Part shown: piece by piece, positions 1-64,000 of the stretch
Layout of the letters: every line of letters begins with the position of its first letter
How positions within the stretch are numbered: position 1 is the stretch's first letter
Source: Spirochaetia bacterium
GTDB lineage: Bacteria > Spirochaetota > Spirochaetia > SZUA-6 > Bin103
Assembly: GCA_965208575.1 (NCBI GenBank)
Contig: CBDBOV010000002.1
Coordinates: forward strand, 704,001 to 768,000
Reading direction: 5' to 3'
Length of the DNA stretch: 64,000 nt
The notes under the pieces: generated by a model
What the model saw: only the letters and a program-made list of their open reading frames with translations
Told to the model about the DNA's origin: nothing
Database searches by the model: none
Program-made: the position numbers and the translations under genes

Positions 1-91
1 GCCGCTCGCCGCCGAGGTGCAGGCGTTCGTCGCTGCCGTGGCCCCCGCCGATTCCTGACCGCCGGAGTGAAGATCGCACGGGAACAGGCCA

Positions 92-712
92 TTGCGTAGC
101 CGGCACATGGCGATGGCACTTGAAGAGTTCCGGCTCCTGAAGAGGAAACCGGGGTGGAAGTACGAGTATTGGAACGGTGAGGCACACATCTCGCCGGGAC
201 ATCGGGTGGTCACCATGTCCCTCGACATAGAGCCACGCTCCTGCCAAAGCCCTTGTCAGATCGGGCCCGTGGTGACGCGGCGCGAAGCGGAGTTGATTGC
301 CGCCTACTTGGCGGCCTTCAGAGACACCATCGAGTACTGCGATTGGGAGGAGGAGAGAATCGCCGATTCGGCCAACAAGAGCGTCGTCGAATTTCTTGCC
401 GGTGAACGCGGCGATCCTCTCGCGGCGTCACGCCTGGCTCTGATCTGCCATCCCGAAGCCGACGGGAGAGTGGTGGGTGGTGCTGCCCTCCTGGTCGAAA
501 CGGATGACAAATGTCCACTCTTGGATATGCTCTTCGTTGCTCCGGAGTGGCAACGCCGGGGGATAGCCACCGCCTTGGTGTCGTCGGCGGTCAATCAATT
601 GCACGGCCGGGGATACAGGCGTCTGAAGAGCCGGTACATGCTCGGCAACGACAAGAGCCGGGCCTGGCACGAAGGGTTCGGATTCTCTCCCATCCCCGAA
701 GGTAGACCATAG
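92..712 (+). CDS. GNAT family N-acetyltransferase
   Basis: Acetyl-CoA motif LFVAPEWQRRGIATALV and C-terminal N..S..W....GF; start could be ATG at 107. Confidence 0.85.
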   Translation: MRSRHMAMALEEFRLLKRKPGWKYEYWNGEAHISPGHRVVTMSLDIEPRSCQSPCQIGPVVTRREAELIAAYLAAFRDTIEYCDWEEERIADSANKSVVEFLAGERGDPLAASRLALICHPEADGRVVGGAALLVETDDKCPLLDMLFVAPEWQRRGIATALVSSAVNQLHGRGYRRLKSRYMLGNDKSRAWHEGFGFSPIPEGRP

Positions 713-836
713 AGCCCCGCAGGGGTCCGAACGCCGGTAACAGCAGAACTGGCATGGCCGGAATCGACGACCGACAGCTTGCAGGAGCGCACGACTGGCG
801 GCCAACTCCGCACGCGGCCACGGCGTGGAGGCGGCG

Positions 837-3449
837 CTACCGCGACGGCTCGGGCGGCGGAGCTGCTCCGTAGCCGTGGCACATGCGGTGGTGTGCCAGG
901 CACGCGAGAGCCAGGTTCTCCGGCTCCGGGCCGCCCCCGTCGGCAACCGGCAGCAGGTGGTGGATCTGTAGCAGGTGGGACGAATTGCAGCGGCGACCGG
1001 TGAGCGGGTCCCGATAGCAGCAGCGCCCCCCGTCGCGCAGCCAGACGTGACGCCGGACAGCCGCCGGAATGGAGCGCCGCGGCGGCGACCGGCGCGGGCC
1101 GAGCGGAGCATCGCGGGTGCACTGCGGCGATGCTCCCCCCGGTGAGCCGCCCGCCCCACGCGCAGGCGGCACGCCGCTGACCAACTTCGGCGCCGCAGCC
1201 GTGGCCAACCGGATCGGCATGGCACCAGTACCGTCGGCGGAGCCGTCGCCGGCCAACTTCGGCGCCGCAGTCGTGGCCGGCCGGATCGGCGTGGCACCAG
1301 CGCCGTCGGCGGGGCCGCCGCTGACCAACTTCGGCGCCGCAGTCGTGGCCGGCCGGATCGGCGTGGCACCAGCGCCGTCGGCGGGGCCGCCGCTGACCAA
1401 CTTCGGCGCCGCAGTCGTGCCCGGCCGGATCGGCGTGGCACCGGCGCCGTCGGCGGGGCCGCCGCCGGCCAACTTCGGCGCCGCAGCCGTTGCCGGCCGG
1501 ATCGGCGTCGCATCAGCGCCATCGGCGGGGCCGCCGCCGGCGCTCCGACCCTCCGGCGCCGCAGCAACGGCGGGCGGGGCCGAAGCAGCGCCACCCGCGC
1601 GGGTGCCAACTGCCCGTGTACCGCCCGCCGGGGCGGCGGGCGCAACGCCGCGCACCGGGCGAGCGTTGGGGGACGCCGCCGCCCGCGGCAGCTCCCCGGC
1701 GGACGCGGGCGCGCCCCGTGGCGCCGGAGTATCGCCGCCCCCACCCACGGCGGCCGCCGCCACGACCGAGGGTGTGCTGGTCCGCTCCCGCCGCGACGAT
1801 GCTGCCGTGCCGCCCGAACGCCCCCGCCTGCCACCGCCGCCGCGCGGGTCGTGCCGCGCCACCGCCTCGCGCACCAGCCGCGCCACCAAGTCCCCCCACG
1901 ACATGCGCGGGTCGACGTGCGACAGCCAGTTCTTCAGTTGGCGCAGTCCCTGCTCGCACTCCTGGTCGATGCTCACCTTCAACGTGTAGCGGTCCGGCGC
2001 CACCGCACGCAGCGTGTCGCGCGGCGGCGCCACCTGCGGAGCGGCACTGGCCAGCAGGCCGGCGACCTGGCGCGTGGTCATGCCGGCGGCCTGCTCGATC
2101 AGCTCGCGCTGCCGCCGCGGGTGCAGCAGCGCGGCGGCGGACAACGGCCCGGCGGACCGCTCGGGGCTGGAACACGGTTCCGGGTTGGAACAAAGTTCCG
2201 GGTTCCGATCACCCCGCGACGGCGCCGGTGCGAGCGCAGCGGTGCGCCGCGGCTCCGATGCGGCCACGACCGGCAACGGGACCGGCTCGGCGCCACTCGC
2301 CGGCGGTGGAAGTGGCGCGGCCGGGCCTTGGTCCGAGGAGGCCACGGCGGGACCGGGAGCGCGCAACGGTGCCCGTGCAGCCGCGTGGCTCGCCACCGGC
2401 ACCACCGGCGTGGTCGCCGCCTCGTTACCCGTGAGCCCGGGCCGCGGTACACGCCCCGGCGCCGCGGGCGGTGGCGCGTGCAGGGTGGTGGGCGTCGAAG
2501 CCGGTGCAGCGCCCGAGGTGGCGGCACTCGAGTCCAATCGGCCCACCGGCTGCGCACCCGCGGCTGCCGGGCCGGCACCGACTGCCGCCGAGTCGTCCGA
2601 CGACGGCCTGCAACGGTCGCTCTCCGCATGCCGGTCCCCGCGGCCTCCGGCGTCACCGGGCGACCGCGCCACCGGCCCGTCCGGCGGTCGGCTGCAGCCG
2701 TCGCTCACGGTGTGCCGGTCTTCGCGGCCCCCGGCGGCACGGGACGACCGCGCCGCCGAGTCGTCCGACGATGGCCTGCAACGGTCGCTCTCCGCATGCC
2801 GGTCGTCGCGGCCTCCGGCGTCACCGAGCGACCCCGCCACCGGCTCGTCCGACGATGGTCTGCAACGGTCGTTCCCGGTATGCCGGTCCCCGCAGCCCCC
2901 GGCGTCACCGAGCGCCCCCGCCTCCTGTTCGACGGCGGCCACGCCGGGCCGCGCCGATGCCGTCCCCGCCGCGGCACCGGCCATCCCCGCTCCCGACGCT
3001 TCGCCATCCTGGTCTCCCGCTCCGCCCGGCGCAGCAGGTAGCCCATGCAGACCTTGGCAGCGCTCCTGATCGACGGGCGCGCTCGCTCTCCTGCACTGGC
3101 GCTCGGCGGCGCCAAACGCGGTCTCCAACTGCGCCGCCGACGTCACACTCAGCTCGCCGCTGTGCAGCATGGCCCGCACCCAGCCATGCCGCCGGCACAG
3201 CCTCATGGTCTGAATACGCCGTTGCGCGGCCGCATCGGTGAAGCGCAACTCCCGCACCGCGTAGTCGAACAGGCTCGAGAACCCGCGCCGCAGCGCCAGC
3301 CCGCGACGGTCGATCTCGTCGAGATGGTCCAGGATGTGCACTTCGAGGCCGCGCTGGTTGGCCGCCAGGCGCCTGGTCTGCTCGAGGAGCTGCTGATCAC
3401 CGAGTGAGTTGAAAGGTCGTCTGCCGGTCCCGCCGGTCATGTTTAACAT
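837..3449 (-). CDS. HNH endonuclease with DUF222-like helical N-terminus and low-complexity repeat linkers
   Basis: N-term LGDQQLL...HLDEIDRRGLALRRGFSSLFDY...AAQRRI; C-term RRSIPAAVRRHVWLRDGGRC...C...LQIHH..P...GG....NL...C..HH. Confidence 0.85.
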   Translation of the reverse strand: MLNMTGGTGRRPFNSLGDQQLLEQTRRLAANQRGLEVHILDHLDEIDRRGLALRRGFSSLFDYAVRELRFTDAAAQRRIQTMRLCRRHGWVRAMLHSGELSVTSAAQLETAFGAAERQCRRASAPVDQERCQGLHGLPAAPGGAGDQDGEASGAGMAGAAAGTASARPGVAAVEQEAGALGDAGGCGDRHTGNDRCRPSSDEPVAGSLGDAGGRDDRHAESDRCRPSSDDSAARSSRAAGGREDRHTVSDGCSRPPDGPVARSPGDAGGRGDRHAESDRCRPSSDDSAAVGAGPAAAGAQPVGRLDSSAATSGAAPASTPTTLHAPPPAAPGRVPRPGLTGNEAATTPVVPVASHAAARAPLRAPGPAVASSDQGPAAPLPPPASGAEPVPLPVVAASEPRRTAALAPAPSRGDRNPELCSNPEPCSSPERSAGPLSAAALLHPRRQRELIEQAAGMTTRQVAGLLASAAPQVAPPRDTLRAVAPDRYTLKVSIDQECEQGLRQLKNWLSHVDPRMSWGDLVARLVREAVARHDPRGGGGRRGRSGGTAASSRRERTSTPSVVAAAAVGGGGDTPAPRGAPASAGELPRAAASPNARPVRGVAPAAPAGGTRAVGTRAGGAASAPPAVAAAPEGRSAGGGPADGADATPIRPATAAAPKLAGGGPADGAGATPIRPGTTAAPKLVSGGPADGAGATPIRPATTAAPKLVSGGPADGAGATPIRPATTAAPKLAGDGSADGTGAMPIRLATAAAPKLVSGVPPARGAGGSPGGASPQCTRDAPLGPRRSPPRRSIPAAVRRHVWLRDGGRCCYRDPLTGRRCNSSHLLQIHHLLPVADGGGPEPENLALACLAHHRMCHGYGAAPPPEPSR
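1177..1560 (-). repeat. 72 bp (24 aa) coding tandem repeat, ~5 units
   Basis: ccaacttcggcgccgcag at 1181, 1253, 1325, 1397, 1469; unit APKLVSGGPADGAGATPIRPATTA. Confidence 0.95.
2585..2920 (-). repeat. 84 bp (28 aa) coding tandem repeat, 4 units
   Basis: tgcaacggtcg-like core at 2609, 2693, 2777, 2861; unit GDAGGRxDRHxESDRCRPSSDD. Confidence 0.9.
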
Positions 3450-3480
3450 GTCTTAAATATAACACTGGTCTGTAGATAGC
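3450..3480 (-). promoter_or_regulatory. Extended -10 promoter (TGtTATATT) 6 nt before the HNH ATG; probably leaderless
   Basis: Minus strand gtgttatatttaagacATG; equivalent motif in copy 2. Confidence 0.55.
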
Positions 3481-3958
3481 ACTTTCTTGCAGGTCCTCGA
3501 CCCGGTACCGGCAGCGCCCGTGGAGCGCGAATTGGCGGCTCCAGGGGCACGCGCTCGGCCACTTGACGGGCGCACACCATTGCCGGACTTCACGGCCCGC
3601 CAGGGGCCTTCAGCGGCAGCGGAAAAGTGCGTCAACCCCTGCGCCCGATTTTCTGCAGTTATTTTGGTGCAGGTCGAACTCCGGCCACCGCGGCACGCAG
3701 GAACCACCCCACGCCGCAAAGATGGTCCGACCCTCCCGGTACGTGAGCCCTGACGACCACCGGCGCCGCGGCAGCCTGCCCGGTCCCCCATCTGCTGCCG
3801 TGCCGACCGGAGCGGTGGGGTGAGACCGGTGCGTGCCGACTTCGTCAACCGCCACCACCGCCTTTCGCAATCGCACCGGCGCCCGCAGGTGCAAGAGGAC
3901 GCGTGTACCCCGATTGCGGTAGCATCGCGCCTGAGAGAGCGAGAGGGGGAGCATCGTC

Positions 3959-4396
3959 ATGAGCGAGTACATTCCGAGTCCGGCGCAGTGGGTGCGCGAC
4001 CAGGTGGAGCTGTATGAAGGCAGCGGCGGCACCGAGGGGCTGACCCTGCGCGATACCGGGTTGCCGGTGATCATCGTGACGCACACGGGCAACAAGACCG
4101 GCGCCGTCCGCAAGACGCCGCTGATGCGGGTGGCGGACGGTGACGGTTACGTGCTGATCGGATCGCAGGGAGGCGCGCCGAAGAATCCGGTGTGGGTGTA
4201 CAACCTGCGCGCCAACCCGGCGGTGACGATCCGCGACGCGACCTCGGTCCAGGAGATGCGGGCGCGCGAGGTGCACGACGACGCGGAGCGGGCGCGGCTG
4301 TGGGTCCTGGCCGTGGCCGCCTTTCCGCCGTACGCCGACTACCAGGACAAGACCACGCGCCGGATACCGGTGTTTCGAGCCGAACCCGTCGCCTGA
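3959..4396 (+). CDS. Deazaflavin (F420)-dependent nitroreductase family protein (Ddn-like)
   Basis: Motifs G.KTG..RKTPL, GSQGGAPKNPVWVYNLRANP, YADYQ.KT.R.IPV. Confidence 0.9.
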   Translation: MSEYIPSPAQWVRDQVELYEGSGGTEGLTLRDTGLPVIIVTHTGNKTGAVRKTPLMRVADGDGYVLIGSQGGAPKNPVWVYNLRANPAVTIRDATSVQEMRAREVHDDAERARLWVLAVAAFPPYADYQDKTTRRIPVFRAEPVA

Positions 4397-4408
4397 TCCG
4401 GCGCCATC

Positions 4409-5239
4409 ATGGGATCGCTGGACGGCAAGGCCGCGCTGGTGACCGGGGCCGGCGGGCGCAACGGCATCGGCCGGGCGGTGGCGCTGCGGCTGGCGGAGGA
4501 CGGCGCGGACGTGGCGGTGAACGACCTGGTCGCCAGGCCGCGCGAGGGCAGCGACTGGGGAGGGCTGCCGGCGCTGGCCCGTGAGGTCGAGGCTCTGGGG
4601 CGCCGGTCGCTGGCCGTTACCGGCGACGTGGGCGACGCGGCGCAGGTGCAGGCGATGGTCGACCGGGTGGTCGACCAATTGGGCAGCCTGGACATCCTGG
4701 TGACGAACGCCGGCACTCCGGCCGGCCGCGACCGGGTGCCGATCGTGGAGTTGGAGGAGCAGCACTGGGACCGGGTGCTGCGGGTCAACGCCAAGGGCAC
4801 GTTCCTGTGCTGCCGGGCGGCGGCGCGGGTAATGATCGGCGCCGGTCGCGGCGGCCGCATCATCACCATGTCATCGGTTGCGGGCAAGCAGGGCCGGGCG
4901 CGGTTCGGCGCCTACGCTGCCTCCAAGTTCGCCGTCGTGGGGCTGACGCAGGCGCTCGCGCACGAGCTCGGCCCGCATGGCATCACCGTCAACGCGTTGT
5001 GTCCCGGCGTGATAGATACCGAGCGCTACCACGACATCGCGAACGCCACCCGCGACTCCGACACCTCCACCGAGGAGCGGCGCGCGCGCCTGTTCGCCGG
5101 CGCCGCCCGCGCCACGCCGCTGGGGCGGATCGGCAGCGCGGCCGACGTCGCCCGCGTGGCGGCGTTTCTGGCCGGCCCGGACAGCGGCTTCGTCACCGGC
5201 CTTGCCGTGCCGGTGGCCGGCGGCCTGTACATGCAGTAG
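4409..5239 (+). CDS. SDR family oxidoreductase
   Basis: TGAGGRNGIG, TNAG, YAASK motifs. Confidence 0.95.
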   Translation: MGSLDGKAALVTGAGGRNGIGRAVALRLAEDGADVAVNDLVARPREGSDWGGLPALAREVEALGRRSLAVTGDVGDAAQVQAMVDRVVDQLGSLDILVTNAGTPAGRDRVPIVELEEQHWDRVLRVNAKGTFLCCRAAARVMIGAGRGGRIITMSSVAGKQGRARFGAYAASKFAVVGLTQALAHELGPHGITVNALCPGVIDTERYHDIANATRDSDTSTEERRARLFAGAARATPLGRIGSAADVARVAAFLAGPDSGFVTGLAVPVAGGLYMQ

Positions 5240-5336
5240 CCGCGCCGCGCCGCCCCGCGCCGCCGGCACCGTTCCGGTTGGTTGACCGGGGCGGGGTGCG
5301 TCGCTAAGGTTCCCCGTTGTCGGGGATCGAAGCGCC

Positions 5337-6335
5337 GTGATTCAGTACTTCATACGCCGCGTCGGCTACATGCTGGTAACCCTGCTGGGAATATCGATCC
5401 TGGCGTTCGTCATCATCCAGGCGCCGCCCGGCGACTATCTCGACATCTACATCCAGCAGCTTCGCGAGCGCGGCATCGAGACCGACCGCGAGGAGCTGGC
5501 CGGCCTGGAGGCGCGCTACGGGCTCAACCAGCCGGTACTGGTCCAGTACTTCAAGTGGATGGGCAACCTGATCACGCTTGACCTGGGCAAGTCGCTGGCC
5601 ACGCAACAGAGGGTGATCGACATCCTCGGCGAACGGGTGCCGCTGACCGCCATGATCACGCTGCTCACCACCGTGTTCACCTTTGCCGTGGCGATACCGA
5701 TCGGCATCTACGCCGCCACCCACCAGTACTCGCTGACCGACTACTCGGTGTCGACGCTCGGCTTCATCGGCCTGGCGACGCCCAACTTCCTGCTCGCCCT
5801 GATCCTGATGTTCCTGGCCAGCCGCTGGCTGGGGGTCAGCATCGGCGGCCTGTACTCGCCGGAGATGGTGACCGCGCCGTTCAGCTTGGCCAAGCTGTGG
5901 GACCTGATCAAGCACCTGCCGGTGCCGATCATCGTGGTGGGCACCGCCGGAACCGCGGGGCTGATCCGCATCATGCGCGCCACCATGCTCGACGAGCTGC
6001 GCAAGCAATACGTGATCACGGCGCGGTCGAAGGGCGTCGAAGAGGGGCGCCTGCTGTTCAAGTACCCGGTGCGGATCGCGGTCAATCCCCTGGTCAGCAC
6101 CATCGGCTGGCTGCTGCCGGAGATCATCTCCGGGGAGACCGTCACCGCGGTCGTGCTGAGTCTGCCCACCGTGGGGCCGCTGCTGCTCACCGCCCTGCTG
6201 CAGCAGGACATGTACCTGGCCGGCAGCATCATCATGGTGCTGAGCCTGCTCGTCGTGATCGGGACGCTGATCTCCGACATGCTGCTGGCGGTGGTCGATC
6301 CGCGCATCCGGATGGAGCGCAAGGCGGCGGCGTGA
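5337..6335 (+). CDS. Peptide/oligosaccharide ABC transporter permease (DppB/OppB-like)
   Basis: N-term FIRR...PPGD, YGLNQP..VQY..W; EAA-like YVITARSKG; C-term DPRIR. Confidence 0.93.
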   Translation: MIQYFIRRVGYMLVTLLGISILAFVIIQAPPGDYLDIYIQQLRERGIETDREELAGLEARYGLNQPVLVQYFKWMGNLITLDLGKSLATQQRVIDILGERVPLTAMITLLTTVFTFAVAIPIGIYAATHQYSLTDYSVSTLGFIGLATPNFLLALILMFLASRWLGVSIGGLYSPEMVTAPFSLAKLWDLIKHLPVPIIVVGTAGTAGLIRIMRATMLDELRKQYVITARSKGVEEGRLLFKYPVRIAVNPLVSTIGWLLPEIISGETVTAVVLSLPTVGPLLLTALLQQDMYLAGSIIMVLSLLVVIGTLISDMLLAVVDPRIRMERKAAA

Positions 6336-7468
6336 GCACGGGTCTCGACCTGCCGGTACCGGAAACCGCCGCCACCGACCAACGGCAGGAGCAGTACTTC
6401 GTCGCCTCCCAGTGGCAACTGGTGTGGCGCAAGTTCCGCCGCCACCACCTGGCGTTGCTGGGTATGAGCATCCTCGCCGTGCTCTACCTCCTGGCGGCGT
6501 TCGCCGAGTTCTTCGCCCCCTACGACAAGCTGCTGCGCAACACCGACCTTCGCTTCGCGCCTCCGCAGCGGATCCGGATTTTCGAGAACGGCCGGCTCAG
6601 CGCGCCCTTCGTGTATGGCTACACCACCGAGCGCAACCCGGAGACCTTCCGCGAGGAGTTCACGGTCGACGAGAGTCAGCGGTTCCGCATCGGCCTGTTC
6701 GTGCGCGCCGGCGAGTACCGCCTGTGGGGCCTGTTCAAGACCGACCTGCACTTTTTCGGCACCCGCGACGAGGGCGGTTACGTGTACCTGCTCGGTACCG
6801 AGCGGCTCGGCCGCGACGTGTTGTCGCGCATCATCATCGCGTCGCGCATCTCGCTGAGTGTCGGCCTGGTAGGGGTGTTCATCGCCTTCATACTCGGCTG
6901 CCTGCTCGGCGGCCTGTCAGGCTATCTCGGCGGCTGGGTGGACAACACCATCCAGCGGCTGGTGGAGATCCTGATCTCGGTGCCCACCATCCCGCTGTGG
7001 CTGGCGCTGAGCGCCGCCCTGCCCGCGACCTGGTCGATCGTTGCCGTCTACTTCGGCATCACGGTGATCCTGTCGCTGATCGGCTGGACCGGTTTGGCGC
7101 GCGTGGTGCGCGGCAAGCTGCTGGAGGTGCGCGAAGCCGACTTCGTGCTGGCCGCGCGCATCGCCGGCAAGCGCGAGATGCCGATCATCCGCGAGCACCT
7201 GCTGCCCTCCTTCACCAGCTACCTGGTAGTGGACATGTCGCTGCGCATCCCGGGCATGATCCTCGGCGAAACCGCGCTGAGCTTCCTCGGTTTCGGCATT
7301 CGCCCGCCGGCGGTGAGCCTCGGGTCGCTGCTGATCGACGCCCAGAACGTGGCCACCCTCACCACCCACCCGTGGATGCTGATGCCCGCGCTGCTGGTGA
7401 TCGTGATCGTGCTGTGCTTCAACTTCGTCGGCGACGGCCTGCGCGACTCCGCCGACCCCTACCACTAG
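6332..7468 (+). CDS. ABC transporter permease (DppC/OppC-like)
   Basis: GTG overlaps the upstream TGA; LLGTERLGRDVLSR, ETALSFLG, FNFVGDGLRD. Confidence 0.93.
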   Translation: MSTGLDLPVPETAATDQRQEQYFVASQWQLVWRKFRRHHLALLGMSILAVLYLLAAFAEFFAPYDKLLRNTDLRFAPPQRIRIFENGRLSAPFVYGYTTERNPETFREEFTVDESQRFRIGLFVRAGEYRLWGLFKTDLHFFGTRDEGGYVYLLGTERLGRDVLSRIIIASRISLSVGLVGVFIAFILGCLLGGLSGYLGGWVDNTIQRLVEILISVPTIPLWLALSAALPATWSIVAVYFGITVILSLIGWTGLARVVRGKLLEVREADFVLAARIAGKREMPIIREHLLPSFTSYLVVDMSLRIPGMILGETALSFLGFGIRPPAVSLGSLLIDAQNVATLTTHPWMLMPALLVIVIVLCFNFVGDGLRDSADPYH

Positions 7469-8115
7469 GCGCCCGGGACGAAGGTGAGGTAGCGCAGCAG
7501 GGTGCCGGCCAGCGCCATGAGCCGGGAGAACACCGGTACGCCGACGATGCCGAGCAGGATCAGCCCGAGCAGCAGGTAGGAGCCGAAGCGCGCGTTGTAG
7601 TGGCGGTAGGCGTCGGCGGCGCGCGCCGGCAGCAGGTGGGGCAGGATGTAATGGCCGTCGAGCGGGCCGAGCGGGATCAGGTTGAACAGCATCAGCAGCA
7701 GGTTGACCCGCGCGAGCAGCACGAAGAAGGTGACCGGCCCCTCGGCAAAGAACAGGTCCACGCCGGCGGCGCGCAGCAGCAGGAACAGGTTCCAGGTAAG
7801 CACGGCGAGCAGCAGGTTGGCGGCCGGGCCGGCGGCGGCAATCCACAGATCGGCGCGCGGAGTGCGGAAGTTGCGCGGGTCGGTGGGCACCGGGCGGGCG
7901 TAGCCGAAGCCGACCAGGACCACCATCGCCAGGCCCATCGGATCGATGTGGCGCACCGGGTTGAGGGTGAGCCGGCCCGCGTACTCGGCGGTGCGGTCGC
8001 CGTTCAGCTTGGCCACGTAGGCGTGGCCGAATTCGTGCACCGACAGCGATGCGATCAGCGCCGCCACCAGGAGCCCGAACAGCAGGACCTCGCCCCGAAA
8101 CAACAGCTCGATCAT
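7465..8115 (-). CDS. Site-2 protease (M50) family protein
   Basis: HEFGH, GRLTLNP, FNLIPLGPLDG. Confidence 0.93.
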   Translation of the reverse strand: MIELLFRGEVLLFGLLVAALIASLSVHEFGHAYVAKLNGDRTAEYAGRLTLNPVRHIDPMGLAMVVLVGFGYARPVPTDPRNFRTPRADLWIAAAGPAANLLLAVLTWNLFLLLRAAGVDLFFAEGPVTFFVLLARVNLLLMLFNLIPLGPLDGHYILPHLLPARAADAYRHYNARFGSYLLLGLILLGIVGVPVFSRLMALAGTLLRYLTFVPGA

Positions 8116-8262
8116 CGCGACTCACGCCCCTCCAACAGCCAACGGCAAGACCTCGCCTCGAAACAGCAGCTCGATCATCGCGTCGCGAGCGCCTCCAACG
8201 TGAACGGCGGCCCCTCGCCGCGCAATAGCAGCTCGATCATCGTGCGGCGGATGCCTCGAGGT
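8087..8262 (-). repeat. Three imperfect 62-63 bp tandem copies of the NHL-stop/S2P-start junction
   Basis: cagctcgatcatcg at 8104, 8167, 8229. Confidence 0.85.
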
Positions 8263-9172
8263 CATGGCGCAGCACCACGTGGTGGTAGCGGTCCGCGGTG
8301 TACAGGGAGCCCGGCGCCCACGCCAGCGGCCCGATGATGGCGCGCCGGCCGAGGCTGACGTAGCCGGCGGCGATGGCGGGTTCGAAGGTGCCGTCCGGTG
8401 CGATCACCTGGATGCGGTAGTTGGAGCGGTCGGCCACGTACACGCGGTCGCGGTCGTCCACCACCAGCCCGGACGGGAAGATGAACGCGCCGCCGCTGCG
8501 CCCGCGCTCGCCCCACTCGGCCACGAACGCGCCCTCGGCGGTGAACTTCTGCACCCGGTGGTTGTGCGCGTCCGCGACCCACACGTTGCCGAACGAGTCC
8601 ACGGCAACGGCGCGCACCTCCCGGAACTCGCCGGGCCGTGGACCCTCGCGTCCCCAGGCGGCGAGGAAGGCGCCGTCGCCGGTGAAGCGCTGGATGCGGT
8701 GGTTGCCGGTATCGGCCACGTACACGCTCCCGTCCGGCGCCGCGGCGATCGCGCGCGGGCGGGCGAACTGCCCCGGACCGCTGCCGTTGCCGCCCCAGGT
8801 GGTCAGCAACTCGCCGGCGGCGCTGAACTTCTGCACCCGGTGGGTGGTGAACTCCACCGTGTAGACGGCCCCGTCGCCGCCGACGGCAAGCCCGCTCAGC
8901 CCGAGGAACTGCCCCGGCTCCGATCCCCAGGAGCCGAACGCGTCCACGAACTCGCCGTCGCCGGTCAGCTTCTGCACGCGGTGGTTGTCGGTGTCGGCGA
9001 CGTACAGAAACCCGGCGGCGTCGACGGCAATGTGCGCCGGGGTAAAGAACTCACCCGGCTCGAACCCGCGCGAACCGATAAGGGCTATCCTCTCGTCGTT
9101 GACCGCGCAACCCGCCCCGGCCACGACCAGGGCGAACAGCAGCAACAAACGGGTAGCGGCAATACGACGCAC
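8237..9172 (-). CDS. NHL-repeat six-bladed beta-propeller lipoprotein
   Basis: Lipobox-like VAGAGC; repeated G.GPGQF..P..IA...G.VYVADT.NHRIQ.F. Confidence 0.9.
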   Translation of the reverse strand: MRRIAATRLLLLFALVVAGAGCAVNDERIALIGSRGFEPGEFFTPAHIAVDAAGFLYVADTDNHRVQKLTGDGEFVDAFGSWGSEPGQFLGLSGLAVGGDGAVYTVEFTTHRVQKFSAAGELLTTWGGNGSGPGQFARPRAIAAAPDGSVYVADTGNHRIQRFTGDGAFLAAWGREGPRPGEFREVRAVAVDSFGNVWVADAHNHRVQKFTAEGAFVAEWGERGRSGGAFIFPSGLVVDDRDRVYVADRSNYRIQVIAPDGTFEPAIAAGYVSLGRRAIIGPLAWAPGSLYTADRYHHVVLRHDLEASAAR

Positions 9173-9335
9173 GGATCAATGGTCCGCAAGCAGCGCGCCA
9201 CAGGCAAGCCGGTGGCCTCCGCTGGCTATTGAATTCGCACAGCGGACGGGGGCGGCGCCGTGGGCGAGCGGAGGACGATGACTGGTACCTGATTTCGGGA
9301 TGCGTTGGGGTGACGAGAATAAGGGACCGTGACGG

Positions 9336-10080
9336 TCAATCGCCGCCCCGGTGGTGCGCGAACCAGGGGATGGCGAAGCCTACCAGCGCCTGTGCGGACA
9401 GCAGCGTGCAACAGGCTTGGCCGGCCAATCCGGTGCGGGTAGTCGTGTCCTGCCGCCCAAAGGCAGCGCCTACCTCATCGAAGTCGTGTTCATCAATGTC
9501 GGGCTCGCGGTAACTCACCCATCGCCGGACCCCGTCGACCAGGACCGGCGCGCCGGCCGGCTTGGTCTCCTGGTGGTCGCCGAGCGCGCGCCGTTCGGCA
9601 AAATGCAGCATGGTGTTGGTCCGGTGCCCGACCTTGCGCCCGACCCCCAGGAGCAAGACGTGGCCACCCAAGTCGTGGACCACCGACAGAGGCGATCCTT
9701 CGCCCATCGGATCCTCAAGCCGCTGGGCGGCGACGATCGGTGCCGCGTACCGCCCGAGGGCCGCGAACGAACAGGACGGATGATTGCTGCGAACCGCATC
9801 TGGCCAGGTACGGAATAACTCCGGGATAACGCCGATGAAGGTCGTGGGAGTGACGGCGGCGTCGAACGCCGGCATCGTCGCTCGGATCATCTCCCGCCAG
9901 GCAGACGGCACCGGCGGATTCTCCCATCCCGCCGGGTCGGACAGGCCCGTGGAATGAGCGGGCATGACTATGGTGCCGGTCGTGCCTACTGCCTGCAGCA
10001 GCGCCCGGATCACGGCAACCGGCCCGCCGCAGACCCAGCCGATGGCGCTCAACGAGGAGTGGACCAGCACGACCATCCCT
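9336..10080 (-). pseudogene. AAC(3)/YokD family N-acetyltransferase, 5'-truncated at the HNH element boundary
   Basis: GMVVLVHSSLSAIGWVCGG, GTIVMP, RSNHP..SFAA, NT.LH.AE; the codons upstream of GM are element sequence; an internal ATG at 10076 could still be used. Confidence 0.75.
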
Positions 10081-10288
10081 CTGCACCAAAAAAACTGCAG
10101 AAAATCGGGCGCAGGGGTTGACGCACTTTTCCGCTGCCGCTGAAGGCCCCTGGCGGGCCGTGAAGTCCGGCAATGGTGTGCGCCCGTCAAGTGGCCGAAC
10201 GCGTGCCCCAGGAGCCGCCAATTCGCGCCCCACGGGCGCTTCCGGGACCGGGTCGAGGACCTGCAAAAAAGTGCTATCTACAGTCCAG

Positions 10289-10303
10289 TGGTATATTTAA
10301 GGT
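10289..10303 (+). promoter_or_regulatory. Extended -10 promoter TGgTATATT; probably leaderless HNH transcript
   Basis: TATATT at 10292-10297, ATG at 10304. Confidence 0.55.
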
Positions 10304-12811
10304 ATGATGAACATGACCGGCGGGACCGGCAGACGACCCTTCAGCTCACTCGGCGATCAGCAGCTCCTGGAGCAGACCCGGCGTCTGGCGGCCAACCAGC
10401 GCGGCCTCGAAGTGCACATCCTGGACCATCTCGACGAGATCGACCGTCGCGGGCTGGCGCTGCGGCGCGGGTTCTCGAGCCTGTTCGACTACGCGGTGCG
10501 GGAGTTGCTGTTCACCGATGCGGCCGCGCAACGGCGTATTCAGACCATGAGGTTGTGCCGGCGGCATGGCTGGGTGCGGGCGATGCTGCACAGCGGCGAG
10601 TTGAGTGTGACGTCGGCGGCGCAGTTGGAGACCGCGTTTGGCGCCGCCGAGCGGCAGTGCCGGAGAGCGAGCGCGACCGTCGATCAGGAGCGCTGCCAAG
10701 GTCTGCATGGGCTGCCTGCTGCGCCGGGCGAAGCGGGAGACCAGGATGGCGAAGCGTCGGGAGCGGGGATGGCCGGTGCCGCGGCGGGGACGGCATCGGC
10801 GCCGCCCGGCGTGGCCGCCGTCGACCAGGAGGCGCGGTCGCTCGGTGACGCCGGAGGCTACGGGGCCCGGCACACCGAGAGCGACCGTTGCAGCCGACCG
10901 CCGGACGAGCCGGCGGCGCGGTCGCTCGGTGACACCGGCCACGGGGACCGGCATGCGGAGAGCGACCGTTGCAGCCCATCGTCGGACGACTCGGCGGCAG
11001 TCGGTGCCCGCCCGGCAGCGGCGGGTGCGCAGCCGGTGAGCCGATTGGACTGGAGTGCCGCCACCTCGGGCGCTGCACCGGCTTCGACGGCCGCCACGCG
11101 GCACGCGCCACCGCCTGCGGCGCCGGGGCGTGTACCGCGGCCCGGGCTCACGGGCTACGAGGCGGCGGCCACGCCGGTGGTGCCGGCGGCGAGCCACGCC
11201 GCTGCGCAGCACCTCGGCGCCCGGCATGGCGATGCGCTGCCGGCACGGCGGGAGCCGAGCGGAGCCGCCTGGCACTGTCCGGCACCCGTGCGCGCTCCCG
11301 GTGTCGCCGTGGCCTCCTCGGACCAGGGCCCGGCGGCGCCACTTCCGCCGCCGACGAGTGGCGCCGAGCCGGAACCGTTGCCGGTCGTGGCCGCACCGGC
11401 GCCGTCGCGGGGTGATCGGAACCCGGAACGGTGTTCCAACCCGGAACCGTGTTCCGGCCCGAAGCGGCCCGCCGGGCCGGTGTCGGCCGCCGCGCTGCTG
11501 CACCCGCGGCGCCAGCGCGAGCTGATCGAGCAGGCCGCCGGCATGACCACGCGCCAGGTCGCCGGCCTGCTGGCCAGTGCCGCTCCCCAGGTGGTGCCGC
11601 CGCGCGACACGCTGCGCGCGGTGGCGCCGGACCGCTACACCTTGAAGGTGAGCATCGACCAGGAGTGCGAGCAGGGGCTGCGCCAACTGAAGGACCTGCT
11701 GTCGCACGTCGACCCGCGCATGTCGTGGGGGGACCTGGTGGCGCGCGTGGTGCGCGAGGCGGTGGCGCGGCACGACCCGCGCGGCGGCGGTGGCAGGCGG
11801 GGGCGTGCGGGCGGCACGGCAGCATCGTCGCGGCGGCAGCGGACCCGCACACCCTCGGTCGTGGCGGCGGCGGGCGCCGGGGAGCAACCGCGGGCCGCGA
11901 CGACCCGCAACGCTGCCGGGGTGCGCGGCGTTGCGCCCGCCGCCCCGACGGGCGGTGCAAGGGCAGTTGGCACCCGCGCAGGTGCCGCTGCTTCGGCCAC
12001 GCCCGCCGTTGCTGCGGCGCCGGAGGGTCAGAGCGCCGGCGGCGGCCCTGCCGACGGTACTGATGCCACGCCGTTCCGGGCGGCCACGGCTGCGGCGCCG
12101 CAGTTGGCCAGCGACGGCTCCGCCGACGGTGCTGATGGGACGCCGACCCGGCCCGCCACGAGTGCGGCGCCGAAGTTGGCCGGCGGCGGATCTGTCGACG
12201 GCGCTGATGCGACGCCGATCCGGTCGGCCACGGCTGCGCCGCCGAAGTTAGTCAGCGGCGGCTCCGCCGCCGGCGCTGGTGCGACGCCGACCGGGTCGGC
12301 CACGAGTGCGGCGCCGAAGTTGGTCAGCGGCGGCTCCGCCGATGGCGCTGGTGCCACGCGCATCCGGTCGGCTACGACTGCGGCGCCGAAGTTGGCCGGC
12401 GGCGGCTCCGCTGGCAGCGCTGATGCGACGCGGATCCGGCGGGCTACGGCTGCGGCGCCGAAGTTGGCCAGATGCGTGCGGCCTGTGCGTGGTGCGGGCG
12501 GCACGGCGGGGGGAGCATCGCCGCGGTGCACCCGCGATGCTCCGCTCGGCCCGCGCCGGTCGCCGCCGCGGCGCCCCATTCCGGCGGCTGTCCGGCGTCA
12601 CGTCTGGCGGCGCGACGGGGGGCGCTGCCGCTATCGGGACCCGCTCACCGGTCGCCGCTGCAATTCGTCCCACCTGCTACAGATCCACCACCTGCTGCCG
12701 GTTGCCGACGGGGGCGGCCCGGAGCCGGAGAACTTGGCTCTCGCGTGCTTGGCGCACCACCGCATGTGCCACGGCTACGGACCAGCTCCGCCGCCCGAGC
12801 CGTTGCGGTAG
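10304..12811 (+). CDS. HNH endonuclease with DUF222-like helical N-terminus (paralog of 837-3449)
   Basis: Near-identical N-terminal, central and HNH blocks; linkers differ. Confidence 0.85.
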   Translation: MMNMTGGTGRRPFSSLGDQQLLEQTRRLAANQRGLEVHILDHLDEIDRRGLALRRGFSSLFDYAVRELLFTDAAAQRRIQTMRLCRRHGWVRAMLHSGELSVTSAAQLETAFGAAERQCRRASATVDQERCQGLHGLPAAPGEAGDQDGEASGAGMAGAAAGTASAPPGVAAVDQEARSLGDAGGYGARHTESDRCSRPPDEPAARSLGDTGHGDRHAESDRCSPSSDDSAAVGARPAAAGAQPVSRLDWSAATSGAAPASTAATRHAPPPAAPGRVPRPGLTGYEAAATPVVPAASHAAAQHLGARHGDALPARREPSGAAWHCPAPVRAPGVAVASSDQGPAAPLPPPTSGAEPEPLPVVAAPAPSRGDRNPERCSNPEPCSGPKRPAGPVSAAALLHPRRQRELIEQAAGMTTRQVAGLLASAAPQVVPPRDTLRAVAPDRYTLKVSIDQECEQGLRQLKDLLSHVDPRMSWGDLVARVVREAVARHDPRGGGGRRGRAGGTAASSRRQRTRTPSVVAAAGAGEQPRAATTRNAAGVRGVAPAAPTGGARAVGTRAGAAASATPAVAAAPEGQSAGGGPADGTDATPFRAATAAAPQLASDGSADGADGTPTRPATSAAPKLAGGGSVDGADATPIRSATAAPPKLVSGGSAAGAGATPTGSATSAAPKLVSGGSADGAGATRIRSATTAAPKLAGGGSAGSADATRIRRATAAAPKLARCVRPVRGAGGTAGGASPRCTRDAPLGPRRSPPRRPIPAAVRRHVWRRDGGRCRYRDPLTGRRCNSSHLLQIHHLLPVADGGGPEPENLALACLAHHRMCHGYGPAPPPEPLR
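12030..12470 (+). repeat. 72 bp coding tandem repeat, 6 units
   Basis: tgcggcgccgaagttgg-like motif at 12091, 12163, 12235, 12307, 12379, 12451. Confidence 0.92.
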
Positions 12812-12972
12812 CGCTGCCTCCACGCGGTGGCCGCGTGCGGAGTTGGCCGCCCGTCGTGCGCTCCTGCAAGCTGTCTGCCGTCGATCCCGGCCATGCGAAT
12901 TCTGCCGTTTCCGGCGTTCGGACCCCACGTGGGGTTGAGCAACGGTCGGGCGGCGTGCCACGGTGACCGACG

Positions 12973-13890
12973 ATGAAGGCACGAACGATCGAATATCAAC
13001 CGGGCGGAGGGGTGCGGCTGGTGGAGACGGCGGTTGCCGATCCGGGGCCGGGCGAGGTGCAGGTGCGGGCGGCGGCGTGCGGCATCTGTGCGTGGGACCT
13101 GTACACCTACCGGCACGGCAGCGACGCCCCGAGCGCGGCGCCCGCGGGGCACGAGGGGATCGGCCGGGTGCTGAAGGTGGGTCGCGGCGTCAGCGGCCTC
13201 GCCGAGGGCGACGCGGTGGTGGCGCGCGGCTTCGCCACGGTGCACAACGTGGCCGCCGAACGCGCGCTGCGTATCCCGGATACCGACATTCCGCTCGAGC
13301 GCTGGATCGTGGAGCCGGTGAGTTGCGTGGTCACCGGTCTGGACCACACCCGCGCCCGTGCCGGCGACCGGGTGGCGGTGATCGGCTGCGGCTTCATGGG
13401 ACTGATGCTGCTGCAGGGGCTGGTTCGCTCGTGCGTCCATCACCTGGCGGCAATCGACGTGAACCGCGACCGGCTGACCCTGGCGCGCAGCTTCGGCGTG
13501 GACGCCGCCTACCATCCCGAGGACGAGGGGCTCGCCGGCGAGGAGCCGTTCGACTGCGTGGTCGATGCTTCCGGCGCGCAGGCGGGCCTCGACCTGGCGA
13601 CCGGCCTGCTCGGCCGCGGCGGCGTGCTCAACCTGTTCGGCTGGAACCACGGCCGGCCCACGTTCGCCGGCGACCGCTGGCACCTCGGCGGCTTCACGGT
13701 GGTCAACTCCGCCCCCGGTTCCCGGATCCGCGACACCTTCCCGCCCGCGATCCGGCTCATCGCCAAGCGCATCATCGACCTGGAACCGCTCATCACCCAC
13801 ACCGTCCCGCTCGACGCCTATCCCGACCTGCTCGCCCAGGTGGCGGCGGGCGACCCCGGCTACATCAAGGGGGTGGTCACTCTCGACTGA
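12973..13890 (+). CDS. Zinc-binding alcohol dehydrogenase (MDR) family protein
   Basis: CGICAWD, GHEGIG, IGCGFMG. Confidence 0.9.
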   Translation: MKARTIEYQPGGGVRLVETAVADPGPGEVQVRAAACGICAWDLYTYRHGSDAPSAAPAGHEGIGRVLKVGRGVSGLAEGDAVVARGFATVHNVAAERALRIPDTDIPLERWIVEPVSCVVTGLDHTRARAGDRVAVIGCGFMGLMLLQGLVRSCVHHLAAIDVNRDRLTLARSFGVDAAYHPEDEGLAGEEPFDCVVDASGAQAGLDLATGLLGRGGVLNLFGWNHGRPTFAGDRWHLGGFTVVNSAPGSRIRDTFPPAIRLIAKRIIDLEPLITHTVPLDAYPDLLAQVAAGDPGYIKGVVTLD

Positions 13891-16101
13891 CGCGCGCGCC
13901 GAACAGGTACCGATACAGCATGAGCGCAAGCTGTGGATCGCGCTGCTCCAGCCGGATTCGGGCGTCCGGCGTCAGGTGCATCGTGCGGCACGTCTCGTCC
14001 GCGACCACCGACGCATCTTTCTCATGCAACGACCCGGACGGCCATACGACGCCGCCGGGGCGATACTGACTCATGCGCGCACCGTCGGCGTCGTAACCGG
14101 AAGCGCGCCCCGAGATCACCAATTGCAGACCGTCGTGCGGCGCTCCCGGCCCCTTCAGGGCGATGCCGGCGTCGTATCGGCATGCACTCGTCCACCGTTG
14201 CAGTTGCTCGGTCAGGTACTCGAAGTCGATCTGCCGCTCCAGGTAGCGGTCCAGGTCGCCGGCGGCGTGCTCCAGCAGCGCGGCGCGCCGACCGTGCGTG
14301 CGGTCTTCGTCTTCCTTCCACGCCGCGAGCACGATCTCCTCGCAGCGCTCCAGGGCGCGGTCCAGGTTCGGCTCCATCGGCAGCTCCGCGTACACGGAGG
14401 CGGACAGGTTGTGCTCGACACCGGTGCGCAAGGCCTCGGACGTCGCGCTCAGCACCACCCCCACCCCGGCCGCGTGCGCGGTCTGCATGAACCGGCACAG
14501 CACGTTCACGGCCGAGAAGTCGAAGCCGGACACTGCGGAGAAATCCAGAAGCAGACAGAGGGGACGCACCGGGCCGTGCAACTCCTGCCGGAGACGTTCG
14601 GCCAGCGGGGAGACACCGCCGAAGAACAGGTAGCCGCGCAGCCGGTAGGCGTGCACCCGCTCCCCTTCCTCCAGCAGGATGGCCCGGTCGGGCACGGGGC
14701 GCGCCTTGTTGCTGTGCCGTTCGCGCAGGGTGAACCGCGCCTCCACCGGATTGACGCCGCTGAGGCGCACCACGAAGAACACCAGGGTGGCCAGCATGCC
14801 GGCGCCGACTCCCTCCAGCAATCCGAACGCGGTGATGGCGACGAAGATCAGCACGATGATGCCGTATTCGGCCCAGGGCAGGCGGCGGCGGCTCTTCACC
14901 AGCCCCTCGTCCAGCATGCCGAGCCCGGCGAACACCAGGATCCGCCCACCAGAGCCGCCGGCACCAGCTCCAGCATGCCGTCGCCCAGGAACAGCGCGCC
15001 GCCGACCACCAGCGCGGCGACCACGCCGGTCAGCCGCGTGGCCGCTCCGAACAGCTTGCTGCGCAGCGACGCGGGCACGACGAGGGTCGCCACGGTGCCG
15101 CCGCCCAGGCCGGCGACGGCGCTGGCGACCCCCGTGACGCGAAACTCACGGTCCCAGTCCAGCTCCTGGTCGGCGGCCAGTTCCAGCCCGGCTATGTTCA
15201 GGACCACGCAGATGAAGGCCACCAGGATCAGCGTCAGCATGTGGGGAACCTGCCCGGCCAGCGCCGTCCACTCCACATGCGCCAGGTCGGCGGGGAGCAC
15301 CGAAGGCCACAGGCCGCCGTCGGCGGTGCTGGTCAGCAGCAGGCCCGCCGCCCGCGCCTCGTCGCCCGGTATCCCGAGCGAGGCGAGCGCGAGGTGGTAT
15401 CCGCCGACGGCGAGGGCGACGCTCACCGGCAGGATCAGCGGGTTGCGCCAACGCCTCATCGCCAGGTAGAGGGCGATTCCGTACACCGCTCCCGGGCTCC
15501 ATCTCCACAGCACGGAGGGTTCCAGCAGGGCGGGCAGCGCCCGCCAGTCGGGTTTCGCCCCCATCAGCGCCAGCGCCGCCAGGCACACCGCCCCGCCGAT
15601 GCCGGCGACGAATCCGCCGGCCACCGGGTAGGGGATGAAGCGCACCAGGTTGGCGAGCCGGAACCGTCCGATCAGGAGGCAGCATGCGCCGGTGGCCACC
15701 GCGCTGATCACCAGCGCGGCAACCGTGGTGACGAACAGCGCATGCCCCTCGGCGATCATGGAAAAGCCGATCGTGGCCATCACGATGACGAGCGCCGGCG
15801 ACAGCCCCGCGATCGCGCCGCGGTAGCCGCCGGCGAGCGCGATCACCAGGCACGCCGCGAAGTTCCCGAACAAGACCAGGCCGACGCCCTGGGAGGAGTA
15901 GGAAGCCAGCGGCCCGGAGAAGATGAAGCTGCCGAACGCCACCTGCGCCACCAGCAGCCCCAGGCCGGAGGTAAGGCCGGCCGACAGCGCCGCCAGCGCC
16001 CGCGCGGACGCCAGGTCGGCACGCAACTCGGACGCGAGATCCCGGATCAAGTTTCTCTTCGCTCCGGGTTCTGCTGCTGGTGAAGTGGAGGCTTGCGCCA
16101 T
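13877..16101 (-). pseudogene. SulP-family anion transporter with STAS and cNMP-binding domains, frameshifted near 14943
   Basis: FIPYPVAGGFVAGIG, D.DREF, LRGYLFFG, LLLDFSAVSGFD; two ORFs join as ...LVGG|ILVFAGL if one G is added; may be a sequencing error. Confidence 0.75.
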
Positions 16102-16205
16102 GCTTGTTTCTGGACGAGTGTACCGAAACAATGCCCCAAGAGGCACCGGCGGCTCAGCCGGCTCCTCTGCCTACCGCCGACCCGGCGTCGACGCTGTCAG
16201 AGCGC

Positions 16206-17078
16206 CTACTCCGGGTCGCTGCCGGTCACTTCGCGCACCAGCCGGGTCAGGTAGACGTGGGCGTCCCGGACGTAGCGCGGCAGGTTCTCGGTGTCTTCGA
16301 CCTCCAGCTCCACTGCCAGCGGGCCGTCGAAGTCGAGCGCGTGCAGCTCTTCGACATAGCCGCGCAGGTCGATCTCGCCGGTGCCCAGGGGCACCGACAC
16401 TTCACCGCGGTTGTCCTTGACGTGCAGGTTCCAGATCCGGTCGCCGTAAGCGCGGATGAAGGCGCGCCAGTCCACCTCGGAGCGGTGGAAATGGCCGGTG
16501 TCGATGGTGATGCCCACCTTCGGATGGTCGATCTCGCTGAAGATGCGGTCGAAGTCGGCGCGCACCGAGAAGTTGGAGCCGTGGTGCGGTTCCAGGGCCA
16601 GCCGCACCGGCAGATGCTCCACCAGCGGCAGCAGCCGCTTGATGCCGGCGATCGGCGCCGCCAGCCCCACCGAGCGCACCCGCGCGCGCCGCACCGGGGA
16701 ACTCAGGCTGTCGCGCTGCGCCGCCGCCTGCGCCGGAGACAGTCCGCCGGTCATCACCACCAGCGGCGACCGCAGTCCCTCGGCCAGGGCGAACACGCTC
16801 GCCATCTGCTCAGCCGCCGCTTCCGCGGTCGCCTCGGAGTCGGCCGGAAAGGCGGGCGCGTACACCTCCGTGCAGCGGCGCAGGCCGGCCGCCTGCGCCG
16901 CACCTCTCAGCCTGCCGGCATCGAGCCAGCGCGCCTCGCCGAGCGCGCGCTGCGCCACCGAGGCGATGCCCCAGGCACGGAAGCCGGCGCGCGGCGCGTA
17001 GCGGAAGCAGGCCGCGGTCTCGTCGCCGTCGATGCCGCGCGTGGCGCAGGTGGTGCAGGACAGGACGAAGCGGCTCAA
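16206..17078 (-). CDS. Sugar phosphate isomerase/epimerase (AP endonuclease 2 TIM barrel)
   Basis: LEPH, IDTGH, LHVKD, PLGTGEID, VELE; TTG start overlaps the upstream stop. Confidence 0.85.
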   Translation of the reverse strand: MSRFVLSCTTCATRGIDGDETAACFRYAPRAGFRAWGIASVAQRALGEARWLDAGRLRGAAQAAGLRRCTEVYAPAFPADSEATAEAAAEQMASVFALAEGLRSPLVVMTGGLSPAQAAAQRDSLSSPVRRARVRSVGLAAPIAGIKRLLPLVEHLPVRLALEPHHGSNFSVRADFDRIFSEIDHPKVGITIDTGHFHRSEVDWRAFIRAYGDRIWNLHVKDNRGEVSVPLGTGEIDLRGYVEELHALDFDGPLAVELEVEDTENLPRYVRDAHVYLTRLVREVTGSDPE

Positions 17079-18223
17079 AGGTCCACCCAGCGGCGCTCGT
17101 CGGCGGCCTTGAGCACCGCGTCGCACACCACCTGGGTGGCCTGCGCGTCGGCGAAGTCGGGACAGGTCTTGGTGCCGCTCGCCAGGCCGCCGAGGAAGTC
17201 GGCGAGCGCGTTGATGAAGGTGTGTTCGTAGCCGATCGAGCAGCCCGGCACCCACCAGTGCTCCATGTAGGGGTGGTCGGAGTCCCACACCTGGATGGTG
17301 CGCCAGCCGCGCAGGTGGCCCTCGTCTTCGTGCGTGAAGTAGCCGAGCTCATGCGCGTTCTCCAGGTTGAACGCGATCGATCCCTTCTCGCCGTTGATCT
17401 CGAAGTAGTTCTCGTTCTTGCGCCCGCGCGCGTAGCGGGTCGACTCGAAGGTGGCCATGGCGCCGTTCGCGAAGCGCGCCAGGAACGCGCAGGCGTCGTC
17501 GATCTCCACCGTGGCGCGCTTGCCCGGTTCGTCCTGCAGTTCGCGCTCCTTGATGAACGTCTCGGTGGTGGCGGCCACGCTGGCGACCGGGCCGATCATC
17601 CACATCGCGGTGTCGATCGAGTGCGCGAGCAGGTCGCCGGTGACGCCGCTGCCGGACACGCTCTTGTCCAGCCGCCACAGCGTGTTGCCGCCGAGCGGCA
17701 CGTCGGCGCTGATGGTCCAGTCCTGCAGGTAGCGCGACCGGTAGTGGAACACGCGCCCGATGCGGCCCTCGTCGACAATCTGCCTGGCCAGGGCGATGGC
17801 CGGCACGCGCCGGTAGTTGAACCACACCATGTTGGGCTTGCCGCTCGCCGCCACCGCGTCCACCAGGCGTTGCCCCTCCGCGGCGTTCATGGCCAGCGGC
17901 TTCTCGCAGGCGATGATCTTGCCGGCCGCGGCCGCCGCCGAGGCGATCTCCAGGTGCATGTTGTTGGGGGCGCAGATGTCGACCACGTCGATGTCGGGCC
18001 GCTCCACCACCCGCCGCCAGTCGGTGTCGGTCTCCTGCCAGCCCCAGTTGGCGGCGAACGCGTCGAGCTGGTCCGCCTGCCGCGCGCTGGCCACCTTCAT
18101 CACCGGCCGGTAGTCGAGGTCGAAGAAGTTGTTCACCTTGCGGTAGGCGTTGGAGTGGGCGCGGCCCATGAAGCCGTAGCCGATGATGGCGACGTTGAGC
18201 TGCTTCGTCGTGCGCCCGCTCAC
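17075..18223 (-). CDS. Gfo/Idh/MocA family oxidoreductase
   Basis: IIGYGFMGRAHS, CEKPLA, WFNYR, GDLLAHSID. Confidence 0.92.
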   Translation of the reverse strand: MSGRTTKQLNVAIIGYGFMGRAHSNAYRKVNNFFDLDYRPVMKVASARQADQLDAFAANWGWQETDTDWRRVVERPDIDVVDICAPNNMHLEIASAAAAAGKIIACEKPLAMNAAEGQRLVDAVAASGKPNMVWFNYRRVPAIALARQIVDEGRIGRVFHYRSRYLQDWTISADVPLGGNTLWRLDKSVSGSGVTGDLLAHSIDTAMWMIGPVASVAATTETFIKERELQDEPGKRATVEIDDACAFLARFANGAMATFESTRYARGRKNENYFEINGEKGSIAFNLENAHELGYFTHEDEGHLRGWRTIQVWDSDHPYMEHWWVPGCSIGYEHTFINALADFLGGLASGTKTCPDFADAQATQVVCDAVLKAADERRWVDL

Positions 18224-19131
18224 AGCGAACCCGCCAGCTTGTGCAGGTACGGTACCGCGGCCCGGGCCGCCTCCGGGCCCGCCGGGTTGAAGCAGAAGTC
18301 CACGCACCACCACGACATGTCGGCAAGGCGCGGCTTCAGCGCCTCCAGGGTGGCGGGAAAGTCCACGTAGCCCTCGCCGAACGCGATGTGGGTGCTGGTG
18401 TCGTCGTCGTGCAACTCGCCGTCCGAGTCGATCAGGTGCAGGTGGCCCATGCGGTCGCGGATCATGGCCGCGTACTCGGCGGTGCCGCCGGCCAGCTTCT
18501 CCGCGGCCCCGGTGTGGCGCGAGGCCACCACCGCGCCCATGTAGGCGTGGCTGGTATCGAACAGCAGCTTGAAGCGGGCGTGATCCACCTCGTCGTGCAG
18601 GCGCACCACCTCGCTCGGCTTGTTGAGCCAGAAGCCCGGCTCGAACTCCCACATCAGGGTGACGCCGTGCTCGGCGGCGGCGCCGGCGGCCGCGCGCAGG
18701 CACTGCACGGCGTTGGCGAAGCGCCGGTCGTACTCGGCGGCGTCCAGCTCGTCCGGCGGGCTCGCCGTGTCCATGCGCAGGGCGCCGATGCCGGCGTTGG
18801 TGCAGAACTGCAGGTAGGGCCGCAGTGCGCCGACCATCTGCGCGGGACTCGCGGTAGCCGGCGGCGCCGCCGCCAGGTCGGGGAAGTGGCCGTTGACCGC
18901 GTAGCCCGACACGCCGAGTCCCTTGTCCGCGAGGCGGGTCATCAGCTCCCGGCACTTGGCCGGGGTGTCGTAGTGATCGGGGTTCGGGTGCGGCGCCTGG
19001 GCGTTGATTTCCACGCCGTCGTAGCCGTTGTCGGCGCTGAAGTCGACGAAGCGATCCCACGACCAGGGGTCCGACTCGAACGGGCCGAACGAGAAGGCCC
19101 AGCTCCCGAGGGAGATTTTCGGGGTTGTCAT
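18220..19131 (-). CDS. Sugar phosphate isomerase/epimerase
   Basis: GYDGVE, WEFEPGF, LFDTSH, HLHLIDSDG. Confidence 0.88.
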   Translation of the reverse strand: MTTPKISLGSWAFSFGPFESDPWSWDRFVDFSADNGYDGVEINAQAPHPNPDHYDTPAKCRELMTRLADKGLGVSGYAVNGHFPDLAAAPPATASPAQMVGALRPYLQFCTNAGIGALRMDTASPPDELDAAEYDRRFANAVQCLRAAAGAAAEHGVTLMWEFEPGFWLNKPSEVVRLHDEVDHARFKLLFDTSHAYMGAVVASRHTGAAEKLAGGTAEYAAMIRDRMGHLHLIDSDGELHDDDTSTHIAFGEGYVDFPATLEALKPRLADMSWWCVDFCFNPAGPEAARAAVPYLHKLAGSL

Positions 19132-19252
19132 GGCGCAGATTGTGCCGTGAGAGAGACGATCTCGGCAACGGCGGCCGGTGGCCGGCGGCAGCGGTGTGAA
19201 AGTGGCGGCCGGCGTTGACAGTAGCCGGCACTCCTGCCACGTTGCCGGGCGA

Positions 19253-20407
19253 ATGGAGCAGCAGTCGGAGCAGCCGCGGCGCCTCGTCGACGAGGCGTGG
19301 GAAGGCGGTCTGCGCTACACCGAGGAGTGGGCCGAGCCGAAGCGCGGCTTTCCGTCGCGGCGGTGCGCGCTGTGGGCCGGCGCCGGGGACGAACCGGTCA
19401 GCACGCTGGTGCTGCTTGGTATGCACGCGCGGTTCGGGGCGCTGGCGCTGCCGGTGGAGGGCTACGCCGCGGTCAACACCGCCCCGGAGCAGCGCCGCGG
19501 CGGCTACATGGGCCGCCTGTTGCGCCGCTCCCTGCGCAGTGCCGGAGAACGGGTGAGCGTCGTCTGCCTGTATGGCATCGCCGACTTCTACCCGCGCTAC
19601 GGGTTTGTCACCTGTCAGCGGGGAGCGGAGTGGCGCGTCTCGCTGTACGACACGCGGCGGCTGGCGCCGGTAGCGGAGGGTGCGCTGCGGCCCGGCGCGG
19701 TCTCCGATCTGCCGGCGATGCGCGCGCTGTTCAACGACGTGCACGGCCGGCGGCCCTGGACCGTGGCGCGGGCCGATGACTGGGACCGCCTTCCGCGCGC
19801 CCGCCCCTGGAGACCCGGCGCCGAGATCTGCCTTGCCGCCCGCGGCGATGCCCTGACCGGGTACGCGGTGATCCGGGAGGAGGCGTTCGGCTGGCGCCGC
19901 GATCACCTGCAGCTCGACGAAGTGGTGGCGCGCGACCTGGACACGGCGCGGCTGCTGCTCGCCGAGGCGGCGCGGCGCGCGCGGCAGCTCGACTACGAGC
20001 GCATCGTGTTTCACGAGCCGAGCGACTCCGCGGTGGCGCGCGCGGCGCGCGCCATCGGCTGCGAGGTGGTGTATCGCCATTACGCGGCCGGGGGCGGCAT
20101 GGCGGCGCTGCTCGATCGCGGGCGGTTCCTCGACGGGTTTCGGCCCGAGCTGGCGCGCCGAGCGGCGGCGGCGCGGGTCAGCGAGGCAGCGCAGCTCCCC
20201 GTCCTGGCGGCACTGCGCGGCGGCCTGCTGCTTCCGGACGACGGTGACCTGCTGCAGCTCGCCTTCGGGTACGAGCGCTTCGACCAGGTGCCGGAAGAGC
20301 GCCGCGGGAGTGACCCGGGGCTGTGGGAGGTGGCGCAGGCCTGGTTCCCGGGCGGCGGCACACCGGTGCTGGAGGAGCCGTTCGCCCACCGCCTGGACGT
20401 CTATTGA
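19253..20407 (+). CDS. GNAT family acetyltransferase (Eis-like tandem GNAT)
   Basis: VNTAPEQRRGGYM, LYGIADFYPRYGF; TTGACA at 19215 upstream. Confidence 0.8.
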   Translation: MEQQSEQPRRLVDEAWEGGLRYTEEWAEPKRGFPSRRCALWAGAGDEPVSTLVLLGMHARFGALALPVEGYAAVNTAPEQRRGGYMGRLLRRSLRSAGERVSVVCLYGIADFYPRYGFVTCQRGAEWRVSLYDTRRLAPVAEGALRPGAVSDLPAMRALFNDVHGRRPWTVARADDWDRLPRARPWRPGAEICLAARGDALTGYAVIREEAFGWRRDHLQLDEVVARDLDTARLLLAEAARRARQLDYERIVFHEPSDSAVARAARAIGCEVVYRHYAAGGGMAALLDRGRFLDGFRPELARRAAAARVSEAAQLPVLAALRGGLLLPDDGDLLQLAFGYERFDQVPEERRGSDPGLWEVAQAWFPGGGTPVLEEPFAHRLDVY

Positions 20408-20429
20408 TGAAGCGGCGGCACGGCGCGGC

Positions 20430-21494
20430 ATGGCGGGCGTGATCTGGGGCGTCGCCCTTGCCCTGGCGGTAGGGGCGATCATGGGGCTGAGCGGCGCCGG
20501 CGGTTCGATCCTGACGGTGCCGATCCTGGTCTACGTGGTGGGCGTCGACGCGGTCACCGCGACCGCCTACTCGCTGTTCGTGGTGGGCGTGACCAGTACG
20601 GTGGGTGCGGCCAGCTACTGGCGGCGCGGGCAGGTGAACGTGCGCGCCGCGGTGGCGTTCTCGATCCCGTCGCTGGTGGTGGTGTTCCTCACCCGCAGCG
20701 TCCTGGTGCCGGCCATTCCGGCGCAGCTCGGTACGGTGGCTGGAGTGGCGGTCACCAAGGAACTGTTCATCCTGGTCCTGTTCGCCCTGATCATGGCGCT
20801 CGCCGCCCTGTCGATGATCGCCAGGCCGCGCTACCGGCTCAGCCTCACGGAACCACCGAGTCCGGCGGGCGCACCCGATGCGCCGCCCGTTGCCGGGGCC
20901 TCCGGAGCTGCCGGACGCCCGCGCTCGCGGGCGGAACGGCCGTATTCGGCGAGCGAACCCTGCGCAGCGGGTTCCGGGGCCGCCGGGGTCACCGAGCGAA
21001 CGCGCCCGTTTGCCGGCAACGCCGCCGGCACGCCGCCGGCTGCCGCGGCCGCACGTGAACCCGCCGCGCCCGCCGGACCCGCCGCCGAGCGCCGCGCTAC
21101 CGGACCTGGCGGTCCGGTAAAAGTGAGCATCCCGCTGGCGGTGCTGGAGGGTACCGTGATCGGCGTGTTCACGGGGGTGGTGGGGGCGGGCGGCGGGTTC
21201 GCGATCGTGCCGGCGCTGGTACTGCTGTCCCGGCTGCCGATGCGGGTCGCGGTCGGCACCTCGCTGACCATCATCGCCGCCAAGTCGCTGGCCGGGTTCG
21301 CCGGCGACGTGGCGTTGCAGGGAAGCTTCGACTGGGGCCTGCTGCTCGCCTTCACCGCCCTGGCGGTGGTGGGGATCCTGGCCGGCAGCCGGCTCGGCCG
21401 CCACGTGCCGGGCGCCAAGCTGCGCCCGGCGTTCGGCTGGTTCGTGCTGGTGGCGGCGGCAGGAATCCTGGTGCGCGAACTGCTGCTCGGCTGA
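20430..21494 (+). CDS. Sulfite exporter TauE/SafE family protein with a long low-complexity loop
   Basis: GAGGSILTVPILVY, ATAYSLFVVG, GAGGGFAIVPAL, AVGTSL. Confidence 0.9.
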   Translation: MAGVIWGVALALAVGAIMGLSGAGGSILTVPILVYVVGVDAVTATAYSLFVVGVTSTVGAASYWRRGQVNVRAAVAFSIPSLVVVFLTRSVLVPAIPAQLGTVAGVAVTKELFILVLFALIMALAALSMIARPRYRLSLTEPPSPAGAPDAPPVAGASGAAGRPRSRAERPYSASEPCAAGSGAAGVTERTRPFAGNAAGTPPAAAAAREPAAPAGPAAERRATGPGGPVKVSIPLAVLEGTVIGVFTGVVGAGGGFAIVPALVLLSRLPMRVAVGTSLTIIAAKSLAGFAGDVALQGSFDWGLLLAFTALAVVGILAGSRLGRHVPGAKLRPAFGWFVLVAAAGILVRELLLG

Positions 21495-21533
21495 CCGCCC
21501 GCCGCCCGCGGCCAGCCACCCGAGCCAGCGGCC

Positions 21534-22574
21534 CTACTGGACGCCCTTGAGGTCCAGCTCCTTGGCGAAGTGGCACGCCGCGTAGTGTCCGGGCTCCACC
21601 TCCTGCCACTCCGGCTCCACCGTCTTGCACTCGTCCTTCGCGTACAGGCAGCGCGGATGGAAGTAGCACCCCGACGGCGGGTTGGCCGGATTGGCCACCT
21701 CGCCCGGCAGGATGATGCGGTCCATCTTGGTCTCCGGATCGGGCTGCGGCACCGCCGACAGCAGCGCCTCGGTGTAGGGGTGCTTGGGGCTGCTGAACAG
21801 GTCGTCGGTCTCGGCCAACTCCACCATCTTGCCCACGTACATCACGCCCACGCGGTCGGAGATGTGCTCGATCACGCTCAGGTCGTGCGCAATGAACAGG
21901 TAGGTCAGGTTGAACTCCGCCTGCAGGTCCTGCAACAGGTTCAGGATCTGCGCCTGGATCGACACGTCCAGCGCCGACACCGCCTCGTCGCAGACGATGA
22001 ACTCGGGCCGCGGCGCGAGGGCGCGGGCGATGCCGATGCGCTGCCGCTGGCCGCCGGAGAAGGCGTGCGGGTAGCGCTTCAGGTGCTTGACCTCCAGGCC
22101 GACCACGCGCATCAGCTCCTTGACCCGATCCTCCAGCTCCTGGCCCTTGGCAAGCTGGTTGGACACCAGCGGCTCGGCGACGATGTCCAGCACCGTCATG
22201 CGCGGGTCGAGCGACGAGTAGGGATCCTGGAAGATCATCTGCATGTGACGGCGAATGGCGCGCAGCCGCCTCTTGTCGAGCTGGGTGATGTCGAGGCTCT
22301 CGTCGTCGGCGCTGAACTGGAAGTTGATGCGGCCGTCGGTGGGCTCGATGGCGCGCAGGATGCAGCGCCCCAGGGTGGTCTTGCCGCAGCCCGACTCGCC
22401 CACCAGGCCGAGCGTCTCGCCCTCATTGATGTACAGGTTGATGCGGTCCACCGCCTTGACGTGGCCCGCCACGCGGCGCAGAAAGCCTTTCTCAATGGGG
22501 AAATACTTGCGAAGCTGATCTACTTCGAGCAGCCGGCGCGTGCCGTTGCTGTTGCCGTTGGTTGCGTTGCTCAT
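21534..22574 (-). CDS. Oligopeptide/dipeptide ABC ATP-binding protein (OppF/DppF-like)
   Basis: [21 protein letters not shown]-terminal oligo_HPY Cys motif. Confidence 0.95.
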
Positions 22575-23611
22575 GCTCTTGCTCCTGCCAGTTCGAGGTC
22601 TGCGTCTGCTTCTACTTCATCGCTGTGCAGATAACAGCGTACCCGGTGCGCTTCGTTGGCCTGGATCAGCGCCGGGATGTCGGCGTTGCACTTGCCGTCC
22701 ATCGCGTCCGGGCAACGGCTGAAGAAGCCGCACTCGCGCGGGGGATCGAGCGGGATGGGAACGGTCCCCTTGATGGCATCGAGCCGATTCTTGGCTTCCT
22801 TGCCCATGCGCGGGATCGACTTCAGCAGCAGGCGCGTGTAGGGGTGCAGCGGGTTGCGGAAGATCTCCCTGGTGTCGGCGTGCTCCACCACCCGTCCCAG
22901 GTACATCACCGCCACCTCGTCGGCGATCTCGGCGATCACCCCCAGGTCGTGGGTGATGTACAGAATCGCCATGCCGAACTGTTCCTGCAGGTGCTCCATC
23001 AGGTCCAGGATCTGCGCCTGCACCGTCACGTCCAGGGCGGTGGTCGGCTCGTCGGCGATCAGCAGCGACGGGTTGCAGGACAGCGCCATGGCGATCATCG
23101 CGCGCTGCCGCAGCCCGCCGGAGAGCTGGTGCGGGTACTCCTCCACGCGTTGCCGGGCGTTGCCGATGCCGACCCGCTCGATCATGTCGATCGCCAACTC
23201 GTGGGCTTCGTTCTTGTCGTCGGTCTTGTGCAGCAGGATCGCTTCCTCGATCTGGTTGCCGATGGTGTGCACCGGCGACAGGCTGGTCATCGGCTCCTGG
23301 AAGATCATCGAGATCTCCTTGCCGCGAATCGAGCGCACCGACTGGCCGAACGGGTCGAGCTGGGTCAGGTCGACCGCATCGTGCCCCTCCCGGTTGAGGA
23401 CGATCTCGCCCGACTTGATCTCGCCGGGGGGCGGTACGATGCGCAGGATCGACTGCGCCGTGACGCTCTTGCCGCAGCCACTCTCGCCGATGATGCCGAG
23501 GGTCTTCTTCGGCGCCACCGAGAAGCTGACGCCGTCGACCGCCTTCAGCGTGCCCTCCTCCAGCTTGAAGTAGGTGCGCAGGTCCTTGACCTCAAGAACA
23601 GGGGTCTCCAC
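22571..23611 (-). CDS. Oligopeptide/dipeptide ABC ATP-binding protein (OppD/DppD-like)
   Basis: [26 protein letters not shown]. Confidence 0.95.
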
Positions 23612-23787
23612 AACAGTATCCTTCTGTTCAATTTGCCCGTGCCATGCAAGCGAGGCAGCTTGGCGTCCGCGCTGCATGGACCTAGCCCAAGTCTGTCAGG
23701 GGGCTAGCAAGCCCGCCAATTTTATCCGCCCGCCGGCATAAGTCAACCACCCCGAACCACCGAACTTGCGAACTCGGCAGGAGAGCC

Positions 23788-24834
23788 CTACGCACTGGGC
23801 GCAGCCTCGGTGATCTCGGTCAGCCGCACCCGCCGGCCCCCCTGCCGGGCGCTGCGCACGGCGGCGAAGGTCATCGCCATCGTGCCGAGGTTGTCGCGTC
23901 CGCTGCACTCCGGCTCGCGCCGCTCGGTCAGGGCGGCGAGAAACTCGTCGAGCACCGCTTCGGGCCCGGAACGCGCGCCCGGCTCCGGGGCGGCTATTTC
24001 GTCCCGCCGCGGCTGCTCGGTACGGTGCTCGCGGGTCACGAACACGCGCTCGGTCTCCCAGGTGATGCTGCCCTCCGGGCCCTCGATGCGCCAGGCGCCG
24101 TGCCACGGCGTGGCCGCCCCGGTGCTGCATCCGCTCGCGCGGTGGACCGCCATCAGGCCGCCGGGGAACTCGAACACCGCGACGTGGCTGGCGTCGCCGG
24201 CATGCCAGCCCCACGCGGGGTTCCACGACACCACCCGCACCGCTTCCGGCTCGGCGCCCACCACGTAGCGCAACATGTCGAAGTGGTGGCAGCCCATGTC
24301 GAGCAGGAACATCCACGGCTCGGTCACGTAGTGGGTGCCCGGATAGTCGGCCCACGGCTTGGCGAACACGATGTCGAGCTGGCCCGGTGCGCCGATGGCG
24401 CCACCGTCGAGCAGCCGGCGGGTGAGGCGCGGCAGGGCGCTGAAGCGCATGTTCTGGTCGACCATGTGGATGCAGCCGGCCCGCTCACCGGCGGCCACGA
24501 TGTCGGCGGCGCCGCGGTAGTGGTCGCTCATCGGCTTCGCCTGCAGCAACGGCAGCCCGGCGCCGAAAGCCGCCAGAGCGATCTCGCGATGCGACTCCGG
24601 CGAGGTGACGTCGAGCACGAAATCGGGCGCGGTGCTCGCGATGGCGTCTGCGAGCGAGCCGTAAATGCGTTCGCCGGGTACGCCCCAACCGTTCGCCGCA
24701 CGCTGCCGCGAGGCCGCGCCGCGGCCCACGAATCCCACCAGTTCCACCGCCGGATGCTCCCGGCACACCTTCGCCCAGCCCCGCCCGTAGTTGCCGAGCC
24801 CCGCCAGCACCCCCTTCCATCGTCCTCCCATCAT
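23788..24834 (-). CDS. Gfo/Idh/MocA family oxidoreductase
   Basis: GLGNYG, AKPM, DQNMR, DMGCHHFD. Confidence 0.88.
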   Translation of the reverse strand: MMGGRWKGVLAGLGNYGRGWAKVCREHPAVELVGFVGRGAASRQRAANGWGVPGERIYGSLADAIASTAPDFVLDVTSPESHREIALAAFGAGLPLLQAKPMSDHYRGAADIVAAGERAGCIHMVDQNMRFSALPRLTRRLLDGGAIGAPGQLDIVFAKPWADYPGTHYVTEPWMFLLDMGCHHFDMLRYVVGAEPEAVRVVSWNPAWGWHAGDASHVAVFEFPGGLMAVHRASGCSTGAATPWHGAWRIEGPEGSITWETERVFVTREHRTEQPRRDEIAAPEPGARSGPEAVLDEFLAALTERREPECSGRDNLGTMAMTFAAVRSARQGGRRVRLTEITEAAPSA

Positions 24835-24967
24835 GCTCCCTACTGTAACGCAAACGCGCTAGTCCCCGACCGTGGGGCAGCGGACCGGTGTGGAATTTCT
24901 GTCCTATCTCGCCGAGCTCTAAATTGGTGCTGAAAACGTCAAGAGGGCAGCACAATGGAAAGTCAGC

Positions 24968-25678
24968 CTATTTGAACACCAGTTCGCTGACCAGGGCCAG
25001 GGCGAAGCCCAGCACGGCGCCGAGGGGTGGCGTCCAGTGGCGCTCCAGGCGCGCTTGCGGGGCGATGTCCTGGAAGGTGAGGTAGAGGATGCCGCCGGCG
25101 GCGAACAGCATGATGGCGCCGAGCACGGCTTCGTAGCCGGCCAGCCAGAACCAGCCGACGGCGCCGCACACCGGGCCGAGCAGGGCCAGCAGCAGCATGC
25201 GGCGCAGGGCGGCGCCGCGGCGGATGTGCCCGGCCAGTTCGCGCCACGAATTGAACCCCTCGGGCAGGTTCTGCAGGCCGATCAGCAGCGCCAGCAGTAC
25301 GGCGCCGTCTGCGCCGGCCGCGAACATGCCGCCGAGCGCCAGCGACTCGGGCAGGAAGTCGGCGCCCATGGCGATGAACTGGGGCGCGGCCCGGTGCCGT
25401 TTCGCCTGCACGCGGTCCACCACCATGAATGCCGCCCCGCCGGCCAGCAGCAGCACGGCGGCGGCCGCCGGGTGCGGCAGGCGGTCCGCCCCCTCGGGCA
25501 CCAGCACCAGCGCCACCGCCCCCACCAGCACGCCGCCCCCGAAGGCGATGACGAAGTGGCGTAACTCCTCGTCCAGCCAGCGCGGCAGGATGCGCTGCAC
25601 CTGGGCCAGGCCCGCGCCGAGCGGAATGCAGGCGCCGGCAATCGCGGTCCACAGCAGCAATTCGGTCAGTTGGCCCAT
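24968..25678 (-). CDS. ZIP family metal transporter
   Basis: AFGGGVL, DFLPESLALG, QNLPEG, AAGGILYLTFQDIAP. Confidence 0.88.
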   Translation of the reverse strand: MGQLTELLLWTAIAGACIPLGAGLAQVQRILPRWLDEELRHFVIAFGGGVLVGAVALVLVPEGADRLPHPAAAAVLLLAGGAAFMVVDRVQAKRHRAAPQFIAMGADFLPESLALGGMFAAGADGAVLLALLIGLQNLPEGFNSWRELAGHIRRGAALRRMLLLALLGPVCGAVGWFWLAGYEAVLGAIMLFAAGGILYLTFQDIAPQARLERHWTPPLGAVLGFALALVSELVFK

Positions 25679-25896
25679 GGCGTCGCGGGTGCGGAGACCC
25701 GAGAGCAGGGTATGCGGGTACGCGCCGGGGTGCAACGCGTGCCGGGTGGCGCGTGGTGCCGCTTGGTGGTGCGAGTGCCGCCGCCGGCGCCGGTGCACGG
25801 ATGGGCGGCGAGGAGCGGGACGACCGCCGCTACGCGAGATGTGGCGAGGCGCGCACCATCGTGCACCATTGGTAGCCGCGCAGCCGCCGCGCCGGT

Positions 25897-26313
25897 ATGA
25901 TGGAGCGTCAGATGCTCCTGGTTCTCATTTCCTTCATCGCTTTCATCGCGCTGTTCGTCCTCGGCCTGCGCTGGGGCGTGGTGATCATCGGCAAGGTGCT
26001 CGGTCGCGTGGTGTACGACCGCCACCGCAACGCCGAGTACATCATCAATACCGGGCAGGTGCCGGAGCAGTGGACCGGGCCCTACTTCAAGAAGATCGAC
26101 GAGGCGCAAAAGAAGGAGGGGGTCGACGAGGGTGAACGGGAACGCCGCGTCGCCTCCCTGGAACGCAAGGCGAAGCGCAACTCGATCAAGCGCATCGACG
26201 ACCTGCTGCGCTACTTCTCACGCGCCCCGGTGTTCGCCGACGACCACTCGCGCCGCGTGCTGATGGAGCAGTTGGAAGCCGCCAAGGCACAGTGGCTGAA
26301 GTACGTCCAGTAG
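25897..26313 (+). CDS. Hypothetical protein with N-terminal TM helix
   Basis: Host-like codon usage and hydrophobic N-terminus; start may be 25912. Confidence 0.7.
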   Translation: MMERQMLLVLISFIAFIALFVLGLRWGVVIIGKVLGRVVYDRHRNAEYIINTGQVPEQWTGPYFKKIDEAQKKEGVDEGERERRVASLERKAKRNSIKRIDDLLRYFSRAPVFADDHSRRVLMEQLEAAKAQWLKYVQ

Positions 26314-26379
26314 CAGGGTAGGGCAGGCGGCGCGCGGCGCCGTGTAGCGGGCATCTTTCCATGGAGGCTCAGGTCGCGC

Positions 26380-27369
26380 ATGCAGTTGATTCAAGTGGGT
26401 CTGGGCGGCTTCGGCCGGCGCTGGATGGAAGTGGTGCTGGCCGACCGGAACTGGCGGTACGCCGCGGTGGCCACCCGCTCCCCGGAGGCGCAGCGCTTCG
26501 CGGCCGAGCGCACCGGCTTGGCCCCGGATCGCTGCATGGACTCGCTGGCGGCGGCCCTGGAGCGGGCGCCGGAGGCCGACGCGGTGCTGGTGACCACGCC
26601 CTACTTCCGCCACGAGGATGACGTGGTGACGGCGCTGCGGCACGGCAAGCACGTGCTGGTGGAGAAGCCGCTCACCGGCAACGCGGCCTCGGGCGAGCGC
26701 ATGCGCGCCGCCGCGGCCGGCGCGGGCACCACCGTGATGGTCGGCGAGGACTACCGTTTCCGCGCCGGCGCGGTCGCCATGCACGACATCGTGCAGGGCG
26801 GGGAGATCGGCGCGCCGGAGGTGATCGACCTGCAGTACTTCGTTTCGCACCGGTTCGCGGCGGGCGACTGGCGCAACGACCTGCGCTATCCGGTGCTGCT
26901 CGAGAACAACACCCACCAGGTCGACCTGCTGCGCTACGTCACCGGCTGCGAGGCACTGGCGGTCACGGCGAGCACGATGGCAAGCGCGGCGGATTCGCCG
27001 TGGCCGTTTCCGTCGGTGGCGGCCCTGATCGAGATGGAGCGCGGCCTGGGCGCCACGTTTTCGGCGAGTTGGGCGCTGCCCGACCTGAACACGCCGTGGG
27101 AGGGCGTCTGGACGGTGCGCGGGCCGCGCGGTGCGCTGCGCTGGGACGCCGCGGGCATAACCCTGTTCCGGGGAACACGGCAGCGGCAACTGGCCGCGGC
27201 GGACAGCGCACCGCGGCTCGACCTGGTGCTTGCGGAGTTCACCGCGGCACTGCGGGAAGGGCGAGCCCCGGGCGTCGACCTGGCCGACAACCTGAAGACG
27301 CTGGCGGTGGTGCTGGGAATGATCCGTTCGGGCGAACAGCACCGCCGCGTAGAACTGAACCGCGACTGA
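26380..27369 (+). CDS. Gfo/Idh/MocA family oxidoreductase
   Basis: VGLGGFG, HVLVEKP, EDYRF, HQVDLLRY. Confidence 0.9.
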   Translation: MQLIQVGLGGFGRRWMEVVLADRNWRYAAVATRSPEAQRFAAERTGLAPDRCMDSLAAALERAPEADAVLVTTPYFRHEDDVVTALRHGKHVLVEKPLTGNAASGERMRAAAAGAGTTVMVGEDYRFRAGAVAMHDIVQGGEIGAPEVIDLQYFVSHRFAAGDWRNDLRYPVLLENNTHQVDLLRYVTGCEALAVTASTMASAADSPWPFPSVAALIEMERGLGATFSASWALPDLNTPWEGVWTVRGPRGALRWDAAGITLFRGTRQRQLAAADSAPRLDLVLAEFTAALREGRAPGVDLADNLKTLAVVLGMIRSGEQHRRVELNRD

Positions 27370-27465
27370 CGCAAGCCGCAACGACGCGCCGCTGGCGCCG
27401 CTCCGCGCGCGACCACGGCCACGCGCCGCCGGCGCCGCGGCGCGCCCGGCGACGCGCGCCGCGGC

Positions 27466-27492
27466 TCCCCTCCGGGGCAGCCGGGGAGGGGA
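27466..27492. terminator. GC-rich hairpin between convergent genes
   Basis: tcccctcc...ggagggga; no U-tract. Confidence 0.35.
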
Positions 27493-27510
27493 TACAGCCC
27501 GCGCGGGGTG

Positions 27511-28032
27511 CTACATGGAGGAGTCGGAGGCCGGCGCCTCGAACATCCCGGGGTCGGTTCGGCCGAGCAGAGCCATGCCGACCTTGTGGACGTGCGCGAG
27601 CGCCTCCTCACCCAGGATCTTTTCGTGGTCGGAGCCCGGATAGTGCGCGCAGAAGGCGCTCATGGAGTCGGCGGTGTTGCCGTCGCCCGCGGCGATCCGC
27701 ATCAACTGGCAGTTCAGCGATTCCCACCAGGCGCCCACGCTGTCGAAGCTCAGGTGGCCGTTGATCTTGGTGGCAGCCAGGTCCACGTAATACGTGGTGG
27801 CGAAATCCAGGTCGGCGTGCATCTTCTTCGCTGCCGCCGCCTGCTCGTCGGTGGCCATGTCGCCGTGCAGCGCAGCCACCATCTGTTCGGGACTCAGCGA
27901 ATTCCACCAGCGCACCGCGTAGTCCGGCGAGGTGATCGAGGTGGTCATTGTGTCCGCATGTACGAAGCCGGCCGCGACCAGCGCCGTCGCCACGGTTGCC
28001 AGCACGAACAACGAACTCTTCTTCTTTGTCAT
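27511..28032 (-). CDS. Secreted hypothetical protein with two WW-x-SL motifs
   Basis: RBS ggagg; signal peptide MTKKKSSLFVL...VHA; WWNSL and WWESLNC. Confidence 0.8.
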   Translation of the reverse strand: MTKKKSSLFVLATVATALVAAGFVHADTMTTSITSPDYAVRWWNSLSPEQMVAALHGDMATDEQAAAAKKMHADLDFATTYYVDLAATKINGHLSFDSVGAWWESLNCQLMRIAAGDGNTADSMSAFCAHYPGSDHEKILGEEALAHVHKVGMALLGRTDPGMFEAPASDSSM

Positions 28033-28291
28033 GGAAGTCCTCCTTGAACGGCAAGCTACCGGACCGGCCATCAGGTTGCAAGGGCGGTAATCGTTGTCTC
28101 GGCAAAGGCACGCATTCGGCACCATCCGACCCGATGGATTGACGACAGACACACCAGCCATCGCTTACGAGTCGCGTGTGTCGGGTGCCGCCGTCCCCAG
28201 GCTCGCACGGTCACCGCAAGTTGCTGCAGGCGCGGCAACGCATGCCTCCGGGGTTCCAGTGTCGGCACCATCCGGGTACCATCCGGGCATC

Positions 28292-29020
28292 ATGCAGCAA
28301 CAGCAGCAAGCGTTGATCGTGTGGGGTGGCTGGGACGGCCACGAGCCGGGTCCGGTGGCGGAGATATTCCGCGGTGTCCTGGAAGGGGAGGGCTTTGCGG
28401 TGGAGGTGTCCACCAGCCTGGATCGTTTCCTGGACGCGGACAGCCTTGCCGGCCTGGACCTGATCGTGCCGATCTGGACCATGGGCGCCATCAGCCGCGA
28501 ACAGGTGGAGCCGGTGGTGGAAGCGGTCGCCGGCGGGGTCGGCCTGGCCGGCTGCCACGGCGGCATGTGCGACGCGTTCCGCGACTCGGTGCAGTGGCAA
28601 TTCATGACCGGCGGCAACTGGGTGTCGCATCCCGGCGGCGACGGCGTCGAGTACGTGGTCAACCTGCAGCGCGGCTCCAGCGAGATCACCGCCGGGCTCG
28701 ACGACTTCACGGTGCGCTCGGAGCAGTACTACCTGCACGTCGACCCGGCGGTGGACGTGCTGGCGACGACCCGCTTCCCGGTGGTGGACTGGTATCACTC
28801 CAGCAACGGTCCGGTGGACATGCCGGTGGTGTGGACCAAGCGCTGGGGCGCCGGGCGCGTGTTCTACAACTCGCTCGGCCACAAGGCGGACGTCATCGCG
28901 CAGCCGGTGCCGCTGGAGCTGATGCGGCGCGGCTTTCGGTGGGCGGCCGCCGGCAAGCGCGCCGCCCGCGAGCAGGGCGTGACCGCGGACGACTTCCGCA
29001 GCGCCGCCAAGATGTTCTAG
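28292..29020 (+). CDS. ThuA domain-containing protein
   Basis: ALIVWGGWDGHEP, GCHGGMCDAFR, SEQYYLHVDP, GRVFYNSLGH. Confidence 0.9.
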   Translation: MQQQQQALIVWGGWDGHEPGPVAEIFRGVLEGEGFAVEVSTSLDRFLDADSLAGLDLIVPIWTMGAISREQVEPVVEAVAGGVGLAGCHGGMCDAFRDSVQWQFMTGGNWVSHPGGDGVEYVVNLQRGSSEITAGLDDFTVRSEQYYLHVDPAVDVLATTRFPVVDWYHSSNGPVDMPVVWTKRWGAGRVFYNSLGHKADVIAQPVPLELMRRGFRWAAAGKRAAREQGVTADDFRSAAKMF

Positions 29021-29037
29021 CGGCCTGCTCGCCAGCC

Positions 29038-29880
29038 ATGAAGACGCTCGACGAGCACCTCGCGGAGTTCAAGCAGGTCGGGTTCACGCTGTTTCCCGGC
29101 ATGCTGGACGCGCAGTGGGTGCGCGAGATGCGTGCCGCCTTCGACGCCATCGCCGATCGCATCCCGAGCGCGGGCGGCAGTCGCCCGAGCGTTTTGGTCG
29201 ACGTGCTCGAGCACCAGCCGCGGCTCGTCCTGAGCGCGCTCGCCAACGAGCGCCTGCTCGACTTCGCCGAGATGGTGATCGGCCCGCACGTGCAACTGGA
29301 GTCGATCACCTACCGGCGCACGCCGCCCGACCCCGATCCCGGTGCCGGCGCCAACCCGGTACTGGGCTTCCACCGCGACATGTTCGCGTTCTTTCCCGAC
29401 GACGGCGTGTACCACCGCCCGCTGCTGTTCAACGCGCTCTCCTACCTGCAGGACCTGACCGACGACAGCGGTCCGTTGCGCATCATTCCCGGCTCCCACA
29501 TGCGCGCCATGGAGATGAACAGTGAGGAAGCGAAGCGCCCACACCCCGAAGAGGTAATCCTCTACCCCAAGGCCGGCGACGTCGCCGTGTTCCACTGCAG
29601 CATGCTGCACTCCGGGTCGGCCAACCGCTCCGCCGACTACCGCTACCTGTTCTTCCTCACCCTCAACCACTCGTGGCTGAAGCACCGCGCCAACTACCAG
29701 GGACCGGTCTCGCAGGCGGTGATCGCGCGTGCACGGGAGCAGGGCGACCGGCGCCTGCTGCGCCTGCTCGGCGTCGACGACCAGTTCGTGCAGCGCGCCA
29801 ACTGCGGCTTCCGGGAACCGGACGAGCACAACTGGCGCCGCTGGATCGCCGAAGACACCGCCGCCCGCACGCAGGCGTAA
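29038..29880 (+). CDS. Phytanoyl-CoA dioxygenase (PhyH) family protein
   Basis: FHRD, YLQD....GPLRIIPGSH, KAGD...H...LHSGSAN. Confidence 0.88.
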   Translation: MKTLDEHLAEFKQVGFTLFPGMLDAQWVREMRAAFDAIADRIPSAGGSRPSVLVDVLEHQPRLVLSALANERLLDFAEMVIGPHVQLESITYRRTPPDPDPGAGANPVLGFHRDMFAFFPDDGVYHRPLLFNALSYLQDLTDDSGPLRIIPGSHMRAMEMNSEEAKRPHPEEVILYPKAGDVAVFHCSMLHSGSANRSADYRYLFFLTLNHSWLKHRANYQGPVSQAVIARAREQGDRRLLRLLGVDDQFVQRANCGFREPDEHNWRRWIAEDTAARTQA

Positions 29881-29930
29881 GCCGGGCGGTGCCGCGCAGG
29901 ACGCCGCGAGCCGGAAGATGCGCTGTGGGA

Positions 29931-30956
29931 TCAGCCGCTCTCCTGCTTCGGGTCGGCGACCGGGCCGAGCAGGCGGGGCAGGAAGCCGGCGACGGTGAGC
30001 TGCCACAGGTGGTAGATGATCAGCGGCAGCAGGGCGACGCCGAGCAGGTCGGGCATGGTGGCGAAGTAGGTGGTAAGCAGCGGCGCGCCCATGGCCAGGG
30101 TCTTCTGCGGCGCCACGAACAGCACGGTGTAGGTGTTGGCCTTGTCCAGCCGCAATGCGCGGCCCGCGCCCCAGGCGGCGCCGAGCAGCAGCAGGTGGGA
30201 GACCGCCAGGTACGCGAACAGCGGCCACAGGCGCAGCAGCGAAGCGGCGAACTCCGGGTCGCGCGCGGGCCGAGAGAACGAGAACCAGATGATCACCAGG
30301 ATGGCGGCGTTCATGAACACGCCGATCTTCTTGCCGTGCCGCCGCGCCCACTCGCGCAGCACGGCGCGCGCCACCTGGCCGAGCGCGACCGGCAGCAGCA
30401 TGCGCAGCACCAGGGAAGAGAGCACGCGCACCAGCTCCTCGGGCGGCAGCGCGCGGCCGGTCTGCTGCAGCAGCAGTGACAGCAGGAGCGGCGACAGGAA
30501 CACGCCCGCGACGTTGGCCAGCGAGGCGTTGAAGATGGTGGCGACCACGTTGCCGCGCGCGAGCTGGGTGAACACGATGCAACTCGACACCGTGGTGGGC
30601 AGCACCGCCAGCGCGTAGATGCCGGCCAGGATGCGCGGATCGCCGCCGCGCCACAGCACTGCGCTGGTGGCCGCAAAGTAGAGCGGCGTGACGACGAAGA
30701 TGAACGCCTGCAGGACCAGGTGCAGGCGCACGTCGCGCAGCCCGGCGCGGATCGCCTCGGTGGGCAGGCTCAGGCCGGACAGGAAGAACAGGGCCACCAC
30801 CAGCACGGTGGCCGTGAGCCCACCCCCGCTGGCCGCGGTACCCGCTTCCGGCGCCGCCAGGCCGCCGGCCACCGCGGCCAGCAGCCCTACAAAGAACCAA
30901 TTCTTGCGCAGCCAGGCGCCGGCCCGGGCTGGTGCAGCCATCTCGCCGCGCATCAT
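29931..30956 (-). CDS. Bile acid:sodium symporter family protein
   Basis: LFFLSGLSL, LPTTVSS, A.GN...IFNA, QKTLAMG; start uncertain (30941-30983). Confidence 0.88.
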   Translation of the reverse strand: MMRGEMAAPARAGAWLRKNWFFVGLLAAVAGGLAAPEAGTAASGGGLTATVLVVALFFLSGLSLPTEAIRAGLRDVRLHLVLQAFIFVVTPLYFAATSAVLWRGGDPRILAGIYALAVLPTTVSSCIVFTQLARGNVVATIFNASLANVAGVFLSPLLLSLLLQQTGRALPPEELVRVLSSLVLRMLLPVALGQVARAVLREWARRHGKKIGVFMNAAILVIIWFSFSRPARDPEFAASLLRLWPLFAYLAVSHLLLLGAAWGAGRALRLDKANTYTVLFVAPQKTLAMGAPLLTTYFATMPDLLGVALLPLIIYHLWQLTVAGFLPRLLGPVADPKQESG

Positions 30957-30978
30957 AGCACTGCTTGACGCCACTCGT

Positions 30979-31006
30979 TCCATACGTAAGCATGCTTACG
31001 TATGGA
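30979..31006. promoter_or_regulatory. Perfect 28 bp palindrome (putative TA operator) over the promoter and start of the antitoxin
   Basis: tccatacgtaagca|tgcttacgtatgga; TTGACG at 30965. Confidence 0.75.
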
Positions 31007-31253
31007 CAAGGTTCTCTCGACCAGAATCGATGAAGAGATCGCTCAGACGCTCGATGGCCTCGCCGTCACGCTCCGGACCTCCAAGAAGCGCATCGTGGAG
31101 GACGCTATTCGGCTCTATAGCGAGACGGTCGAGCAGAAGCCGGACCCGCTCGAACAATCGTTCGGCGTCTGGCGGCGGGCGGAGGAACCGGATGAGTTGC
31201 ACCGCCGGATACGTGTTGCCTTTGAAGACTCCATCAAACGGCACCAGAAGTGA
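31002..31253 (+). CDS. Ribbon-helix-helix antitoxin (VapB-like)
   Basis: KVLSTRIDE...LD.LA....SK..IVEDAI; overlaps a PIN gene. Confidence 0.75.
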   Translation: MDKVLSTRIDEEIAQTLDGLAVTLRTSKKRIVEDAIRLYSETVEQKPDPLEQSFGVWRRAEEPDELHRRIRVAFEDSIKRHQK

Positions 31254-31639
31254 GGGCATACGTCGATGCCGATGTCCTGATCTGGCATCTCCGCGGAATG
31301 GATGCCGCGCGCGGTTTCATCGCGAGCCTGCGTGCGAACCCCGCGTACGAGCTCTGGGTTGGCGCCATGCAGAGGGCGGAGATTGTCTTCTTCATGCGAC
31401 CGGATGAGGAGGCCGCGACCCTCGGGCTGTTCTCCCTTTTCCAGACGGCACCGGTCGGGCAGGCGATCATCGACGCCGCCGGCGGGATCTACCGCCGCTG
31501 GAACTCGTCGCATGGAATCGATGTCAACGACGCTATTCTGGCGGCTACGGTCCGCGCTACCGGTGGCAAGCTCTATTGCCTGAACACCCGTCACTACCCG
31601 ATGGACGACATCCTGGTGGAACGGGCGTGGACGCCTTGA
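31250..31639 (+). CDS. vapC: PIN domain toxin (VapC family)
   Basis: YVDADVLI, E, DAILAAT, LN.RHYP. Confidence 0.88.
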   Translation: MRAYVDADVLIWHLRGMDAARGFIASLRANPAYELWVGAMQRAEIVFFMRPDEEAATLGLFSLFQTAPVGQAIIDAAGGIYRRWNSSHGIDVNDAILAATVRATGGKLYCLNTRHYPMDDILVERAWTP

Positions 31640-31724
31640 TCGGCGAGCCCGCAGGTTCAGGCGGCCGTTCCCGGGTCAGCCCCGGCCCTTTACCACCCGC
31701 GGCCGAGCCGGTAACGTCCGGGGC

Positions 31725-32582
31725 ATGCAGATTGGCTTCAACATGCTGCTCTGGACGCCGTTCGTGACCGAGGAGCACTTCCCCCTGTTCGCGCCGCTCA
31801 AGGAGACCGGCTACGACGGCGTCGAGCTGGAGATTTTCGAAGGCACGCCCGACCATTACGCCCGGGTGGCGCGTGAGTTGGACAACCATGGCCTGCGCCG
31901 CACCGGCGTCACCATCATCCCCGACCAGGAGCGCAACATCCTCAGCGCCGATCCGGCGCGCCGCTCCGCCGGGGTGGACCACATGAAGTGGGCGATCGAC
32001 TGCGCCGCCGCGCTCGGCGCCGAGATCCTGTGCGGCCCCTTCTATCAGCCGCTCGGCCAGTTCACCGGCACCGGGCCGACGGCAGAAGAGCAGCAGCGCG
32101 CCGCCGACGCCCACCGCCAAGCCGCCGAGTACGCCGCTCAGGCCGGCATCCCGCTCGCCGTGGAGGCGCTCAACCGCTTCGAGTGCTACTTCCTGAACAC
32201 CCTCGCCGACACCGCGGCGCACGTCGAGCGGGTCGGCCACCCCAACTTCCACCTGATGTACGACACCTTCCACGCCAACCTGGAGGAGAAGGATCCGGTC
32301 GGGGTGATCGGCGAGCACCTGCCGCTGATCAAGCACGTGCACGTGTCCGAGAACGACCGCGGCGCCCCCGGCAGCGGCCACGTGCCGTGGGACGCCACCT
32401 TCCGGGCCCTGCGCCTGGGCGGCTACGACGCCTGGCTCACCATCGAGGCGTTCGGGCGCACGCTGCCGGAACTGGCCGCCACCACCTGCGTGTGGCGCGA
32501 CTTCTCGGCCAGCAACGAGGAGGTGTACCAGCTCGGCTTCCAGACCATTCGCGACGGCTGGCAGCGCGCCGCGCCGGAGTAG
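31725..32582 (+). CDS. Sugar phosphate isomerase/epimerase (D-psicose/tagatose 3-epimerase-like)
   Basis: EALNRFECY, YDTFHAN.EE, HVSENDRG.PG.GH, TIEAF. Confidence 0.9.
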   Translation: MQIGFNMLLWTPFVTEEHFPLFAPLKETGYDGVELEIFEGTPDHYARVARELDNHGLRRTGVTIIPDQERNILSADPARRSAGVDHMKWAIDCAAALGAEILCGPFYQPLGQFTGTGPTAEEQQRAADAHRQAAEYAAQAGIPLAVEALNRFECYFLNTLADTAAHVERVGHPNFHLMYDTFHANLEEKDPVGVIGEHLPLIKHVHVSENDRGAPGSGHVPWDATFRALRLGGYDAWLTIEAFGRTLPELAATTCVWRDFSASNEEVYQLGFQTIRDGWQRAAPE

Positions 32583-32662
32583 CCGCCGTGCAGCGGGGCG
32601 GCTCTCGTGTCCGGCGCCGCGATTCGCGGCCCTGCCGGGCCGCCTGCCGGCACAGCCGCCGG

Positions 32663-32811
32663 TCAGCTCGCGGGATCTTCGGTCAACTCATCCAGCGCCG
32701 CAAGGAACGCTTCAATCTCCGTCTCGAAGCGGTGCGCAACGCCGCACAGCTTCTCAGTTCGCGGCGGATTGTGGTCGTCGCCTCATCGAGGTATCGCTCA
32801 CTGCCGCTCAC
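32663..32811 (-). pseudogene. Collapsed gene remnant, possibly HEPN-toxin-like
   Basis: MSGSERYLDEATTTIRREL joined out of frame to FETEIEAFLAALDELTEDPAS*; weak resemblance only. Confidence 0.3.
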
Positions 32812-32846
32812 CGTAAGCCCACCGTCCTGCGAACCGGGGCGCCAAG

Positions 32847-33824
32847 CTAAACAAGGAGCGTCTTTTGATAGAGCTCCCGTGCCAGGCGGGTAATGTGGTC
32901 CGCGGCCGGCAGCCCGGCGCGCAGGTGGTCCGGGATCGCCTGCGCGCCGTTGCATGCGCCGCTCAGGTTGCCGGCCACCGCGGCGAACGTGTCCACGTCG
33001 CCGCCGCAGGTGAGCGCCCGCCGCACCGTGGCTTCAAAGTCGCCGGGCGTGCGCAGGAACGCCTCCAGGGCTACCACGGCGGTAGCCGGCGCCTCGCTGG
33101 GAATTCCCTGCCCGCCGGCCCTGATCCGACGCTCCGGCATCTCCAGGAGCGCCGCGTAGGCCTCGTCGGCGGGCAGCTTCAGCAGCCGGCGCACGGCACC
33201 GACCAGGCGGCCGGTGGCGGCGTGCACCGCGCCCGCCGACCGTTCCGCCAGCGCCACCACCTCGTCCGCCGCCGGCGCGCCGCCGGCCGCCAGGTGGCGC
33301 ACCGCCTGGGCGATGGCCGCCGCGGGCGCCACCGCGCGCGGATCCTTGTGGGTGAGGCGGCTCACCGCGGCGGCGTCGGCGTCGAGCAGGTCCTCGCTCC
33401 GCCAGTGCCACAGCCCTATCGGGGCGATCTTCATCACCGTGCCGTTGGAGGGCATGTCGGTGGACGCCGCCTGCTGCCAGGGGACGCCGTCGTCCATGCG
33501 CTCCAGCGTCTGCTCGAAGGCGCGACCGTAGCCGTACAACTCACCGGCCCGCCACATGCGCAAGAGACGCTCGGCCACGTCACCCGGGTCGACCCGCCCG
33601 CACGCCAGCAGCGACTCCACCAGCACCAGGGCCTGCTGGGTGTCGTCGGTGTATGCCCCGCCGGCACGCACCACCTCGCCGTGGCGCCGGAGATCCCGGT
33701 AGTGGCCCATGAGATCCTCCACCTCCAGGATGCGCTCCCGCGGCCAGCCCTCGCAGAAGCTGCCGAGCGCATCCCCCACCGCGCCGCCGAGCAGCGCCCC
33801 CACGAAACGATCCTCGTGCTCCAC
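32847..33824 (-). CDS. ADP-ribosylglycohydrolase family protein
   Basis: GAVGDALG, YTDDTQ, SNG..M, THKD, GGDVDT. Confidence 0.92.
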   Translation of the reverse strand: MEHEDRFVGALLGGAVGDALGSFCEGWPRERILEVEDLMGHYRDLRRHGEVVRAGGAYTDDTQQALVLVESLLACGRVDPGDVAERLLRMWRAGELYGYGRAFEQTLERMDDGVPWQQAASTDMPSNGTVMKIAPIGLWHWRSEDLLDADAAAVSRLTHKDPRAVAPAAAIAQAVRHLAAGGAPAADEVVALAERSAGAVHAATGRLVGAVRRLLKLPADEAYAALLEMPERRIRAGGQGIPSEAPATAVVALEAFLRTPGDFEATVRRALTCGGDVDTFAAVAGNLSGACNGAQAIPDHLRAGLPAADHITRLARELYQKTLLV

Positions 33825-33841
33825 TTTTCCCTCCCTGGCCG

Positions 33842-34351
33842 TTACCGCGGCGCGTGCACCATCACCGCCGCGCCGGCCGCCGCGAATGGCATCTCCACCA
33901 AGTTGTCGCCGGGCCCGCCGCGGTCGACCACCACGAAGTCGGTCTCGCCGGCCATGGCGATCACCGGATGATGCCACACACCGCGTGCGTAGTTCACGCC
34001 CTGGCGGCCGTCGGTCACGAAGGCGCGCAACTCCGCCGGCGCGGGCGCGGCGCCGGCCGGCGCCACCACGATGAGAAACGGGGCGGCGTCCAGCGGGATG
34101 AACGCCTGCGAGCCGAGCGGATGCTGCTCCATGATCCGGACGGTGAGCGGCAGCGGCAGCGGCTGCGCGCGGAACACGTTGATCAGCGCGAATCCGCCCG
34201 CCGCCGCCACGTCTACCCGCGCCAGGTCATGGAAGCGCACCGTGCTGCCCTCGTTGATCACCCGCCGCTCGGCGCCGGCGGTCTCGATCACCTCGCCGAA
34301 CGGGGCAAAACCGTCCCTGGTCAGGGGTACGGGGGTGATCCGGCGAGCCAT
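33842..34351 (-). CDS. allA: Ureidoglycolate lyase
   Basis: LT...[35 protein letters not shown]. Confidence 0.93.
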
Positions 34352-34358
34352 GGAATGC

Positions 34359-35453
34359 CTAATCCTCCACCGGCGTACCGAACAGGCGCAGCCGCGCCAC
34401 GCCGCCGTCCGGGATGATGTTCAGGTGCACGTGCGACACCGGCTGCGGGACGTCGGCGGGAATCACGAAGGTGTGCTCGCGATCGGCCTGCAGCGGCTGC
34501 TCGGGCAGCAGCATCGGCCAGAACATCGACTGCGCGATCACCGATTCCTGCAGCTTGCCGAAGTGCTCGGCAAGGAGCGCGCCCTGCAGCGAGCAGCGGT
34601 CGGGGAAGTTGCCCTTGAAGTGGCTGGTGTCGATCACGACGCGGTCGATGACGCCGGGCCGCGCCAGGGCGACGATGCACCAGTCGTGGCCCGGTTCCCG
34701 GCGCCGCCGCGTCTCCCAGCCCTCGCCGGCGTCGCGCGCGCGGTCGGGGCGCAGTATGTTGGAGGGGTGGCCGTAGTGGGAGTTGTTCCACGCCACCGCC
34801 ACCGCCCCGTTGCGCGCGCAGCCCAGGTCGACGGCGCCGCGCTCGGCCAGCGCCCCCCAATCGGGATGCGGGCGCCCGAACACGCGCAGCCGCGCCACGC
34901 CGCCGTCCGGAAGCAGGTTGAGGCGTACGTGAGTCACCACGCCGGCGCCGGCAACGTCGAATCGGTGGTGGGCATGGGGGCCGATCGGCGCCGGCTCCAC
35001 CAGGGTGGTCCACTCGGTGGAGGCGTCGGGATCGCCCTGGCAGCGGCAGCCCTCCAGGGAAGCGGCGGGCGGAAAATTGCCGGTGAAGTGGCTGGTGTCG
35101 ATGTCCACCGCGAACACCTCCCCCGGCGTCGCCAGCCGCACCACGCAGAAGTCGTGCCCGCCGCGTCGCCGCCGGCGCGACTCCCAGCCGTCCATCCACT
35201 TGCCGTGGTCGTCGTACTTGTCGGGCAGGAACTCGGCGTCGTGCGACTGCAGCATGCGGCTCATCGGGCCGAAGAACTCGTCGCTGCACGCGATGGCGCG
35301 GGCGCCGAGGCGGGCGTCGGCCAGGTTGGTCGTGTAACCGTGCCCGGCCTGAGGCGCGGCCCGGCCCGCGAGCGGCTGCCGGTTCCCGGTGCCGGTGCTT
35401 CCGGTGGACGCCCCCTGCGTGGTGCCGCCCGGTGCGGTGAAATCAGCCGCCAT
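34359..35453 (-). CDS. alc: Allantoicase
   Basis: [31 protein letters not shown], duplicated domain. Confidence 0.95.
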
Positions 35454-36354
35454 GAGGATGATGCTCCCGCCAGTGCCGGGCGATGTCGATGCGCCTGCAG
35501 CACCACACGTGCTCGTGCGCGAGCACATGGTCCAGGAACCGCCGCAGGGCGGCGAAGCGGCCGGGCCGCCCAACGAGGCGGCAGTGCAGTCCCACCGACA
35601 TCATGCGCGGCGTGCGCGCGCCCTCGGCGTACAGCACGTCGAAGGCGTCGCGCAGGTAGGCGAAGAACTGATCGCCGGAGTTGAACCCCTGCGCGGTCGC
35701 GAAGCGCATGTCGTTGGCGTCGAGCGTGTACGGCACCACCAGGTGGGGGTGCGACTCGACCTCCGTCCAGAACGGAAGGTCGTCGTTGTAATCATCAGCG
35801 TCATAAAGAAATCCTCCCTCTTCAACGACCAGCCGGCGGGTGTTGGGCCCGGTGCGGCCGGTATACCAGCCGAGCGGGCGTTCCCCGGTCAGGTCGCGAA
35901 TGATCTCGATGGCCCGCTGCAGGTGCTCGCGCTCGACCGGCTCCGGCACCTCCTGGTAGTCGATCCAGCGGTAGCCGTGGCTGCAGATCTCGAAGCCGTT
36001 GGCCAGGGCCGCCTCGGCCACCGGCGGGTTGCGCTGCAGCGCCATCGCCACCGCGAACACGGTAACCGGCACCGCGCGCTCCCGGAACAGCTCGAACAGG
36101 CGCCATACGCCGACCCGGCTGCCGTACTCGTAGATCGACTCCATGCTCATGTGGCGCTGGCCGGGCAGCGGGCGCGCGCCGACGATCTCCGACAGGAACG
36201 CCTCCGAGCCGGCATCGCCGTGCAGGACGCAGTTCTCGCCGCCCTCCTCGTAGTTGACCACGAACTGCACCGCCAGCCGCGCACCGCTCGGCCACCTGGC
36301 GTTTGGCGGCGCGGAACCGTAGCCCCGCACGTCTCTCGGGTAGTAGGTTTGCAT
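35443..36354 (-). CDS. puuE: Allantoinase PuuE (polysaccharide deacetylase fold)
   Basis: YPRD..GYG, NYEEGGE, ESIYEYGSR.G.WR, PYTLDANDMRF, GLHCRL.GRPGR. Confidence 0.95.
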   Translation of the reverse strand: MQTYYPRDVRGYGSAPPNARWPSGARLAVQFVVNYEEGGENCVLHGDAGSEAFLSEIVGARPLPGQRHMSMESIYEYGSRVGVWRLFELFRERAVPVTVFAVAMALQRNPPVAEAALANGFEICSHGYRWIDYQEVPEPVEREHLQRAIEIIRDLTGERPLGWYTGRTGPNTRRLVVEEGGFLYDADDYNDDLPFWTEVESHPHLVVPYTLDANDMRFATAQGFNSGDQFFAYLRDAFDVLYAEGARTPRMMSVGLHCRLVGRPGRFAALRRFLDHVLAHEHVWCCRRIDIARHWREHHPHGG

Positions 36355-36445
36355 CGAATCCCCGCGTATCGTACAGCAAGAATCGAACCGTTGCCGGCGG
36401 CCTGCAGCCGCGGCGGCGGAGGCGGCGGACTTCCCTGGAGGCAAC

Positions 36446-37420
36446 ATGACGGCGGCGCGCATGGAACGAGTCTCGATCATCATCACCATCGTCGCGAGCG
36501 TCACCTTCGGGCTGATCGGCGTGGTGATTTCGCTCGCCAGCAGCTCCGGGGCGGTGTTTCTCGACGGCCTGTTCTCGCTGATCTTCGCCATGGTGGGACT
36601 GCTCACGCTGTACGTCTCCGGCCTGGTGCAGCGCCCGCGCGACGACCAGTATCCGTTCGGCTACGCCACCTTCGAACCGATGCTCAACCTGTTCAAGGGC
36701 ATCCTGATCGCCCTGGCGCTGGTGTTCGCGGTGTGGAGCGCGGTGACGGCGCTGGCCGGCGGCGGGGTCGAGGTGGCGGCCGTGGGCGGCATCATCTACG
36801 CCGTCATTGCGGTCGTCGGGGGCGGCCTGATGGCGCTGGCGCTGCACTTCCTGGCGCGGCGTTCGCGCTCGCCGATCGTGGAGGTGGACGCGCGCAACGC
36901 GATAGTGGACACCATGATCTCGGGCGCGGTGGGGGTGGCGTTCGTGATCACCCTGCTGCTGCAGAACTCGCGCTGGTCGGCGGCGGCGCGCTACGCCGAC
37001 CCGGTCATCATGCTGGCGATCGTGGCCATCGCCGCGCCGCAGCCGATCAAGACCATCCGCGCCAACTGGCGCCAGTTGCTCGGGCGCGCCCCCGAGCAGG
37101 CGGTTCAGGAACGCGTGTCGACCCTGGTCGAGCAGGTGCTGACCGCCGTGCCCCACTACGAGACCTACCTGCGGCTGACCGAGATCGGCCGCTACCTCTA
37201 CATCCACCTGTACGTGATCGTGCCCGAGCACTCGGAACAGCCGATCGACACCCCGCTGCACGACGAAATCCGGCGCCGCATCTACGACGCGCTGTCCGGC
37301 GAATTCCCTCACCTTGCCCTGGATGTCGGCTTCACCATGGACGAGCAGTGGGCGCTCAGCAGCATGCCCTCCGCCGAGGCGGGAGCAGGCGCCCCGGCGC
37401 CAGCCACGGCAGATCGATAG
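36446..37420 (+). CDS. Cation diffusion facilitator family transporter
   Basis: S.AVFLDGLFS, YPFGY...EP, D..N..VDT..S, YADP. Confidence 0.85.
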   Translation: MTAARMERVSIIITIVASVTFGLIGVVISLASSSGAVFLDGLFSLIFAMVGLLTLYVSGLVQRPRDDQYPFGYATFEPMLNLFKGILIALALVFAVWSAVTALAGGGVEVAAVGGIIYAVIAVVGGGLMALALHFLARRSRSPIVEVDARNAIVDTMISGAVGVAFVITLLLQNSRWSAAARYADPVIMLAIVAIAAPQPIKTIRANWRQLLGRAPEQAVQERVSTLVEQVLTAVPHYETYLRLTEIGRYLYIHLYVIVPEHSEQPIDTPLHDEIRRRIYDALSGEFPHLALDVGFTMDEQWALSSMPSAEAGAGAPAPATADR

Positions 37421-37790
37421 TCAGCCCGGCGGGTGGCCCGCGCCGCCGCCGCTCTGCCGTAAACCGGTGCGTCCGCGGCACGGCGTTCGCCCATGACGCG
37501 CCGGGCCGCCGTGCCGGCAGACGCAGCGGGCTGCGTGCCCTGACGAGCAGCCATCGGCGTAGCCCGCGGTTGCGCCGGCGGCCGCGTGCCCGCGCCGGGC
37601 GGCGTCCGTCGCTTGCGCCGTGGCCGGCCGTCCGGAAAGCTGCGCGGCGCGGGCCCGGCGGGCCGCCACCGGTCTCGCATCGCCGTTCCCCGCGAGTAAC
37701 CTGCCGGCGCGGGTGCGCGCGCGCGGGCGGCGTGCGCCGCGAGAATCGCGTGCGCCTGCGCAGGCCGCGCCGGGTCGCGGGCACCCTTGC

Positions 37791-39290
37791 TCAGAGGCGA
37801 AAGCGTGCGTGCAACTCGGGCGGCGCACCGATGCGGTCGAAGGTGTCGGCCAGCGCTGCCTGCATGGCGGCCACCCGGTCCGGGTAGCGGTCGGCCACGT
37901 TGCGGCGCTCGCTCGGGTCGGCCTCCAGGTCGCTGAGCCAGGTGCCCTGGTAGTCGGCCGGCACCGGGTCGCGCTCCACCAGGCGGCGCCCGTCAGCGTA
38001 CGGCCCGAGGATCTGCCGGCCGCCGTAGAAGCGCTGCTGGTGGTAGCCGTGCCAGTACAGCGGCTGTCGGGGATCCGGCCCCTGGTGCAGGGTCCAGCGC
38101 CCGTCGGTGATGGTCGCCGAGCGCGCGAACTGGCCGGCGATCGCCCAGTCGCGGGTCGGCGCCGCCGGGTCGGCCAGTACCGGGATCAGGTTCACGCCGT
38201 GGCGGCGTTCCGGCAGCTCGCGACCGAACGCGGCCAGCACGGTGGCGTAGATGTCCACGTTCTGCACCAGTTGGCTGCGCCGCTCGCCGTGGCCCAGCTC
38301 CGGGTGGTAGACGATGAACGGGATCATGTTCTTGGCGGCGAACTCGTGGGTCTGCAGCTTGCCGATGCGGCCGTGGTCGCCGTTGAAGGTGCCGTGGTCG
38401 GTGTGCACGATCACCATCGTGTTGCGCCACAGGTCCAGTTCGTCCATGGCGTCCAGCACCCGGCCCAGCCAGCGGTCGGCCAGCACCACCTTGCCGGCGT
38501 AGCGCGCCTGGAAGCTGAGCAGCGCGTCCTCGTCCATGTGGTCGCCCCACCTGGCGTAGGGCGGGTGACTCGACCAGGAGTCGGTGTAGTAGCCGCGCGG
38601 ATCGAACTGGCGCAGGATCTCTTCGGGCGGATCCCACGGTTCGTGCGGATCGAATTCGTCGATCTGCAGGTAGAAGCCGCGGTGGCCGGCGTTGCGGCGC
38701 AGCCACGCGGCCGCGGTGCTGAACGTGCGCGCCACCGGCATGTCCTGCTCGCGGCCCCCGAAGCGGTGCTTGTTGCGCCAGTAGCGCTCCAGCTTGGAGG
38801 GCAGGTCGGGCGGCGGGCAGTAGAACGGGTCGCTGGTGGTGGCCCACGGATCCTCCTGCTGGCCGCGGATGAATTCGAAGCCGCTGAACCCGAAGTGGTA
38901 GTTGCCGGAGCCGGCGCACCACATGTTCTTGTGATCGGAGATGAAGTAGCTCACCACGTCGTCCGCGCCGTAGGAGGTGATCGGCGTGGTGTGCGGCGGC
39001 GACAGCAGGCTCGGCAGGTCGAGGTCGCCCTCCTCCAGCGGCCCCCAGCCGCGCTCCGGGAACTCGTAGCGGCCGGTGAACACGTCGCGCCGCGCCGGCA
39101 TGCACGGCGTGCTGCCCGCGTAGGCGCGCTCGAACACCGTGCCGCGCGCCGCCAGCCGGTCCAGGTTGGGCGTCGGCACCACCCAGCCCGGCTGCTCCGG
39201 CGAATCGACCTCGTTGAGCGGCCTGCCCTTGTGATACGGCCCACAATGGTCGCGGCGCAGGGTGTCGCACAGGATATGGATCACGTTCAT
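37791..39290 (-). CDS. Sulfatase
   Basis: DTLRRD, TPNLDRLA, CMPAR (CxPxR), DPHEPW, TDHG. Confidence 0.93.
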   Translation of the reverse strand: MNVIHILCDTLRRDHCGPYHKGRPLNEVDSPEQPGWVVPTPNLDRLAARGTVFERAYAGSTPCMPARRDVFTGRYEFPERGWGPLEEGDLDLPSLLSPPHTTPITSYGADDVVSYFISDHKNMWCAGSGNYHFGFSGFEFIRGQQEDPWATTSDPFYCPPPDLPSKLERYWRNKHRFGGREQDMPVARTFSTAAAWLRRNAGHRGFYLQIDEFDPHEPWDPPEEILRQFDPRGYYTDSWSSHPPYARWGDHMDEDALLSFQARYAGKVVLADRWLGRVLDAMDELDLWRNTMVIVHTDHGTFNGDHGRIGKLQTHEFAAKNMIPFIVYHPELGHGERRSQLVQNVDIYATVLAAFGRELPERRHGVNLIPVLADPAAPTRDWAIAGQFARSATITDGRWTLHQGPDPRQPLYWHGYHQQRFYGGRQILGPYADGRRLVERDPVPADYQGTWLSDLEADPSERRNVADRYPDRVAAMQAALADTFDRIGAPPELHARFRL

Positions 39291-39354
39291 GGCCGCGCAG
39301 TATAGCCTGTCCTAACGAGCCGGGCGGCGGGCGATGCCTGGGTATCCGGCGACA

Positions 39355-39424
39355 TCATGCCTCCGGCGCAGGGACCGGCTCGGGCATGATGAACTCCCAG
39401 GGGTTCACCAACGAGCAGGATCAC
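39355..39424 (-). pseudogene. FitB/VapC-type PIN toxin remnant, interior deleted
   Basis: GTG overlaps the antitoxin stop; MILL joined out of frame to LVNPWE...*, the typical first and last motifs of FitB-like PIN toxins. Confidence 0.6.
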
Positions 39425-39663
39425 AGATCGACCGGTCTCTGCTTCTGGTCGTGCTCCCGGATATACGGCTCGATATCTTCGCCCGGCTCGACCACCGCCA
39501 TCAGATTGTACGGATACGGGGGAGTGGACTCGATCGGTTCATGTGCCGCCTGGTCGAGGATCGATCGGACGAGCGCTTCGAGGCTGCAGCCGCTTCGCTC
39601 AGCACGTTTGCGGAGCCGCTCCTTCGATTCGTCCGACAGTCGGCGAATGGTGATGCTTGCCAT
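39421..39663 (-). CDS. FitA-like ribbon-helix-helix antitoxin
   Basis: MASITIRRL....KERLR.RA...G.S.EA..R.IL; RBS ggagg. Confidence 0.85.
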   Translation of the reverse strand: MASITIRRLSDESKERLRKRAERSGCSLEALVRSILDQAAHEPIESTPPYPYNLMAVVEPGEDIEPYIREHDQKQRPVDL

Positions 39664-39686
39664 GCAACCTCCAGAAACCGCGAACA

Positions 39687-39702
39687 TGATTGCATGCAAT
39701 CA
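39687..39702. promoter_or_regulatory. 16 bp palindrome upstream of the FitA-like gene (putative operator)
   Basis: tgattgca|tgcaatca. Confidence 0.6.
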
Positions 39703-39840
39703 CCTGCTCCCCGCAAGCTCCCGAAGTCTGCCGCCGAAGCGCGCCGCTGCCACGTCGGCGCAGGTTTTCACCTGCTGCGACGGTCGCGGCGTACCCAGGT
39801 CAGCGGTTGTCCCGACAGCGGAGCCGCCAGGACGCCGCCG

Positions 39841-39881
39841 CGCAGGGTCGCTCAGGATGCGGATCACGTTCATGGCCGCGC
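39841..39881 (-). repeat. Degenerate duplicate of the sulfatase 5' end
   Basis: 21 bp ggatcacgttcatggccgcgc identical at 39278-39298 and 39861-39881; MNVIRILSD vs MNVIHILCD. Confidence 0.8.
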
Positions 39882-39913
39882 CCCCGGTCACGACGGCCCG
39901 GACTTCGGTCTGG

Positions 39914-40234
39914 TCAGGCGCGCACGGGCTTGCCCGCCTTCCTCCTTGACGCAAGCCAGCCACGAAGCGAGCCGGGACTCTCACCAGACGGTCTGCCGGC
40001 GATGAGATCGGGCACGCTCAGATCCTCGTCCAGATCGGGCCAGTGCAGTGCGACCCCATCGCCGAAGATTTCCACCTGTTCCCACTCCCGCGGAGTGCCG
40101 TGCCACAATCGGGGAAACCATATGAGCGGAACGACCATAGTACGGCCGTCGACCAGGTCGATCGTGAGTGACTCCTCGTCGACCCGGACACCGGTGGCGC
40201 GAGCCTCGCGGACCTCAGCGACCGAAGAACTCAT
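39914..40234 (-). CDS. DUF2442 domain protein (putative antitoxin)
   Basis: L.DGR...VPL.WFPRL...T, HWPDLDEDLSV. Confidence 0.88.
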   Translation of the reverse strand: MSSSVAEVREARATGVRVDEESLTIDLVDGRTMVVPLIWFPRLWHGTPREWEQVEIFGDGVALHWPDLDEDLSVPDLIAGRPSGESPGSLRGWLASRRKAGKPVRA

Positions 40235-40451
40235 CCCACCGCTCCAGGAAGCCTCGCGATGCCGTGCCACGATCGCCGCAATCTGGTTCAACTCCGTACG
40301 GCTGTAGCGACCGGAATCGGCAAGCGAGACGGGATCGAGCCAGAACTTCGCCAGCTTGCTCTCGGTTCTCACGTGGACATGAGGTTGGCTCGCCGCGATC
40401 GTGCGACGTGAAGAAGAAGCGATACGGCCCATCTCGAAGAACAGTCGGCAC
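40215..40451 (-). pseudogene. DUF4160 domain protein (putative toxin) with two compensating frameshifts
   Basis: MPTVLR.GPYRFFF..HD..EP and FLERWDEFFG in one frame; PHVHV...AKFWLDPV in another. Confidence 0.75.
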
Positions 40452-40558
40452 TTGCCATCCACACTGATCCCGAGGCTAACGGAGGATCGAGCGGAAAGCA
40501 ACTCTCGTTCCGGTGCCGGGAGCGCAGGACGCGGTCAGCAGTGTAAGCTGCTGCGGTC

Positions 40559-41491
40559 ATGGCACAGGAAGAACAGGCGCCCGCGACCGTCGGCAAACGA
40601 GGCCTCCGGCTGCCGCGGATCGGGCTGGGCACCGGGCTGCACGGCGAGGTGCCGGAGGCGCAGTCGGTGGCAACCATCGAGCACGCCCTGGCGTGCGGCG
40701 TGCGCTTCTTCGATACCGCGCCGCTGTACGGCAATGGGCTGTCCGAGGAGCGGCTCGGTATCGCCCTGCGCGGCGTGCCGCGCGACAGTTACGTCCTGAA
40801 CACCAAGGTGGGCATCCTGTCCGGCGGCGTGACCGGCGGCTTCGACTACGACTTCAGCGCCGCCGGGGTCGAGCGCTGCTTCGAGCGCAGCCTGAGCCGC
40901 CTCGGCATCGAGCGCATCGACGTCCTGCACCTGCACGAGCCGGAGGGGTACGCCGAGCAGGTGCTGAGCGAGACCCTGCCGCTGGTGGCCGGCTGGCGCG
41001 AGCAGGGCGTGATCCGCGCGGTCAGTGCCGGGGTCAACCACTGGGGCATGGTGGAGCCGTTCGTCGACCACCTCGACTGCGTGTTGCTGGCCGGGCGCTA
41101 CACGTTGCTGGAGCAGACCGCGCTGCCGTTCCTGGAGCGGCAGAGGCAGGCGGGACGGCCGGTGATGGGCGCCGGCATCTTCAACAGCGGCATCCTGGCC
41201 ACCGGCCCGCGCGACGGCGCGCGCTACAACTACACCCCCGCGCCGCCGCCGCTGCTGGAGCGCGCCCGCCGGCTGCACGAGGCATGCGCCCGGTACGGCG
41301 TGGAGCTGGCCCACGCCGCAGTGCAGTTCGTGGCCGCCCAACCGGCAATCGCCGCCCTGATCTTCGGCGCCTGCAGCCCCGCCGAGCTGGACCGGGCGCT
41401 CGCCGGCACCCGCGCCGCCACCCCGCCGGCCCTGTGGGCCGAACTGCGCACCGCCGGCCTGCTCGATGCCTGCGCGCCCGTTCCCGTGTAG
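40559..41491 (+). CDS. Aldo/keto reductase
   Basis: FDTAPLYGNGLSE.RLG, TKVG, SL.RLG...ID...LH, AGRYTLL. Confidence 0.92.
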   Translation: MAQEEQAPATVGKRGLRLPRIGLGTGLHGEVPEAQSVATIEHALACGVRFFDTAPLYGNGLSEERLGIALRGVPRDSYVLNTKVGILSGGVTGGFDYDFSAAGVERCFERSLSRLGIERIDVLHLHEPEGYAEQVLSETLPLVAGWREQGVIRAVSAGVNHWGMVEPFVDHLDCVLLAGRYTLLEQTALPFLERQRQAGRPVMGAGIFNSGILATGPRDGARYNYTPAPPPLLERARRLHEACARYGVELAHAAVQFVAAQPAIAALIFGACSPAELDRALAGTRAATPPALWAELRTAGLLDACAPVPV

Positions 41492-41626
41492 CAGAAGCCA
41501 GCTTGCCACGCCCGGGCACCCAGCGCGGCGGCATCCGCCGGCATCCGCACCAAGTCGCTGGCGGCGGATGCGGGGAGTGCTATAATGTTCCGGTGTCAGC
41601 AGGGGCACTCCGGGACAGGGAAGGCG

Positions 41627-42046
41627 GTGGCAATCGATACAAGGACCGCGGCTGCTGGCCGGCACTCTCGGGTCAGCGACTTCGACTATGGAGCGGCACG
41701 GCAGTTCTTGCGCCGAAAGGAGGAGATGCGGCGCGCGGCGCTCCGCGCGCGATTGCACTCCGCGCGCCGCGACTTCGACCGCATCGTGAACATGATAGTC
41801 GAACGGTACCATCCGGCGAGGATCTACCAGTGGGGCTCGCTCCTGGATCCGCGCACCTTTGCGGAGTGGTCCGACATCGACATGGCGGTCGAGGGCATCG
41901 CCTCCGCCGAGCAGTTCCTGGCGCTCCATCGGGAGGCGTGCGAACTGACCAGTTTCGAAGTGGACCTGGTCCAGATCGAGCAGGCGTATCCCGCCTACGC
42001 CGCGTCCATCCGCGAGCGTGGACGCCTGATCTATGAGCGCACCTGA
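41627..42046 (+). CDS. Minimal nucleotidyltransferase (MNT) antitoxin
   Basis: IYQWGSL, SDIDMAVEG, VDLV; TATAAT at 41581. Confidence 0.85.
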   Translation: MAIDTRTAAAGRHSRVSDFDYGAARQFLRRKEEMRRAALRARLHSARRDFDRIVNMIVERYHPARIYQWGSLLDPRTFAEWSDIDMAVEGIASAEQFLALHREACELTSFEVDLVQIEQAYPAYAASIRERGRLIYERT

Positions 42047-42542
42047 GTCGATAGCAGTCCTGCGTGGTCACCTAGCGCAGACGCGAGAGATTCTGGCGGA
42101 CATCGATACCTACTATCGCGATTTCCGTGGCCGCGAGTTGCCTGCCCTCGGACGCGGCCGGACCAGCGCCATCGTCGTAGCCGAGGTATTCGACGATACC
42201 TACACCGCTCTCGAGTCGCTGTTCCTCAGGGTGTCGCAGTTCTTCGAGAACCGTCTGACCCCCGACCGCTGGTACAGTGATCTGCTGGAGAAGATGACGC
42301 TCGAGGTCCCCGGCATCCGCCGCCGGTTGATTGCCCGGCAAACGTATCAGCACCTGGCCGAACTGATGCGATTCCGTCACTTCAAACGCCACTGTGTGGC
42401 GCAACGCCTCTACGTGGAGCAGCAGTACGACTGGGATCGCATCGACTTCCTGGCACAAACCTACGACAAGGCGAAACCGCTGGTCGCTCGCGACCTCGAC
42501 CGCTTCGATCAGTTCCTCGTGCGCCTGACCCAAGACTCGTGA
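42033..42542 (+). CDS. HEPN domain RNase toxin (HepT-like)
   Basis: YTALE..F.R....FE, W..DLL..M, RHFKRH (Rx4H), follows MNT. Confidence 0.8.
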   Translation: MSAPESIAVLRGHLAQTREILADIDTYYRDFRGRELPALGRGRTSAIVVAEVFDDTYTALESLFLRVSQFFENRLTPDRWYSDLLEKMTLEVPGIRRRLIARQTYQHLAELMRFRHFKRHCVAQRLYVEQQYDWDRIDFLAQTYDKAKPLVARDLDRFDQFLVRLTQDS

Positions 42543-42627
42543 CCCGCCAGCGGCCTTGCGCCGAACCCGATATCGACCACCCCCGCTCCGTTCGCGCCTG
42601 AATCAGGCAGCTCGCCGGGGAGCGAGT

Positions 42628-44178
42628 TCAGAGGTAGTTGAGGGTGGCCAGCTCGGTGACGCGGCGCGGGTTGAACTTGCCGTCGCGGTTGACCGGGTTG
42701 TGGTAGCGCCGGGCGCGCTGTTCGGTCGGCGTGTCGGGCAGCCGCAGCACCGTGGCGGGGCGGGTGGTGGTGACCAGCCAGTCGATCAGCTCGGTGCGCA
42801 TCTCCTCCACGGTGTCGCGGTAGCGCGGCAGCAGGGCCAGGTTGTCCTGCTCCCAGGGGTCGGTCTCCAGGTCGTACAGTTCCGCGAAGCCGCGCTGCTC
42901 CCATTCGGCGCCGAAGCGGGCGAACATTCCCACCGGGTAGTGCACGTAGCGGTAACCGCCCTTGCGCACGCTCTTGCTGAACGCGAACTCGGTCACCGCG
43001 ATGCGCCGCACGGCGCCGGTCTCGCCACGCAGCAGGTGGGAGATGTCGTGGCCGTCGCCGGTCTCCATCGGCTCAATGCCGGCCAGCGCGCACGCGGTGG
43101 CGGCGAAGTCGACGCTCTCCACCAGCTCGTCGGCCACCCGGCCGGCCGGGAAGCGGCTCGGCCAGCGCCAGATGAACGGCACCCGGGTGATGGCGTCGGA
43201 GCAGATCCCCGGCGCCTTCTCCATGATCCCGAACTCGGCCGCGTAGTCGCCGTGGTCCGACGAGTACACGACGATGGTGTCGCCGGCCAGGCCGGCGTCG
43301 TCCAGGAACTGCAGGAACTCGCCCACCGCGTGGTCGACGTGGCTCACGTTGCCCAGGTAGCCGTGCAGCTTGCGCAGGCGGCCCGCCGCGTAGGTGCGCG
43401 GCTCGAACAGCGGCCAATCGCCGGCGCGCCAGCGCTCGACCGTGGCCCGGAAGTGCGGCGCCTTGCCGTGCAGGTCGTGGTCGGCGTTGGGCGGCAGGGT
43501 GAGGGAGTCCTCGTCGTACCGGTCCCAGAACGGCTGCGCCGGCGTGTAGCACTGGTGCGGCTTGGGGAAGTTGGCCTGCAGGAAGAACGGCTGCCCCGCC
43601 TCCGCGCAGCGGCGCATGAAGTCGATGCCGGCACGCGTCAGGTAGCCCTCCTGGCCATCCTCATAACTCACCTTGCTCGGGCGCGCGTCGCAGGTCTGGC
43701 GGCCGGCGGCGCCGAACTCCTGCATCGCGCCGTGGTCCTCCAGTTCGGTCAGGCCGCGCTCGGCCAGGTAGTCGGCGTACGCCGCCGAGCGTCCGCCGAT
43801 GCTTGAGCCGCAGGTCTCCAGGAAGAAGTCCACGTCGTCCTCCACCCAGTACTCCGGGCAGTGGATCTTGCCGACCGCGCCGGTGCGGTAGCCGTGCCGG
43901 CGCAGGTGGCCGAACAGCGTCGGCAGGCCGCCCGGGTTGGGCCCGCTCAGGCCGTAGTAGCCGTGGTTGTGGCAGTACTCACCCGACAGCCAGCAGGTGC
44001 GGCTCGGCGTGCAGATCGGGTTCTGGGTGATGGCGTTGTCGAAGCGCACGCCCCCGGCGGCGAGCCGGTCGAGGTGCGGCGTGTGCACATCGGGGTGCCC
44101 CTTGTGGCCGAGCACCTTGGCGTGGTGCTGGTCCGAAAACAGCAGCAGAATGTTGGGCCGGCTACTCATGAGCGCCAT
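42628..44178 (-). CDS. Sulfatase
   Basis: RPNIL...SDQH, TP.LDRLA, CTPSR, SDHGD, ELYDL..DP.E..NL. Confidence 0.93.
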   Translation of the reverse strand: MALMSSRPNILLLFSDQHHAKVLGHKGHPDVHTPHLDRLAAGGVRFDNAITQNPICTPSRTCWLSGEYCHNHGYYGLSGPNPGGLPTLFGHLRRHGYRTGAVGKIHCPEYWVEDDVDFFLETCGSSIGGRSAAYADYLAERGLTELEDHGAMQEFGAAGRQTCDARPSKVSYEDGQEGYLTRAGIDFMRRCAEAGQPFFLQANFPKPHQCYTPAQPFWDRYDEDSLTLPPNADHDLHGKAPHFRATVERWRAGDWPLFEPRTYAAGRLRKLHGYLGNVSHVDHAVGEFLQFLDDAGLAGDTIVVYSSDHGDYAAEFGIMEKAPGICSDAITRVPFIWRWPSRFPAGRVADELVESVDFAATACALAGIEPMETGDGHDISHLLRGETGAVRRIAVTEFAFSKSVRKGGYRYVHYPVGMFARFGAEWEQRGFAELYDLETDPWEQDNLALLPRYRDTVEEMRTELIDWLVTTTRPATVLRLPDTPTEQRARRYHNPVNRDGKFNPRRVTELATLNYL

Positions 44179-44646
44179 GGTGCCATCTCCAGCCGCTAGC
44201 GGGAACCGCAGCCGCCCGCATTGGGGGTCGACGTGGCTGCTACACCCGTGGTCGCGGCGCCACACCTCCGCTTCACGGCCGCCCGGAGGTACCGTGACCA
44301 GGGAGCGCGGCACTGCGCCGAAGCAACTCGACGCGGCAAGGGGACCGCTCCACCGCTGGCGAACGCTCTGCCAGCGCCGCGGCGCCATGCCCGGCGGCGT
44401 ACGCAAGCCTCTTCGGCGCCGAAGTCGGGAACCGGCGGCCGCCCCGCATCGGTTCCCTGACGCGCGTCCGGGTTCGCCCTGGGATTGGCACTTCGCTGGC
44501 GAAGTGGTGCGCCCGCCGCTGCTCGGTGGCGCCGCCGGCGACGCGCTGCCGTGCTCGGCGCCTGGTGCTCCGTGCCCGAGTGGCGCTTCGCCGGAGCTTC
44601 GCCGGCCGGCGAGACCTGCCAGTTGCAGCAGTCAGGGATCACCACC

Positions 44647-46968
44647 ATGATGCGTGGGCAGAGGATGAACGCCGCCGCCCCTTTCGGTTCTGCCGCCGCG
44701 CTGTGGCACCTGGCCGACCGCCGATCGGCGCGCGGAACGGGCGAGTTGCTGGTCCACGGTGCGGTAACGCTCGGCGTGGAGCTGTCGCCGGGCGACGCGG
44801 ATGCTTCGCGAAGGCGCGGGGGCGATGGGCGCGCCGCCTGCTTTGCCGGCGGCTACCTGGAGATTCCGCTGGCCGGGCTGGCCAGCCTTACCGGCGCCGG
44901 GATGAGCCTGTGCATGCGGCTGTGCGACCGTGACGGCACCTGGCAGGCGCCTCTGTTCGGCAGTTACGGCGCCGACGATACGGTGAGTTTCTTCCTGGAG
45001 GGGACCGACGGCGCCGCCAAGCCGTTTACCATCCGGCACGGGGAGAACGCGCACCACACCCCCTACCGTGACCTGTTCGGTACGCCCGGCGGGCCGCGCG
45101 CGGTGAGCGGCAGCACGGCGCTGCTGGAGTTCACCTGGGGAACCACGCCGCACGCCGGCATCGTGGCCGCGCTGCAGGAGCGTGGCTGCGGCGAGCCGCT
45201 CCTGGGTGAAGCGCGCAACGGCATCATGAAGGTCAACGTGCCGGTGGCGCATGTCGGGGCGCACGGCTGGCGCGACGTCGTGGTGCGCTTCACCGGCCCC
45301 AAGCTGGAGCTGTTCGTCGACGGTGTACTGGTGGACGAGGAGTTTCCGGTCGGCACCACCCGCCCGAGCACCGCCCCACTGCTGATCGGCGCCGCGGCCG
45401 CGGCGGACGGAATCCGCGCCGGCTTCCACGGTCTGGTGGACCACGTCGCGTTGTGGGACCGCGCCCTCTCCGACGCCGAGATCACCGTGCTGAGCGGCGG
45501 TGCAAGCGAGGTGGCGCGCCGCCGCGGCGAGATACGCGGCAGCGCCGGCGAACGGCTCCAGTACTGGCGCCCGCCCGGTCACAACGCCCGCGCCGGCGAC
45601 TGCATGCCGTTCTTCGACGGCGAGACGTTCCACCTGTACTACCTGGTGGTGCGGCGCAACCACCACGGCAAGTGGCAGAGCGGCCACGGCGGCCTGCAGA
45701 TCTGGCACGCGTCCACCCGCGACCTGCGCCGCTGGCGGCAGCATCCGATCGCCGTGCCGATCTCCGAGCAATGGCAAAGCTGGTGGGGCACCGGTTCGTT
45801 CGCGCTCCACGAGGGCACCTGGTTCACCTACCAGAAGGGCCCGAGCCTGCTCCCCGAGCGGCCGTGCGGCGGGATACAGCTCGCCACCAGCAGCGACGGT
45901 ATCCACTTCACCGCGCAGCCGCCGCACCCGGCGCTGCCCGGCTACGACTGCGACATATTTCACGAGACGGCCACCGGCACGTACCACCTGCTCACCACCG
46001 ACGACCGCGCCGGCCGCGCGGTGGCCGTGGTGCGCTGGACCTCGCGCGACCTGCGAAACTGGACCCGCGTCGCCGAACCGGTGCTGGAGACCGTCCGCGA
46101 CCAGTTCAACATCGACATCTGCCCGCACCTGTTCGAGTGGAACGGCTGGTACTACCTGTTCGCCGGCTTCGACGCACGCGGCGGGGTGTGGATGTCGCGG
46201 CAGCCGTTCGGGCCGTGGCGGCAGCACCGCCCGGTACGGCTGGACATACCCACGGTGCCGAAGACCGCGCCGTTTCCGCCAGGACGCCGTATCAGTGCCG
46301 GCTTCCTGGCCGACCGCGGCTGGGGCGGCAACGTCGTGTTCCGGGAACTGATCCAGCACCGCGACGGGACCCTCGGTACCCGCTTCCCGCCGGAGATGGC
46401 GCCAGCAGCCGGACCACCCGCAGAACTGCACTACCGGCCGCTTACCAGCGGTGCGCTTACCAGCGGTGCGCTCACCGGCGGCGCGTCCGGCGGCAGCTCC
46501 GCCGTTACGCTGCGCGCGGCGGCCGGCGCCCAGGCCGCGATCCACGCCGGCACGCCGGCCAACGCGCGGCTGCGGTTCACGGTGGCTCCGGACCCCTCGA
46601 CGCTCGGCCCGTCCAGCAGCTTCGGCGTGGCGTTGCGCTGTGGTGGCCGCGGCCCGGCACCGCTTGCGGCGCGTGCCGGAGTGCTGGCCTTCCACCCGCA
46701 AGCCGGGACCGTGACGCTCAGCACCACCCACGCGCAGCCCGACGGCACGGTTTCCGAGGCGGTGATCACCGACGTGGCCGGCCTCGACCGCCCGATTGCC
46801 GTCGAGATGATCACCAGCGGCGACATCGTCGACGTCTGCATCGACGGCCGGCGCACCATCATCGGACGCCACTGGAACCCTTCCGGCGACCGGCTGACTT
46901 GGTTCGCCAATCACGCCACGGTGGCGTTCACCGGCATCGAAGCAGCGCCCTTGCACGCGCCGCGGTGA
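44647..46968 (+). CDS. LamG-like jellyroll plus five-bladed glycoside hydrolase (GH32-like) protein
   Basis: L.VDGVLVD...F.GLVDHVALWDRALS..EI; GDCMPFF...FHLYYL, HAST.DL..W, GTGS, CP.LF. Confidence 0.75.
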   Translation: MMRGQRMNAAAPFGSAAALWHLADRRSARGTGELLVHGAVTLGVELSPGDADASRRRGGDGRAACFAGGYLEIPLAGLASLTGAGMSLCMRLCDRDGTWQAPLFGSYGADDTVSFFLEGTDGAAKPFTIRHGENAHHTPYRDLFGTPGGPRAVSGSTALLEFTWGTTPHAGIVAALQERGCGEPLLGEARNGIMKVNVPVAHVGAHGWRDVVVRFTGPKLELFVDGVLVDEEFPVGTTRPSTAPLLIGAAAAADGIRAGFHGLVDHVALWDRALSDAEITVLSGGASEVARRRGEIRGSAGERLQYWRPPGHNARAGDCMPFFDGETFHLYYLVVRRNHHGKWQSGHGGLQIWHASTRDLRRWRQHPIAVPISEQWQSWWGTGSFALHEGTWFTYQKGPSLLPERPCGGIQLATSSDGIHFTAQPPHPALPGYDCDIFHETATGTYHLLTTDDRAGRAVAVVRWTSRDLRNWTRVAEPVLETVRDQFNIDICPHLFEWNGWYYLFAGFDARGGVWMSRQPFGPWRQHRPVRLDIPTVPKTAPFPPGRRISAGFLADRGWGGNVVFRELIQHRDGTLGTRFPPEMAPAAGPPAELHYRPLTSGALTSGALTGGASGGSSAVTLRAAAGAQAAIHAGTPANARLRFTVAPDPSTLGPSSSFGVALRCGGRGPAPLAARAGVLAFHPQAGTVTLSTTHAQPDGTVSEAVITDVAGLDRPIAVEMITSGDIVDVCIDGRRTIIGRHWNPSGDRLTWFANHATVAFTGIEAAPLHAPR
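46441..46485 (+). repeat. 15 bp in-frame triplication (LTSGA)
   Basis: cttaccagcggtgcg x2 followed by ctcaccggcggcgcg. Confidence 0.85.
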
Positions 46969-47214
46969 CACCGAAATCTCGGACCTACGAGATGGTGCGG
47001 GAGCGGTGTAAGGTGCGGTAAGTGGCGCCGGGCACAGGCAGCGGTCACGCCGGGCAGCGTCACTGCGGCAGTCGCCTCGATGCCGGCCATGGCAACCAAT
47101 GCCCAGGATCATGCCCGGCCCGCCACCGTGGCTGGACGATGACGTAGTTCGGAGACGACGGCACACCGCTGCCCGGCAACACCTATGCCGGCAAGGCCGG
47201 CAAGCGAGTCCGTT

Positions 47215-47670
47215 CTAAGACTCGATCCTCTGTAACACGATGTGGCAGACCTGTGAGTCCTCTTCAATCAGGCAGATGTGGTTCTTGTCAACTGTCACAC
47301 CACGGTACCGCAGGTCGCTGCCAAAGTTCATAGTCAGGTAGCCGTCGTGAACTCGCCAAGTACCAGGTCCCCCAGGACCAACCACGATAGTGACCTTCCC
47401 GTTCGAACCAAATGACGCTATTGCTGTCGCGTTCGGCCAGGGCTGGCACTGCGTACAGTCCTCCTGCATCCAGCGGAAATTCGCACCCGCCAAGTCCGAT
47501 GCTCTCACCGGGCGCCCTGCAGCAATGTCAGCGCTCGAAGGGGGGCTGCCATACGCTACTGTCTCCTCCGCCAACCGTTCCGTGGCTTCCGTAACGTCGC
47601 ATCCCACCAATAGGACTGCCCAAGTTACCCAGGTCAGCGCTATTGGACCGACTATTCTCATTACCTTCAC
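47215..47670 (-). CDS. Hypothetical lipoprotein, lower GC
   Basis: Lipobox LLVGC; CxxC; atypical composition. Confidence 0.6.
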   Translation of the reverse strand: MKVMRIVGPIALTWVTWAVLLVGCDVTEATERLAEETVAYGSPPSSADIAAGRPVRASDLAGANFRWMQEDCTQCQPWPNATAIASFGSNGKVTIVVGPGGPGTWRVHDGYLTMNFGSDLRYRGVTVDKNHICLIEEDSQVCHIVLQRIES

Positions 47671-47714
47671 GCTGGCATCTCTATCACAGTGGTCGGCTCG
47701 TCGGCAACGCTGCA

Positions 47715-48766
47715 TCACTCCCTCAGATCCACAGTGCCTGCCAATTCAAAACGGTGGATGGTGCGGTGGCGGTAGGGGGCGCCGGGGCGCAGGACGGTGG
47801 AGGGGAAGTGGGGATGGTGCACGCTGTCGGGGTAGTGTTGGGTCTCCAGGCACAGGCCGCCGCGCCGGTCGAAGGTGCGGCCGCCGGCGCCGGCGGTCCG
47901 GGTCAGAAACTCGGCAGTATAGAACTGCACGCCGGGCTGCGTGGTAGCGACCTCCATTGCCCTACCTGTGGCAGGGCAGTGCAGGCGCGCGCAGGTCCGG
48001 AGGGTGCCGGGCTCGCCGTCAATCACGAAGCAGTGGTCGTAGCCCCCGGCCGCCTCGATCCGTTCGCCGACGCGGCGCGGACTGGTGAAGTCGAACGGCG
48101 TGCCGCGCACCGGAACGATGGCGCCGGTGGGCAGCGCGCCGGCATCCTTCTCCAGCACCTGCGAGCAGTCGAGTTGCAACTCGTGATCCTCGATGCTGCG
48201 GCTGCCGGCGCCGGCCAGGTTCCAGTAGGTGTGGTTGGTCAGGTTGACGATGGTGGGCGCGTCGGTGGTGGCGCTCAGCTCGATCGACAGTTCGTCATCG
48301 TCGGTGAGCCGGTAGACGACGTCGGCGGTCAGGGTGCCGGGGTAGCCTTCCTCGCCGTCGGGGCTCACGTAGCGCAACGCAATGCGGTCCTCTCCGTTCC
48401 CTTCATCAGCGGCGGCGTGCCAGATGCGCCGGTCGAAGCCCACCTCTCCGCCGTGCAGGTGCACGCCGCCGTGATTGCAGGCCAGCCGGTAGCGCGTGCC
48501 GTCCAGGGTGAACGCACCGCCCGCGATGCGGTTGGCGACCCGCCCGGCGATGGCCCCGAAGTAGGGCCCGCCCGCCGCCAGGTAACCGTCCAGGCCGGCG
48601 TGGGCGAGCGTGATCTCGTCGCAGCCGTCCCGCCCATGGGTGCGCACCGAGTGCAGGTTGGCCCCCAGGGTCAGCACGCCGACGCTGGTGCCGCGGGCGT
48701 TGCGCATGCAATAGCGCTCACCGGCTGCCCTTCGACAGCCCCGAACCGGAAGCGGGCAATACTCAT
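47715..48766 (-). CDS. galM: Aldose 1-epimerase, frameshift near 48719
   Basis: GR.ANRIA, LHGG..GFD, EGYPG, NLTNHTYWNL, CLETQ..PD; MSIARFRFGAVEGQPV start is one base out of frame. Confidence 0.88.
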
Positions 48767-48789
48767 CTCGTTGGCGTTCCCGTGTGGCG

Positions 48790-49190
48790 GTGCGGGAACC
48801 CGGCTTCGCGGAAGCTGCTCGGCGCCATGCCACCGGCCTCGGCACAGCCTCGCCGATGGTGAGGGCGCTCGCGGGCGGTGCGGCCGATGCGTCGCCTGGG
48901 GCCATGTTCACCGCGCATCACGTCATCGGCAGCTCCGGCACGGTGTCGTGCGGTGACCGGAGCGCACCCGCGCCGCAGGCGGTGTCGCCCCCGGCCGTCG
49001 GCGAGGTGACCGTGCGGCGGCGCGGGCGTTGGTGTCATGCGGCGACCGGAGTGCTCCGGTGCGCCGTGGTCCGGTAGCCAGCCGCCGGTGAGGTGGCCAC
49101 GCGACGGCGACGCCGGCCTGTTCGCGCCTCGGCCGATGGTAAGCACGGCGCTTCGCCGCCGGCGGCAGCGCTTCGGCGTTGCGCTGCACC
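48790..49190 (-). pseudogene. Heavily decayed aldo/keto reductase remnant
   Basis: Fragments QRNAEA, GV..AW..L.GGWL.G and EQL(R)E appear in the expected order across frames. Confidence 0.35.
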
Positions 49191-49193
49191 GCA

Positions 49194-50561
49194 TTACGGC
49201 AAGTGGCGCATGGCGTTGCCCACTTCGTCCAGTAGGCGGTCGACGTGGCGGTCGGTCATCGGCAGCGACACGTTGCCGCCGCGCCGCGTCACGATGCCGT
49301 GGTTCATCAGCCAGAAGTACAGCCAGCGCTGCCGCGCGCCGTCGTCGCGAGCCGCCTCCCGGTAGTTGCGCGGCGCCTCGGCCAGGAAGTAGAGCTGAAA
49401 CAGCGAGCCGGCGGTCACCACGCAGCCCGGCACTCCCGCGTCGGAGAACACCCGCCGCAGGCCGTCGCCCAGCCGGGAGGTGCGCTCGTGGATTTCGCCG
49501 TACGCCGCGTCGGTCATGGTGCGCAGCGTGGCCAGGCCCGCCGCCATCACGATCGGGTTGCCGTTGTAGGTGCCCGACTGCGGAATCGCCGGGCCGCCGC
49601 CGCCCGGGTCGTACAGCGCCATGATGTCGGCGCGCCCCCCGAACGCGCCGCCCGGAGTGCCGCCGGCCACCACCTTTGCCAGGCAGGTCAGGTCGGGCCG
49701 GATGCCGTACACGCCCTGCGCGCCGCCGCGGCCGGCGCGGAAGCTCACCACCTCGTCGAAGATCAGCACGATGCCCGACTCGCGGGTGACCCGCCGCAGC
49801 GTCTCCAGGAACCCCGGCGCCGGCAGCGTCATGCCGGCGGCGGTGGACAGGGGGTCCACGATCACCGCGGCCAGCCGGTCGGCGTGCTCACGAATCAGCG
49901 TCTCGCACGCCTCACTGTCGTTGAATGGCAGCACCAGCACGTGCTCGGCGGTGCCGGGCGCCAGCCCCGCCGAGGCGGCCACCGGCAGCGGCCGTTCCGC
50001 CGGCCCCAGTTCCGCGCCCAGCGGCGGCAGGTAGCTGATCAGCGCCGGGTCGTCGATGCCGTGATAGGCGCCCTCGAACTTGGCGATCATCGGCCGCCCG
50101 GTAACGGCGCGCGCCGCCCGCAGCGCGCCCAGCACCGCCTCCGTCCCGGAACTGCAGAAGCGCAGCCGCTCCAGCGACGGGATGCGCGCTCCGAGCAGCT
50201 CCGCGAGCTCCACCTCCAGCGGACAGGGCGCGAAGTAGGCGGTGCCGCGCGCCGCCCGCGCCCCGATCGCGCGCACCACGGCGGGATGCGCATGCCCCAG
50301 GATCAGCGCGCTGGCGTTGTTCACGAAGTCGATGCGCCGGTTGCCGTCCACATCGACCAGCTCCACCCCTTCCGCACGATCCACGTACAGCGGAAACGGC
50401 TCCACGAACACCCCGGTCCGCGTGTTCCCCCCCGGAAACACCGACTGCGCCCGCTCAAACAGCCGACAGGAGGCCTCGTTCTGCTCCCGGTACTCGGTAA
50501 GGAGAGCATCGATGGAAGTCACGCCAGAGGCCGTGGTCGTGGCGGAAGCGGTCGTGCCCAT
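49194..50561 (-). CDS. Class III aminotransferase (glutamate-1-semialdehyde aminomutase-like)
   Basis: DVDGN..ID, LGHAHP, SGTEA, FEGAYHG, LIFDEV, AK...GG.P, SGTYNGN. Confidence 0.9.
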   Translation of the reverse strand: MGTTASATTTASGVTSIDALLTEYREQNEASCRLFERAQSVFPGGNTRTGVFVEPFPLYVDRAEGVELVDVDGNRRIDFVNNASALILGHAHPAVVRAIGARAARGTAYFAPCPLEVELAELLGARIPSLERLRFCSSGTEAVLGALRAARAVTGRPMIAKFEGAYHGIDDPALISYLPPLGAELGPAERPLPVAASAGLAPGTAEHVLVLPFNDSEACETLIREHADRLAAVIVDPLSTAAGMTLPAPGFLETLRRVTRESGIVLIFDEVVSFRAGRGGAQGVYGIRPDLTCLAKVVAGGTPGGAFGGRADIMALYDPGGGGPAIPQSGTYNGNPIVMAAGLATLRTMTDAAYGEIHERTSRLGDGLRRVFSDAGVPGCVVTAGSLFQLYFLAEAPRNYREAARDDGARQRWLYFWLMNHGIVTRRGGNVSLPMTDRHVDRLLDEVGNAMRHLP

Positions 50562-50606
50562 TGAACCGGCATTGTCGCATACGAGGAGAATCTTGTCCGT
50601 GAAGAG

Positions 50607-50636
50607 TTGATATCTCCATATATCCGGTTATATAGT
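50607..50636 (+). promoter_or_regulatory. Sigma70 promoter with imperfect inverted repeat (candidate ArsR site)
   Basis: TTGATA-18-TATAGT; tatat-ccggtt-atata. Confidence 0.55.
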
Positions 50637-50699
50637 TTCTCCATGCGCGTCCTCCGCCGTTGCGGAGTCGCACCTCAAGCCATCGTCAGGGAGAGTGCA

Positions 50700-51161
50700 G
50701 TGTCTCGACTACAGCTCGCCATCAACGTGACCGATCTCGACAAGGCCGTGGAGTTCTACGCGCGGATGTTCAGCACGCGGCCGGCAAAGGTGAAGCCGGG
50801 CTACGCGAACTTCGCCATTGCCGAGCCGCCCTTGAAGCTGGTGCTCTTCGAAGGTCCGGAGGGCGCGACCATCAATCATCTCGGTGTCGAGGTGGACACG
50901 GCCGAGGAGGTGAGTTCGGCCGAGCGCCGGCTCAGCGCCGCGGGCCTGCCGACGACCGGCGTCGACGAGACCGTTTGCTGCTATGCGGAGAAGGCAGAGA
51001 CCTGGGTCGTCGATCCGGACGGCGCGCGCTGGGAGTGGTACGTGAAATCGGGCGATGCCGAACAGATGCACAACACCGTCGTACGCAGCCACCCGGGCGG
51101 AGCGGAGGCGGATCGCGGCTCCGTGGCATGTTGTCACGAGTCCCTGGCCTGTTGTTCGTGA
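50700..51161 (+). CDS. ArsI/CadI family VOC metalloenzyme
   Basis: SRLQLA.NV, KPGYANF, NHLGVEV, CCYA, WV.DPDG..WE.Y. Confidence 0.9.
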   Translation: MSRLQLAINVTDLDKAVEFYARMFSTRPAKVKPGYANFAIAEPPLKLVLFEGPEGATINHLGVEVDTAEEVSSAERRLSAAGLPTTGVDETVCCYAEKAETWVVDPDGARWEWYVKSGDAEQMHNTVVRSHPGGAEADRGSVACCHESLACCS

Positions 51162-51183
51162 CTGGCGCGGCCTCTGCGAACTC

Positions 51184-51612
51184 TTGACCACGCAGAATCG
51201 ACCCACCGACGAGTCTCAGGCCGCCGGTCGGCTTGGCGCGTTGGGCAACCTCACGCGGCTGCGGATCTATCGCCTGCTCGTGCGCGCCGGAGACCGCGGG
51301 CTGAACGTTGGCTATCTGCAGCGGCTGCTCGACGTGGCGCCGTCCACGCTGGCCCATCACCTGGCGTCGCTGGTTCGCACGGGGCTTGTCCGGCAGACGC
51401 AGCGCGGCCGCGAAGTGGTCTCGCGTGCGGACTATGCCGTCATGGACGGACTGGTCGGTTTCCTCACGACCGAGTGCTGCAGCGGCGTACCCGCGGACTC
51501 GGAGCCGCACCGCAACCCCCACATGACAACGACCTGCGAACCTCGGACACCCGCCCGCTGCTGCCAGCTTGAGCTACGGGATGCCGATCAGTGCCAGTGC
51601 GGTACCGGGTAG
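51184..51612 (+). CDS. ArsR/SmtB family regulator
   Basis: ALG..TRL.IYRLLVRAG, PSTL.HHL, R.GRE, FLT.ECC; start uncertain. Confidence 0.85.
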   Translation: MTTQNRPTDESQAAGRLGALGNLTRLRIYRLLVRAGDRGLNVGYLQRLLDVAPSTLAHHLASLVRTGLVRQTQRGREVVSRADYAVMDGLVGFLTTECCSGVPADSEPHRNPHMTTTCEPRTPARCCQLELRDADQCQCGTG

Positions 51613-52985
51613 GTGTAGTTCTCGGCCAGCTTGAGGCGCTGCACCTTGCCGCCGTCGTTTACCTCGAACACCGCCAGTTCGCCGGTTGAGCTGTAGCCGT
51701 TGCTGGACTCGTAGCGGAAGACGTGCTCGGCCACCGGTGTGAGCGTAGCCATCGTGTCCAAGGGATCGTCCGCAGCCGGGTCGATGATCACCAGCTTGCC
51801 ACCGCGGACCAGCACCTGGGAGTCGCTCCAGGCATCGCGGTAGCGGCCGACGTAGCGTTGCCAGCCGGGGTCCGGCGTGACCGCTTTCGGTGCGGGTGCG
51901 GCGGCTCGCAGCACCGCCGGCAGCACCCACTGGAAGGCGCGGTAGCAGTAGCGCAGCGAATCGCAGTCGTGCGCGTTGCTGAGCACGATCACGCCGGTCT
52001 TGTCCGCGGGACGGAGGAGCATCTGGGTGCGGTACCCCGGCGCCTGACCGCTGTGCCCGACGTAGGTGGCGTTTCCCTGCCGGATCACCTTGAAACCGAG
52101 TCCCCAACCATACTCCCAGCTCGGGTCGAGCCAATGCACACGCTGCATCTCGCGCAACGTGCTGCCGCACAGGAGTTGATCGCCCCCGGCCGGGCGGTCC
52201 CGAAACTGCAGCATCGCGAACTTCGCCAGGTCGGTCACGTTGGAGGTCATGTTGGCGGCCGAGGCAATCCCGCGGTAGTCGACAAGGGCGCTCAGCACCG
52301 GCCGGTCCGCTCCGGGGAGCCGCCGTCCATGCCCCACGGCCACCCCGGCGGCGCCCGGAGGCGGCGGACCGGCCAGGGTGTCGCGCATGCCGAGCGGATC
52401 GAGGATGCGCTGTTGCACGAAGTCCTCGTAGGGCCGGCCGGAAACCGCGCCAACTACCTCGCCGGCCAGGACCAGTGCCAGGTTGGAGTACTTCCAGCGC
52501 GTTTCGGTGGGATAAGCCGTCTCCTGTCGCGGCAACCCATCTCTGACTTGGTCCCGGGTGGGGAAGTCGGCGTCGGTCCAATAGGGGAAGGCCGCCTCGC
52601 GCGGCAAGCCGGCGGTGTGGGTCAGCAGGTGGCGGATGGTGATGGCCGGTGCGTCCGGGAAGCGTTGCCTGATGTTGAACCACGGCAGGTGCCGCTCGAC
52701 AGGGTCATCGAGCTGCAGCATTCCGGCGTCGCGCAGCATCAGGATGCCGGTGCCGGTGAACAGCTTGGTGATGGAGGCGATCCGGTACCGCGTGGCTGCC
52801 GTGGCCGGGATCTGCTCGTTCAAATCGGCATAGCCGAAGCCGCGCGCCCACACCAGTTCCTGATCGTGGACGATCCCGATCGACAGGCCCGGCTCTCCGC
52901 GCTGCGCCATCTGCGCCTCGATCCACGCGCTCAGCAACTCGATGCCGGAGGCAACCTCGGGATGCGCCGCACTCTCCGCGCTCAT
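51588..52985 (-). CDS. Serine hydrolase (beta-lactamase class C/PBP family)
   Basis: ASITK (SxxK), LLTHTAG, YSN, HSG. Confidence 0.9.
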   Translation of the reverse strand: MSAESAAHPEVASGIELLSAWIEAQMAQRGEPGLSIGIVHDQELVWARGFGYADLNEQIPATAATRYRIASITKLFTGTGILMLRDAGMLQLDDPVERHLPWFNIRQRFPDAPAITIRHLLTHTAGLPREAAFPYWTDADFPTRDQVRDGLPRQETAYPTETRWKYSNLALVLAGEVVGAVSGRPYEDFVQQRILDPLGMRDTLAGPPPPGAAGVAVGHGRRLPGADRPVLSALVDYRGIASAANMTSNVTDLAKFAMLQFRDRPAGGDQLLCGSTLREMQRVHWLDPSWEYGWGLGFKVIRQGNATYVGHSGQAPGYRTQMLLRPADKTGVIVLSNAHDCDSLRYCYRAFQWVLPAVLRAAAPAPKAVTPDPGWQRYVGRYRDAWSDSQVLVRGGKLVIIDPAADDPLDTMATLTPVAEHVFRYESSNGYSSTGELAVFEVNDGGKVQRLKLAENYTYPVPHWH

Positions 52986-53109
52986 GCCCAATCGTCCACC
53001 CAACGATGCCCGCCCGGCAACCCTGGAACCGGTGCCGCCGACTCCCACCGACCCACCGAGCCTTGCAACTCTCCTGGAGTGACGGTCCTCGACTTGGTAG
53101 AATGAAGAG

Positions 53110-53328
53110 GTGTCCGCCGTGCACACCTATACTGCGGTCGTCGAGCGTTGCCCCGATACCGGGTTCTTCGTCGGTTATGTTCCTGGTTTTCCGGGCGCAC
53201 ATAGCCAAGGGGAATCGATCGAGGAGCTCTCCGAGAACCTCAAGGAGGTGATAGCGATGCTCCTCGACGATGGCGAGCCCGAGATGGAGGCAGAGTACAT
53301 CGGCACCCAGACTATCGTCGTCACCTGA
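53110..53328 (+). CDS. hicB: HicB family antitoxin
   Basis: YTAVVE...TG..VGYVPGFPGAHSQGE..EEL..NLKEVI; TAGAAT at 53098. Confidence 0.9.
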   Translation: MSAVHTYTAVVERCPDTGFFVGYVPGFPGAHSQGESIEELSENLKEVIAMLLDDGEPEMEAEYIGTQTIVVT

Positions 53329-53336
53329 GACCTCCC

Positions 53337-53567
53337 GTGCCGCCTGTCCTCAAGCCACGCGAGGTGATCGCCATTCTCTCGGCCCTCGGATTCGAGGAAG
53401 TCCGCCAGCGCGGCTCACACAAGCAGTTCCGCCACGCTGATGGCCGTGCTACGACGGTACCGGTCCACGGCGGGCGCGACATCTCGCCGGTACTCTTGCG
53501 GCGAATCGCGAGAGATGTCGGGTTGAGCGTCGTTCAGTTCACCCGGCGCCGGGGCAGGCGTCAATAA
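53337..53567 (+). CDS. hicA: HicA family toxin
   Basis: GF..VRQRGSHKQF.H.DGR.TTVP.H. Confidence 0.9.
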   Translation: MPPVLKPREVIAILSALGFEEVRQRGSHKQFRHADGRATTVPVHGGRDISPVLLRRIARDVGLSVVQFTRRRGRRQ

Positions 53568-53640
53568 GCAACATCCTGCCCTTCGCGCTCGTGCCGCACG
53601 GGTGCAGGAGGCGGGGCATTCGTGGCATGCTTGGGGGGTG

Positions 53641-55725
53641 GTGATTGATCTTCACGAGTGGTCTTACGATGGCGCCGCGCTGGTCGGGCGCGACGCGGTG
53701 GAGGCACAGGCGCTGGAGGAGCGCCGGGCGGAGTTGCGCGAGCAGCTCGACGGCAGGTTGTTCGAGCGCGACGACCTGGCCTGGTACCGCGGCGCCTGGG
53801 TGGAAGCGTTCCTGTTCATGTACGACACGTCGTTCTACGACCGCGCCGCCGGGCGCTACCGGATAGACGAGATCCTGGACGACGGCGAGCGCGAGTTCGG
53901 CGGCTACGACTTCATTCTGCTGTGGCAGTCGTATCCGCGGTTGGGGATCGACGGGCGCAACCAGCTCGACCTGTACCGCGACATGCCTGGCGGCCTGCCG
54001 GGCCTGCGCGGCATGGTGCAGCGCGCCCACGACCGCGGTGTGCGCGTATTCGTGAACTACAACCCGTGGGACGTCGGCACCCGGCGCGAGCCGGACGGGC
54101 AGGGCGACGGCGAGGGATTGGCCGGCATCATCGCGGCGATCGGCGCTGACGGCGTGTTTCTGGACACGATGACCATGGACGAGCCCGGCTTCCGCGAGCC
54201 GCTGGAGCGCGCCAATCCGTCGATCGTGTTCAACCCGGAGGGCATTCCGCCGGCGTCGGCACTGTCCTCGGTGGCCGGGAGCTGGCTGCAGCGGCGCGCG
54301 GTCACTCCACCGGGGCTGCTCACCATTCGCTGGCTGCAGCCGCGCTTTTCGTTCCGCGCCATCGAGCGCACCGCGCTCGATCGCAGCGAGGTGGTGCAGA
54401 AGGGGTTCTTCCACGGCTGCGGGCACGTGGTGTGGGAGAACATCTTCGGCTGGTGGAACCCATGGGGAGAGGCGGACCGCGCCCTGCTGCGCCGCTGCAC
54501 CTGGATTCTGCGCGAGCATGCCGGCGCATTCCAGGACATGGACTGGCAGCCCTACGTCGCGACCCTGGCCGACGGCGTATACGCGCATCGCTGGCAGGAT
54601 GGGCAGACCACGGTGCACACCCTGTTCAACGCGTCCGGGTCGCCGCTCGACGGGCCACTGCTGCGCGTTGCCGCCCGTGACGCCGCCGGCGGCGCCCTGC
54701 GCCACTATGACCTGTGGAACGGACGCGAGCTGACCGCGGCGTCGTCCGACGGCGGCGGCGAGTTCGCGACCTTGCCGGTGACGATGGCGCCCGAGTCGGC
54801 GGGCTGCATCGTGTCGGCGCCGGGGGACGCGGCGGTGCGTTTCCCGCCGCCCGACCAGCCGGCCGCCGCGGAAGCCGTGACCATGCGCGGGCGCGCCTAC
54901 CGCGACCGGGTCACGGTGGCGGACCACGAGCCGCGCCCGGTCACCGCGACGCCGCCGGTGGTGCCGGGCAGCGAGCCCGCCGACATGTGCCGGGTGGAAA
55001 GCGGTCCGCCCCTGCAGATGCAGCTCCGCCACAACGTGGCCGCCTTCATGGAGGGCGCGTGCTACGGCAGCCAGGAGGAGCACCGCGCCAAGCACCATCC
55101 GCCGCAGACGGTGGACCTGCCCACCTACTGGGTCGACCGCACCGAGGTCACCAACGCCCAGTACCGCGCGTTCCTCGAGGACGCCCGCTACTGCCCCGCC
55201 GAACTGCACAACTTCCTGCGCCACTGGGATCGCGGCGAGGCGGCGGAGGCGCCGTGGCAGTGGCGCATCCCGGACGGCAAGGAGAACCACCCGGTGGTGT
55301 GGGTGGACCTGGACGATGCCCGCGCCTACGCGCGCTGGGCCGGCAAGCGGCTGCCCGCCGAGCCGGAGTGGCACCGCGCCGCCGGCAACAACCTGTGGCC
55401 GTGGGGGGAAGTGTTCGATGCCGAACGCTGCAACGGCGCCGGCGACGACACGACCCCGGTCGACCGGTTCCCGGACGGGAGGAGCCCGTGGGGATGCCTC
55501 GACCTGGCCGGCAACGTCTGGGAGTGGACCGAGAGCGAGCGCGACGACGGCCACACCCGCTACGCAATCGTACGCGGCGGCAGCCACCTGATTGTGGTAG
55601 GCAGCAAGTGGTACCAGGCCAGCGGCGCGCAGCCCAACGACTGCCACGAGAAGGTGCTGCTGATGTACCCGGGCACCGACCGCTGTGCCACCATCGGCTT
55701 CCGCTGCGTCAAGGACGAGAGCTAA
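53641..55725 (+). CDS. FGE-sulfatase (SUMF1/EgtB/PvdO) domain protein with large N-terminal TIM-barrel-like region
   Basis: D.TEVTN.QY, HPVV.V...DA.AYA.WAGKRLP.E.EW, GNVWEW, RGGS, IGFRC. Confidence 0.85.
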   Translation: MIDLHEWSYDGAALVGRDAVEAQALEERRAELREQLDGRLFERDDLAWYRGAWVEAFLFMYDTSFYDRAAGRYRIDEILDDGEREFGGYDFILLWQSYPRLGIDGRNQLDLYRDMPGGLPGLRGMVQRAHDRGVRVFVNYNPWDVGTRREPDGQGDGEGLAGIIAAIGADGVFLDTMTMDEPGFREPLERANPSIVFNPEGIPPASALSSVAGSWLQRRAVTPPGLLTIRWLQPRFSFRAIERTALDRSEVVQKGFFHGCGHVVWENIFGWWNPWGEADRALLRRCTWILREHAGAFQDMDWQPYVATLADGVYAHRWQDGQTTVHTLFNASGSPLDGPLLRVAARDAAGGALRHYDLWNGRELTAASSDGGGEFATLPVTMAPESAGCIVSAPGDAAVRFPPPDQPAAAEAVTMRGRAYRDRVTVADHEPRPVTATPPVVPGSEPADMCRVESGPPLQMQLRHNVAAFMEGACYGSQEEHRAKHHPPQTVDLPTYWVDRTEVTNAQYRAFLEDARYCPAELHNFLRHWDRGEAAEAPWQWRIPDGKENHPVVWVDLDDARAYARWAGKRLPAEPEWHRAAGNNLWPWGEVFDAERCNGAGDDTTPVDRFPDGRSPWGCLDLAGNVWEWTESERDDGHTRYAIVRGGSHLIVVGSKWYQASGAQPNDCHEKVLLMYPGTDRCATIGFRCVKDES

Positions 55726-55889
55726 GCAGCCCGTGGCGACACTCCAGGCTGCATTCGAGCGGCGATCCATCCCGTCCGGCTGCGTTGCTCCTCGCTCACA
55801 CATGGTCGATGTGCTCGTTCGTCGTCGCGCCAGGCCTGCCGGGCGCCTCGCCGCTCTCGGTGCGATGCCGGGTTCCGCCACGGGCTGCT
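55725..55889. mobile_element. 165 bp MITE-like element with 14 bp terminal inverted repeats
   Basis: agcagcccgtggcg (55725-55738) / cgccacgggctgct (55876-55889); fills the intergenic space. Confidence 0.75.
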
Positions 55890-55893
55890 GCCG

Positions 55894-56934
55894 ATGAACG
55901 CGCAGGCGGCGCCGCCGGCGCGGGAGCCGGCAGCGGTGGTGGTGATCGGCAGCTACCTGGTGGCGCTGGTGATGGAGGTGGAGCGGTTCCCGGCCGTCGG
56001 CGAGACCGTGAACGGCGGCGGCTACTTCGAGACCCATGGCGGCAAGGGCTCCAACATGGCGGTGCAGGCCGCCCGCCTCGGCGCGCGCTGCTCGTTCGCG
56101 GGCCGCGTCGGCGACGATGCGCGCGGGCAGGCGTTCCGCGCCATGCTCACCGGCGAAGGCGTGGATACCGGTCACCTGCACCTGCAGGAGGGGATCGCCA
56201 CCGGCGTCGGCTTCGTGATCCTCGGTCCCGGCGGCCAGAACATGATTACCATCGACAGCGGCGCCAACGGGCGGTTCTCGACCGCCGACGTGGACCGCGC
56301 CGCCGCCGCGATGCGGCCCCCGGCCACCGTGCTCACCCAGCTCGAGATCCCGCTCGCCACCGCCCTGCGCGGCATGCAGCGCGGCCGTGAGGCGGGCTGC
56401 ACCACCATCCTCAACCCGGCCCCGGCGCAGGACCTGTCGGCGTACGACCTGGCAAGCGTGTCGGTGATCACGCCCAACGAGACCGAGGCGCGCGTGTGCC
56501 TGGGCATGGCGGCCTCCGAGCGTGCCGACGAGGAAACCCTGGGCCGCCGCCTGCTGGAGCGCGGCTGCGGCGCGGCGCTGCTCACCCTCGGCGAGCGCGG
56601 CTGCCTGTGCGTCACCGCCGCCGGCAGCGAGCACGTGCCCGGCTTCGCGATCGAAGAGGTGGTCGACACCACCGGCGCCGGCGACGCCTTCAACGCCACC
56701 CTCGCGGTGGCGCTTTCCGAGGGCCGGCCGCTCGTGGAGGCGGCGCGCTTCGCCAACGCCGCCGCTGCACTGTGCTGCACCCGGCTCGCCACCCTGCCCG
56801 CCTACCACACGCGCGAACAGGTCGACACATTCCTCGAGTCTGTACGGTCACCCCGTGACACGGACGACGATCAAGACCGATACCGAAGCATCGCCAGCCG
56901 GCCGGCGCTTTCGGACAAGGAACAACGAACATGA
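55894..56934 (+). CDS. rbsK: Ribokinase (PfkB family)
   Basis: GGKGSN.AV.AARLG, LNPAP, PNETE, VDTTGAGDAF. Confidence 0.88.
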   Translation: MNAQAAPPAREPAAVVVIGSYLVALVMEVERFPAVGETVNGGGYFETHGGKGSNMAVQAARLGARCSFAGRVGDDARGQAFRAMLTGEGVDTGHLHLQEGIATGVGFVILGPGGQNMITIDSGANGRFSTADVDRAAAAMRPPATVLTQLEIPLATALRGMQRGREAGCTTILNPAPAQDLSAYDLASVSVITPNETEARVCLGMAASERADEETLGRRLLERGCGAALLTLGERGCLCVTAAGSEHVPGFAIEEVVDTTGAGDAFNATLAVALSEGRPLVEAARFANAAAALCCTRLATLPAYHTREQVDTFLESVRSPRDTDDDQDRYRSIASRPALSDKEQRT

Positions 56935-57770
56935 GCATGAAACTGGGGTTCTCCACGCTCGGCTGCCCGGCTTGGCCCTACGAGACCATCGTGGCGCGGG
57001 CGCGTGAGTACGGTTTCGATGGCTTCGAGATCCGCGGCGTGATGGGCGAGATGGACTTGCTCAAGGTGCCCGAGTTGCAGGCGGGACGCCGCGCCGAGAC
57101 GCTGCGCATGGCGCACGACGCCGGCCTGGAGATCATGATGCTGATGACCGGCTGCAAGTTCTCATCCGCCTCGGCCGTCGACCGGCAGGCCAATATCGAC
57201 GAGGCGAAGGCCAACATCGACCTGGCGCGCGCCATGGGGGTCGACAAGATCCGCCTGTACGGCGGCAACATCGCCCCGGACGTCGGCCCCGGACAGGCCT
57301 ACGGCTGGATCGCCGAGTGCCTGCGCACCGTGGCCGAATACGGCGCCACCGTCGGCGTCGCAGCAGCGATCGAGACGCACGACGGCTTCGTCGACTCGTT
57401 CCTGGTCAGGGACATGCTCGCGCGCGTGGATCACCCGTTCATGAAGGTGGAGTGGGACGTGCATCACCCGTGGCGCATGTTCGGGCAGACCCCGGCCCAG
57501 TGTTGGGAAAACCTCGGCGCGCACGTGGTGGACACCCACTTCAAGGACTCGTTCCTGACCGAAGGCGACAAGGACGGCTACCGCTACTGCCTGCTCGGCG
57601 ACGGCGACATGCCGGTGCGCGACGCGCTGCGCGTGCTCCAGGCCGGCGGCTACGACGGCTACCTCACGCTGGAGTGGGAGAAGGCGTGGAAGGACTACCT
57701 GCCCGAGCCGGAGGTCGGCTTTCCGCAATACGTCGGGCAGATGCGCGCCTACCTGGCCGAACTGGAATGA
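56931..57770 (+). CDS. Sugar phosphate isomerase/epimerase
   Basis: KLGFSTLGCP.W, IETHD, WDVHH, HFKD, LEWEK. Confidence 0.9.
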   Translation: MSMKLGFSTLGCPAWPYETIVARAREYGFDGFEIRGVMGEMDLLKVPELQAGRRAETLRMAHDAGLEIMMLMTGCKFSSASAVDRQANIDEAKANIDLARAMGVDKIRLYGGNIAPDVGPGQAYGWIAECLRTVAEYGATVGVAAAIETHDGFVDSFLVRDMLARVDHPFMKVEWDVHHPWRMFGQTPAQCWENLGAHVVDTHFKDSFLTEGDKDGYRYCLLGDGDMPVRDALRVLQAGGYDGYLTLEWEKAWKDYLPEPEVGFPQYVGQMRAYLAELE

Positions 57771-57861
57771 GGCGCCTGCGCTGTTCCGTGACGTCGACGG
57801 CGGCGAACACCGATGCGCGAGGCTCCCTCGCTGGCCGGCACGTCCGCACCAGGGTACGGCA

Positions 57862-58725
57862 GTGCGGCTCGGCGTAGTCGGCCTGGTGCCGGGAGATCCG
57901 CGCGCGATCACCGGCGGGCAGTTGCAGCGGGTGGCCGCCCTCGGCGTATCGGCGGCCTGCTTCCATGTCCCCGGCGCGGTGCTGGCCGCCGTGACCGGCA
58001 GCGACCTGCGCGCCTGCCGGCGGCGCTACCGGGATGCCGGCCTTGGGCTGGCGCAGATGGGCGTCGGCTACGGCGAGTGCCTGTTCGACCCCGACCCGGC
58101 GGTGCGCGCCGCCATCGGGGCCACCATCGCGCGCGGCCTCCAGGCGGCGGGCGAGTTGGACGCCGGCGTGGTGCTGATCCGCACCGGCAGCCTCAGCCCC
58201 ACCGGCTCCTACAGCCCGTCGCCGCGCAACCACGAACCGGGCCGCCTGGAGACGCTGATCGGCGAGCTGCGTACCGTTGCCGCCGCCGCCGAGTCGGTCG
58301 GCATCACGGTGGTGGTGGAGACCCACAACCTGACCATTCTCGGCACCCCGGAGATCAACCGGCAGGTGATCGAGGCGGTGGGCTCGCCGCGGCTCGGGGT
58401 GGTGATGGACTTCGTCAACCACTTCCAGTCGCTTGAGCAGGCCTACGCCAGTACCGCGCGCATCGACCACATCTTCGACGTGATGGGCCCGATCGCCCCG
58501 ATCGGCCACATCAAGGACCTGGCCACCGCGGACGGCTTCGTCGTGCACCTCAACGAGGCCCTCCCGGGAGAGGGCTGCCTGGACCTGCACACCGCGGTGC
58601 GGCGCTGGGAGGCGCTGGCGCCCGACCGCTACCTGCTGGTGGAGCACCTGCCCGACGAACGCATCCCGACCGCGGTGGCCAACGTGCAGCGCATCGCCGC
58701 CGAAGCGGGCGTGGCGATCCGCTGA
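57862..58725 (+). CDS. Sugar phosphate isomerase/epimerase
   Basis: VETH, MD.VN, HIKD, PGEG.LD, VEH. Confidence 0.85.
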   Translation: MRLGVVGLVPGDPRAITGGQLQRVAALGVSAACFHVPGAVLAAVTGSDLRACRRRYRDAGLGLAQMGVGYGECLFDPDPAVRAAIGATIARGLQAAGELDAGVVLIRTGSLSPTGSYSPSPRNHEPGRLETLIGELRTVAAAAESVGITVVVETHNLTILGTPEINRQVIEAVGSPRLGVVMDFVNHFQSLEQAYASTARIDHIFDVMGPIAPIGHIKDLATADGFVVHLNEALPGEGCLDLHTAVRRWEALAPDRYLLVEHLPDERIPTAVANVQRIAAEAGVAIR

Positions 58726-58727
58726 AC

Positions 58728-59846
58728 ATGCGCATCACCGCCGTCACGCCGATCCTGACCGACCGCTACCTGCTGGTGCGGGTGGCCACCGACGCCGGCC
58801 TCACCGGCAACGGCGAGGCGGGGCTGTGGGCCCGCCACGAGGTGGTGGCGCGGGAGATCGAGTCGCTCGCCGAGTACTTCTTCGGCAAGGACCCGGCGCT
58901 CATCGAGCACCACCACCAGGCGCTGTCGCGCGCCACCCACTTCATGGGCTCGGTTGCCAGCGCCGCGCTCAGCGCCATCGACGTGGCGCTGTGGGACATC
59001 GCCGGCAAGGCGGCCGGCCTGCCGGTGCACCGCCTGCTCGGCGGCCGCTGCCGCAACCGCATCAAGGTGTTCGAGAACGTCGCCGGCGACAGCGTCGAGG
59101 CGCGCGCCGACCACGCCCGCGAACTGCTGGAACAAGGTTTCACCGCGCTGCGCACGCAGCCGTTCTTCGCCGGCTGGGAGCGTACCGAATCCTCCAGCGC
59201 GGTGATCGGCGAGGCGGTCGAGATCGTCGGCGCCATTCGCGACGCCATCGGCGACCGTGCCGACCTGGGCGTCGAGATCCACCGCAACCTCACTCCCGAC
59301 GAGGCTATCAACCTGGCCCAGGAACTCGCCCCGTTCCGGCTCAGCTACTACGAAGATCCGCTGCCGCCGGAGAGCGAGGACGCCCTGGAGTACGTCGCCC
59401 GCCACGTCGACCTGCCGATCGCCGCCGGCGAACGCAGCTACAACCTGTTCCAGTTCGCATCGCTGATCGGGCGCCGCATCGCCGCCTTCATCCGCCCCGA
59501 CCTGTCGCTCGCCGGCGGCATCACCGGAGTCAAGAAGATCGCCGCCGTCGCCGAGGCCAGCTTCGTGCGCGTGTTCCCGCACCTGATGGGCAGCCCGGTC
59601 AACACCTGCGCCTTCGCCCAGCTCGACGCCGCCATCCCCAACTACTACATCCAGGAGGCCAACCTGCCGCACGGCGCCGCCCGCGAAATCGTCGACCACC
59701 CCCCGCAGGTCGTCGACGGCTACCTGCAACTCCCCGACCGCCCCGGCATCGGCATCGAAATCGACGAATCCGCCGCCGCCCGCTTCCCGTTCCACCCCCG
59801 CCGCCCCGCCGCCCCCCGCAACCCCGATGCCTCCATCCGCCACTAA
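58728..59846 (+). CDS. Mandelate racemase/muconate lactonizing family enzyme (galactonate dehydratase-like)
   Basis: TD.G.TG.GE, SAIDVALWDI.GK, EDP, AGER, PD...AGGIT, PGIG. Confidence 0.9.
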   Translation: MRITAVTPILTDRYLLVRVATDAGLTGNGEAGLWARHEVVAREIESLAEYFFGKDPALIEHHHQALSRATHFMGSVASAALSAIDVALWDIAGKAAGLPVHRLLGGRCRNRIKVFENVAGDSVEARADHARELLEQGFTALRTQPFFAGWERTESSSAVIGEAVEIVGAIRDAIGDRADLGVEIHRNLTPDEAINLAQELAPFRLSYYEDPLPPESEDALEYVARHVDLPIAAGERSYNLFQFASLIGRRIAAFIRPDLSLAGGITGVKKIAAVAEASFVRVFPHLMGSPVNTCAFAQLDAAIPNYYIQEANLPHGAAREIVDHPPQVVDGYLQLPDRPGIGIEIDESAAARFPFHPRRPAAPRNPDASIRH

Positions 59847-60747
59847 CCCCCCACCCGGACAAGCCCGAACGCAACCCGACTCCCCCGCCGCTCAGTTCCC
59901 GCTCAGTCGCATCCCCGCCGCCAACGTCTCGCAGGTGCCGCAACGCAGCCCGTTACGATATCCCGGTGGCAAGACCTGGCTGGTCCCGCACATCCGCGAG
60001 TGGCTGACCGTGACCCACCGGCGGACGCTGATCGAACCATTCGCCGGCGGCGCGATCGTGGGCCTGACAGCGGTCATGGAAAACCTGGCCGAGCGCGCGA
60101 TTCTCGTGGAGCGTGACCCTGATGTGGCCGCCTTCTGGCGCGCTGCCCTGGATCACGGCGCCGCCCTCGCCGAACGCGTCAGGAAGTTCGTTCCCACGCC
60201 CGAACGAATTCGTGACTTGGCACACAGCTCCCCGGCCGAGATCGCTGCCCGCGGATTTCGTACCCTGGTGCTGAACCGCACCCGCAGGGCCGGCATTTTG
60301 GCACCGGGCGCATCGCTCATCCGCCGGGGCGAGAACGATCGGGGACTCCTCTCGCGCTGGTATCCGGAAACCCTGGCGGCGCGGCTGGAGGAGATCGCGG
60401 CGTACGCGGATCGAATCACGTTCCACCACGCCGACAGCATGCGGCTTATGGAACCGCTGCTGCGGACCGAGGGGCGCAACGCGGCGCTATTCGTCGACCC
60501 TCCGTACACCGCCGGCGGCAAACGTGCCGGGCGTCGTCTCTACGCCCACACCGATCTGGACCACGAGCGCCTGTTCCGGGTCCTTGCACAGTGCGAGGCG
60601 AGCGTGCTCATGACCTACGATTGTTCGCCCGAGGTGATCCACCTGGTGCAATATCATGGTTTCCACGCGGTGCGGGTGCGCATGAAGAATGCTCACCACG
60701 AACACCTGGCGGAAGTAGTGATTACGCGCGACCGACTCTTCGCTTGA
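59827..60747 (+). CDS. Orphan DNA adenine methyltransferase (D12/Dam class)
   Basis: SPLRYPGGK, EPFAGGA, FVDPPY; start uncertain (59827 or GTG 59935); no adjacent restriction gene. Confidence 0.88.
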   Translation: MPPSATNPPPGQARTQPDSPAAQFPLSRIPAANVSQVPQRSPLRYPGGKTWLVPHIREWLTVTHRRTLIEPFAGGAIVGLTAVMENLAERAILVERDPDVAAFWRAALDHGAALAERVRKFVPTPERIRDLAHSSPAEIAARGFRTLVLNRTRRAGILAPGASLIRRGENDRGLLSRWYPETLAARLEEIAAYADRITFHHADSMRLMEPLLRTEGRNAALFVDPPYTAGGKRAGRRLYAHTDLDHERLFRVLAQCEASVLMTYDCSPEVIHLVQYHGFHAVRVRMKNAHHEHLAEVVITRDRLFA

Positions 60748-60799
60748 GCTGTAAGGCGACGGGGGACCGTGATGGTCCCCCGTCCTGCTTCGGCAGCGC

Positions 60800-61384
60800 C
60801 TAGCGCGCGGTGACGGGTTCGGGTTCGCGGGCGGGCTGGGCGGCGGCGCCGTTGCCGGCCGCGGCGACGTGGCGGGTGGCCTTGGCGTCTTGCAGGGCCT
60901 TGAGCACCTTGGGAGGTGACATCGGCACTTCGTACAGGCGCACGCCGACGGCGTCGTAGATGGCGTTGGCGATGGCCGCGAGCGGCTGCACGATGGCGTT
61001 CTCGCCGACGCCGCGGATGCCGTACGGGTGGCGCGGGTTGGGCACCTCGACCACCACGGTGTCGATCATCGGCAGGTCGAGGGTCACCGGCATGCGGTAG
61101 TCCAGGAAGCCGGCGTTCTCCATCACGCCGTCCTTGTCGAACAGGTACTCCTCGTTGAGCGCCCAGCCGATGCCCTGCACGGCGCCGCCCTGCATCTGGC
61201 CTTCCACGTAGCTCTTGTGCAGCGCGCGCCCGGCGTCCTGGCACACGGTGTAGCGAATCACGTCCACCTTGCCGGTGTCCGGGTCCACCTCCACGTCGCA
61301 GATGTGGGTGCCGAGCGCCGGCGCGGCGCCCTTGGCGTTCACCGCCGCGTCCGCCGCCAGCGGCCCGCCGGTCTGCGACGCCTC
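60800..61384 (-). pseudogene. 3' fragment of a xanthine dehydrogenase-family molybdopterin subunit (duplicate of 63476-64000)
   Basis: Near-identical to the gene end at 63476; the 5' part is replaced by unrelated sequence at ~61384. Confidence 0.88.
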
Positions 61385-61609
61385 TTCGCATCGCTGATCG
61401 GCTGCCGCATCGCCGAATTCGTGCGCCCCGACCTGTCGCTCGCCTGCGGCATCACCGGAGTCAAGACGATCGCCGCCGTCGCCGAGGCCAGCTTCGTACG
61501 CGTGTTCCACGCGGTCCGAGTGTCGATGCGGACCGCCCACCACCACGAACGCACCGAATTGGTTATCACCCGTGACCGTCTCGTTCACCAGGGTGGCAGC
61601 GACGGGTGA
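61385..61609 (+). pseudogene. Chimeric remnant: enolase fragment fused to the 3' end of a second Dam allele
   Basis: 61385-61508 matches 59454-59577; 61505-61609 encodes FHAVRVSMRTAHHHERTELVITRDRL vs Dam FHAVRVRMKNAHHEHLAEVVITRDRL; ttcc overlap at the junction. Confidence 0.8.
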
Positions 61610-61703
61610 TTGCTGACCCGACAACCCGTGAGCACCAAACTGTTGCAGCAACGTGTGTGCGCGGGAAGCCCAGCTCTATGGCAAGGGGAGGGCATTGGGG
61701 AGG

Positions 61704-62140
61704 CTATCGCTGGGGCAGGCGAGCGACGGCTACGTCGTCGCTATCGACACGGTAAGTCACCGCTACGACCTCATCCAGTTTCGGATCGCTCAGCACACCG
61801 CGCACGAAGATCGGCATGTTTGTCCCCATTTCCTGCCGGGCTGATGGGACGACCAATCCGCCTATCCCGAGTGCTCTGGCTTCTGCGCCGAGTTGGTTGC
61901 AAAACGAATAATCGCTATCACGGACCAGGTCTGGCCACTCTCGTTTCCTGGACCGAAGGTCCTTCTCAACACCATCGAAAGTGCAACGGAATCCCTGGTA
62001 GTAGGCCGTACGATTGCGTTTCGGACCTGACCATCGGGGTCTAGGTCCAACTCTGCAAGAAACTCATTGTCGTCACGCGATACTCTCGAGAATCGGAATA
62101 CGACTCGTCTACGGCTCTCGCTCAATATGCCTTCAAGCAT
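61704..62140 (-). pseudogene. RES domain toxin, internally deleted and frameshifted
   Basis: MLEGILSE... start frame switches near 62030 to RTAYY...KDLR....WPDL...Y.FC.QLG...GLVVPSAR...GTN.P.F...*. Confidence 0.7.
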
Positions 62141-62141
62141 A

Positions 62142-62702
62142 CTACCGAACTCCAGCCGCCGACTCGACATATTCCCGAGCCAACAAAAGGGATTCCATAG
62201 AGCCCTCAAGCATAAGGGACAATGGCGACGTGTCGCTCAACATGTGGTGTTGCTCTCGCAACCAGTCGTTTTCCACATCCAGATCGCGGAACATTGACCA
62301 CAGCGTTCTGCGAATAAAGAACAGATGGGCGATTCTATCCCTCACATCCCGTCCGCGGAACTTCTCCTGCCCATCCAGTACAGCGGAGACATGCTCGATA
62401 TCCTCTGAATCGTAACCCAGAATTTCAACTGCGTCAGACATACCGAGGTGCCAAGATTCCTTCAATTTCCGGATGAATTGGACAGGTCCAGTCAGCCTGC
62501 CAGCTATCTGTCCTGAGCCACCACGTGCCTGATTCGAAGGGGCCGAGTATCTGTCATGGTGTGGGCGGATCGATTTCAGCGTGCGGCGATCGTCAGCAAT
62601 CTGGAAGGCTCCCACTATGGAAACGCCACGCTTCACCAAGGCGTCCGTTGGAAAGTCCCGAGGTTGGCCGACGCGGCCTCTCTCGGCTTGAGCGGGCGCC
62701 AC
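62142..62702 (-). CDS. Xre/MbcA/ParS-type antitoxin
   Basis: C-term DRIA.L..I...L..MF......WLRE....L...SPL.LMLEG..E.L; directly upstream of the RES remnant; start uncertain. Confidence 0.75.
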   Translation of the reverse strand: MAPAQAERGRVGQPRDFPTDALVKRGVSIVGAFQIADDRRTLKSIRPHHDRYSAPSNQARGGSGQIAGRLTGPVQFIRKLKESWHLGMSDAVEILGYDSEDIEHVSAVLDGQEKFRGRDVRDRIAHLFFIRRTLWSMFRDLDVENDWLREQHHMLSDTSPLSLMLEGSMESLLLAREYVESAAGVR

Positions 62703-63410
62703 TAAACTTCTCCACCGTTGGCGAACAAAGGTACAAACAACACAGATCCGCGGTCGCCGCCGGCTCCCGCATCCCCTTGCTGGTAGCCACTTCCGCTACC
62801 CCCGCCGTCCCCTCCTTGGCCGACTTCGATCTCGAACCGATCGCCTTGAGACAATCGATGAAGTTCCACAATGCGGGTTTCTCCGGGAAATCCCTTGCCG
62901 CCGTCACCGCCATCGGACACTATGCGGCCATCGGCCGGAGGTGCGACGGCTCCGCGGCCGCCGTCGCCGCCAGCTCCGTAGTGGCCGCCGTTGCCGTTGT
63001 GCCCCTTGACCGGTTTGCCGTCAACCAGGCCGCCGCCACTGCCCCCGTCACCACCACTACCGCCGGCTGCCCGATGGACCTCCCCTCCGGCCCGAATGGT
63101 GGTTGCTGCACCGCCACCGCCGCCACCGCCGCCAGCCGCACCAAAGAGATTCAGGCCCTCAAGACAAAGGGCGCCACCGCCACCGCCGCCACCTCCGGAC
63201 GCGCCCACGACAACGGCAAGACCGTGTGGGGTGTCCCATGGCCACTCGAAGAATCCAGATTCGGTGACGCGTCGTGGCGCTGCACCCCTCATCGCATACC
63301 TCCGATGGTGCTGTGCGGACAACCGGCCGCGCGCCGGCCGATCCCGCTACAATGGTGGTCAGGCTGGCACCGATGTCCAGCGTTGTCCACAGGTTTGCAA
63401 CTTCCCACAC
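62702..63410 (-). CDS. Glycine-rich domain protein, probable frameshift near 63330
   Basis: T.SG.F.WP...VVVGASGGGGGGG...I.VG.GG.GG; a hydrophobic N-terminal ORF (63410) lies in another frame. Confidence 0.55.
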
Positions 63411-63475
63411 ACGGCCTGAACCGCCCGCGGCCGGCGCCCCGGCCGGCGTGGCAGGGGACGGCGGCGCGGTCGTCC

Positions 63476-64000
63476 CTAGCGCGCGGTGACGGGTTCGGGT
63501 TGGCGGGCGGGCTGGGCGGCGGCGCCGTTGCCGGCCGCGGCGACGTGGCGGGTGGCCTTGGCGTCTTGCAGGGCCTTGAGCACCTTGGGAGGTGACATCG
63601 GCACTTCGTACAGGCGCACGCCGACGGCGTCGTAGATGGCGTTGGCGATGGCCGCGAGCGGCTGCACGATAGCGTTCTCGCCGACGCCGCGGATGCCGTA
63701 CGGGTGGCGCGGGTTGGGCACCTCGACGACCACGGTGTCGATCATCGGCAGGTCGAGCGCCACCGGCATGCGGTAGTCCAGGAAGCCGGCGTTCTCCATC
63801 ACGCCGTCCTTGTCGAACAGGTACTCCTCGTTCAGCGCCCAGCCGATGCCCTGCACGGCGCCGCCCTGCATCTGGCCTTCCACGTAGCTCTTGTGCAGCG
63901 CGCGTCCGGCATCCTGCGCCACGGTGTAGCGGATCACGTCCACCTTGCCGGTGTCCGGGTCCACTTCGACGTCGCAGATGTGGGTGCCGAGCGCCGGCGC
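63476..64000 (-). CDS. Xanthine dehydrogenase/CoxL family molybdopterin-binding subunit (3' part; continues beyond the window)
   Basis: VEVDPDTG.V, D.GRA....VEGQ.QGG..QGIG.AL.E, DY.MP, G.RGVGE, IANA. Confidence 0.92.
   Translation of the reverse strand, partial: APALGTHICDVEVDPDTGKVDVIRYTVAQDAGRALHKSYVEGQMQGGAVQGIGWALNEEYLFDKDGVMENAGFLDYRMPVALDLPMIDTVVVEVPNPRHPYGIRGVGENAIVQPLAAIANAIYDAVGVRLYEVPMSPPKVLKALQDAKATRHVAAAGNGAAAQPARQPEPVTAR

Follow-up and report, generated by a model that had tools for sequence, protein, structure and literature searches.

Two copies of one long open reading frame (ORF) lie in inverted orientation in the window, a stretch of 64,000 nucleotides from a 6.5-Mb sponge-associated Spirochaetia metagenome-assembled genome (G000). 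The question that this locus raises is how such units are spread through the genome. The sequence-only reading took them for a multicopy mobile unit that lacks a transposase gene and may spread autonomously, by means of its own HNH nuclease and host repair. Judging from the ends, flanks and internal relics of the copies, we put the probability at roughly three in four that these HNH elements are instead non-autonomous ISKra4 derivatives of the mobile-insertion-cassette type, mobilised in trans by a related active insertion sequence (IS).

Extent and copy number of the HNH elements

The two window copies have the long ORF and non-coding flanks in common, as had been described, with arms of 858 nt (95%) and 916 nt (86%). 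Their ends had to be redrawn (Table 1). On the left, the similarity of copies 1 and 2 does stop at ctgcaccaaaa, yet the true end of the element lies ~205 bp beyond; in 6 of the 12 genomic copies of the window type (A) the repeat extends over this distance to SGGTGCGAATGCG, and in part in 3 more. Because the repeat extends further in these other copies, copy 1 ends at 3878 and not at 3672, which makes it 206 bp longer. Flanks homologous beyond the proposed boundaries had been named as a sign of segmental duplication; such homology was indeed observed at the left boundary, yet it arises because the boundary had been misplaced and not from segmental duplication. On the right, similarity stops at GGACCC as stated, but the copies end at 723 and 12925 rather than at 715 and 12934. 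The N3/4-gggg that had been counted into this end belongs to the flank, and the stop codon of the GNAT gene is 10 bp away from copy 1, not 2 bp.

Table 1. Positions of the HNH elements and neighbouring features in the window
Feature	Position	Strand	Remarks
GNAT acetyltransferase gene flanking copy 1	92..712	+	stop codon 710-712
Copy 1 target-site flank, 3' end	715..722		reverse complement CTGCGGGG
Copy 1, complete HNH element of type A, 3,156 bp	723..3878	-	both ends present; ends from comparison with 11 other genomic copies
Copy 1 terminal inverted repeat, 3' end	723..744		+ strand reads GGGTCCGAACGCCGGTAACAGC; related to left end of type-1 IS
ORF P0001, 870 aa	837..3449	-	N-terminal helical block, central block and C-terminal HNH, with low-complexity tandem repeats between
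Copy 1 in-frame tandem repeats of 72 nt (24 aa), family D2	1172..1609	-	
Copy 1 in-frame tandem repeats of 84 nt (28 aa), family D3	2584..3003	-	
Copy 1 terminal inverted repeat, 5' end	3857..3878		reverse complement CGGTGCGATTGCGAAAGGCGGT; related to right end of type-1 IS
Copy 1 target-site flank, 5' end	3879..3888		reverse complement CTGCGGGCGC
AAC(3)-family acetyltransferase gene, 5' part lost in the deletion	9336..10076	-	PF02522, E 3.6e-80; first in-frame ATG at 10076
Junction of 424-bp deletion	10080..10081		fuses truncated AAC(3) gene to copy 2 interior
Copy 2, A-type element, 2,845 bp	10081..12925	+	without left ~205 bp including left inverted repeat
ORF P0002, 835 aa	10304..12811	+	HNH protein of copy 2
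Copy 2 in-frame tandem repeats of 72 nt, family D1	11967..12542	+	
Copy 2 terminal inverted repeat, 3' end	12904..12925		genome C2:716904-716925; 18/22 bases as in IS repeat

Comparison with the sister genome G006 accounts for the left side of copy 2. The orthologous copy there has 424 bp that are absent from the window (L132 positions 2681-3104), composed of the first 31 codons of the AAC(3) gene, an intergenic stretch and the left ~205 bp of the element. Since the orthologue keeps these 424 bp, window position 10080/10081 is a deletion junction. The earlier view that the left end of copy 2 sits inside the AAC(3) gene is correct in that 31 N-terminal codons found in G006 have been lost from the window gene, but the Pfam domain is complete (model 1-231 of 232). 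A LINE-like 5'-truncation was also considered and dropped, as the truncation of copy 2 is a deletion that removed flanking DNA as well and no reverse transcriptase is present. With its left end lost by deletion, copy 2 is presumably immobile, and it is doubtful whether copy 1, old but complete, is still able to move. The flanks of copy 1 match each other at 3 of 8 positions in register, or over 7 bases with a 2-base shift, and the target-site duplication of this old copy is ambiguous. In genome G001 the GNAT gene and the other neighbour of copy 1 are ~240 bp apart; this spacer was not alignable and gave no precise empty site for copy 1, nor did the copy 1 locus of G006, where the right-hand flank adjoins a different gene.

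In total, the genome holds ~26 full-length copies, namely 12 of type A, with 76–95% nucleotide identity and none more than ~95% identical to another A copy, plus 14 that belong to a sister type, B. Taken at ~3 kb and ~2.2 kb per copy, respectively, they make up an estimated 1% of the genome. Five B copies are 96–99% identical to each other, and their inverted repeat of 24 nt shows 92% complementarity. Terminal inverted repeats and target-site duplications, both of which had been reported as absent, were found across the genomic copies: intact elements have 22–25-bp terminal repeats that are GGGTGCGAACGCCGAAAGCGG-like, and duplications of 8 or 9 bp. An exact duplication in register was observed for 3 of 6 A copies and 4 of 5 B copies (7 of 11 HNH elements in this genome) and for 5 of 8 elements of G001, while among 930 mismatched flank pairs that served as a control an 8/8 match occurred in 1. 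Duplications are present even though the ORF is damaged in two of the five youngest B copies.

A precise empty site was identified for one B element, B3. A 2,405-nt contig of metagenome run X3 joins positions 1-894 of locus L025 directly to 3252-3418, skipping the element (905-3252) and retaining one copy of TTATGTGGA. At the level of gene order B3 is also absent from its locus in G001 and G006. The elements contain no transposase gene; their sole long conserved ORF matches HNH alone, and the transposase protein described below matches short relics only. The copy number, the duplications and the empty site thus uphold the description of a multicopy mobile unit without a transposase gene. HNH units also break short-read assemblies, with several G006 matches ending at contig ends, and current annotation labels them only 'hypothetical protein' or 'HNH endonuclease'.

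A co-resident ISKra4-family insertion sequence

A repeat-motif search of the genome led to a 1,438-bp IS (type 1), present in 10 copies that are 100% identical and have ends as in the HNH elements. Its 434-aa ORF matches the ISKra4 transposase profile NF033572 with an E-value of 1.6e-58, at a score of 198.8 bits that is slightly below the NCBIfam cut-off of 205. The HNH elements and the IS both have ends starting GGG and 8–9-bp duplications, which are the ISfinder values for ISKra4 and ISMich2, and the duplication is exact and in register for 10 of the 12 copies when the IS and its derivatives are taken together. The left end of type B is 96% identical to that of the IS over 25 bases (24/25). 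In type A the repeats have 18 of 22 bases in common with the IS repeat, differing at 4 of 22 positions, and ~50–60 nt at the left end of the elements can be aligned with the IS right end. The right ends of the B copies contain IS positions 1-34 (88–91%) and 185-236 (76–88%) in reverse orientation, and the second of these relics falls within the transposase coding region. The ranking by age is consistent, from the IS at 100% identity over the B subgroup at 96–99%, with near-perfect IS-type repeats, to type A at 76–95%, with degraded repeats.

Two 570-bp derivatives of the IS have one internal deletion in common and lie at two sites. Because derivatives with one and the same deletion occupy two sites with separate duplications of their own, the IS transposase acts in trans here. 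The co-resident IS is intact and evidently active, and its transposase has already moved a transposase-less derivative. Profile searches of both window ORFs found no ISKra4-type DDE transposase encoded by P0001 or P0002.

A second shell was observed in the sister genome G003. Two HNH elements there, 99% identical, carry termini that belong to a second IS type, with an exact 9-bp duplication in one of the two, and hold 155–226 nt of the 3' coding sequence of the second-type transposase at 92–94%. In each case examined (A, B and the G003 type) the transposase is replaced antisense by the HNH gene. The parts retained are different: type-1 shells keep IS ~25-60 and 1-34 plus 185-236, and the type-2 shell keeps 1-79 plus 1121-1534. 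Insertion of the HNH gene at one fixed position of the transposase gene, which was considered as a homing site, was rejected since the retained IS sequence differs between the shells and a common homing site is thereby lacking.

The HNH element would accordingly be described as the shell of an ISKra4-like IS with a Mutator-type DDE transposase, whose gene appears to have been replaced antisense by the HNH nuclease gene. As the common ends suggest, the DDE transposase of the co-resident IS would bind these ends and cut and paste the HNH elements in trans, and the HNH protein would not be the enzyme that inserts the DNA. The autonomous spread first proposed, via the element's own nuclease and host repair, is not supported, as the ends, the 8/9-bp duplications and the relics are those of the co-resident ISKra4-family IS.

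Domains, selection and expression of the HNH protein

A C-terminal HNH domain had been recognized from the sequence and is the sole Pfam match (PF01844), at 22.6 bits in the window, with scores of 22.6–25.7 bits overall, at a cut-off of 21.4. The Cys, Asp/His-His, Asn and His columns of the His/Asn/His plus Cys/His metal-binding motif are invariant in 15 aligned compact homologues, type A reading HH and the others DH. In agreement with the earlier account, profile and structure searches of the protein found no DDE, HUH or recombinase domain. The comparison with the DUF222 type stands in part. There is a remote likeness, with sub-threshold matches to PF02720 in 3 of 16 compact homologues (16.7–21.2 bits versus a cut-off of 24.4, over the N-terminal 100 residues), but none in the window proteins, PF02720 not being found in P0001, P0002 or P0122 at E up to 0.1–10. 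In Atlas clusters of compact homologues, 12–23% of the members carry PF02720.

Structural comparison was performed with a model of the compact homologue P0267, for which all matches were below the level of Z 8 under which the tool advises caution. The N-terminal block resembled ParB/KorB (6s6h_B, Z 6.6, 99 residues aligned at an rmsd of 3.5; 8qa8_A, Z 6.5; 1r71_A, Z 6.0; 1vz0_A, Z 5.5). The central block, residues 150-210, resembled ribbon-helix-helix proteins (1q5v_A, Z 5.0, 45 residues aligned at an rmsd of 1.8; entries for TacA, MazE6, TraM, AmrZ and PutA, Z 4.5–4.9). The HNH part, comprising the C-terminal 80 residues, matched 5h0o_A (Z 7.1), 6ghc_B (Z 6.5) and 4h9d_A (Z 5.9), with IscB among its best matches (Z 6.7, 59 residues aligned). 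In this model the cargo protein would consist of three parts (ParB-like, ribbon-helix-helix and HNH), and on this predicted architecture it probably binds specific DNA through the former two and nicks or cuts it. Foldseek against the PDB returned no matches at E up to 0.001, and a PDB sequence profile search gave matches confined to the HNH part. The IscB profile NF040563 scored 20–21 bits versus a cut-off of 175, on the HNH part only. PADLOC reported nothing for P0002 or P0122 and one weak REase_II row for P0267.

We calculated dN/dS values of 0.20 and 0.27 for the HNH ORF among A copies and of 0.14 and 0.29 in genome G011, from pairs that are not independent. By this measure the ORF is under purifying selection, also in G011 where no such transposase was found, which passive hitch-hiking does not predict.

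An Rfam search of window positions 1-14000 at E up to 1 returned only two rows at chance level, with no guide-RNA family and no known RNA in the long region upstream. A promoter scan of positions 10000-13000 gave no sigma-70 consensus; by eye, an extended -10 (TGTTATATT) was seen 7 nt upstream of the ATG, and in G011 TTGACT-17-TATACT lies 6 nt upstream of the ATG. The spacing from -10 to ATG suggests that the HNH mRNA may be leaderless. Short contigs of RNA run X20 overlap the HNH ORF in part, with 2–12 differences; they may be DNA carry-over or derive from paralogues and are no proof of expression.

Distribution, alternative explanations and related systems

The distribution of the HNH family is wider than that of the matching transposase. 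Tens of HNH matches per genome were observed across the whole bacterial family (f1) of sponge-associated spirochaetes. G001 has 40 HNH matches and no close type-1 transposase, and G012 has the transposase as a fragment only. G011, a single contig that is 96% complete, has 31 HNH matches, no matches to NF033572 and none to the type-1 transposase protein. HNH copies in transposase-free genomes are old, being 80–91% identical. No inverted repeats were seen in G011, where promoter and ORF form the common unit, by a test that also misses the repeats of type A and G001. This Smith-Waterman test around the ORF detects only the B subgroup, and its blank result for G011 and for most G003 loci says little. 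Of the metagenomic loci, 67 had sufficient flanking sequence; at 8 of these, compact homologues of 300 aa lie between long inverted repeats (28–150 nt) that enclose no other ORF, and at the other 59 no inverted repeat was seen. A plasmid collection gave no match to the compact homologue P0267.

Two readings dispense with a borrowed transposase. That the HNH protein itself cuts the target and mobilises the element, host repair completing the move, would fit with its ORF being the only conserved one and under purifying selection, with the many copies in G011, where no ISKra4-family transposase was found, and with the inverted repeats that bracket compact homologues at the 8 metagenomic loci. We nevertheless regard this as very improbable. 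The ends match a DDE IS at 24 of 25 bases with the same mix of 8- and 9-bp duplications, transposase coding relics lie inside the elements, and the protein showed no DDE, HUH or recombinase domain, while the copies in transposase-free genomes are old and most of the metagenomic loci (59 of 67) have no inverted repeat. HNH nucleases are not known to join DNA. If the copies were ordinary paralogues that had spread through segmental duplication and recombination, with no transposition at all, this would agree with the 76–95% identity of the old copies, with the recombination activity seen in the tandem-repeat expansion within the ORF and with the lack of definable ends in G011. Against it stand the sharp ends that copies at unrelated sites have in common, the exact duplications (1 in 930 in the control) and a precise empty site; there is next to no chance that this is correct, and for genus g1 it is already contradicted.

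An unlikely reading leaves strand transfer to the DDE transposase and makes the HNH protein an active accessory, a sequence-specific nuclease or nickase that would help the element to be retained or to gain copies. It might, for example, cut donor sites or intact copies of the IS, such that repair copies the HNH version, in a role comparable to that shown for TnpB and IscB in IS200/IS605 and IS607 elements. That many copies of the ORF are under purifying selection points this way, as do the ~26 HNH elements to 10 autonomous IS copies, the replacement of the transposase in two different IS shells, antisense wherever examined, and the predicted two DNA-binding domains beside a nuclease (all Z below 8). 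Against it, the retained IS sequence is not the same in type-1 and type-2 shells, Rfam found no guide RNA in window 1-14000, and two of the five youngest B copies carry duplications with damaged ORFs. Taken further, the HNH protein might be a protein-guided counterpart of TnpB/IscB and the element a hyperparasite of ISKra4-like IS, borrowing their ends and transposase, while cutting would convert or outcompete autonomous copies or secure retention; we consider this unlikely.

Mobilisation in trans by the related IS, which is the reading we prefer, places the HNH elements beside known cassettes. Mobile insertion cassettes have inverted repeats and a duplication, contain no transposase and are mobilised in trans, according to the account in PMC3913671. 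The HNH elements resemble two cassettes treated there, MIC231 of Bacillus cereus, which the IS231A transposase mobilises, and the qnrD 'mic', in their IS-type repeats, their duplication and a passenger that replaces the transposase (PMC3913671); mobilisation in trans is a feature of these two in the same account, and is suggested for the HNH elements by the common ends. Unlike in MIC231 and the qnrD 'mic', the passenger is a nuclease with predicted DNA-binding domains under purifying selection, the 26 copies per genome outnumber the autonomous IS, and two IS shells are used. The shell is ISKra4-like, unlike the IS231-like shell of MIC231; IS231 is a member of the IS4 family. The ISKra4 group (p-MULT 4) is a Mutator-like DDE family, four elements of which were reported by Guerillot et al. 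2014 (PMC3942029) with extra genes of unknown function beside a transposase. Compared with this group, the HNH elements have like ends and duplications but no transposase.

As in the DUF222/REP13E12 HNH proteins of actinobacteria, a helical N-terminal region is combined with a C-terminal HNH in dispersed multicopy families, but the window proteins have long tandem-repeat linkers and no PF02720 match. TnpB and IscB of IS200/IS605 and IS607 are likewise non-transposase nuclease genes inside an IS, and IscB has an HNH domain. Unlike IscB, the HNH protein is without RuvC, no guide-RNA family was found for it, the IS family is another one and the transposase is absent from the element. With its HNH fold, the C-terminal part of 80 residues is like free-standing HNH homing endonucleases and HNH restriction or nicking enzymes (McrA, Gme HNH and phage GVE2 HNH). 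The protein differs from these in its predicted N-terminal modules, ParB-like and ribbon-helix-helix, and in its residence within IS ends with duplications. In the incomplete literature collection that was searched, no element was found described that has inverted repeats and duplications and carries HNH alone.

One DUF222-like HNH repeat family would thus gain a concrete, testable route of spreading, namely borrowed ISKra4 ends and transposase; in the sequence-only reading the mobility mechanism of such families had been called not well defined. Across a family of sponge-associated spirochaetes, a transposase-less cassette that outnumbers its presumed helper IS appears to have its nuclease cargo kept by purifying selection. 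One may ask whether nucleases guided by protein could serve DDE IS as the RNA-guided TnpB and IscB serve IS200/IS605 and IS607. If the elements were true hyperparasites of ISKra4-like IS, this would explain why the gene is intact in 20–60 copies per genome across the family, why two shells are used and why the helper is outnumbered, and other HNH repeat families of the DUF222 type could have been dispersed in a like manner.

Extent and termini of the HNH elements

Comparison of the two HNH elements of the window confirmed, as the sequence-only reading had described, an inverted pair of roughly 3-kb units with one long ORF each; their longest arms measure 858 nt (95% identity) and 916 nt (86%). 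The ORFs reach 78% G+C internally and carry 72- and 84-nt tandem repeats that stay in frame; the host genome G000, a sponge-associated Spirochaetia MAG, comprises 6.5 Mb in six contigs at 67% G+C, the window being C2:704001-768000. BLAST with copy 2 as query identified 12 close copies in G000 (76-95% identity), referred to as type A. Similarity between copies 1 and 2 breaks off at ctgcaccaaaa and GGACCC, much as originally reported, but the left stop is not the end of the element, since the repeat continues for a further ~205 bp, to SGGTGCGAATGCG, in 6 of the 12 copies. This stretch is partly present in three more copies and was never found by itself. The ends had thus been misplaced because two copies are too few to fix them, and the extent of copy 1 was revised on account of the extension (see table). 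The sister genome G006 carries the locus orthologous to that of copy 2, with an AAC(3) flank 95% identical. As this locus holds 424 bp missing from the window, namely the first 31 codons of AAC(3), intergenic DNA and the left ~205 bp of the element, position 10080/10081 is a deletion scar at which one end of copy 2 was lost.

A tblastn search with three conserved protein blocks revealed 14 further full-length genes in G000 (type B, 45-50% amino acid identity) as well as fragments. Five type B copies are 96-99% identical across 2.0-2.4 kb; their ends, GGGTGGGAACGCCGAAAGCGGTA ... TACCGCTTTCCGCGTTCGCACCC, form an inverted repeat of 24 nt with 92% complementarity. Target-site duplications were scored as exact 8- or 9-bp matches, in register, between the flanks directly outside the ends. 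These were present in 3 of 6 type A copies (one more matching at 7/8) and in 4 of 5 type B copies (the fifth at 7/8), as compared to a single 8/8 match among 930 mismatched left/right flank pairs. The earlier statements that terminal inverted repeats and target-site duplications are lacking were accordingly not upheld, copy 1 itself being one of two ambiguous type A cases (3/8 in register; 7 bases on a shift of two). Elements in genome G001 share the G000 architecture, have ends of the GGGTG..GAA..GC type and show exact 8/9-bp duplications in 5 of 8 cases.

Coordinates of features (window positions unless a contig of G000, a locus or a protein model is named)
Feature	Position	Strand	Remarks
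ORF of copy 1	837-3449	minus	870 aa
ORF of copy 2	10304-12811	plus	835 aa
Copy 1, full extent	723-3878		comparison with other type A copies
1,438-bp IS copies	C3:50315-51752; C4:92504, 137190, 511218, 512664, 579956, 601023; C5:79850, 1016084; C6:342182
570-bp deletion derivatives of the IS	C4:140189-140758; C5:154972-155541
Second IS	C1:~149,000-150,500		plus nine more copies
G003 HNH elements in second-IS shell	L137 609-3073; L139 931-3147
P0267 model, N-terminal part	residues 20-143		ParB/KorB/Spo0J DNA-binding domains, Z 6.6, 6.5, 6.0, 5.5 (VIA-align, all Z <8)
P0267 model, middle part	residues 150-210		ribbon-helix-helix modules, NikR Z 5.0, rmsd 1.8 (VIA-align, all Z <8)
P0267 model, C-terminal part	residues 220-299		HNH nucleases, GVE2 Z 7.1, IscB HNH Z 6.7, McrA Z 6.5 (VIA-align, all Z <8)
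Type A copy near tRNA-gene-like stretch	C2:335296		~100 bp from the stretch at C2:~335,150-335,230, by eye
B14, type B HNH gene	C6:1249425-1253873		N and central blocks lie ~2.5 kb away from the HNH block, the intervening DNA having probably inserted into the gene
59-nt direct repeats	8078-8261		three, between two genes, spacing 62-63 nt, 66-85% identity, each containing CAGCTCGATCATCG
NHL-repeat beta-propeller gene	8237-9172	minus	141-nt internal periodicity = DNA repeat families D4, D5

Relation to co-resident insertion sequences

A repeat-motif search of G000 returned 61 matches at ≤4 mismatches, many in pairs 1,438 bp apart. The corresponding insertion sequence (IS) has 10 copies at 100% identity, with ends GGGTGCGAACGCCGAAAGCGGTAGC / GGGTGCCAATGCCAAAAGCGGTAAC; two copies lie in tandem, 8 bp apart. 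Its single 434-aa ORF matches NF033572, the NCBIfam ISKra4-family transposase (E 1.6e-58; 198.8 bits, just short of the 205-bit cut-off), and Pfam UPF0236 over its cut-off. PMC3942029 classes the ISKra4 group as a Mutator-like DDE family, p-MULT 4, and reports additional genes in some ISKra4 elements. Exact 8/9-bp duplications flank 10 of 12 sites, counting two 570-bp derivatives, and the IS looks currently active. As both derivatives share one internal deletion junction at different sites, each with its own duplication, the transposase already moves transposase-less DNA in G000. A second IS of 1,534 bp (478-aa ORF, ends GGGTGCATTC..., 8-9-bp duplications) is present in 10 copies at 99-100%; its relatives in G010 (8 copies) exceed the NF033572 cut-off.

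Over 25 bases, the left ends of type B and of the IS agree at 96%; the right end of type B holds, reversed, IS positions 1-34 (88-91%) and 185-236 (76-88%), the latter from within the transposase coding region. The left ends of type A and of the G001 elements align to the reverse complement of the IS right end over ~50-60 nt, and the type A right end aligns to the IS left end. Given these alignments, the HNH gene lies antisense within an IS shell. In genome G003, two HNH elements of 2.2 and 2.5 kb, 99% identical, bear ends of the second IS type and retain 155-226 nt of its transposase 3' coding sequence (92-94%, antisense), with an exact 9-bp duplication in one of the two. An HNH gene is thus found in two distinct ISKra4-like shells. 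Further G003 subfamilies (L138, L140-L143) differ again in their ends, about CAGGGCCATC ... GGGATAGTCCT, and by eye only show apparent duplications of 8-11 bp.

Evidence of mobility

A precise empty site was found for the type B element B3, located at 905-3252 of locus L025. Positions 1-167 and 168-1061 of a 2,405-nt contig from sponge metagenome run X3, from a study other than that of the best-matching run, correspond to L025 3252-3418 and 1-894, and the contig lacks B3 and retains a single copy of TTATGTGGA. B3 is also absent from its locus in G001 and G006, where the spacer has diverged. Absence of copy 1 is based on gene order only: GNAT and the other neighbour are ~240 bp apart in G001, and the right-hand flank adjoins a different gene in G006. 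Identity among copies is 100% for the IS, 96-99% for the B subgroup, 84-95% in G001 and 76-95% for type A, an age ranking as would be expected for a live helper. Type B element sequence on G006 contigs (C125:1-655, C144:93704-94339) shares 99% identity with its G000 counterpart, as against 86-95% for flanking genes of the two genomes, which may reflect recent transfer of the element between species.

The HNH protein and its maintenance

The sole domain recognised in the window proteins by Pfam and NCBIfam is a C-terminal HNH domain (PF01844, 22.6 bits against a cut-off of 21.4), in agreement with the sequence-only reading; an IscB model, with a cut-off of 175, reached 20 bits and covered nothing but the HNH part. 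Exhaustive HMMER searching with a type B protein gave 558 cluster representatives at E ≤1e-30, including compact 290-350-aa forms with all three blocks that are labelled, where at all, 'HNH endonuclease' or 'hypothetical protein' and are most frequent in Bdellovibrionota (ESM Atlas). The window proteins correspond to this compact core extended by tandem-repeat linkers, whose copy number differs among paralogues. Sub-threshold DUF222 matches fell on the N-terminal block in 3 of 16 compact homologues. The AlphaFold2 model of the compact homologue P0267 (pLDDT 91.6, 44-sequence alignment) had no Foldseek match at E ≤0.001, and VIA-align returned leads only, every Z being <8. A -10-like box lies 6-7 nt upstream of the start codon in type A (TGTTATATT; window 10270-10306, 3447-3485) and in G011 (TTGACT-17-TATACT; L144-L153, ~1460-1505), and suggests leaderless mRNAs for the HNH gene family.

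Passive hitch-hiking of the HNH gene does not fit its apparent constraint and distribution. Among type A copies dN/dS was 0.20 in the N block (36 pairs) and 0.27 in the central block (28 pairs), the pairs being non-independent. Sampling of 18 genomes from its bacterial family detected the HNH family in 15, with tens of matches each, and in 0 of 12 from the order's other families. The close transposase was detected in fewer genomes than the HNH family. G011 has 31 HNH matches and none to NF033572; its copies (80-91% identical, dN/dS 0.14 and 0.29) have in common only a promoter-like stretch and the ORF, and no inverted repeats were found around them. The HNH gene thus performs a role in its own right that is visible to selection and may serve either element or host. 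The boldest reading, in which the protein would actively favour its own cassette over the autonomous IS, is improbable in our estimate.

Metagenomic loci of compact homologues with flanks of sufficient length numbered 67; in 8 of them the ORF is surrounded by long inverted repeats (28-150 nt), and none were found in the other 59. In seven metagenomic loci (L125, L099, L106, L059, L090, L093, L057) compact 300-aa homologues lie between 56-150-nt inverted repeats holding short palindromes, e.g. CCACCGGTGG. These elements measure 1.35-1.7 kb, have no second ORF and no GGG start at their ends, and occur as single copies in which a duplication is unreadable.

The HNH elements are best regarded as mobile-insertion-cassette-type derivatives of ISKra4-like insertion sequences. 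The finding itself is real, but the proposal of an uncharacterised selfish element is not upheld as regards a new kind free of repeats and duplications. The literature searched, in partial coverage, gave no description of HNH cassettes of such make. Mobile insertion cassettes are already known, as set out in PMC3913671; the HNH cassettes differ from them in an unusual, conserved nuclease cargo and in an unusual degree of success.

Follow-up and report, generated by a model that had tools for sequence, protein, structure and literature searches.

Genes of the DUF222-HNH type, of which REP13E12 of mycobacteria is an example, are multicopy genes encoding a helical N-terminal region and a C-terminal HNH domain. 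They have long been known as multicopy elements, and we know of no established way by which such DUF222-like/HNH repeat genes move. Mobile insertion cassettes, like other non-autonomous derivatives of insertion sequences (IS), have IS-type repeats and target duplications around a cargo gene, and carry no transposase. Elements of the IS200/IS605 group have subterminal hairpins and a Y1 transposase (TnpA), with neither inverted repeats nor target duplication. A passage of PMC10589994 names REP13E12 as a repetitive element of Mycobacterium tuberculosis, and excerpts of PMC3942029 describe p-MULT elements as having inverted repeats of 18–39 bp that end in C and target duplications of 8–9 bp. Our literature search, done partly by title, found no IS-type repeats or target duplications for REP13E12/DUF222. 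It also found no paper that links ISKra4 with HNH genes; the supplements of PMC3942029 might list such passengers.

Here we describe an HNH unit, termed E1, of which two copies (A and B) lie in the window, the whole 64,000-nucleotide stretch of DNA that was analysed. The genome of the window (G000) comprises 6.5 Mb in six contigs, and was compared with relatives, among them G001 and G007. Attention had been drawn to positions 10081 to 10303, upstream of one of the HNH genes, by a sequence-only reading that saw in them a nearly invariant, potentially structured left end and a candidate guide RNA. From sequence comparisons we hold, with moderate confidence, that this stretch is a double-stranded DNA protein-binding site plus a promoter, and that it lies within the left arm of a non-autonomous transposon derived from an IS.

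Copies and ends of the HNH element

Eleven copies of the E1 region are present in G000, and the region was found in four of the 41 relatives searched, G000 counted, the other three being of the same genus. Copy B lies on the plus strand, with an ORF of 835 aa at 10304–12811 and a right arm at 12812–12925; this arm includes the right terminal inverted repeat (12902–12925), and conservation of its final ~30 nt extends to the copies of G001. Copy A is full length and inverted relative to copy B. It occupies 723–3878 on the minus strand, with the outer left repeat at 3817–3878, the right repeat at 723–746, the ORF at 837–3449, and the counterpart of 10081–10303 at 3450–3672. The two copies are each other's closest relatives, with 95% identity over 858 nt. 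The window also contains a 300-nt direct repeat that is unrelated to the HNH element (60799–61098 and 63475–63774, 98% identical, 2676 nt apart).

Position 10081 had been taken as the left end of the element. This did not hold in the genomic set, where nine of the eleven copies extend upstream beyond the equivalent position: six of them run for about 206 nt to a common tip with the terminal inverted repeat, one for 141 nt and two for 106 nt. One further copy keeps about 20 nt, and copy B is without any outer arm. The stretch 10081–10303 is the promoter-proximal half of a non-coding left arm of about 430 nt. On the right, nearly all copies end sharply. The left tip begins with GGGTGGGAATGCG and the right tip, once reverse-complemented, with GGGTGCGAACGCC; the two make up imperfect inverted repeats, about 24 bp long and of the type 5'-GGGTG...CACCC-3'. 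Examination of 26 loci in G001 and G007 yielded 11 with both ends, and six of these were flanked by perfect target duplications, four of 8 bp found by script and two of 9 bp (L032 and L044) read from printed flanks; at L036, 6 of 8 positions agreed. Among the full-length copies of G000, perfect 8-bp duplications were recognised by eye in three of six, and a 7/8 match in one more. When 10081 was treated as the end of copy B, no target duplication was visible by eye (CCATCCCT versus CACGTGGG), and none was found either for a G001 copy that begins at the internal block (L030/L050).

A deletion appears to have taken the outer arm of copy B, and probably also the start of the gene that adjoins its truncated end. 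This gene is an ORF of the AAC(3) acetyltransferase family at 9336–10076 on the minus strand (Pfam Antibiotic_NAT, E 2.2e-80). The match starts at residue 4 of the ORF and covers profile positions 1–231 of 232, and the N-terminus of the protein is probably missing. A longer, TTG-started frame of the same ORF reads into element sequence.

No transposase gene was found in E1, whose ORF matches HNH models alone in Pfam and NCBIfam. A genome scan for the tip motif, however, revealed in G000 ten identical copies of a 1438-bp IS (here called IS1438), nine of which are flanked by perfect duplications of 8 or 9 bp. Its 434-aa protein scores 198.8 bits (E 1.6e-58) against the NCBIfam ISKra4 transposase model NF033572, just below the cutoff of 205. 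The outer left end of E1 aligns without gaps to the IS right repeats over about 58 nt, into the last transposase codons, and the right end of E1 is similar to the IS left repeat; the HNH gene thus sits between IS ends, antisense to the position of the transposase. The IS right repeat was found at 9 of 12 loci of IS homologues in other genomes, with the motif GGTTGACAyGATCA in all nine.

E1 therefore resembles a p-MULT4 element in its end repeats and in its duplications of 8–9 bp, and differs from one in the lack of a p-MULT4 transposase. Because E1 has no transposase and the partner IS encodes one, E1 is classed as a derivative and not as an autonomous member. Its ends are homologous to those of an IS in the same genome, its duplications have the same length, and it is without a transposase gene, which are the features of a non-autonomous derivative. 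E1 would most likely be mobilised in trans by the DDE transposase of the related IS1438.

Several further arrangements of such ends were noticed. At L013/L054 of G001, a canonical IS1438-type right repeat replaces most of the outer arm, with the junction about 75 nt ahead of the A-tract repeats, which shows that elements have exchanged left ends. In G000, two identical IS1438 copies are arranged head to tail, 8 bp apart and with the same 9-mer flanking them (C4:511218–512655 and 512664–514101). The pair resembles a tandem dimer or the integrated form of a circle junction, as expected for copy-out-paste-in elements. At C5:265363–265437, IS1438-type tips face each other just 75 bp apart, possibly a MITE-like derivative. 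A second ISKra4-like IS, of 1534 bp, is present in ten copies in G000 (for example at C5:20558–22091), with tips beginning GGGTGCATTC, 8-bp duplications, and a transposase of 478 aa that is 40% identical to that of IS1438.

The HNH genes fall into further subfamilies. E2, of 2.0–2.4 kb, has about 13 copies in G000 and encodes a protein about 40% identical to that of E1; its ends are of the same type, and perfect duplications were found at four of five end pairs. E2 copies that are 99–100% identical in the N-terminal domain share G000 with the ten identical IS1438 copies, a circumstantial sign of mobilisation in trans. A single copy of E3 was seen, in G003. The fourth subfamily, E4 (442–525 aa), has at least 14 copies in G011. 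In four of the eight E4 copies that were aligned (loci L100–L107), the inverted repeat is not visible, and homology starts only at the −35 box of the gene's own promoter, a canonical TTGACT-17-TATACT-6-ATG. The HNH family as a whole was found in 20 of 23 genomes of the same bacterial family and in none of the 17 genomes that represent the order's other families. At E≤1e-20, 13 of the 23 had an ISKra4-like transposase, and seven genomes contained the HNH family with no transposase match at this threshold. G001 has some 16–20 copies of E1, yet its best relative of the transposase is 35% identical and has different repeats; in G007 only a broken copy was found.

The conserved block and the promoter

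The two window copies, compared without gaps, differ at one position (10092) in the first 118 nt of the stretch and at ten in the next 105, exactly as had been counted before. Near-invariance of the whole 118 nt is a property of this closely related pair. Among nine close copies of G000, zero diversity is confined to 10101–10130: diversity was 0.000 in that block, 0.065 in 10131–10198 and 0.101 in 10199–10303, compared with 0.066 at third codon positions. Between G000 and G001, the block is 97% identical, against 56–70% for the remaining region and 72–76% for third codon positions.

The block, which contains a TTGAC core at 10118–10122 and corresponds to 3623–3652 in copy A, aligns gaplessly with the subterminal part of five IS right repeats; the 12–13 tip bases are not conserved. 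In copy A it is identical to the IS 25-mer at 19 of 25 positions, a score reached by none of 2000 shuffles, and a G001 copy matches the IS repeat at 20 of 25 positions by eye. The block is thus a tip-less, internal copy of the subterminal right inverted repeat of the IS. The place expected for its tip is occupied by A-tract/CTGCA repeat units at 10081–10100, where homology with copy A begins and copy B is truncated, and where diversity among the nine close copies is 0.106. The earlier proposal of a cis-acting end survives in one respect, since the invariant core does derive from a transposon inverted repeat. It fails in another, in that the core is internal, has no cleavable tip and is not the end of the element. 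The block recurs in E2 and E3 with different bases ahead of TTGAC (GGGG in E1, CCCC in E2, GCAC in E3), so that only AAAA...G...TTGAC is universal. A 4-bp stem or palindrome around TTGAC (GGGG...CCGC in E1 and the IS, CCCC...GGGG in E2) was considered and rejected by eye, being broken without compensation in single E2 copies and absent from E3.

Between the block and the promoter lies a spacer (10131–10250) of constant length and near-neutral sequence change, its diversity being 0.065–0.10 against 0.066 at third codon positions. From block to ATG, the region measures 205–208 nt in all 29 E1 copies and 205–206 nt in all 11 E2 copies. TTGAC precedes the −10 box by 174 nt in E1 and by 173–174 nt in all 11 scored E2 copies; it precedes the ATG by 186 nt in E1, in the single E3 copy and in one subgroup of E2. 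The interval between outer tip and block, in comparison, is variable, at 244 nt in E1 and 194 nt in E2.

Alignments revealed two short boxes common to E1 and E2 downstream of the spacer, GTCGAGGAC at 10252–10260 and, in the −35 region, GCTATCT at 10273–10279 (GCTATyT in both subfamilies). They are followed by an extended −10 box, TGGTATATT, at 10289–10297, which ends 6 nt before the ATG. The arrangement that had suggested a leaderless promoter here is real: TGGTATATT-N6-ATG occupies 10289–10306, and TATAnT-N6-ATG is present in 29 of 29 E1 copies, while in all 11 E2 copies the ATG follows TATACT by 6–7 nt. This constant distance is as expected for a leaderless mRNA, a prediction made from the sequences. 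No Shine-Dalgarno sequence was found before the HNH ATG, and a consensus scan for sigma-70-like promoters returned none in window 9900–10500 and none in 3450–4150 of L032. A weak terminator-like site is present on the minus strand at 10126–10109; it is not conserved in G001. We also examined a hidden ORF of 62 codons that starts at the TTG of TTGAC, reads up to the ATG and is open in many copies, and rejected it. Its positions show no codon periodicity (0.170/0.180/0.159), it has frameshifts or stops in several copies and a TAA two codons ahead of the ATG in the G000 copies, and in E2, where either 6 or 7 nt separate the −10 box from the ATG, no constant frame is maintained.

The mechanism that we favour runs as follows. 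E1 is a unit bounded by inverted repeats of the ISKra4/p-MULT4 type, with a DUF222-like/HNH gene as its only recognisable cargo. The block at 10101–10130, a copy of the IS right repeat that lies inside the arm and has no cleavable tip, is a candidate site for protein binding to double-stranded DNA. The most likely binder would be an ISKra4-family transposase, which at this block may bind without cutting. The block is held 173–174 nt from the extended −10 box, transcription would start at the ATG, and the rest of the stretch would act as a length-constrained spacer. Several observations speak against this mechanism. A transposase site alone does not account for the constant spacing to the promoter, when the tip-to-block interval varies, and the bases ahead of TTGAC change from one subfamily to the next. 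Simple hitch-hiking is further called into question by the many E1 copies of G001 in the company of only a distant transposase, by the seven genomes that have the HNH family with no transposase match at the threshold used, and by the E4 copies in which no inverted repeat is visible.

The HNH protein and alternative readings of the non-coding stretch

The 835-aa protein consists of three conserved domains, a helical N-terminal domain, a middle domain and the C-terminal HNH domain, joined by variable linkers that bear repeats. The HNH domain is its sole Pfam match (PF01844, 22.7 bits against a cutoff of 21.4). Its homologues number more than 555, almost all of them unnamed metagenome proteins. 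Pfam DUF222 (PF02720) did not match residues 1–132 at E≤10 or the whole protein at E≤0.01. A language-model feature search placed the protein near clusters named DUF222 (score 0.94, 190 shared features), a name borne by just 12% of the members. The analogy with IscB and its partner RNA, which had been drawn from the HNH domain, found no backing: the IscB model NF040563 reached 20.9 bits where the cutoff is 175, aligning only with residues 763–820, in the HNH domain, and RuvC and the other IscB parts are absent from the protein. In an AF2 model of an E2 protein, mean pLDDT was 51, and the block means of the helical N-terminal domain were 71–91. The top three structural matches of this domain (VIA) were the DNA-binding domains of Spo0J, KorB and ParB, with Z of 6.5, 5.6 and 5.6, rmsd of 3.4–5.0, and 88–100 residues aligned. 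Because the tool sets its trust level for helical folds above these Z values, the likeness is a lead only. Foldseek against the PDB gave nothing at E≤0.001, and a PDB profile search recovered the HNH domain only. The disordered linkers of both window ORFs contain tandem repeats of 72 and 84 nt (11967–12542, 1172–1609 and 2584–3003), whose number differs between copies, the ORFs being of 835 and 870 aa. The HNH motif (window 12650–12700) reads QIHH in the aligned E1 proteins of G000 and in three metagenome relatives, and QIDH in most members.

It now appears extremely unlikely that 10081–10303 is a structured non-coding or guide RNA partnering the HNH protein, or a set of single-stranded DNA hairpins, as was first proposed. 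The region is indeed long, length-conserved and non-coding, and the inverted repeats and the three CTGCA-plus-A-tract motifs reported in it are all present in the window sequence. Compared with mononucleotide shuffles, the only null used here, enrichment of inverted repeats is modest: 16 stems of at least 5 against 7.5 expected (reached by 23 of 1000 shuffles), five of at least 6 against 1.8 (79 of 1000), and one of at least 8 against 0.13 (90 of 1000). In the alignments, stems that can always pair exceed those of column shuffles (63 against 35±10, reached by 0 of 60), and six stems with one covarying pair each were found on the antisense strand of E2, a result matched by 1 of 40 shuffles. Against these signals, a search of window 1–14000 with Rfam gave no match at E≤1 in the region and two chance-level matches elsewhere. 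The proposed helices are 62–83% paired and are broken in the G001 and G007 copies, and covariation was not above shuffles; under a column-shuffle null that keeps phylogeny, five stems showed covariation against a mean of 4.3, as did 23 of 60 shuffles. The covariation tests are low in power owing to the few independent lineages, and a metagenome scan for further upstream regions gave four loci, one with an upstream flank, which were kept out of the alignments. Folding z-scores were no better than for shuffled sequences (+0.91 and −0.65 for the sense and antisense strands, and +1.28 for a copy from G001). RNAalifold assigned −17 kcal/mol to the 29 E1 copies with a covariation term of −1.3, and E1 and E2 have no common fold, their joint consensus reaching −1.4 and −2.9 kcal/mol on the two strands. 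Together with the near-neutral change outside the 30-nt block and the missing IscB parts, these results indicate that the conserved stretch is probably not an RNA. The neutral drift of the rest of the region would suit another reading, in which the block is a functionless fossil inverted repeat whose invariance stems from recent copying or gene conversion between copies, and the close relationship of copies A and B does explain most of the "118 invariant nt". We consider this very improbable for the block itself, given its zero diversity among nine copies whose third codon positions diverge by 6.6%, its 97% identity between species whose synonymous sites are 72–76% identical, and its retention at the same distance in E2 and E3.

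Two further readings give the block a function in expression of the HNH gene. TTGAC and the phased A-tracts could be the −35 and UP parts of a distal, IS-derived promoter, from which a long untranslated or regulatory transcript would cross the spacer. In the G001 and G007 copies TTGACA is a perfect −35 hexamer with A-tracts 13–25 nt upstream, and TTGACT serves as the true −35 box of the canonical E4 promoter. Such a promoter is nevertheless improbable, because no acceptable −10 box lies 16–18 nt downstream in any family and the sigma-70 scan was negative; its transcript would also be translated poorly, as no Shine-Dalgarno sequence precedes the ATG. The block may alternatively be an operator for the element's own protein, whose N-terminal domain would bind TTGAC and either regulate the leaderless promoter at a distance, in the manner of KorB or ParB, or guide the HNH nuclease. 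This is possible, if rather unlikely. It would agree with a block whose position is fixed relative to the promoter and not to the outer tip, with TTGAC-adjacent bases that differ across E1, E2 and E3 as the proteins do (~40% identity), with the Spo0J, KorB and ParB matches of the modelled helical domain, and with the wider distribution of the HNH family than of the transposase. The low Z values and the empty Foldseek search count against it, as does the E4 subfamily, which has no such far-upstream block. An operator also leaves the likeness of the block to the IS repeat unaccounted for, unless the protein evolved to recognise IS ends. Extending this thought, a ParB/KorB-like N-terminal domain might allow the HNH protein to recognise the TTGAC block of IS origin, and the protein's nuclease might propagate the cassette, by acting at ISKra4-type ends instead of or beside the DDE transposase, or by turning copies of the IS into HNH cassettes. 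We regard this as doubtful. It would account for the spread over 20 against 13 of the 23 genomes, for persistence where no close transposase is present, and for a block that is locked to the gene and not to the tip; if true, it would make the DUF222-like/HNH family a specialised parasite of a DDE transposon.

Comparison with known systems

The features of E1 point away from the systems that had been suggested for it. Hairpin ends of the IS200/IS605 type do not fit an element with inverted repeats and duplications of 8–9 bp, the proposed hairpins of which are not conserved and in which neither TnpA nor TnpB was matched. With IscB and the HEARO omega RNA, E1 shares an HNH domain beside a conserved non-coding stretch in a mobile element, and differs from them in having no RuvC, no Rfam match and no conserved fold. 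The candidate guide RNA can accordingly be struck from the list.

ISKra4, ISMich2 and ISAzba1, members of the p-MULT4 group of Mutator-like DDE elements, are like E1 in having 5'-GGG...CCC-3' repeats and 8–9 bp duplications, to the extent covered by excerpts of Guerillot et al. 2014 (PMC3942029). Unlike ISKra4-type IS, E1 has no transposase gene; it has an HNH gene in the opposite orientation, a left arm of about 430 nt and an internal, tip-less copy of the repeat. That this copy is kept at a fixed distance from the promoter of the cargo in three subfamilies is unusual, and raises the question of cross-talk between transposase, cargo protein and promoter.

In its overall design, E1 is like mobile insertion cassettes, with IS-type repeats flanking a cargo and an autonomous partner in the same genome. 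It departs from them in that its cargo belongs to a nuclease family that is multicopy across a bacterial family and that occurs in some genomes without visible repeats. The E1 family resembles REP13E12 in being multicopy (11 copies of E1 and about 13 of E2), with a C-terminal HNH domain and a helical N-terminus, and differs from it in leaving Pfam DUF222 unmatched. A related HNH family that has ISKra4-type ends and fresh duplications, beside an active-looking IS, thus offers such genes a testable route of spread, with the transposase supplied in trans.
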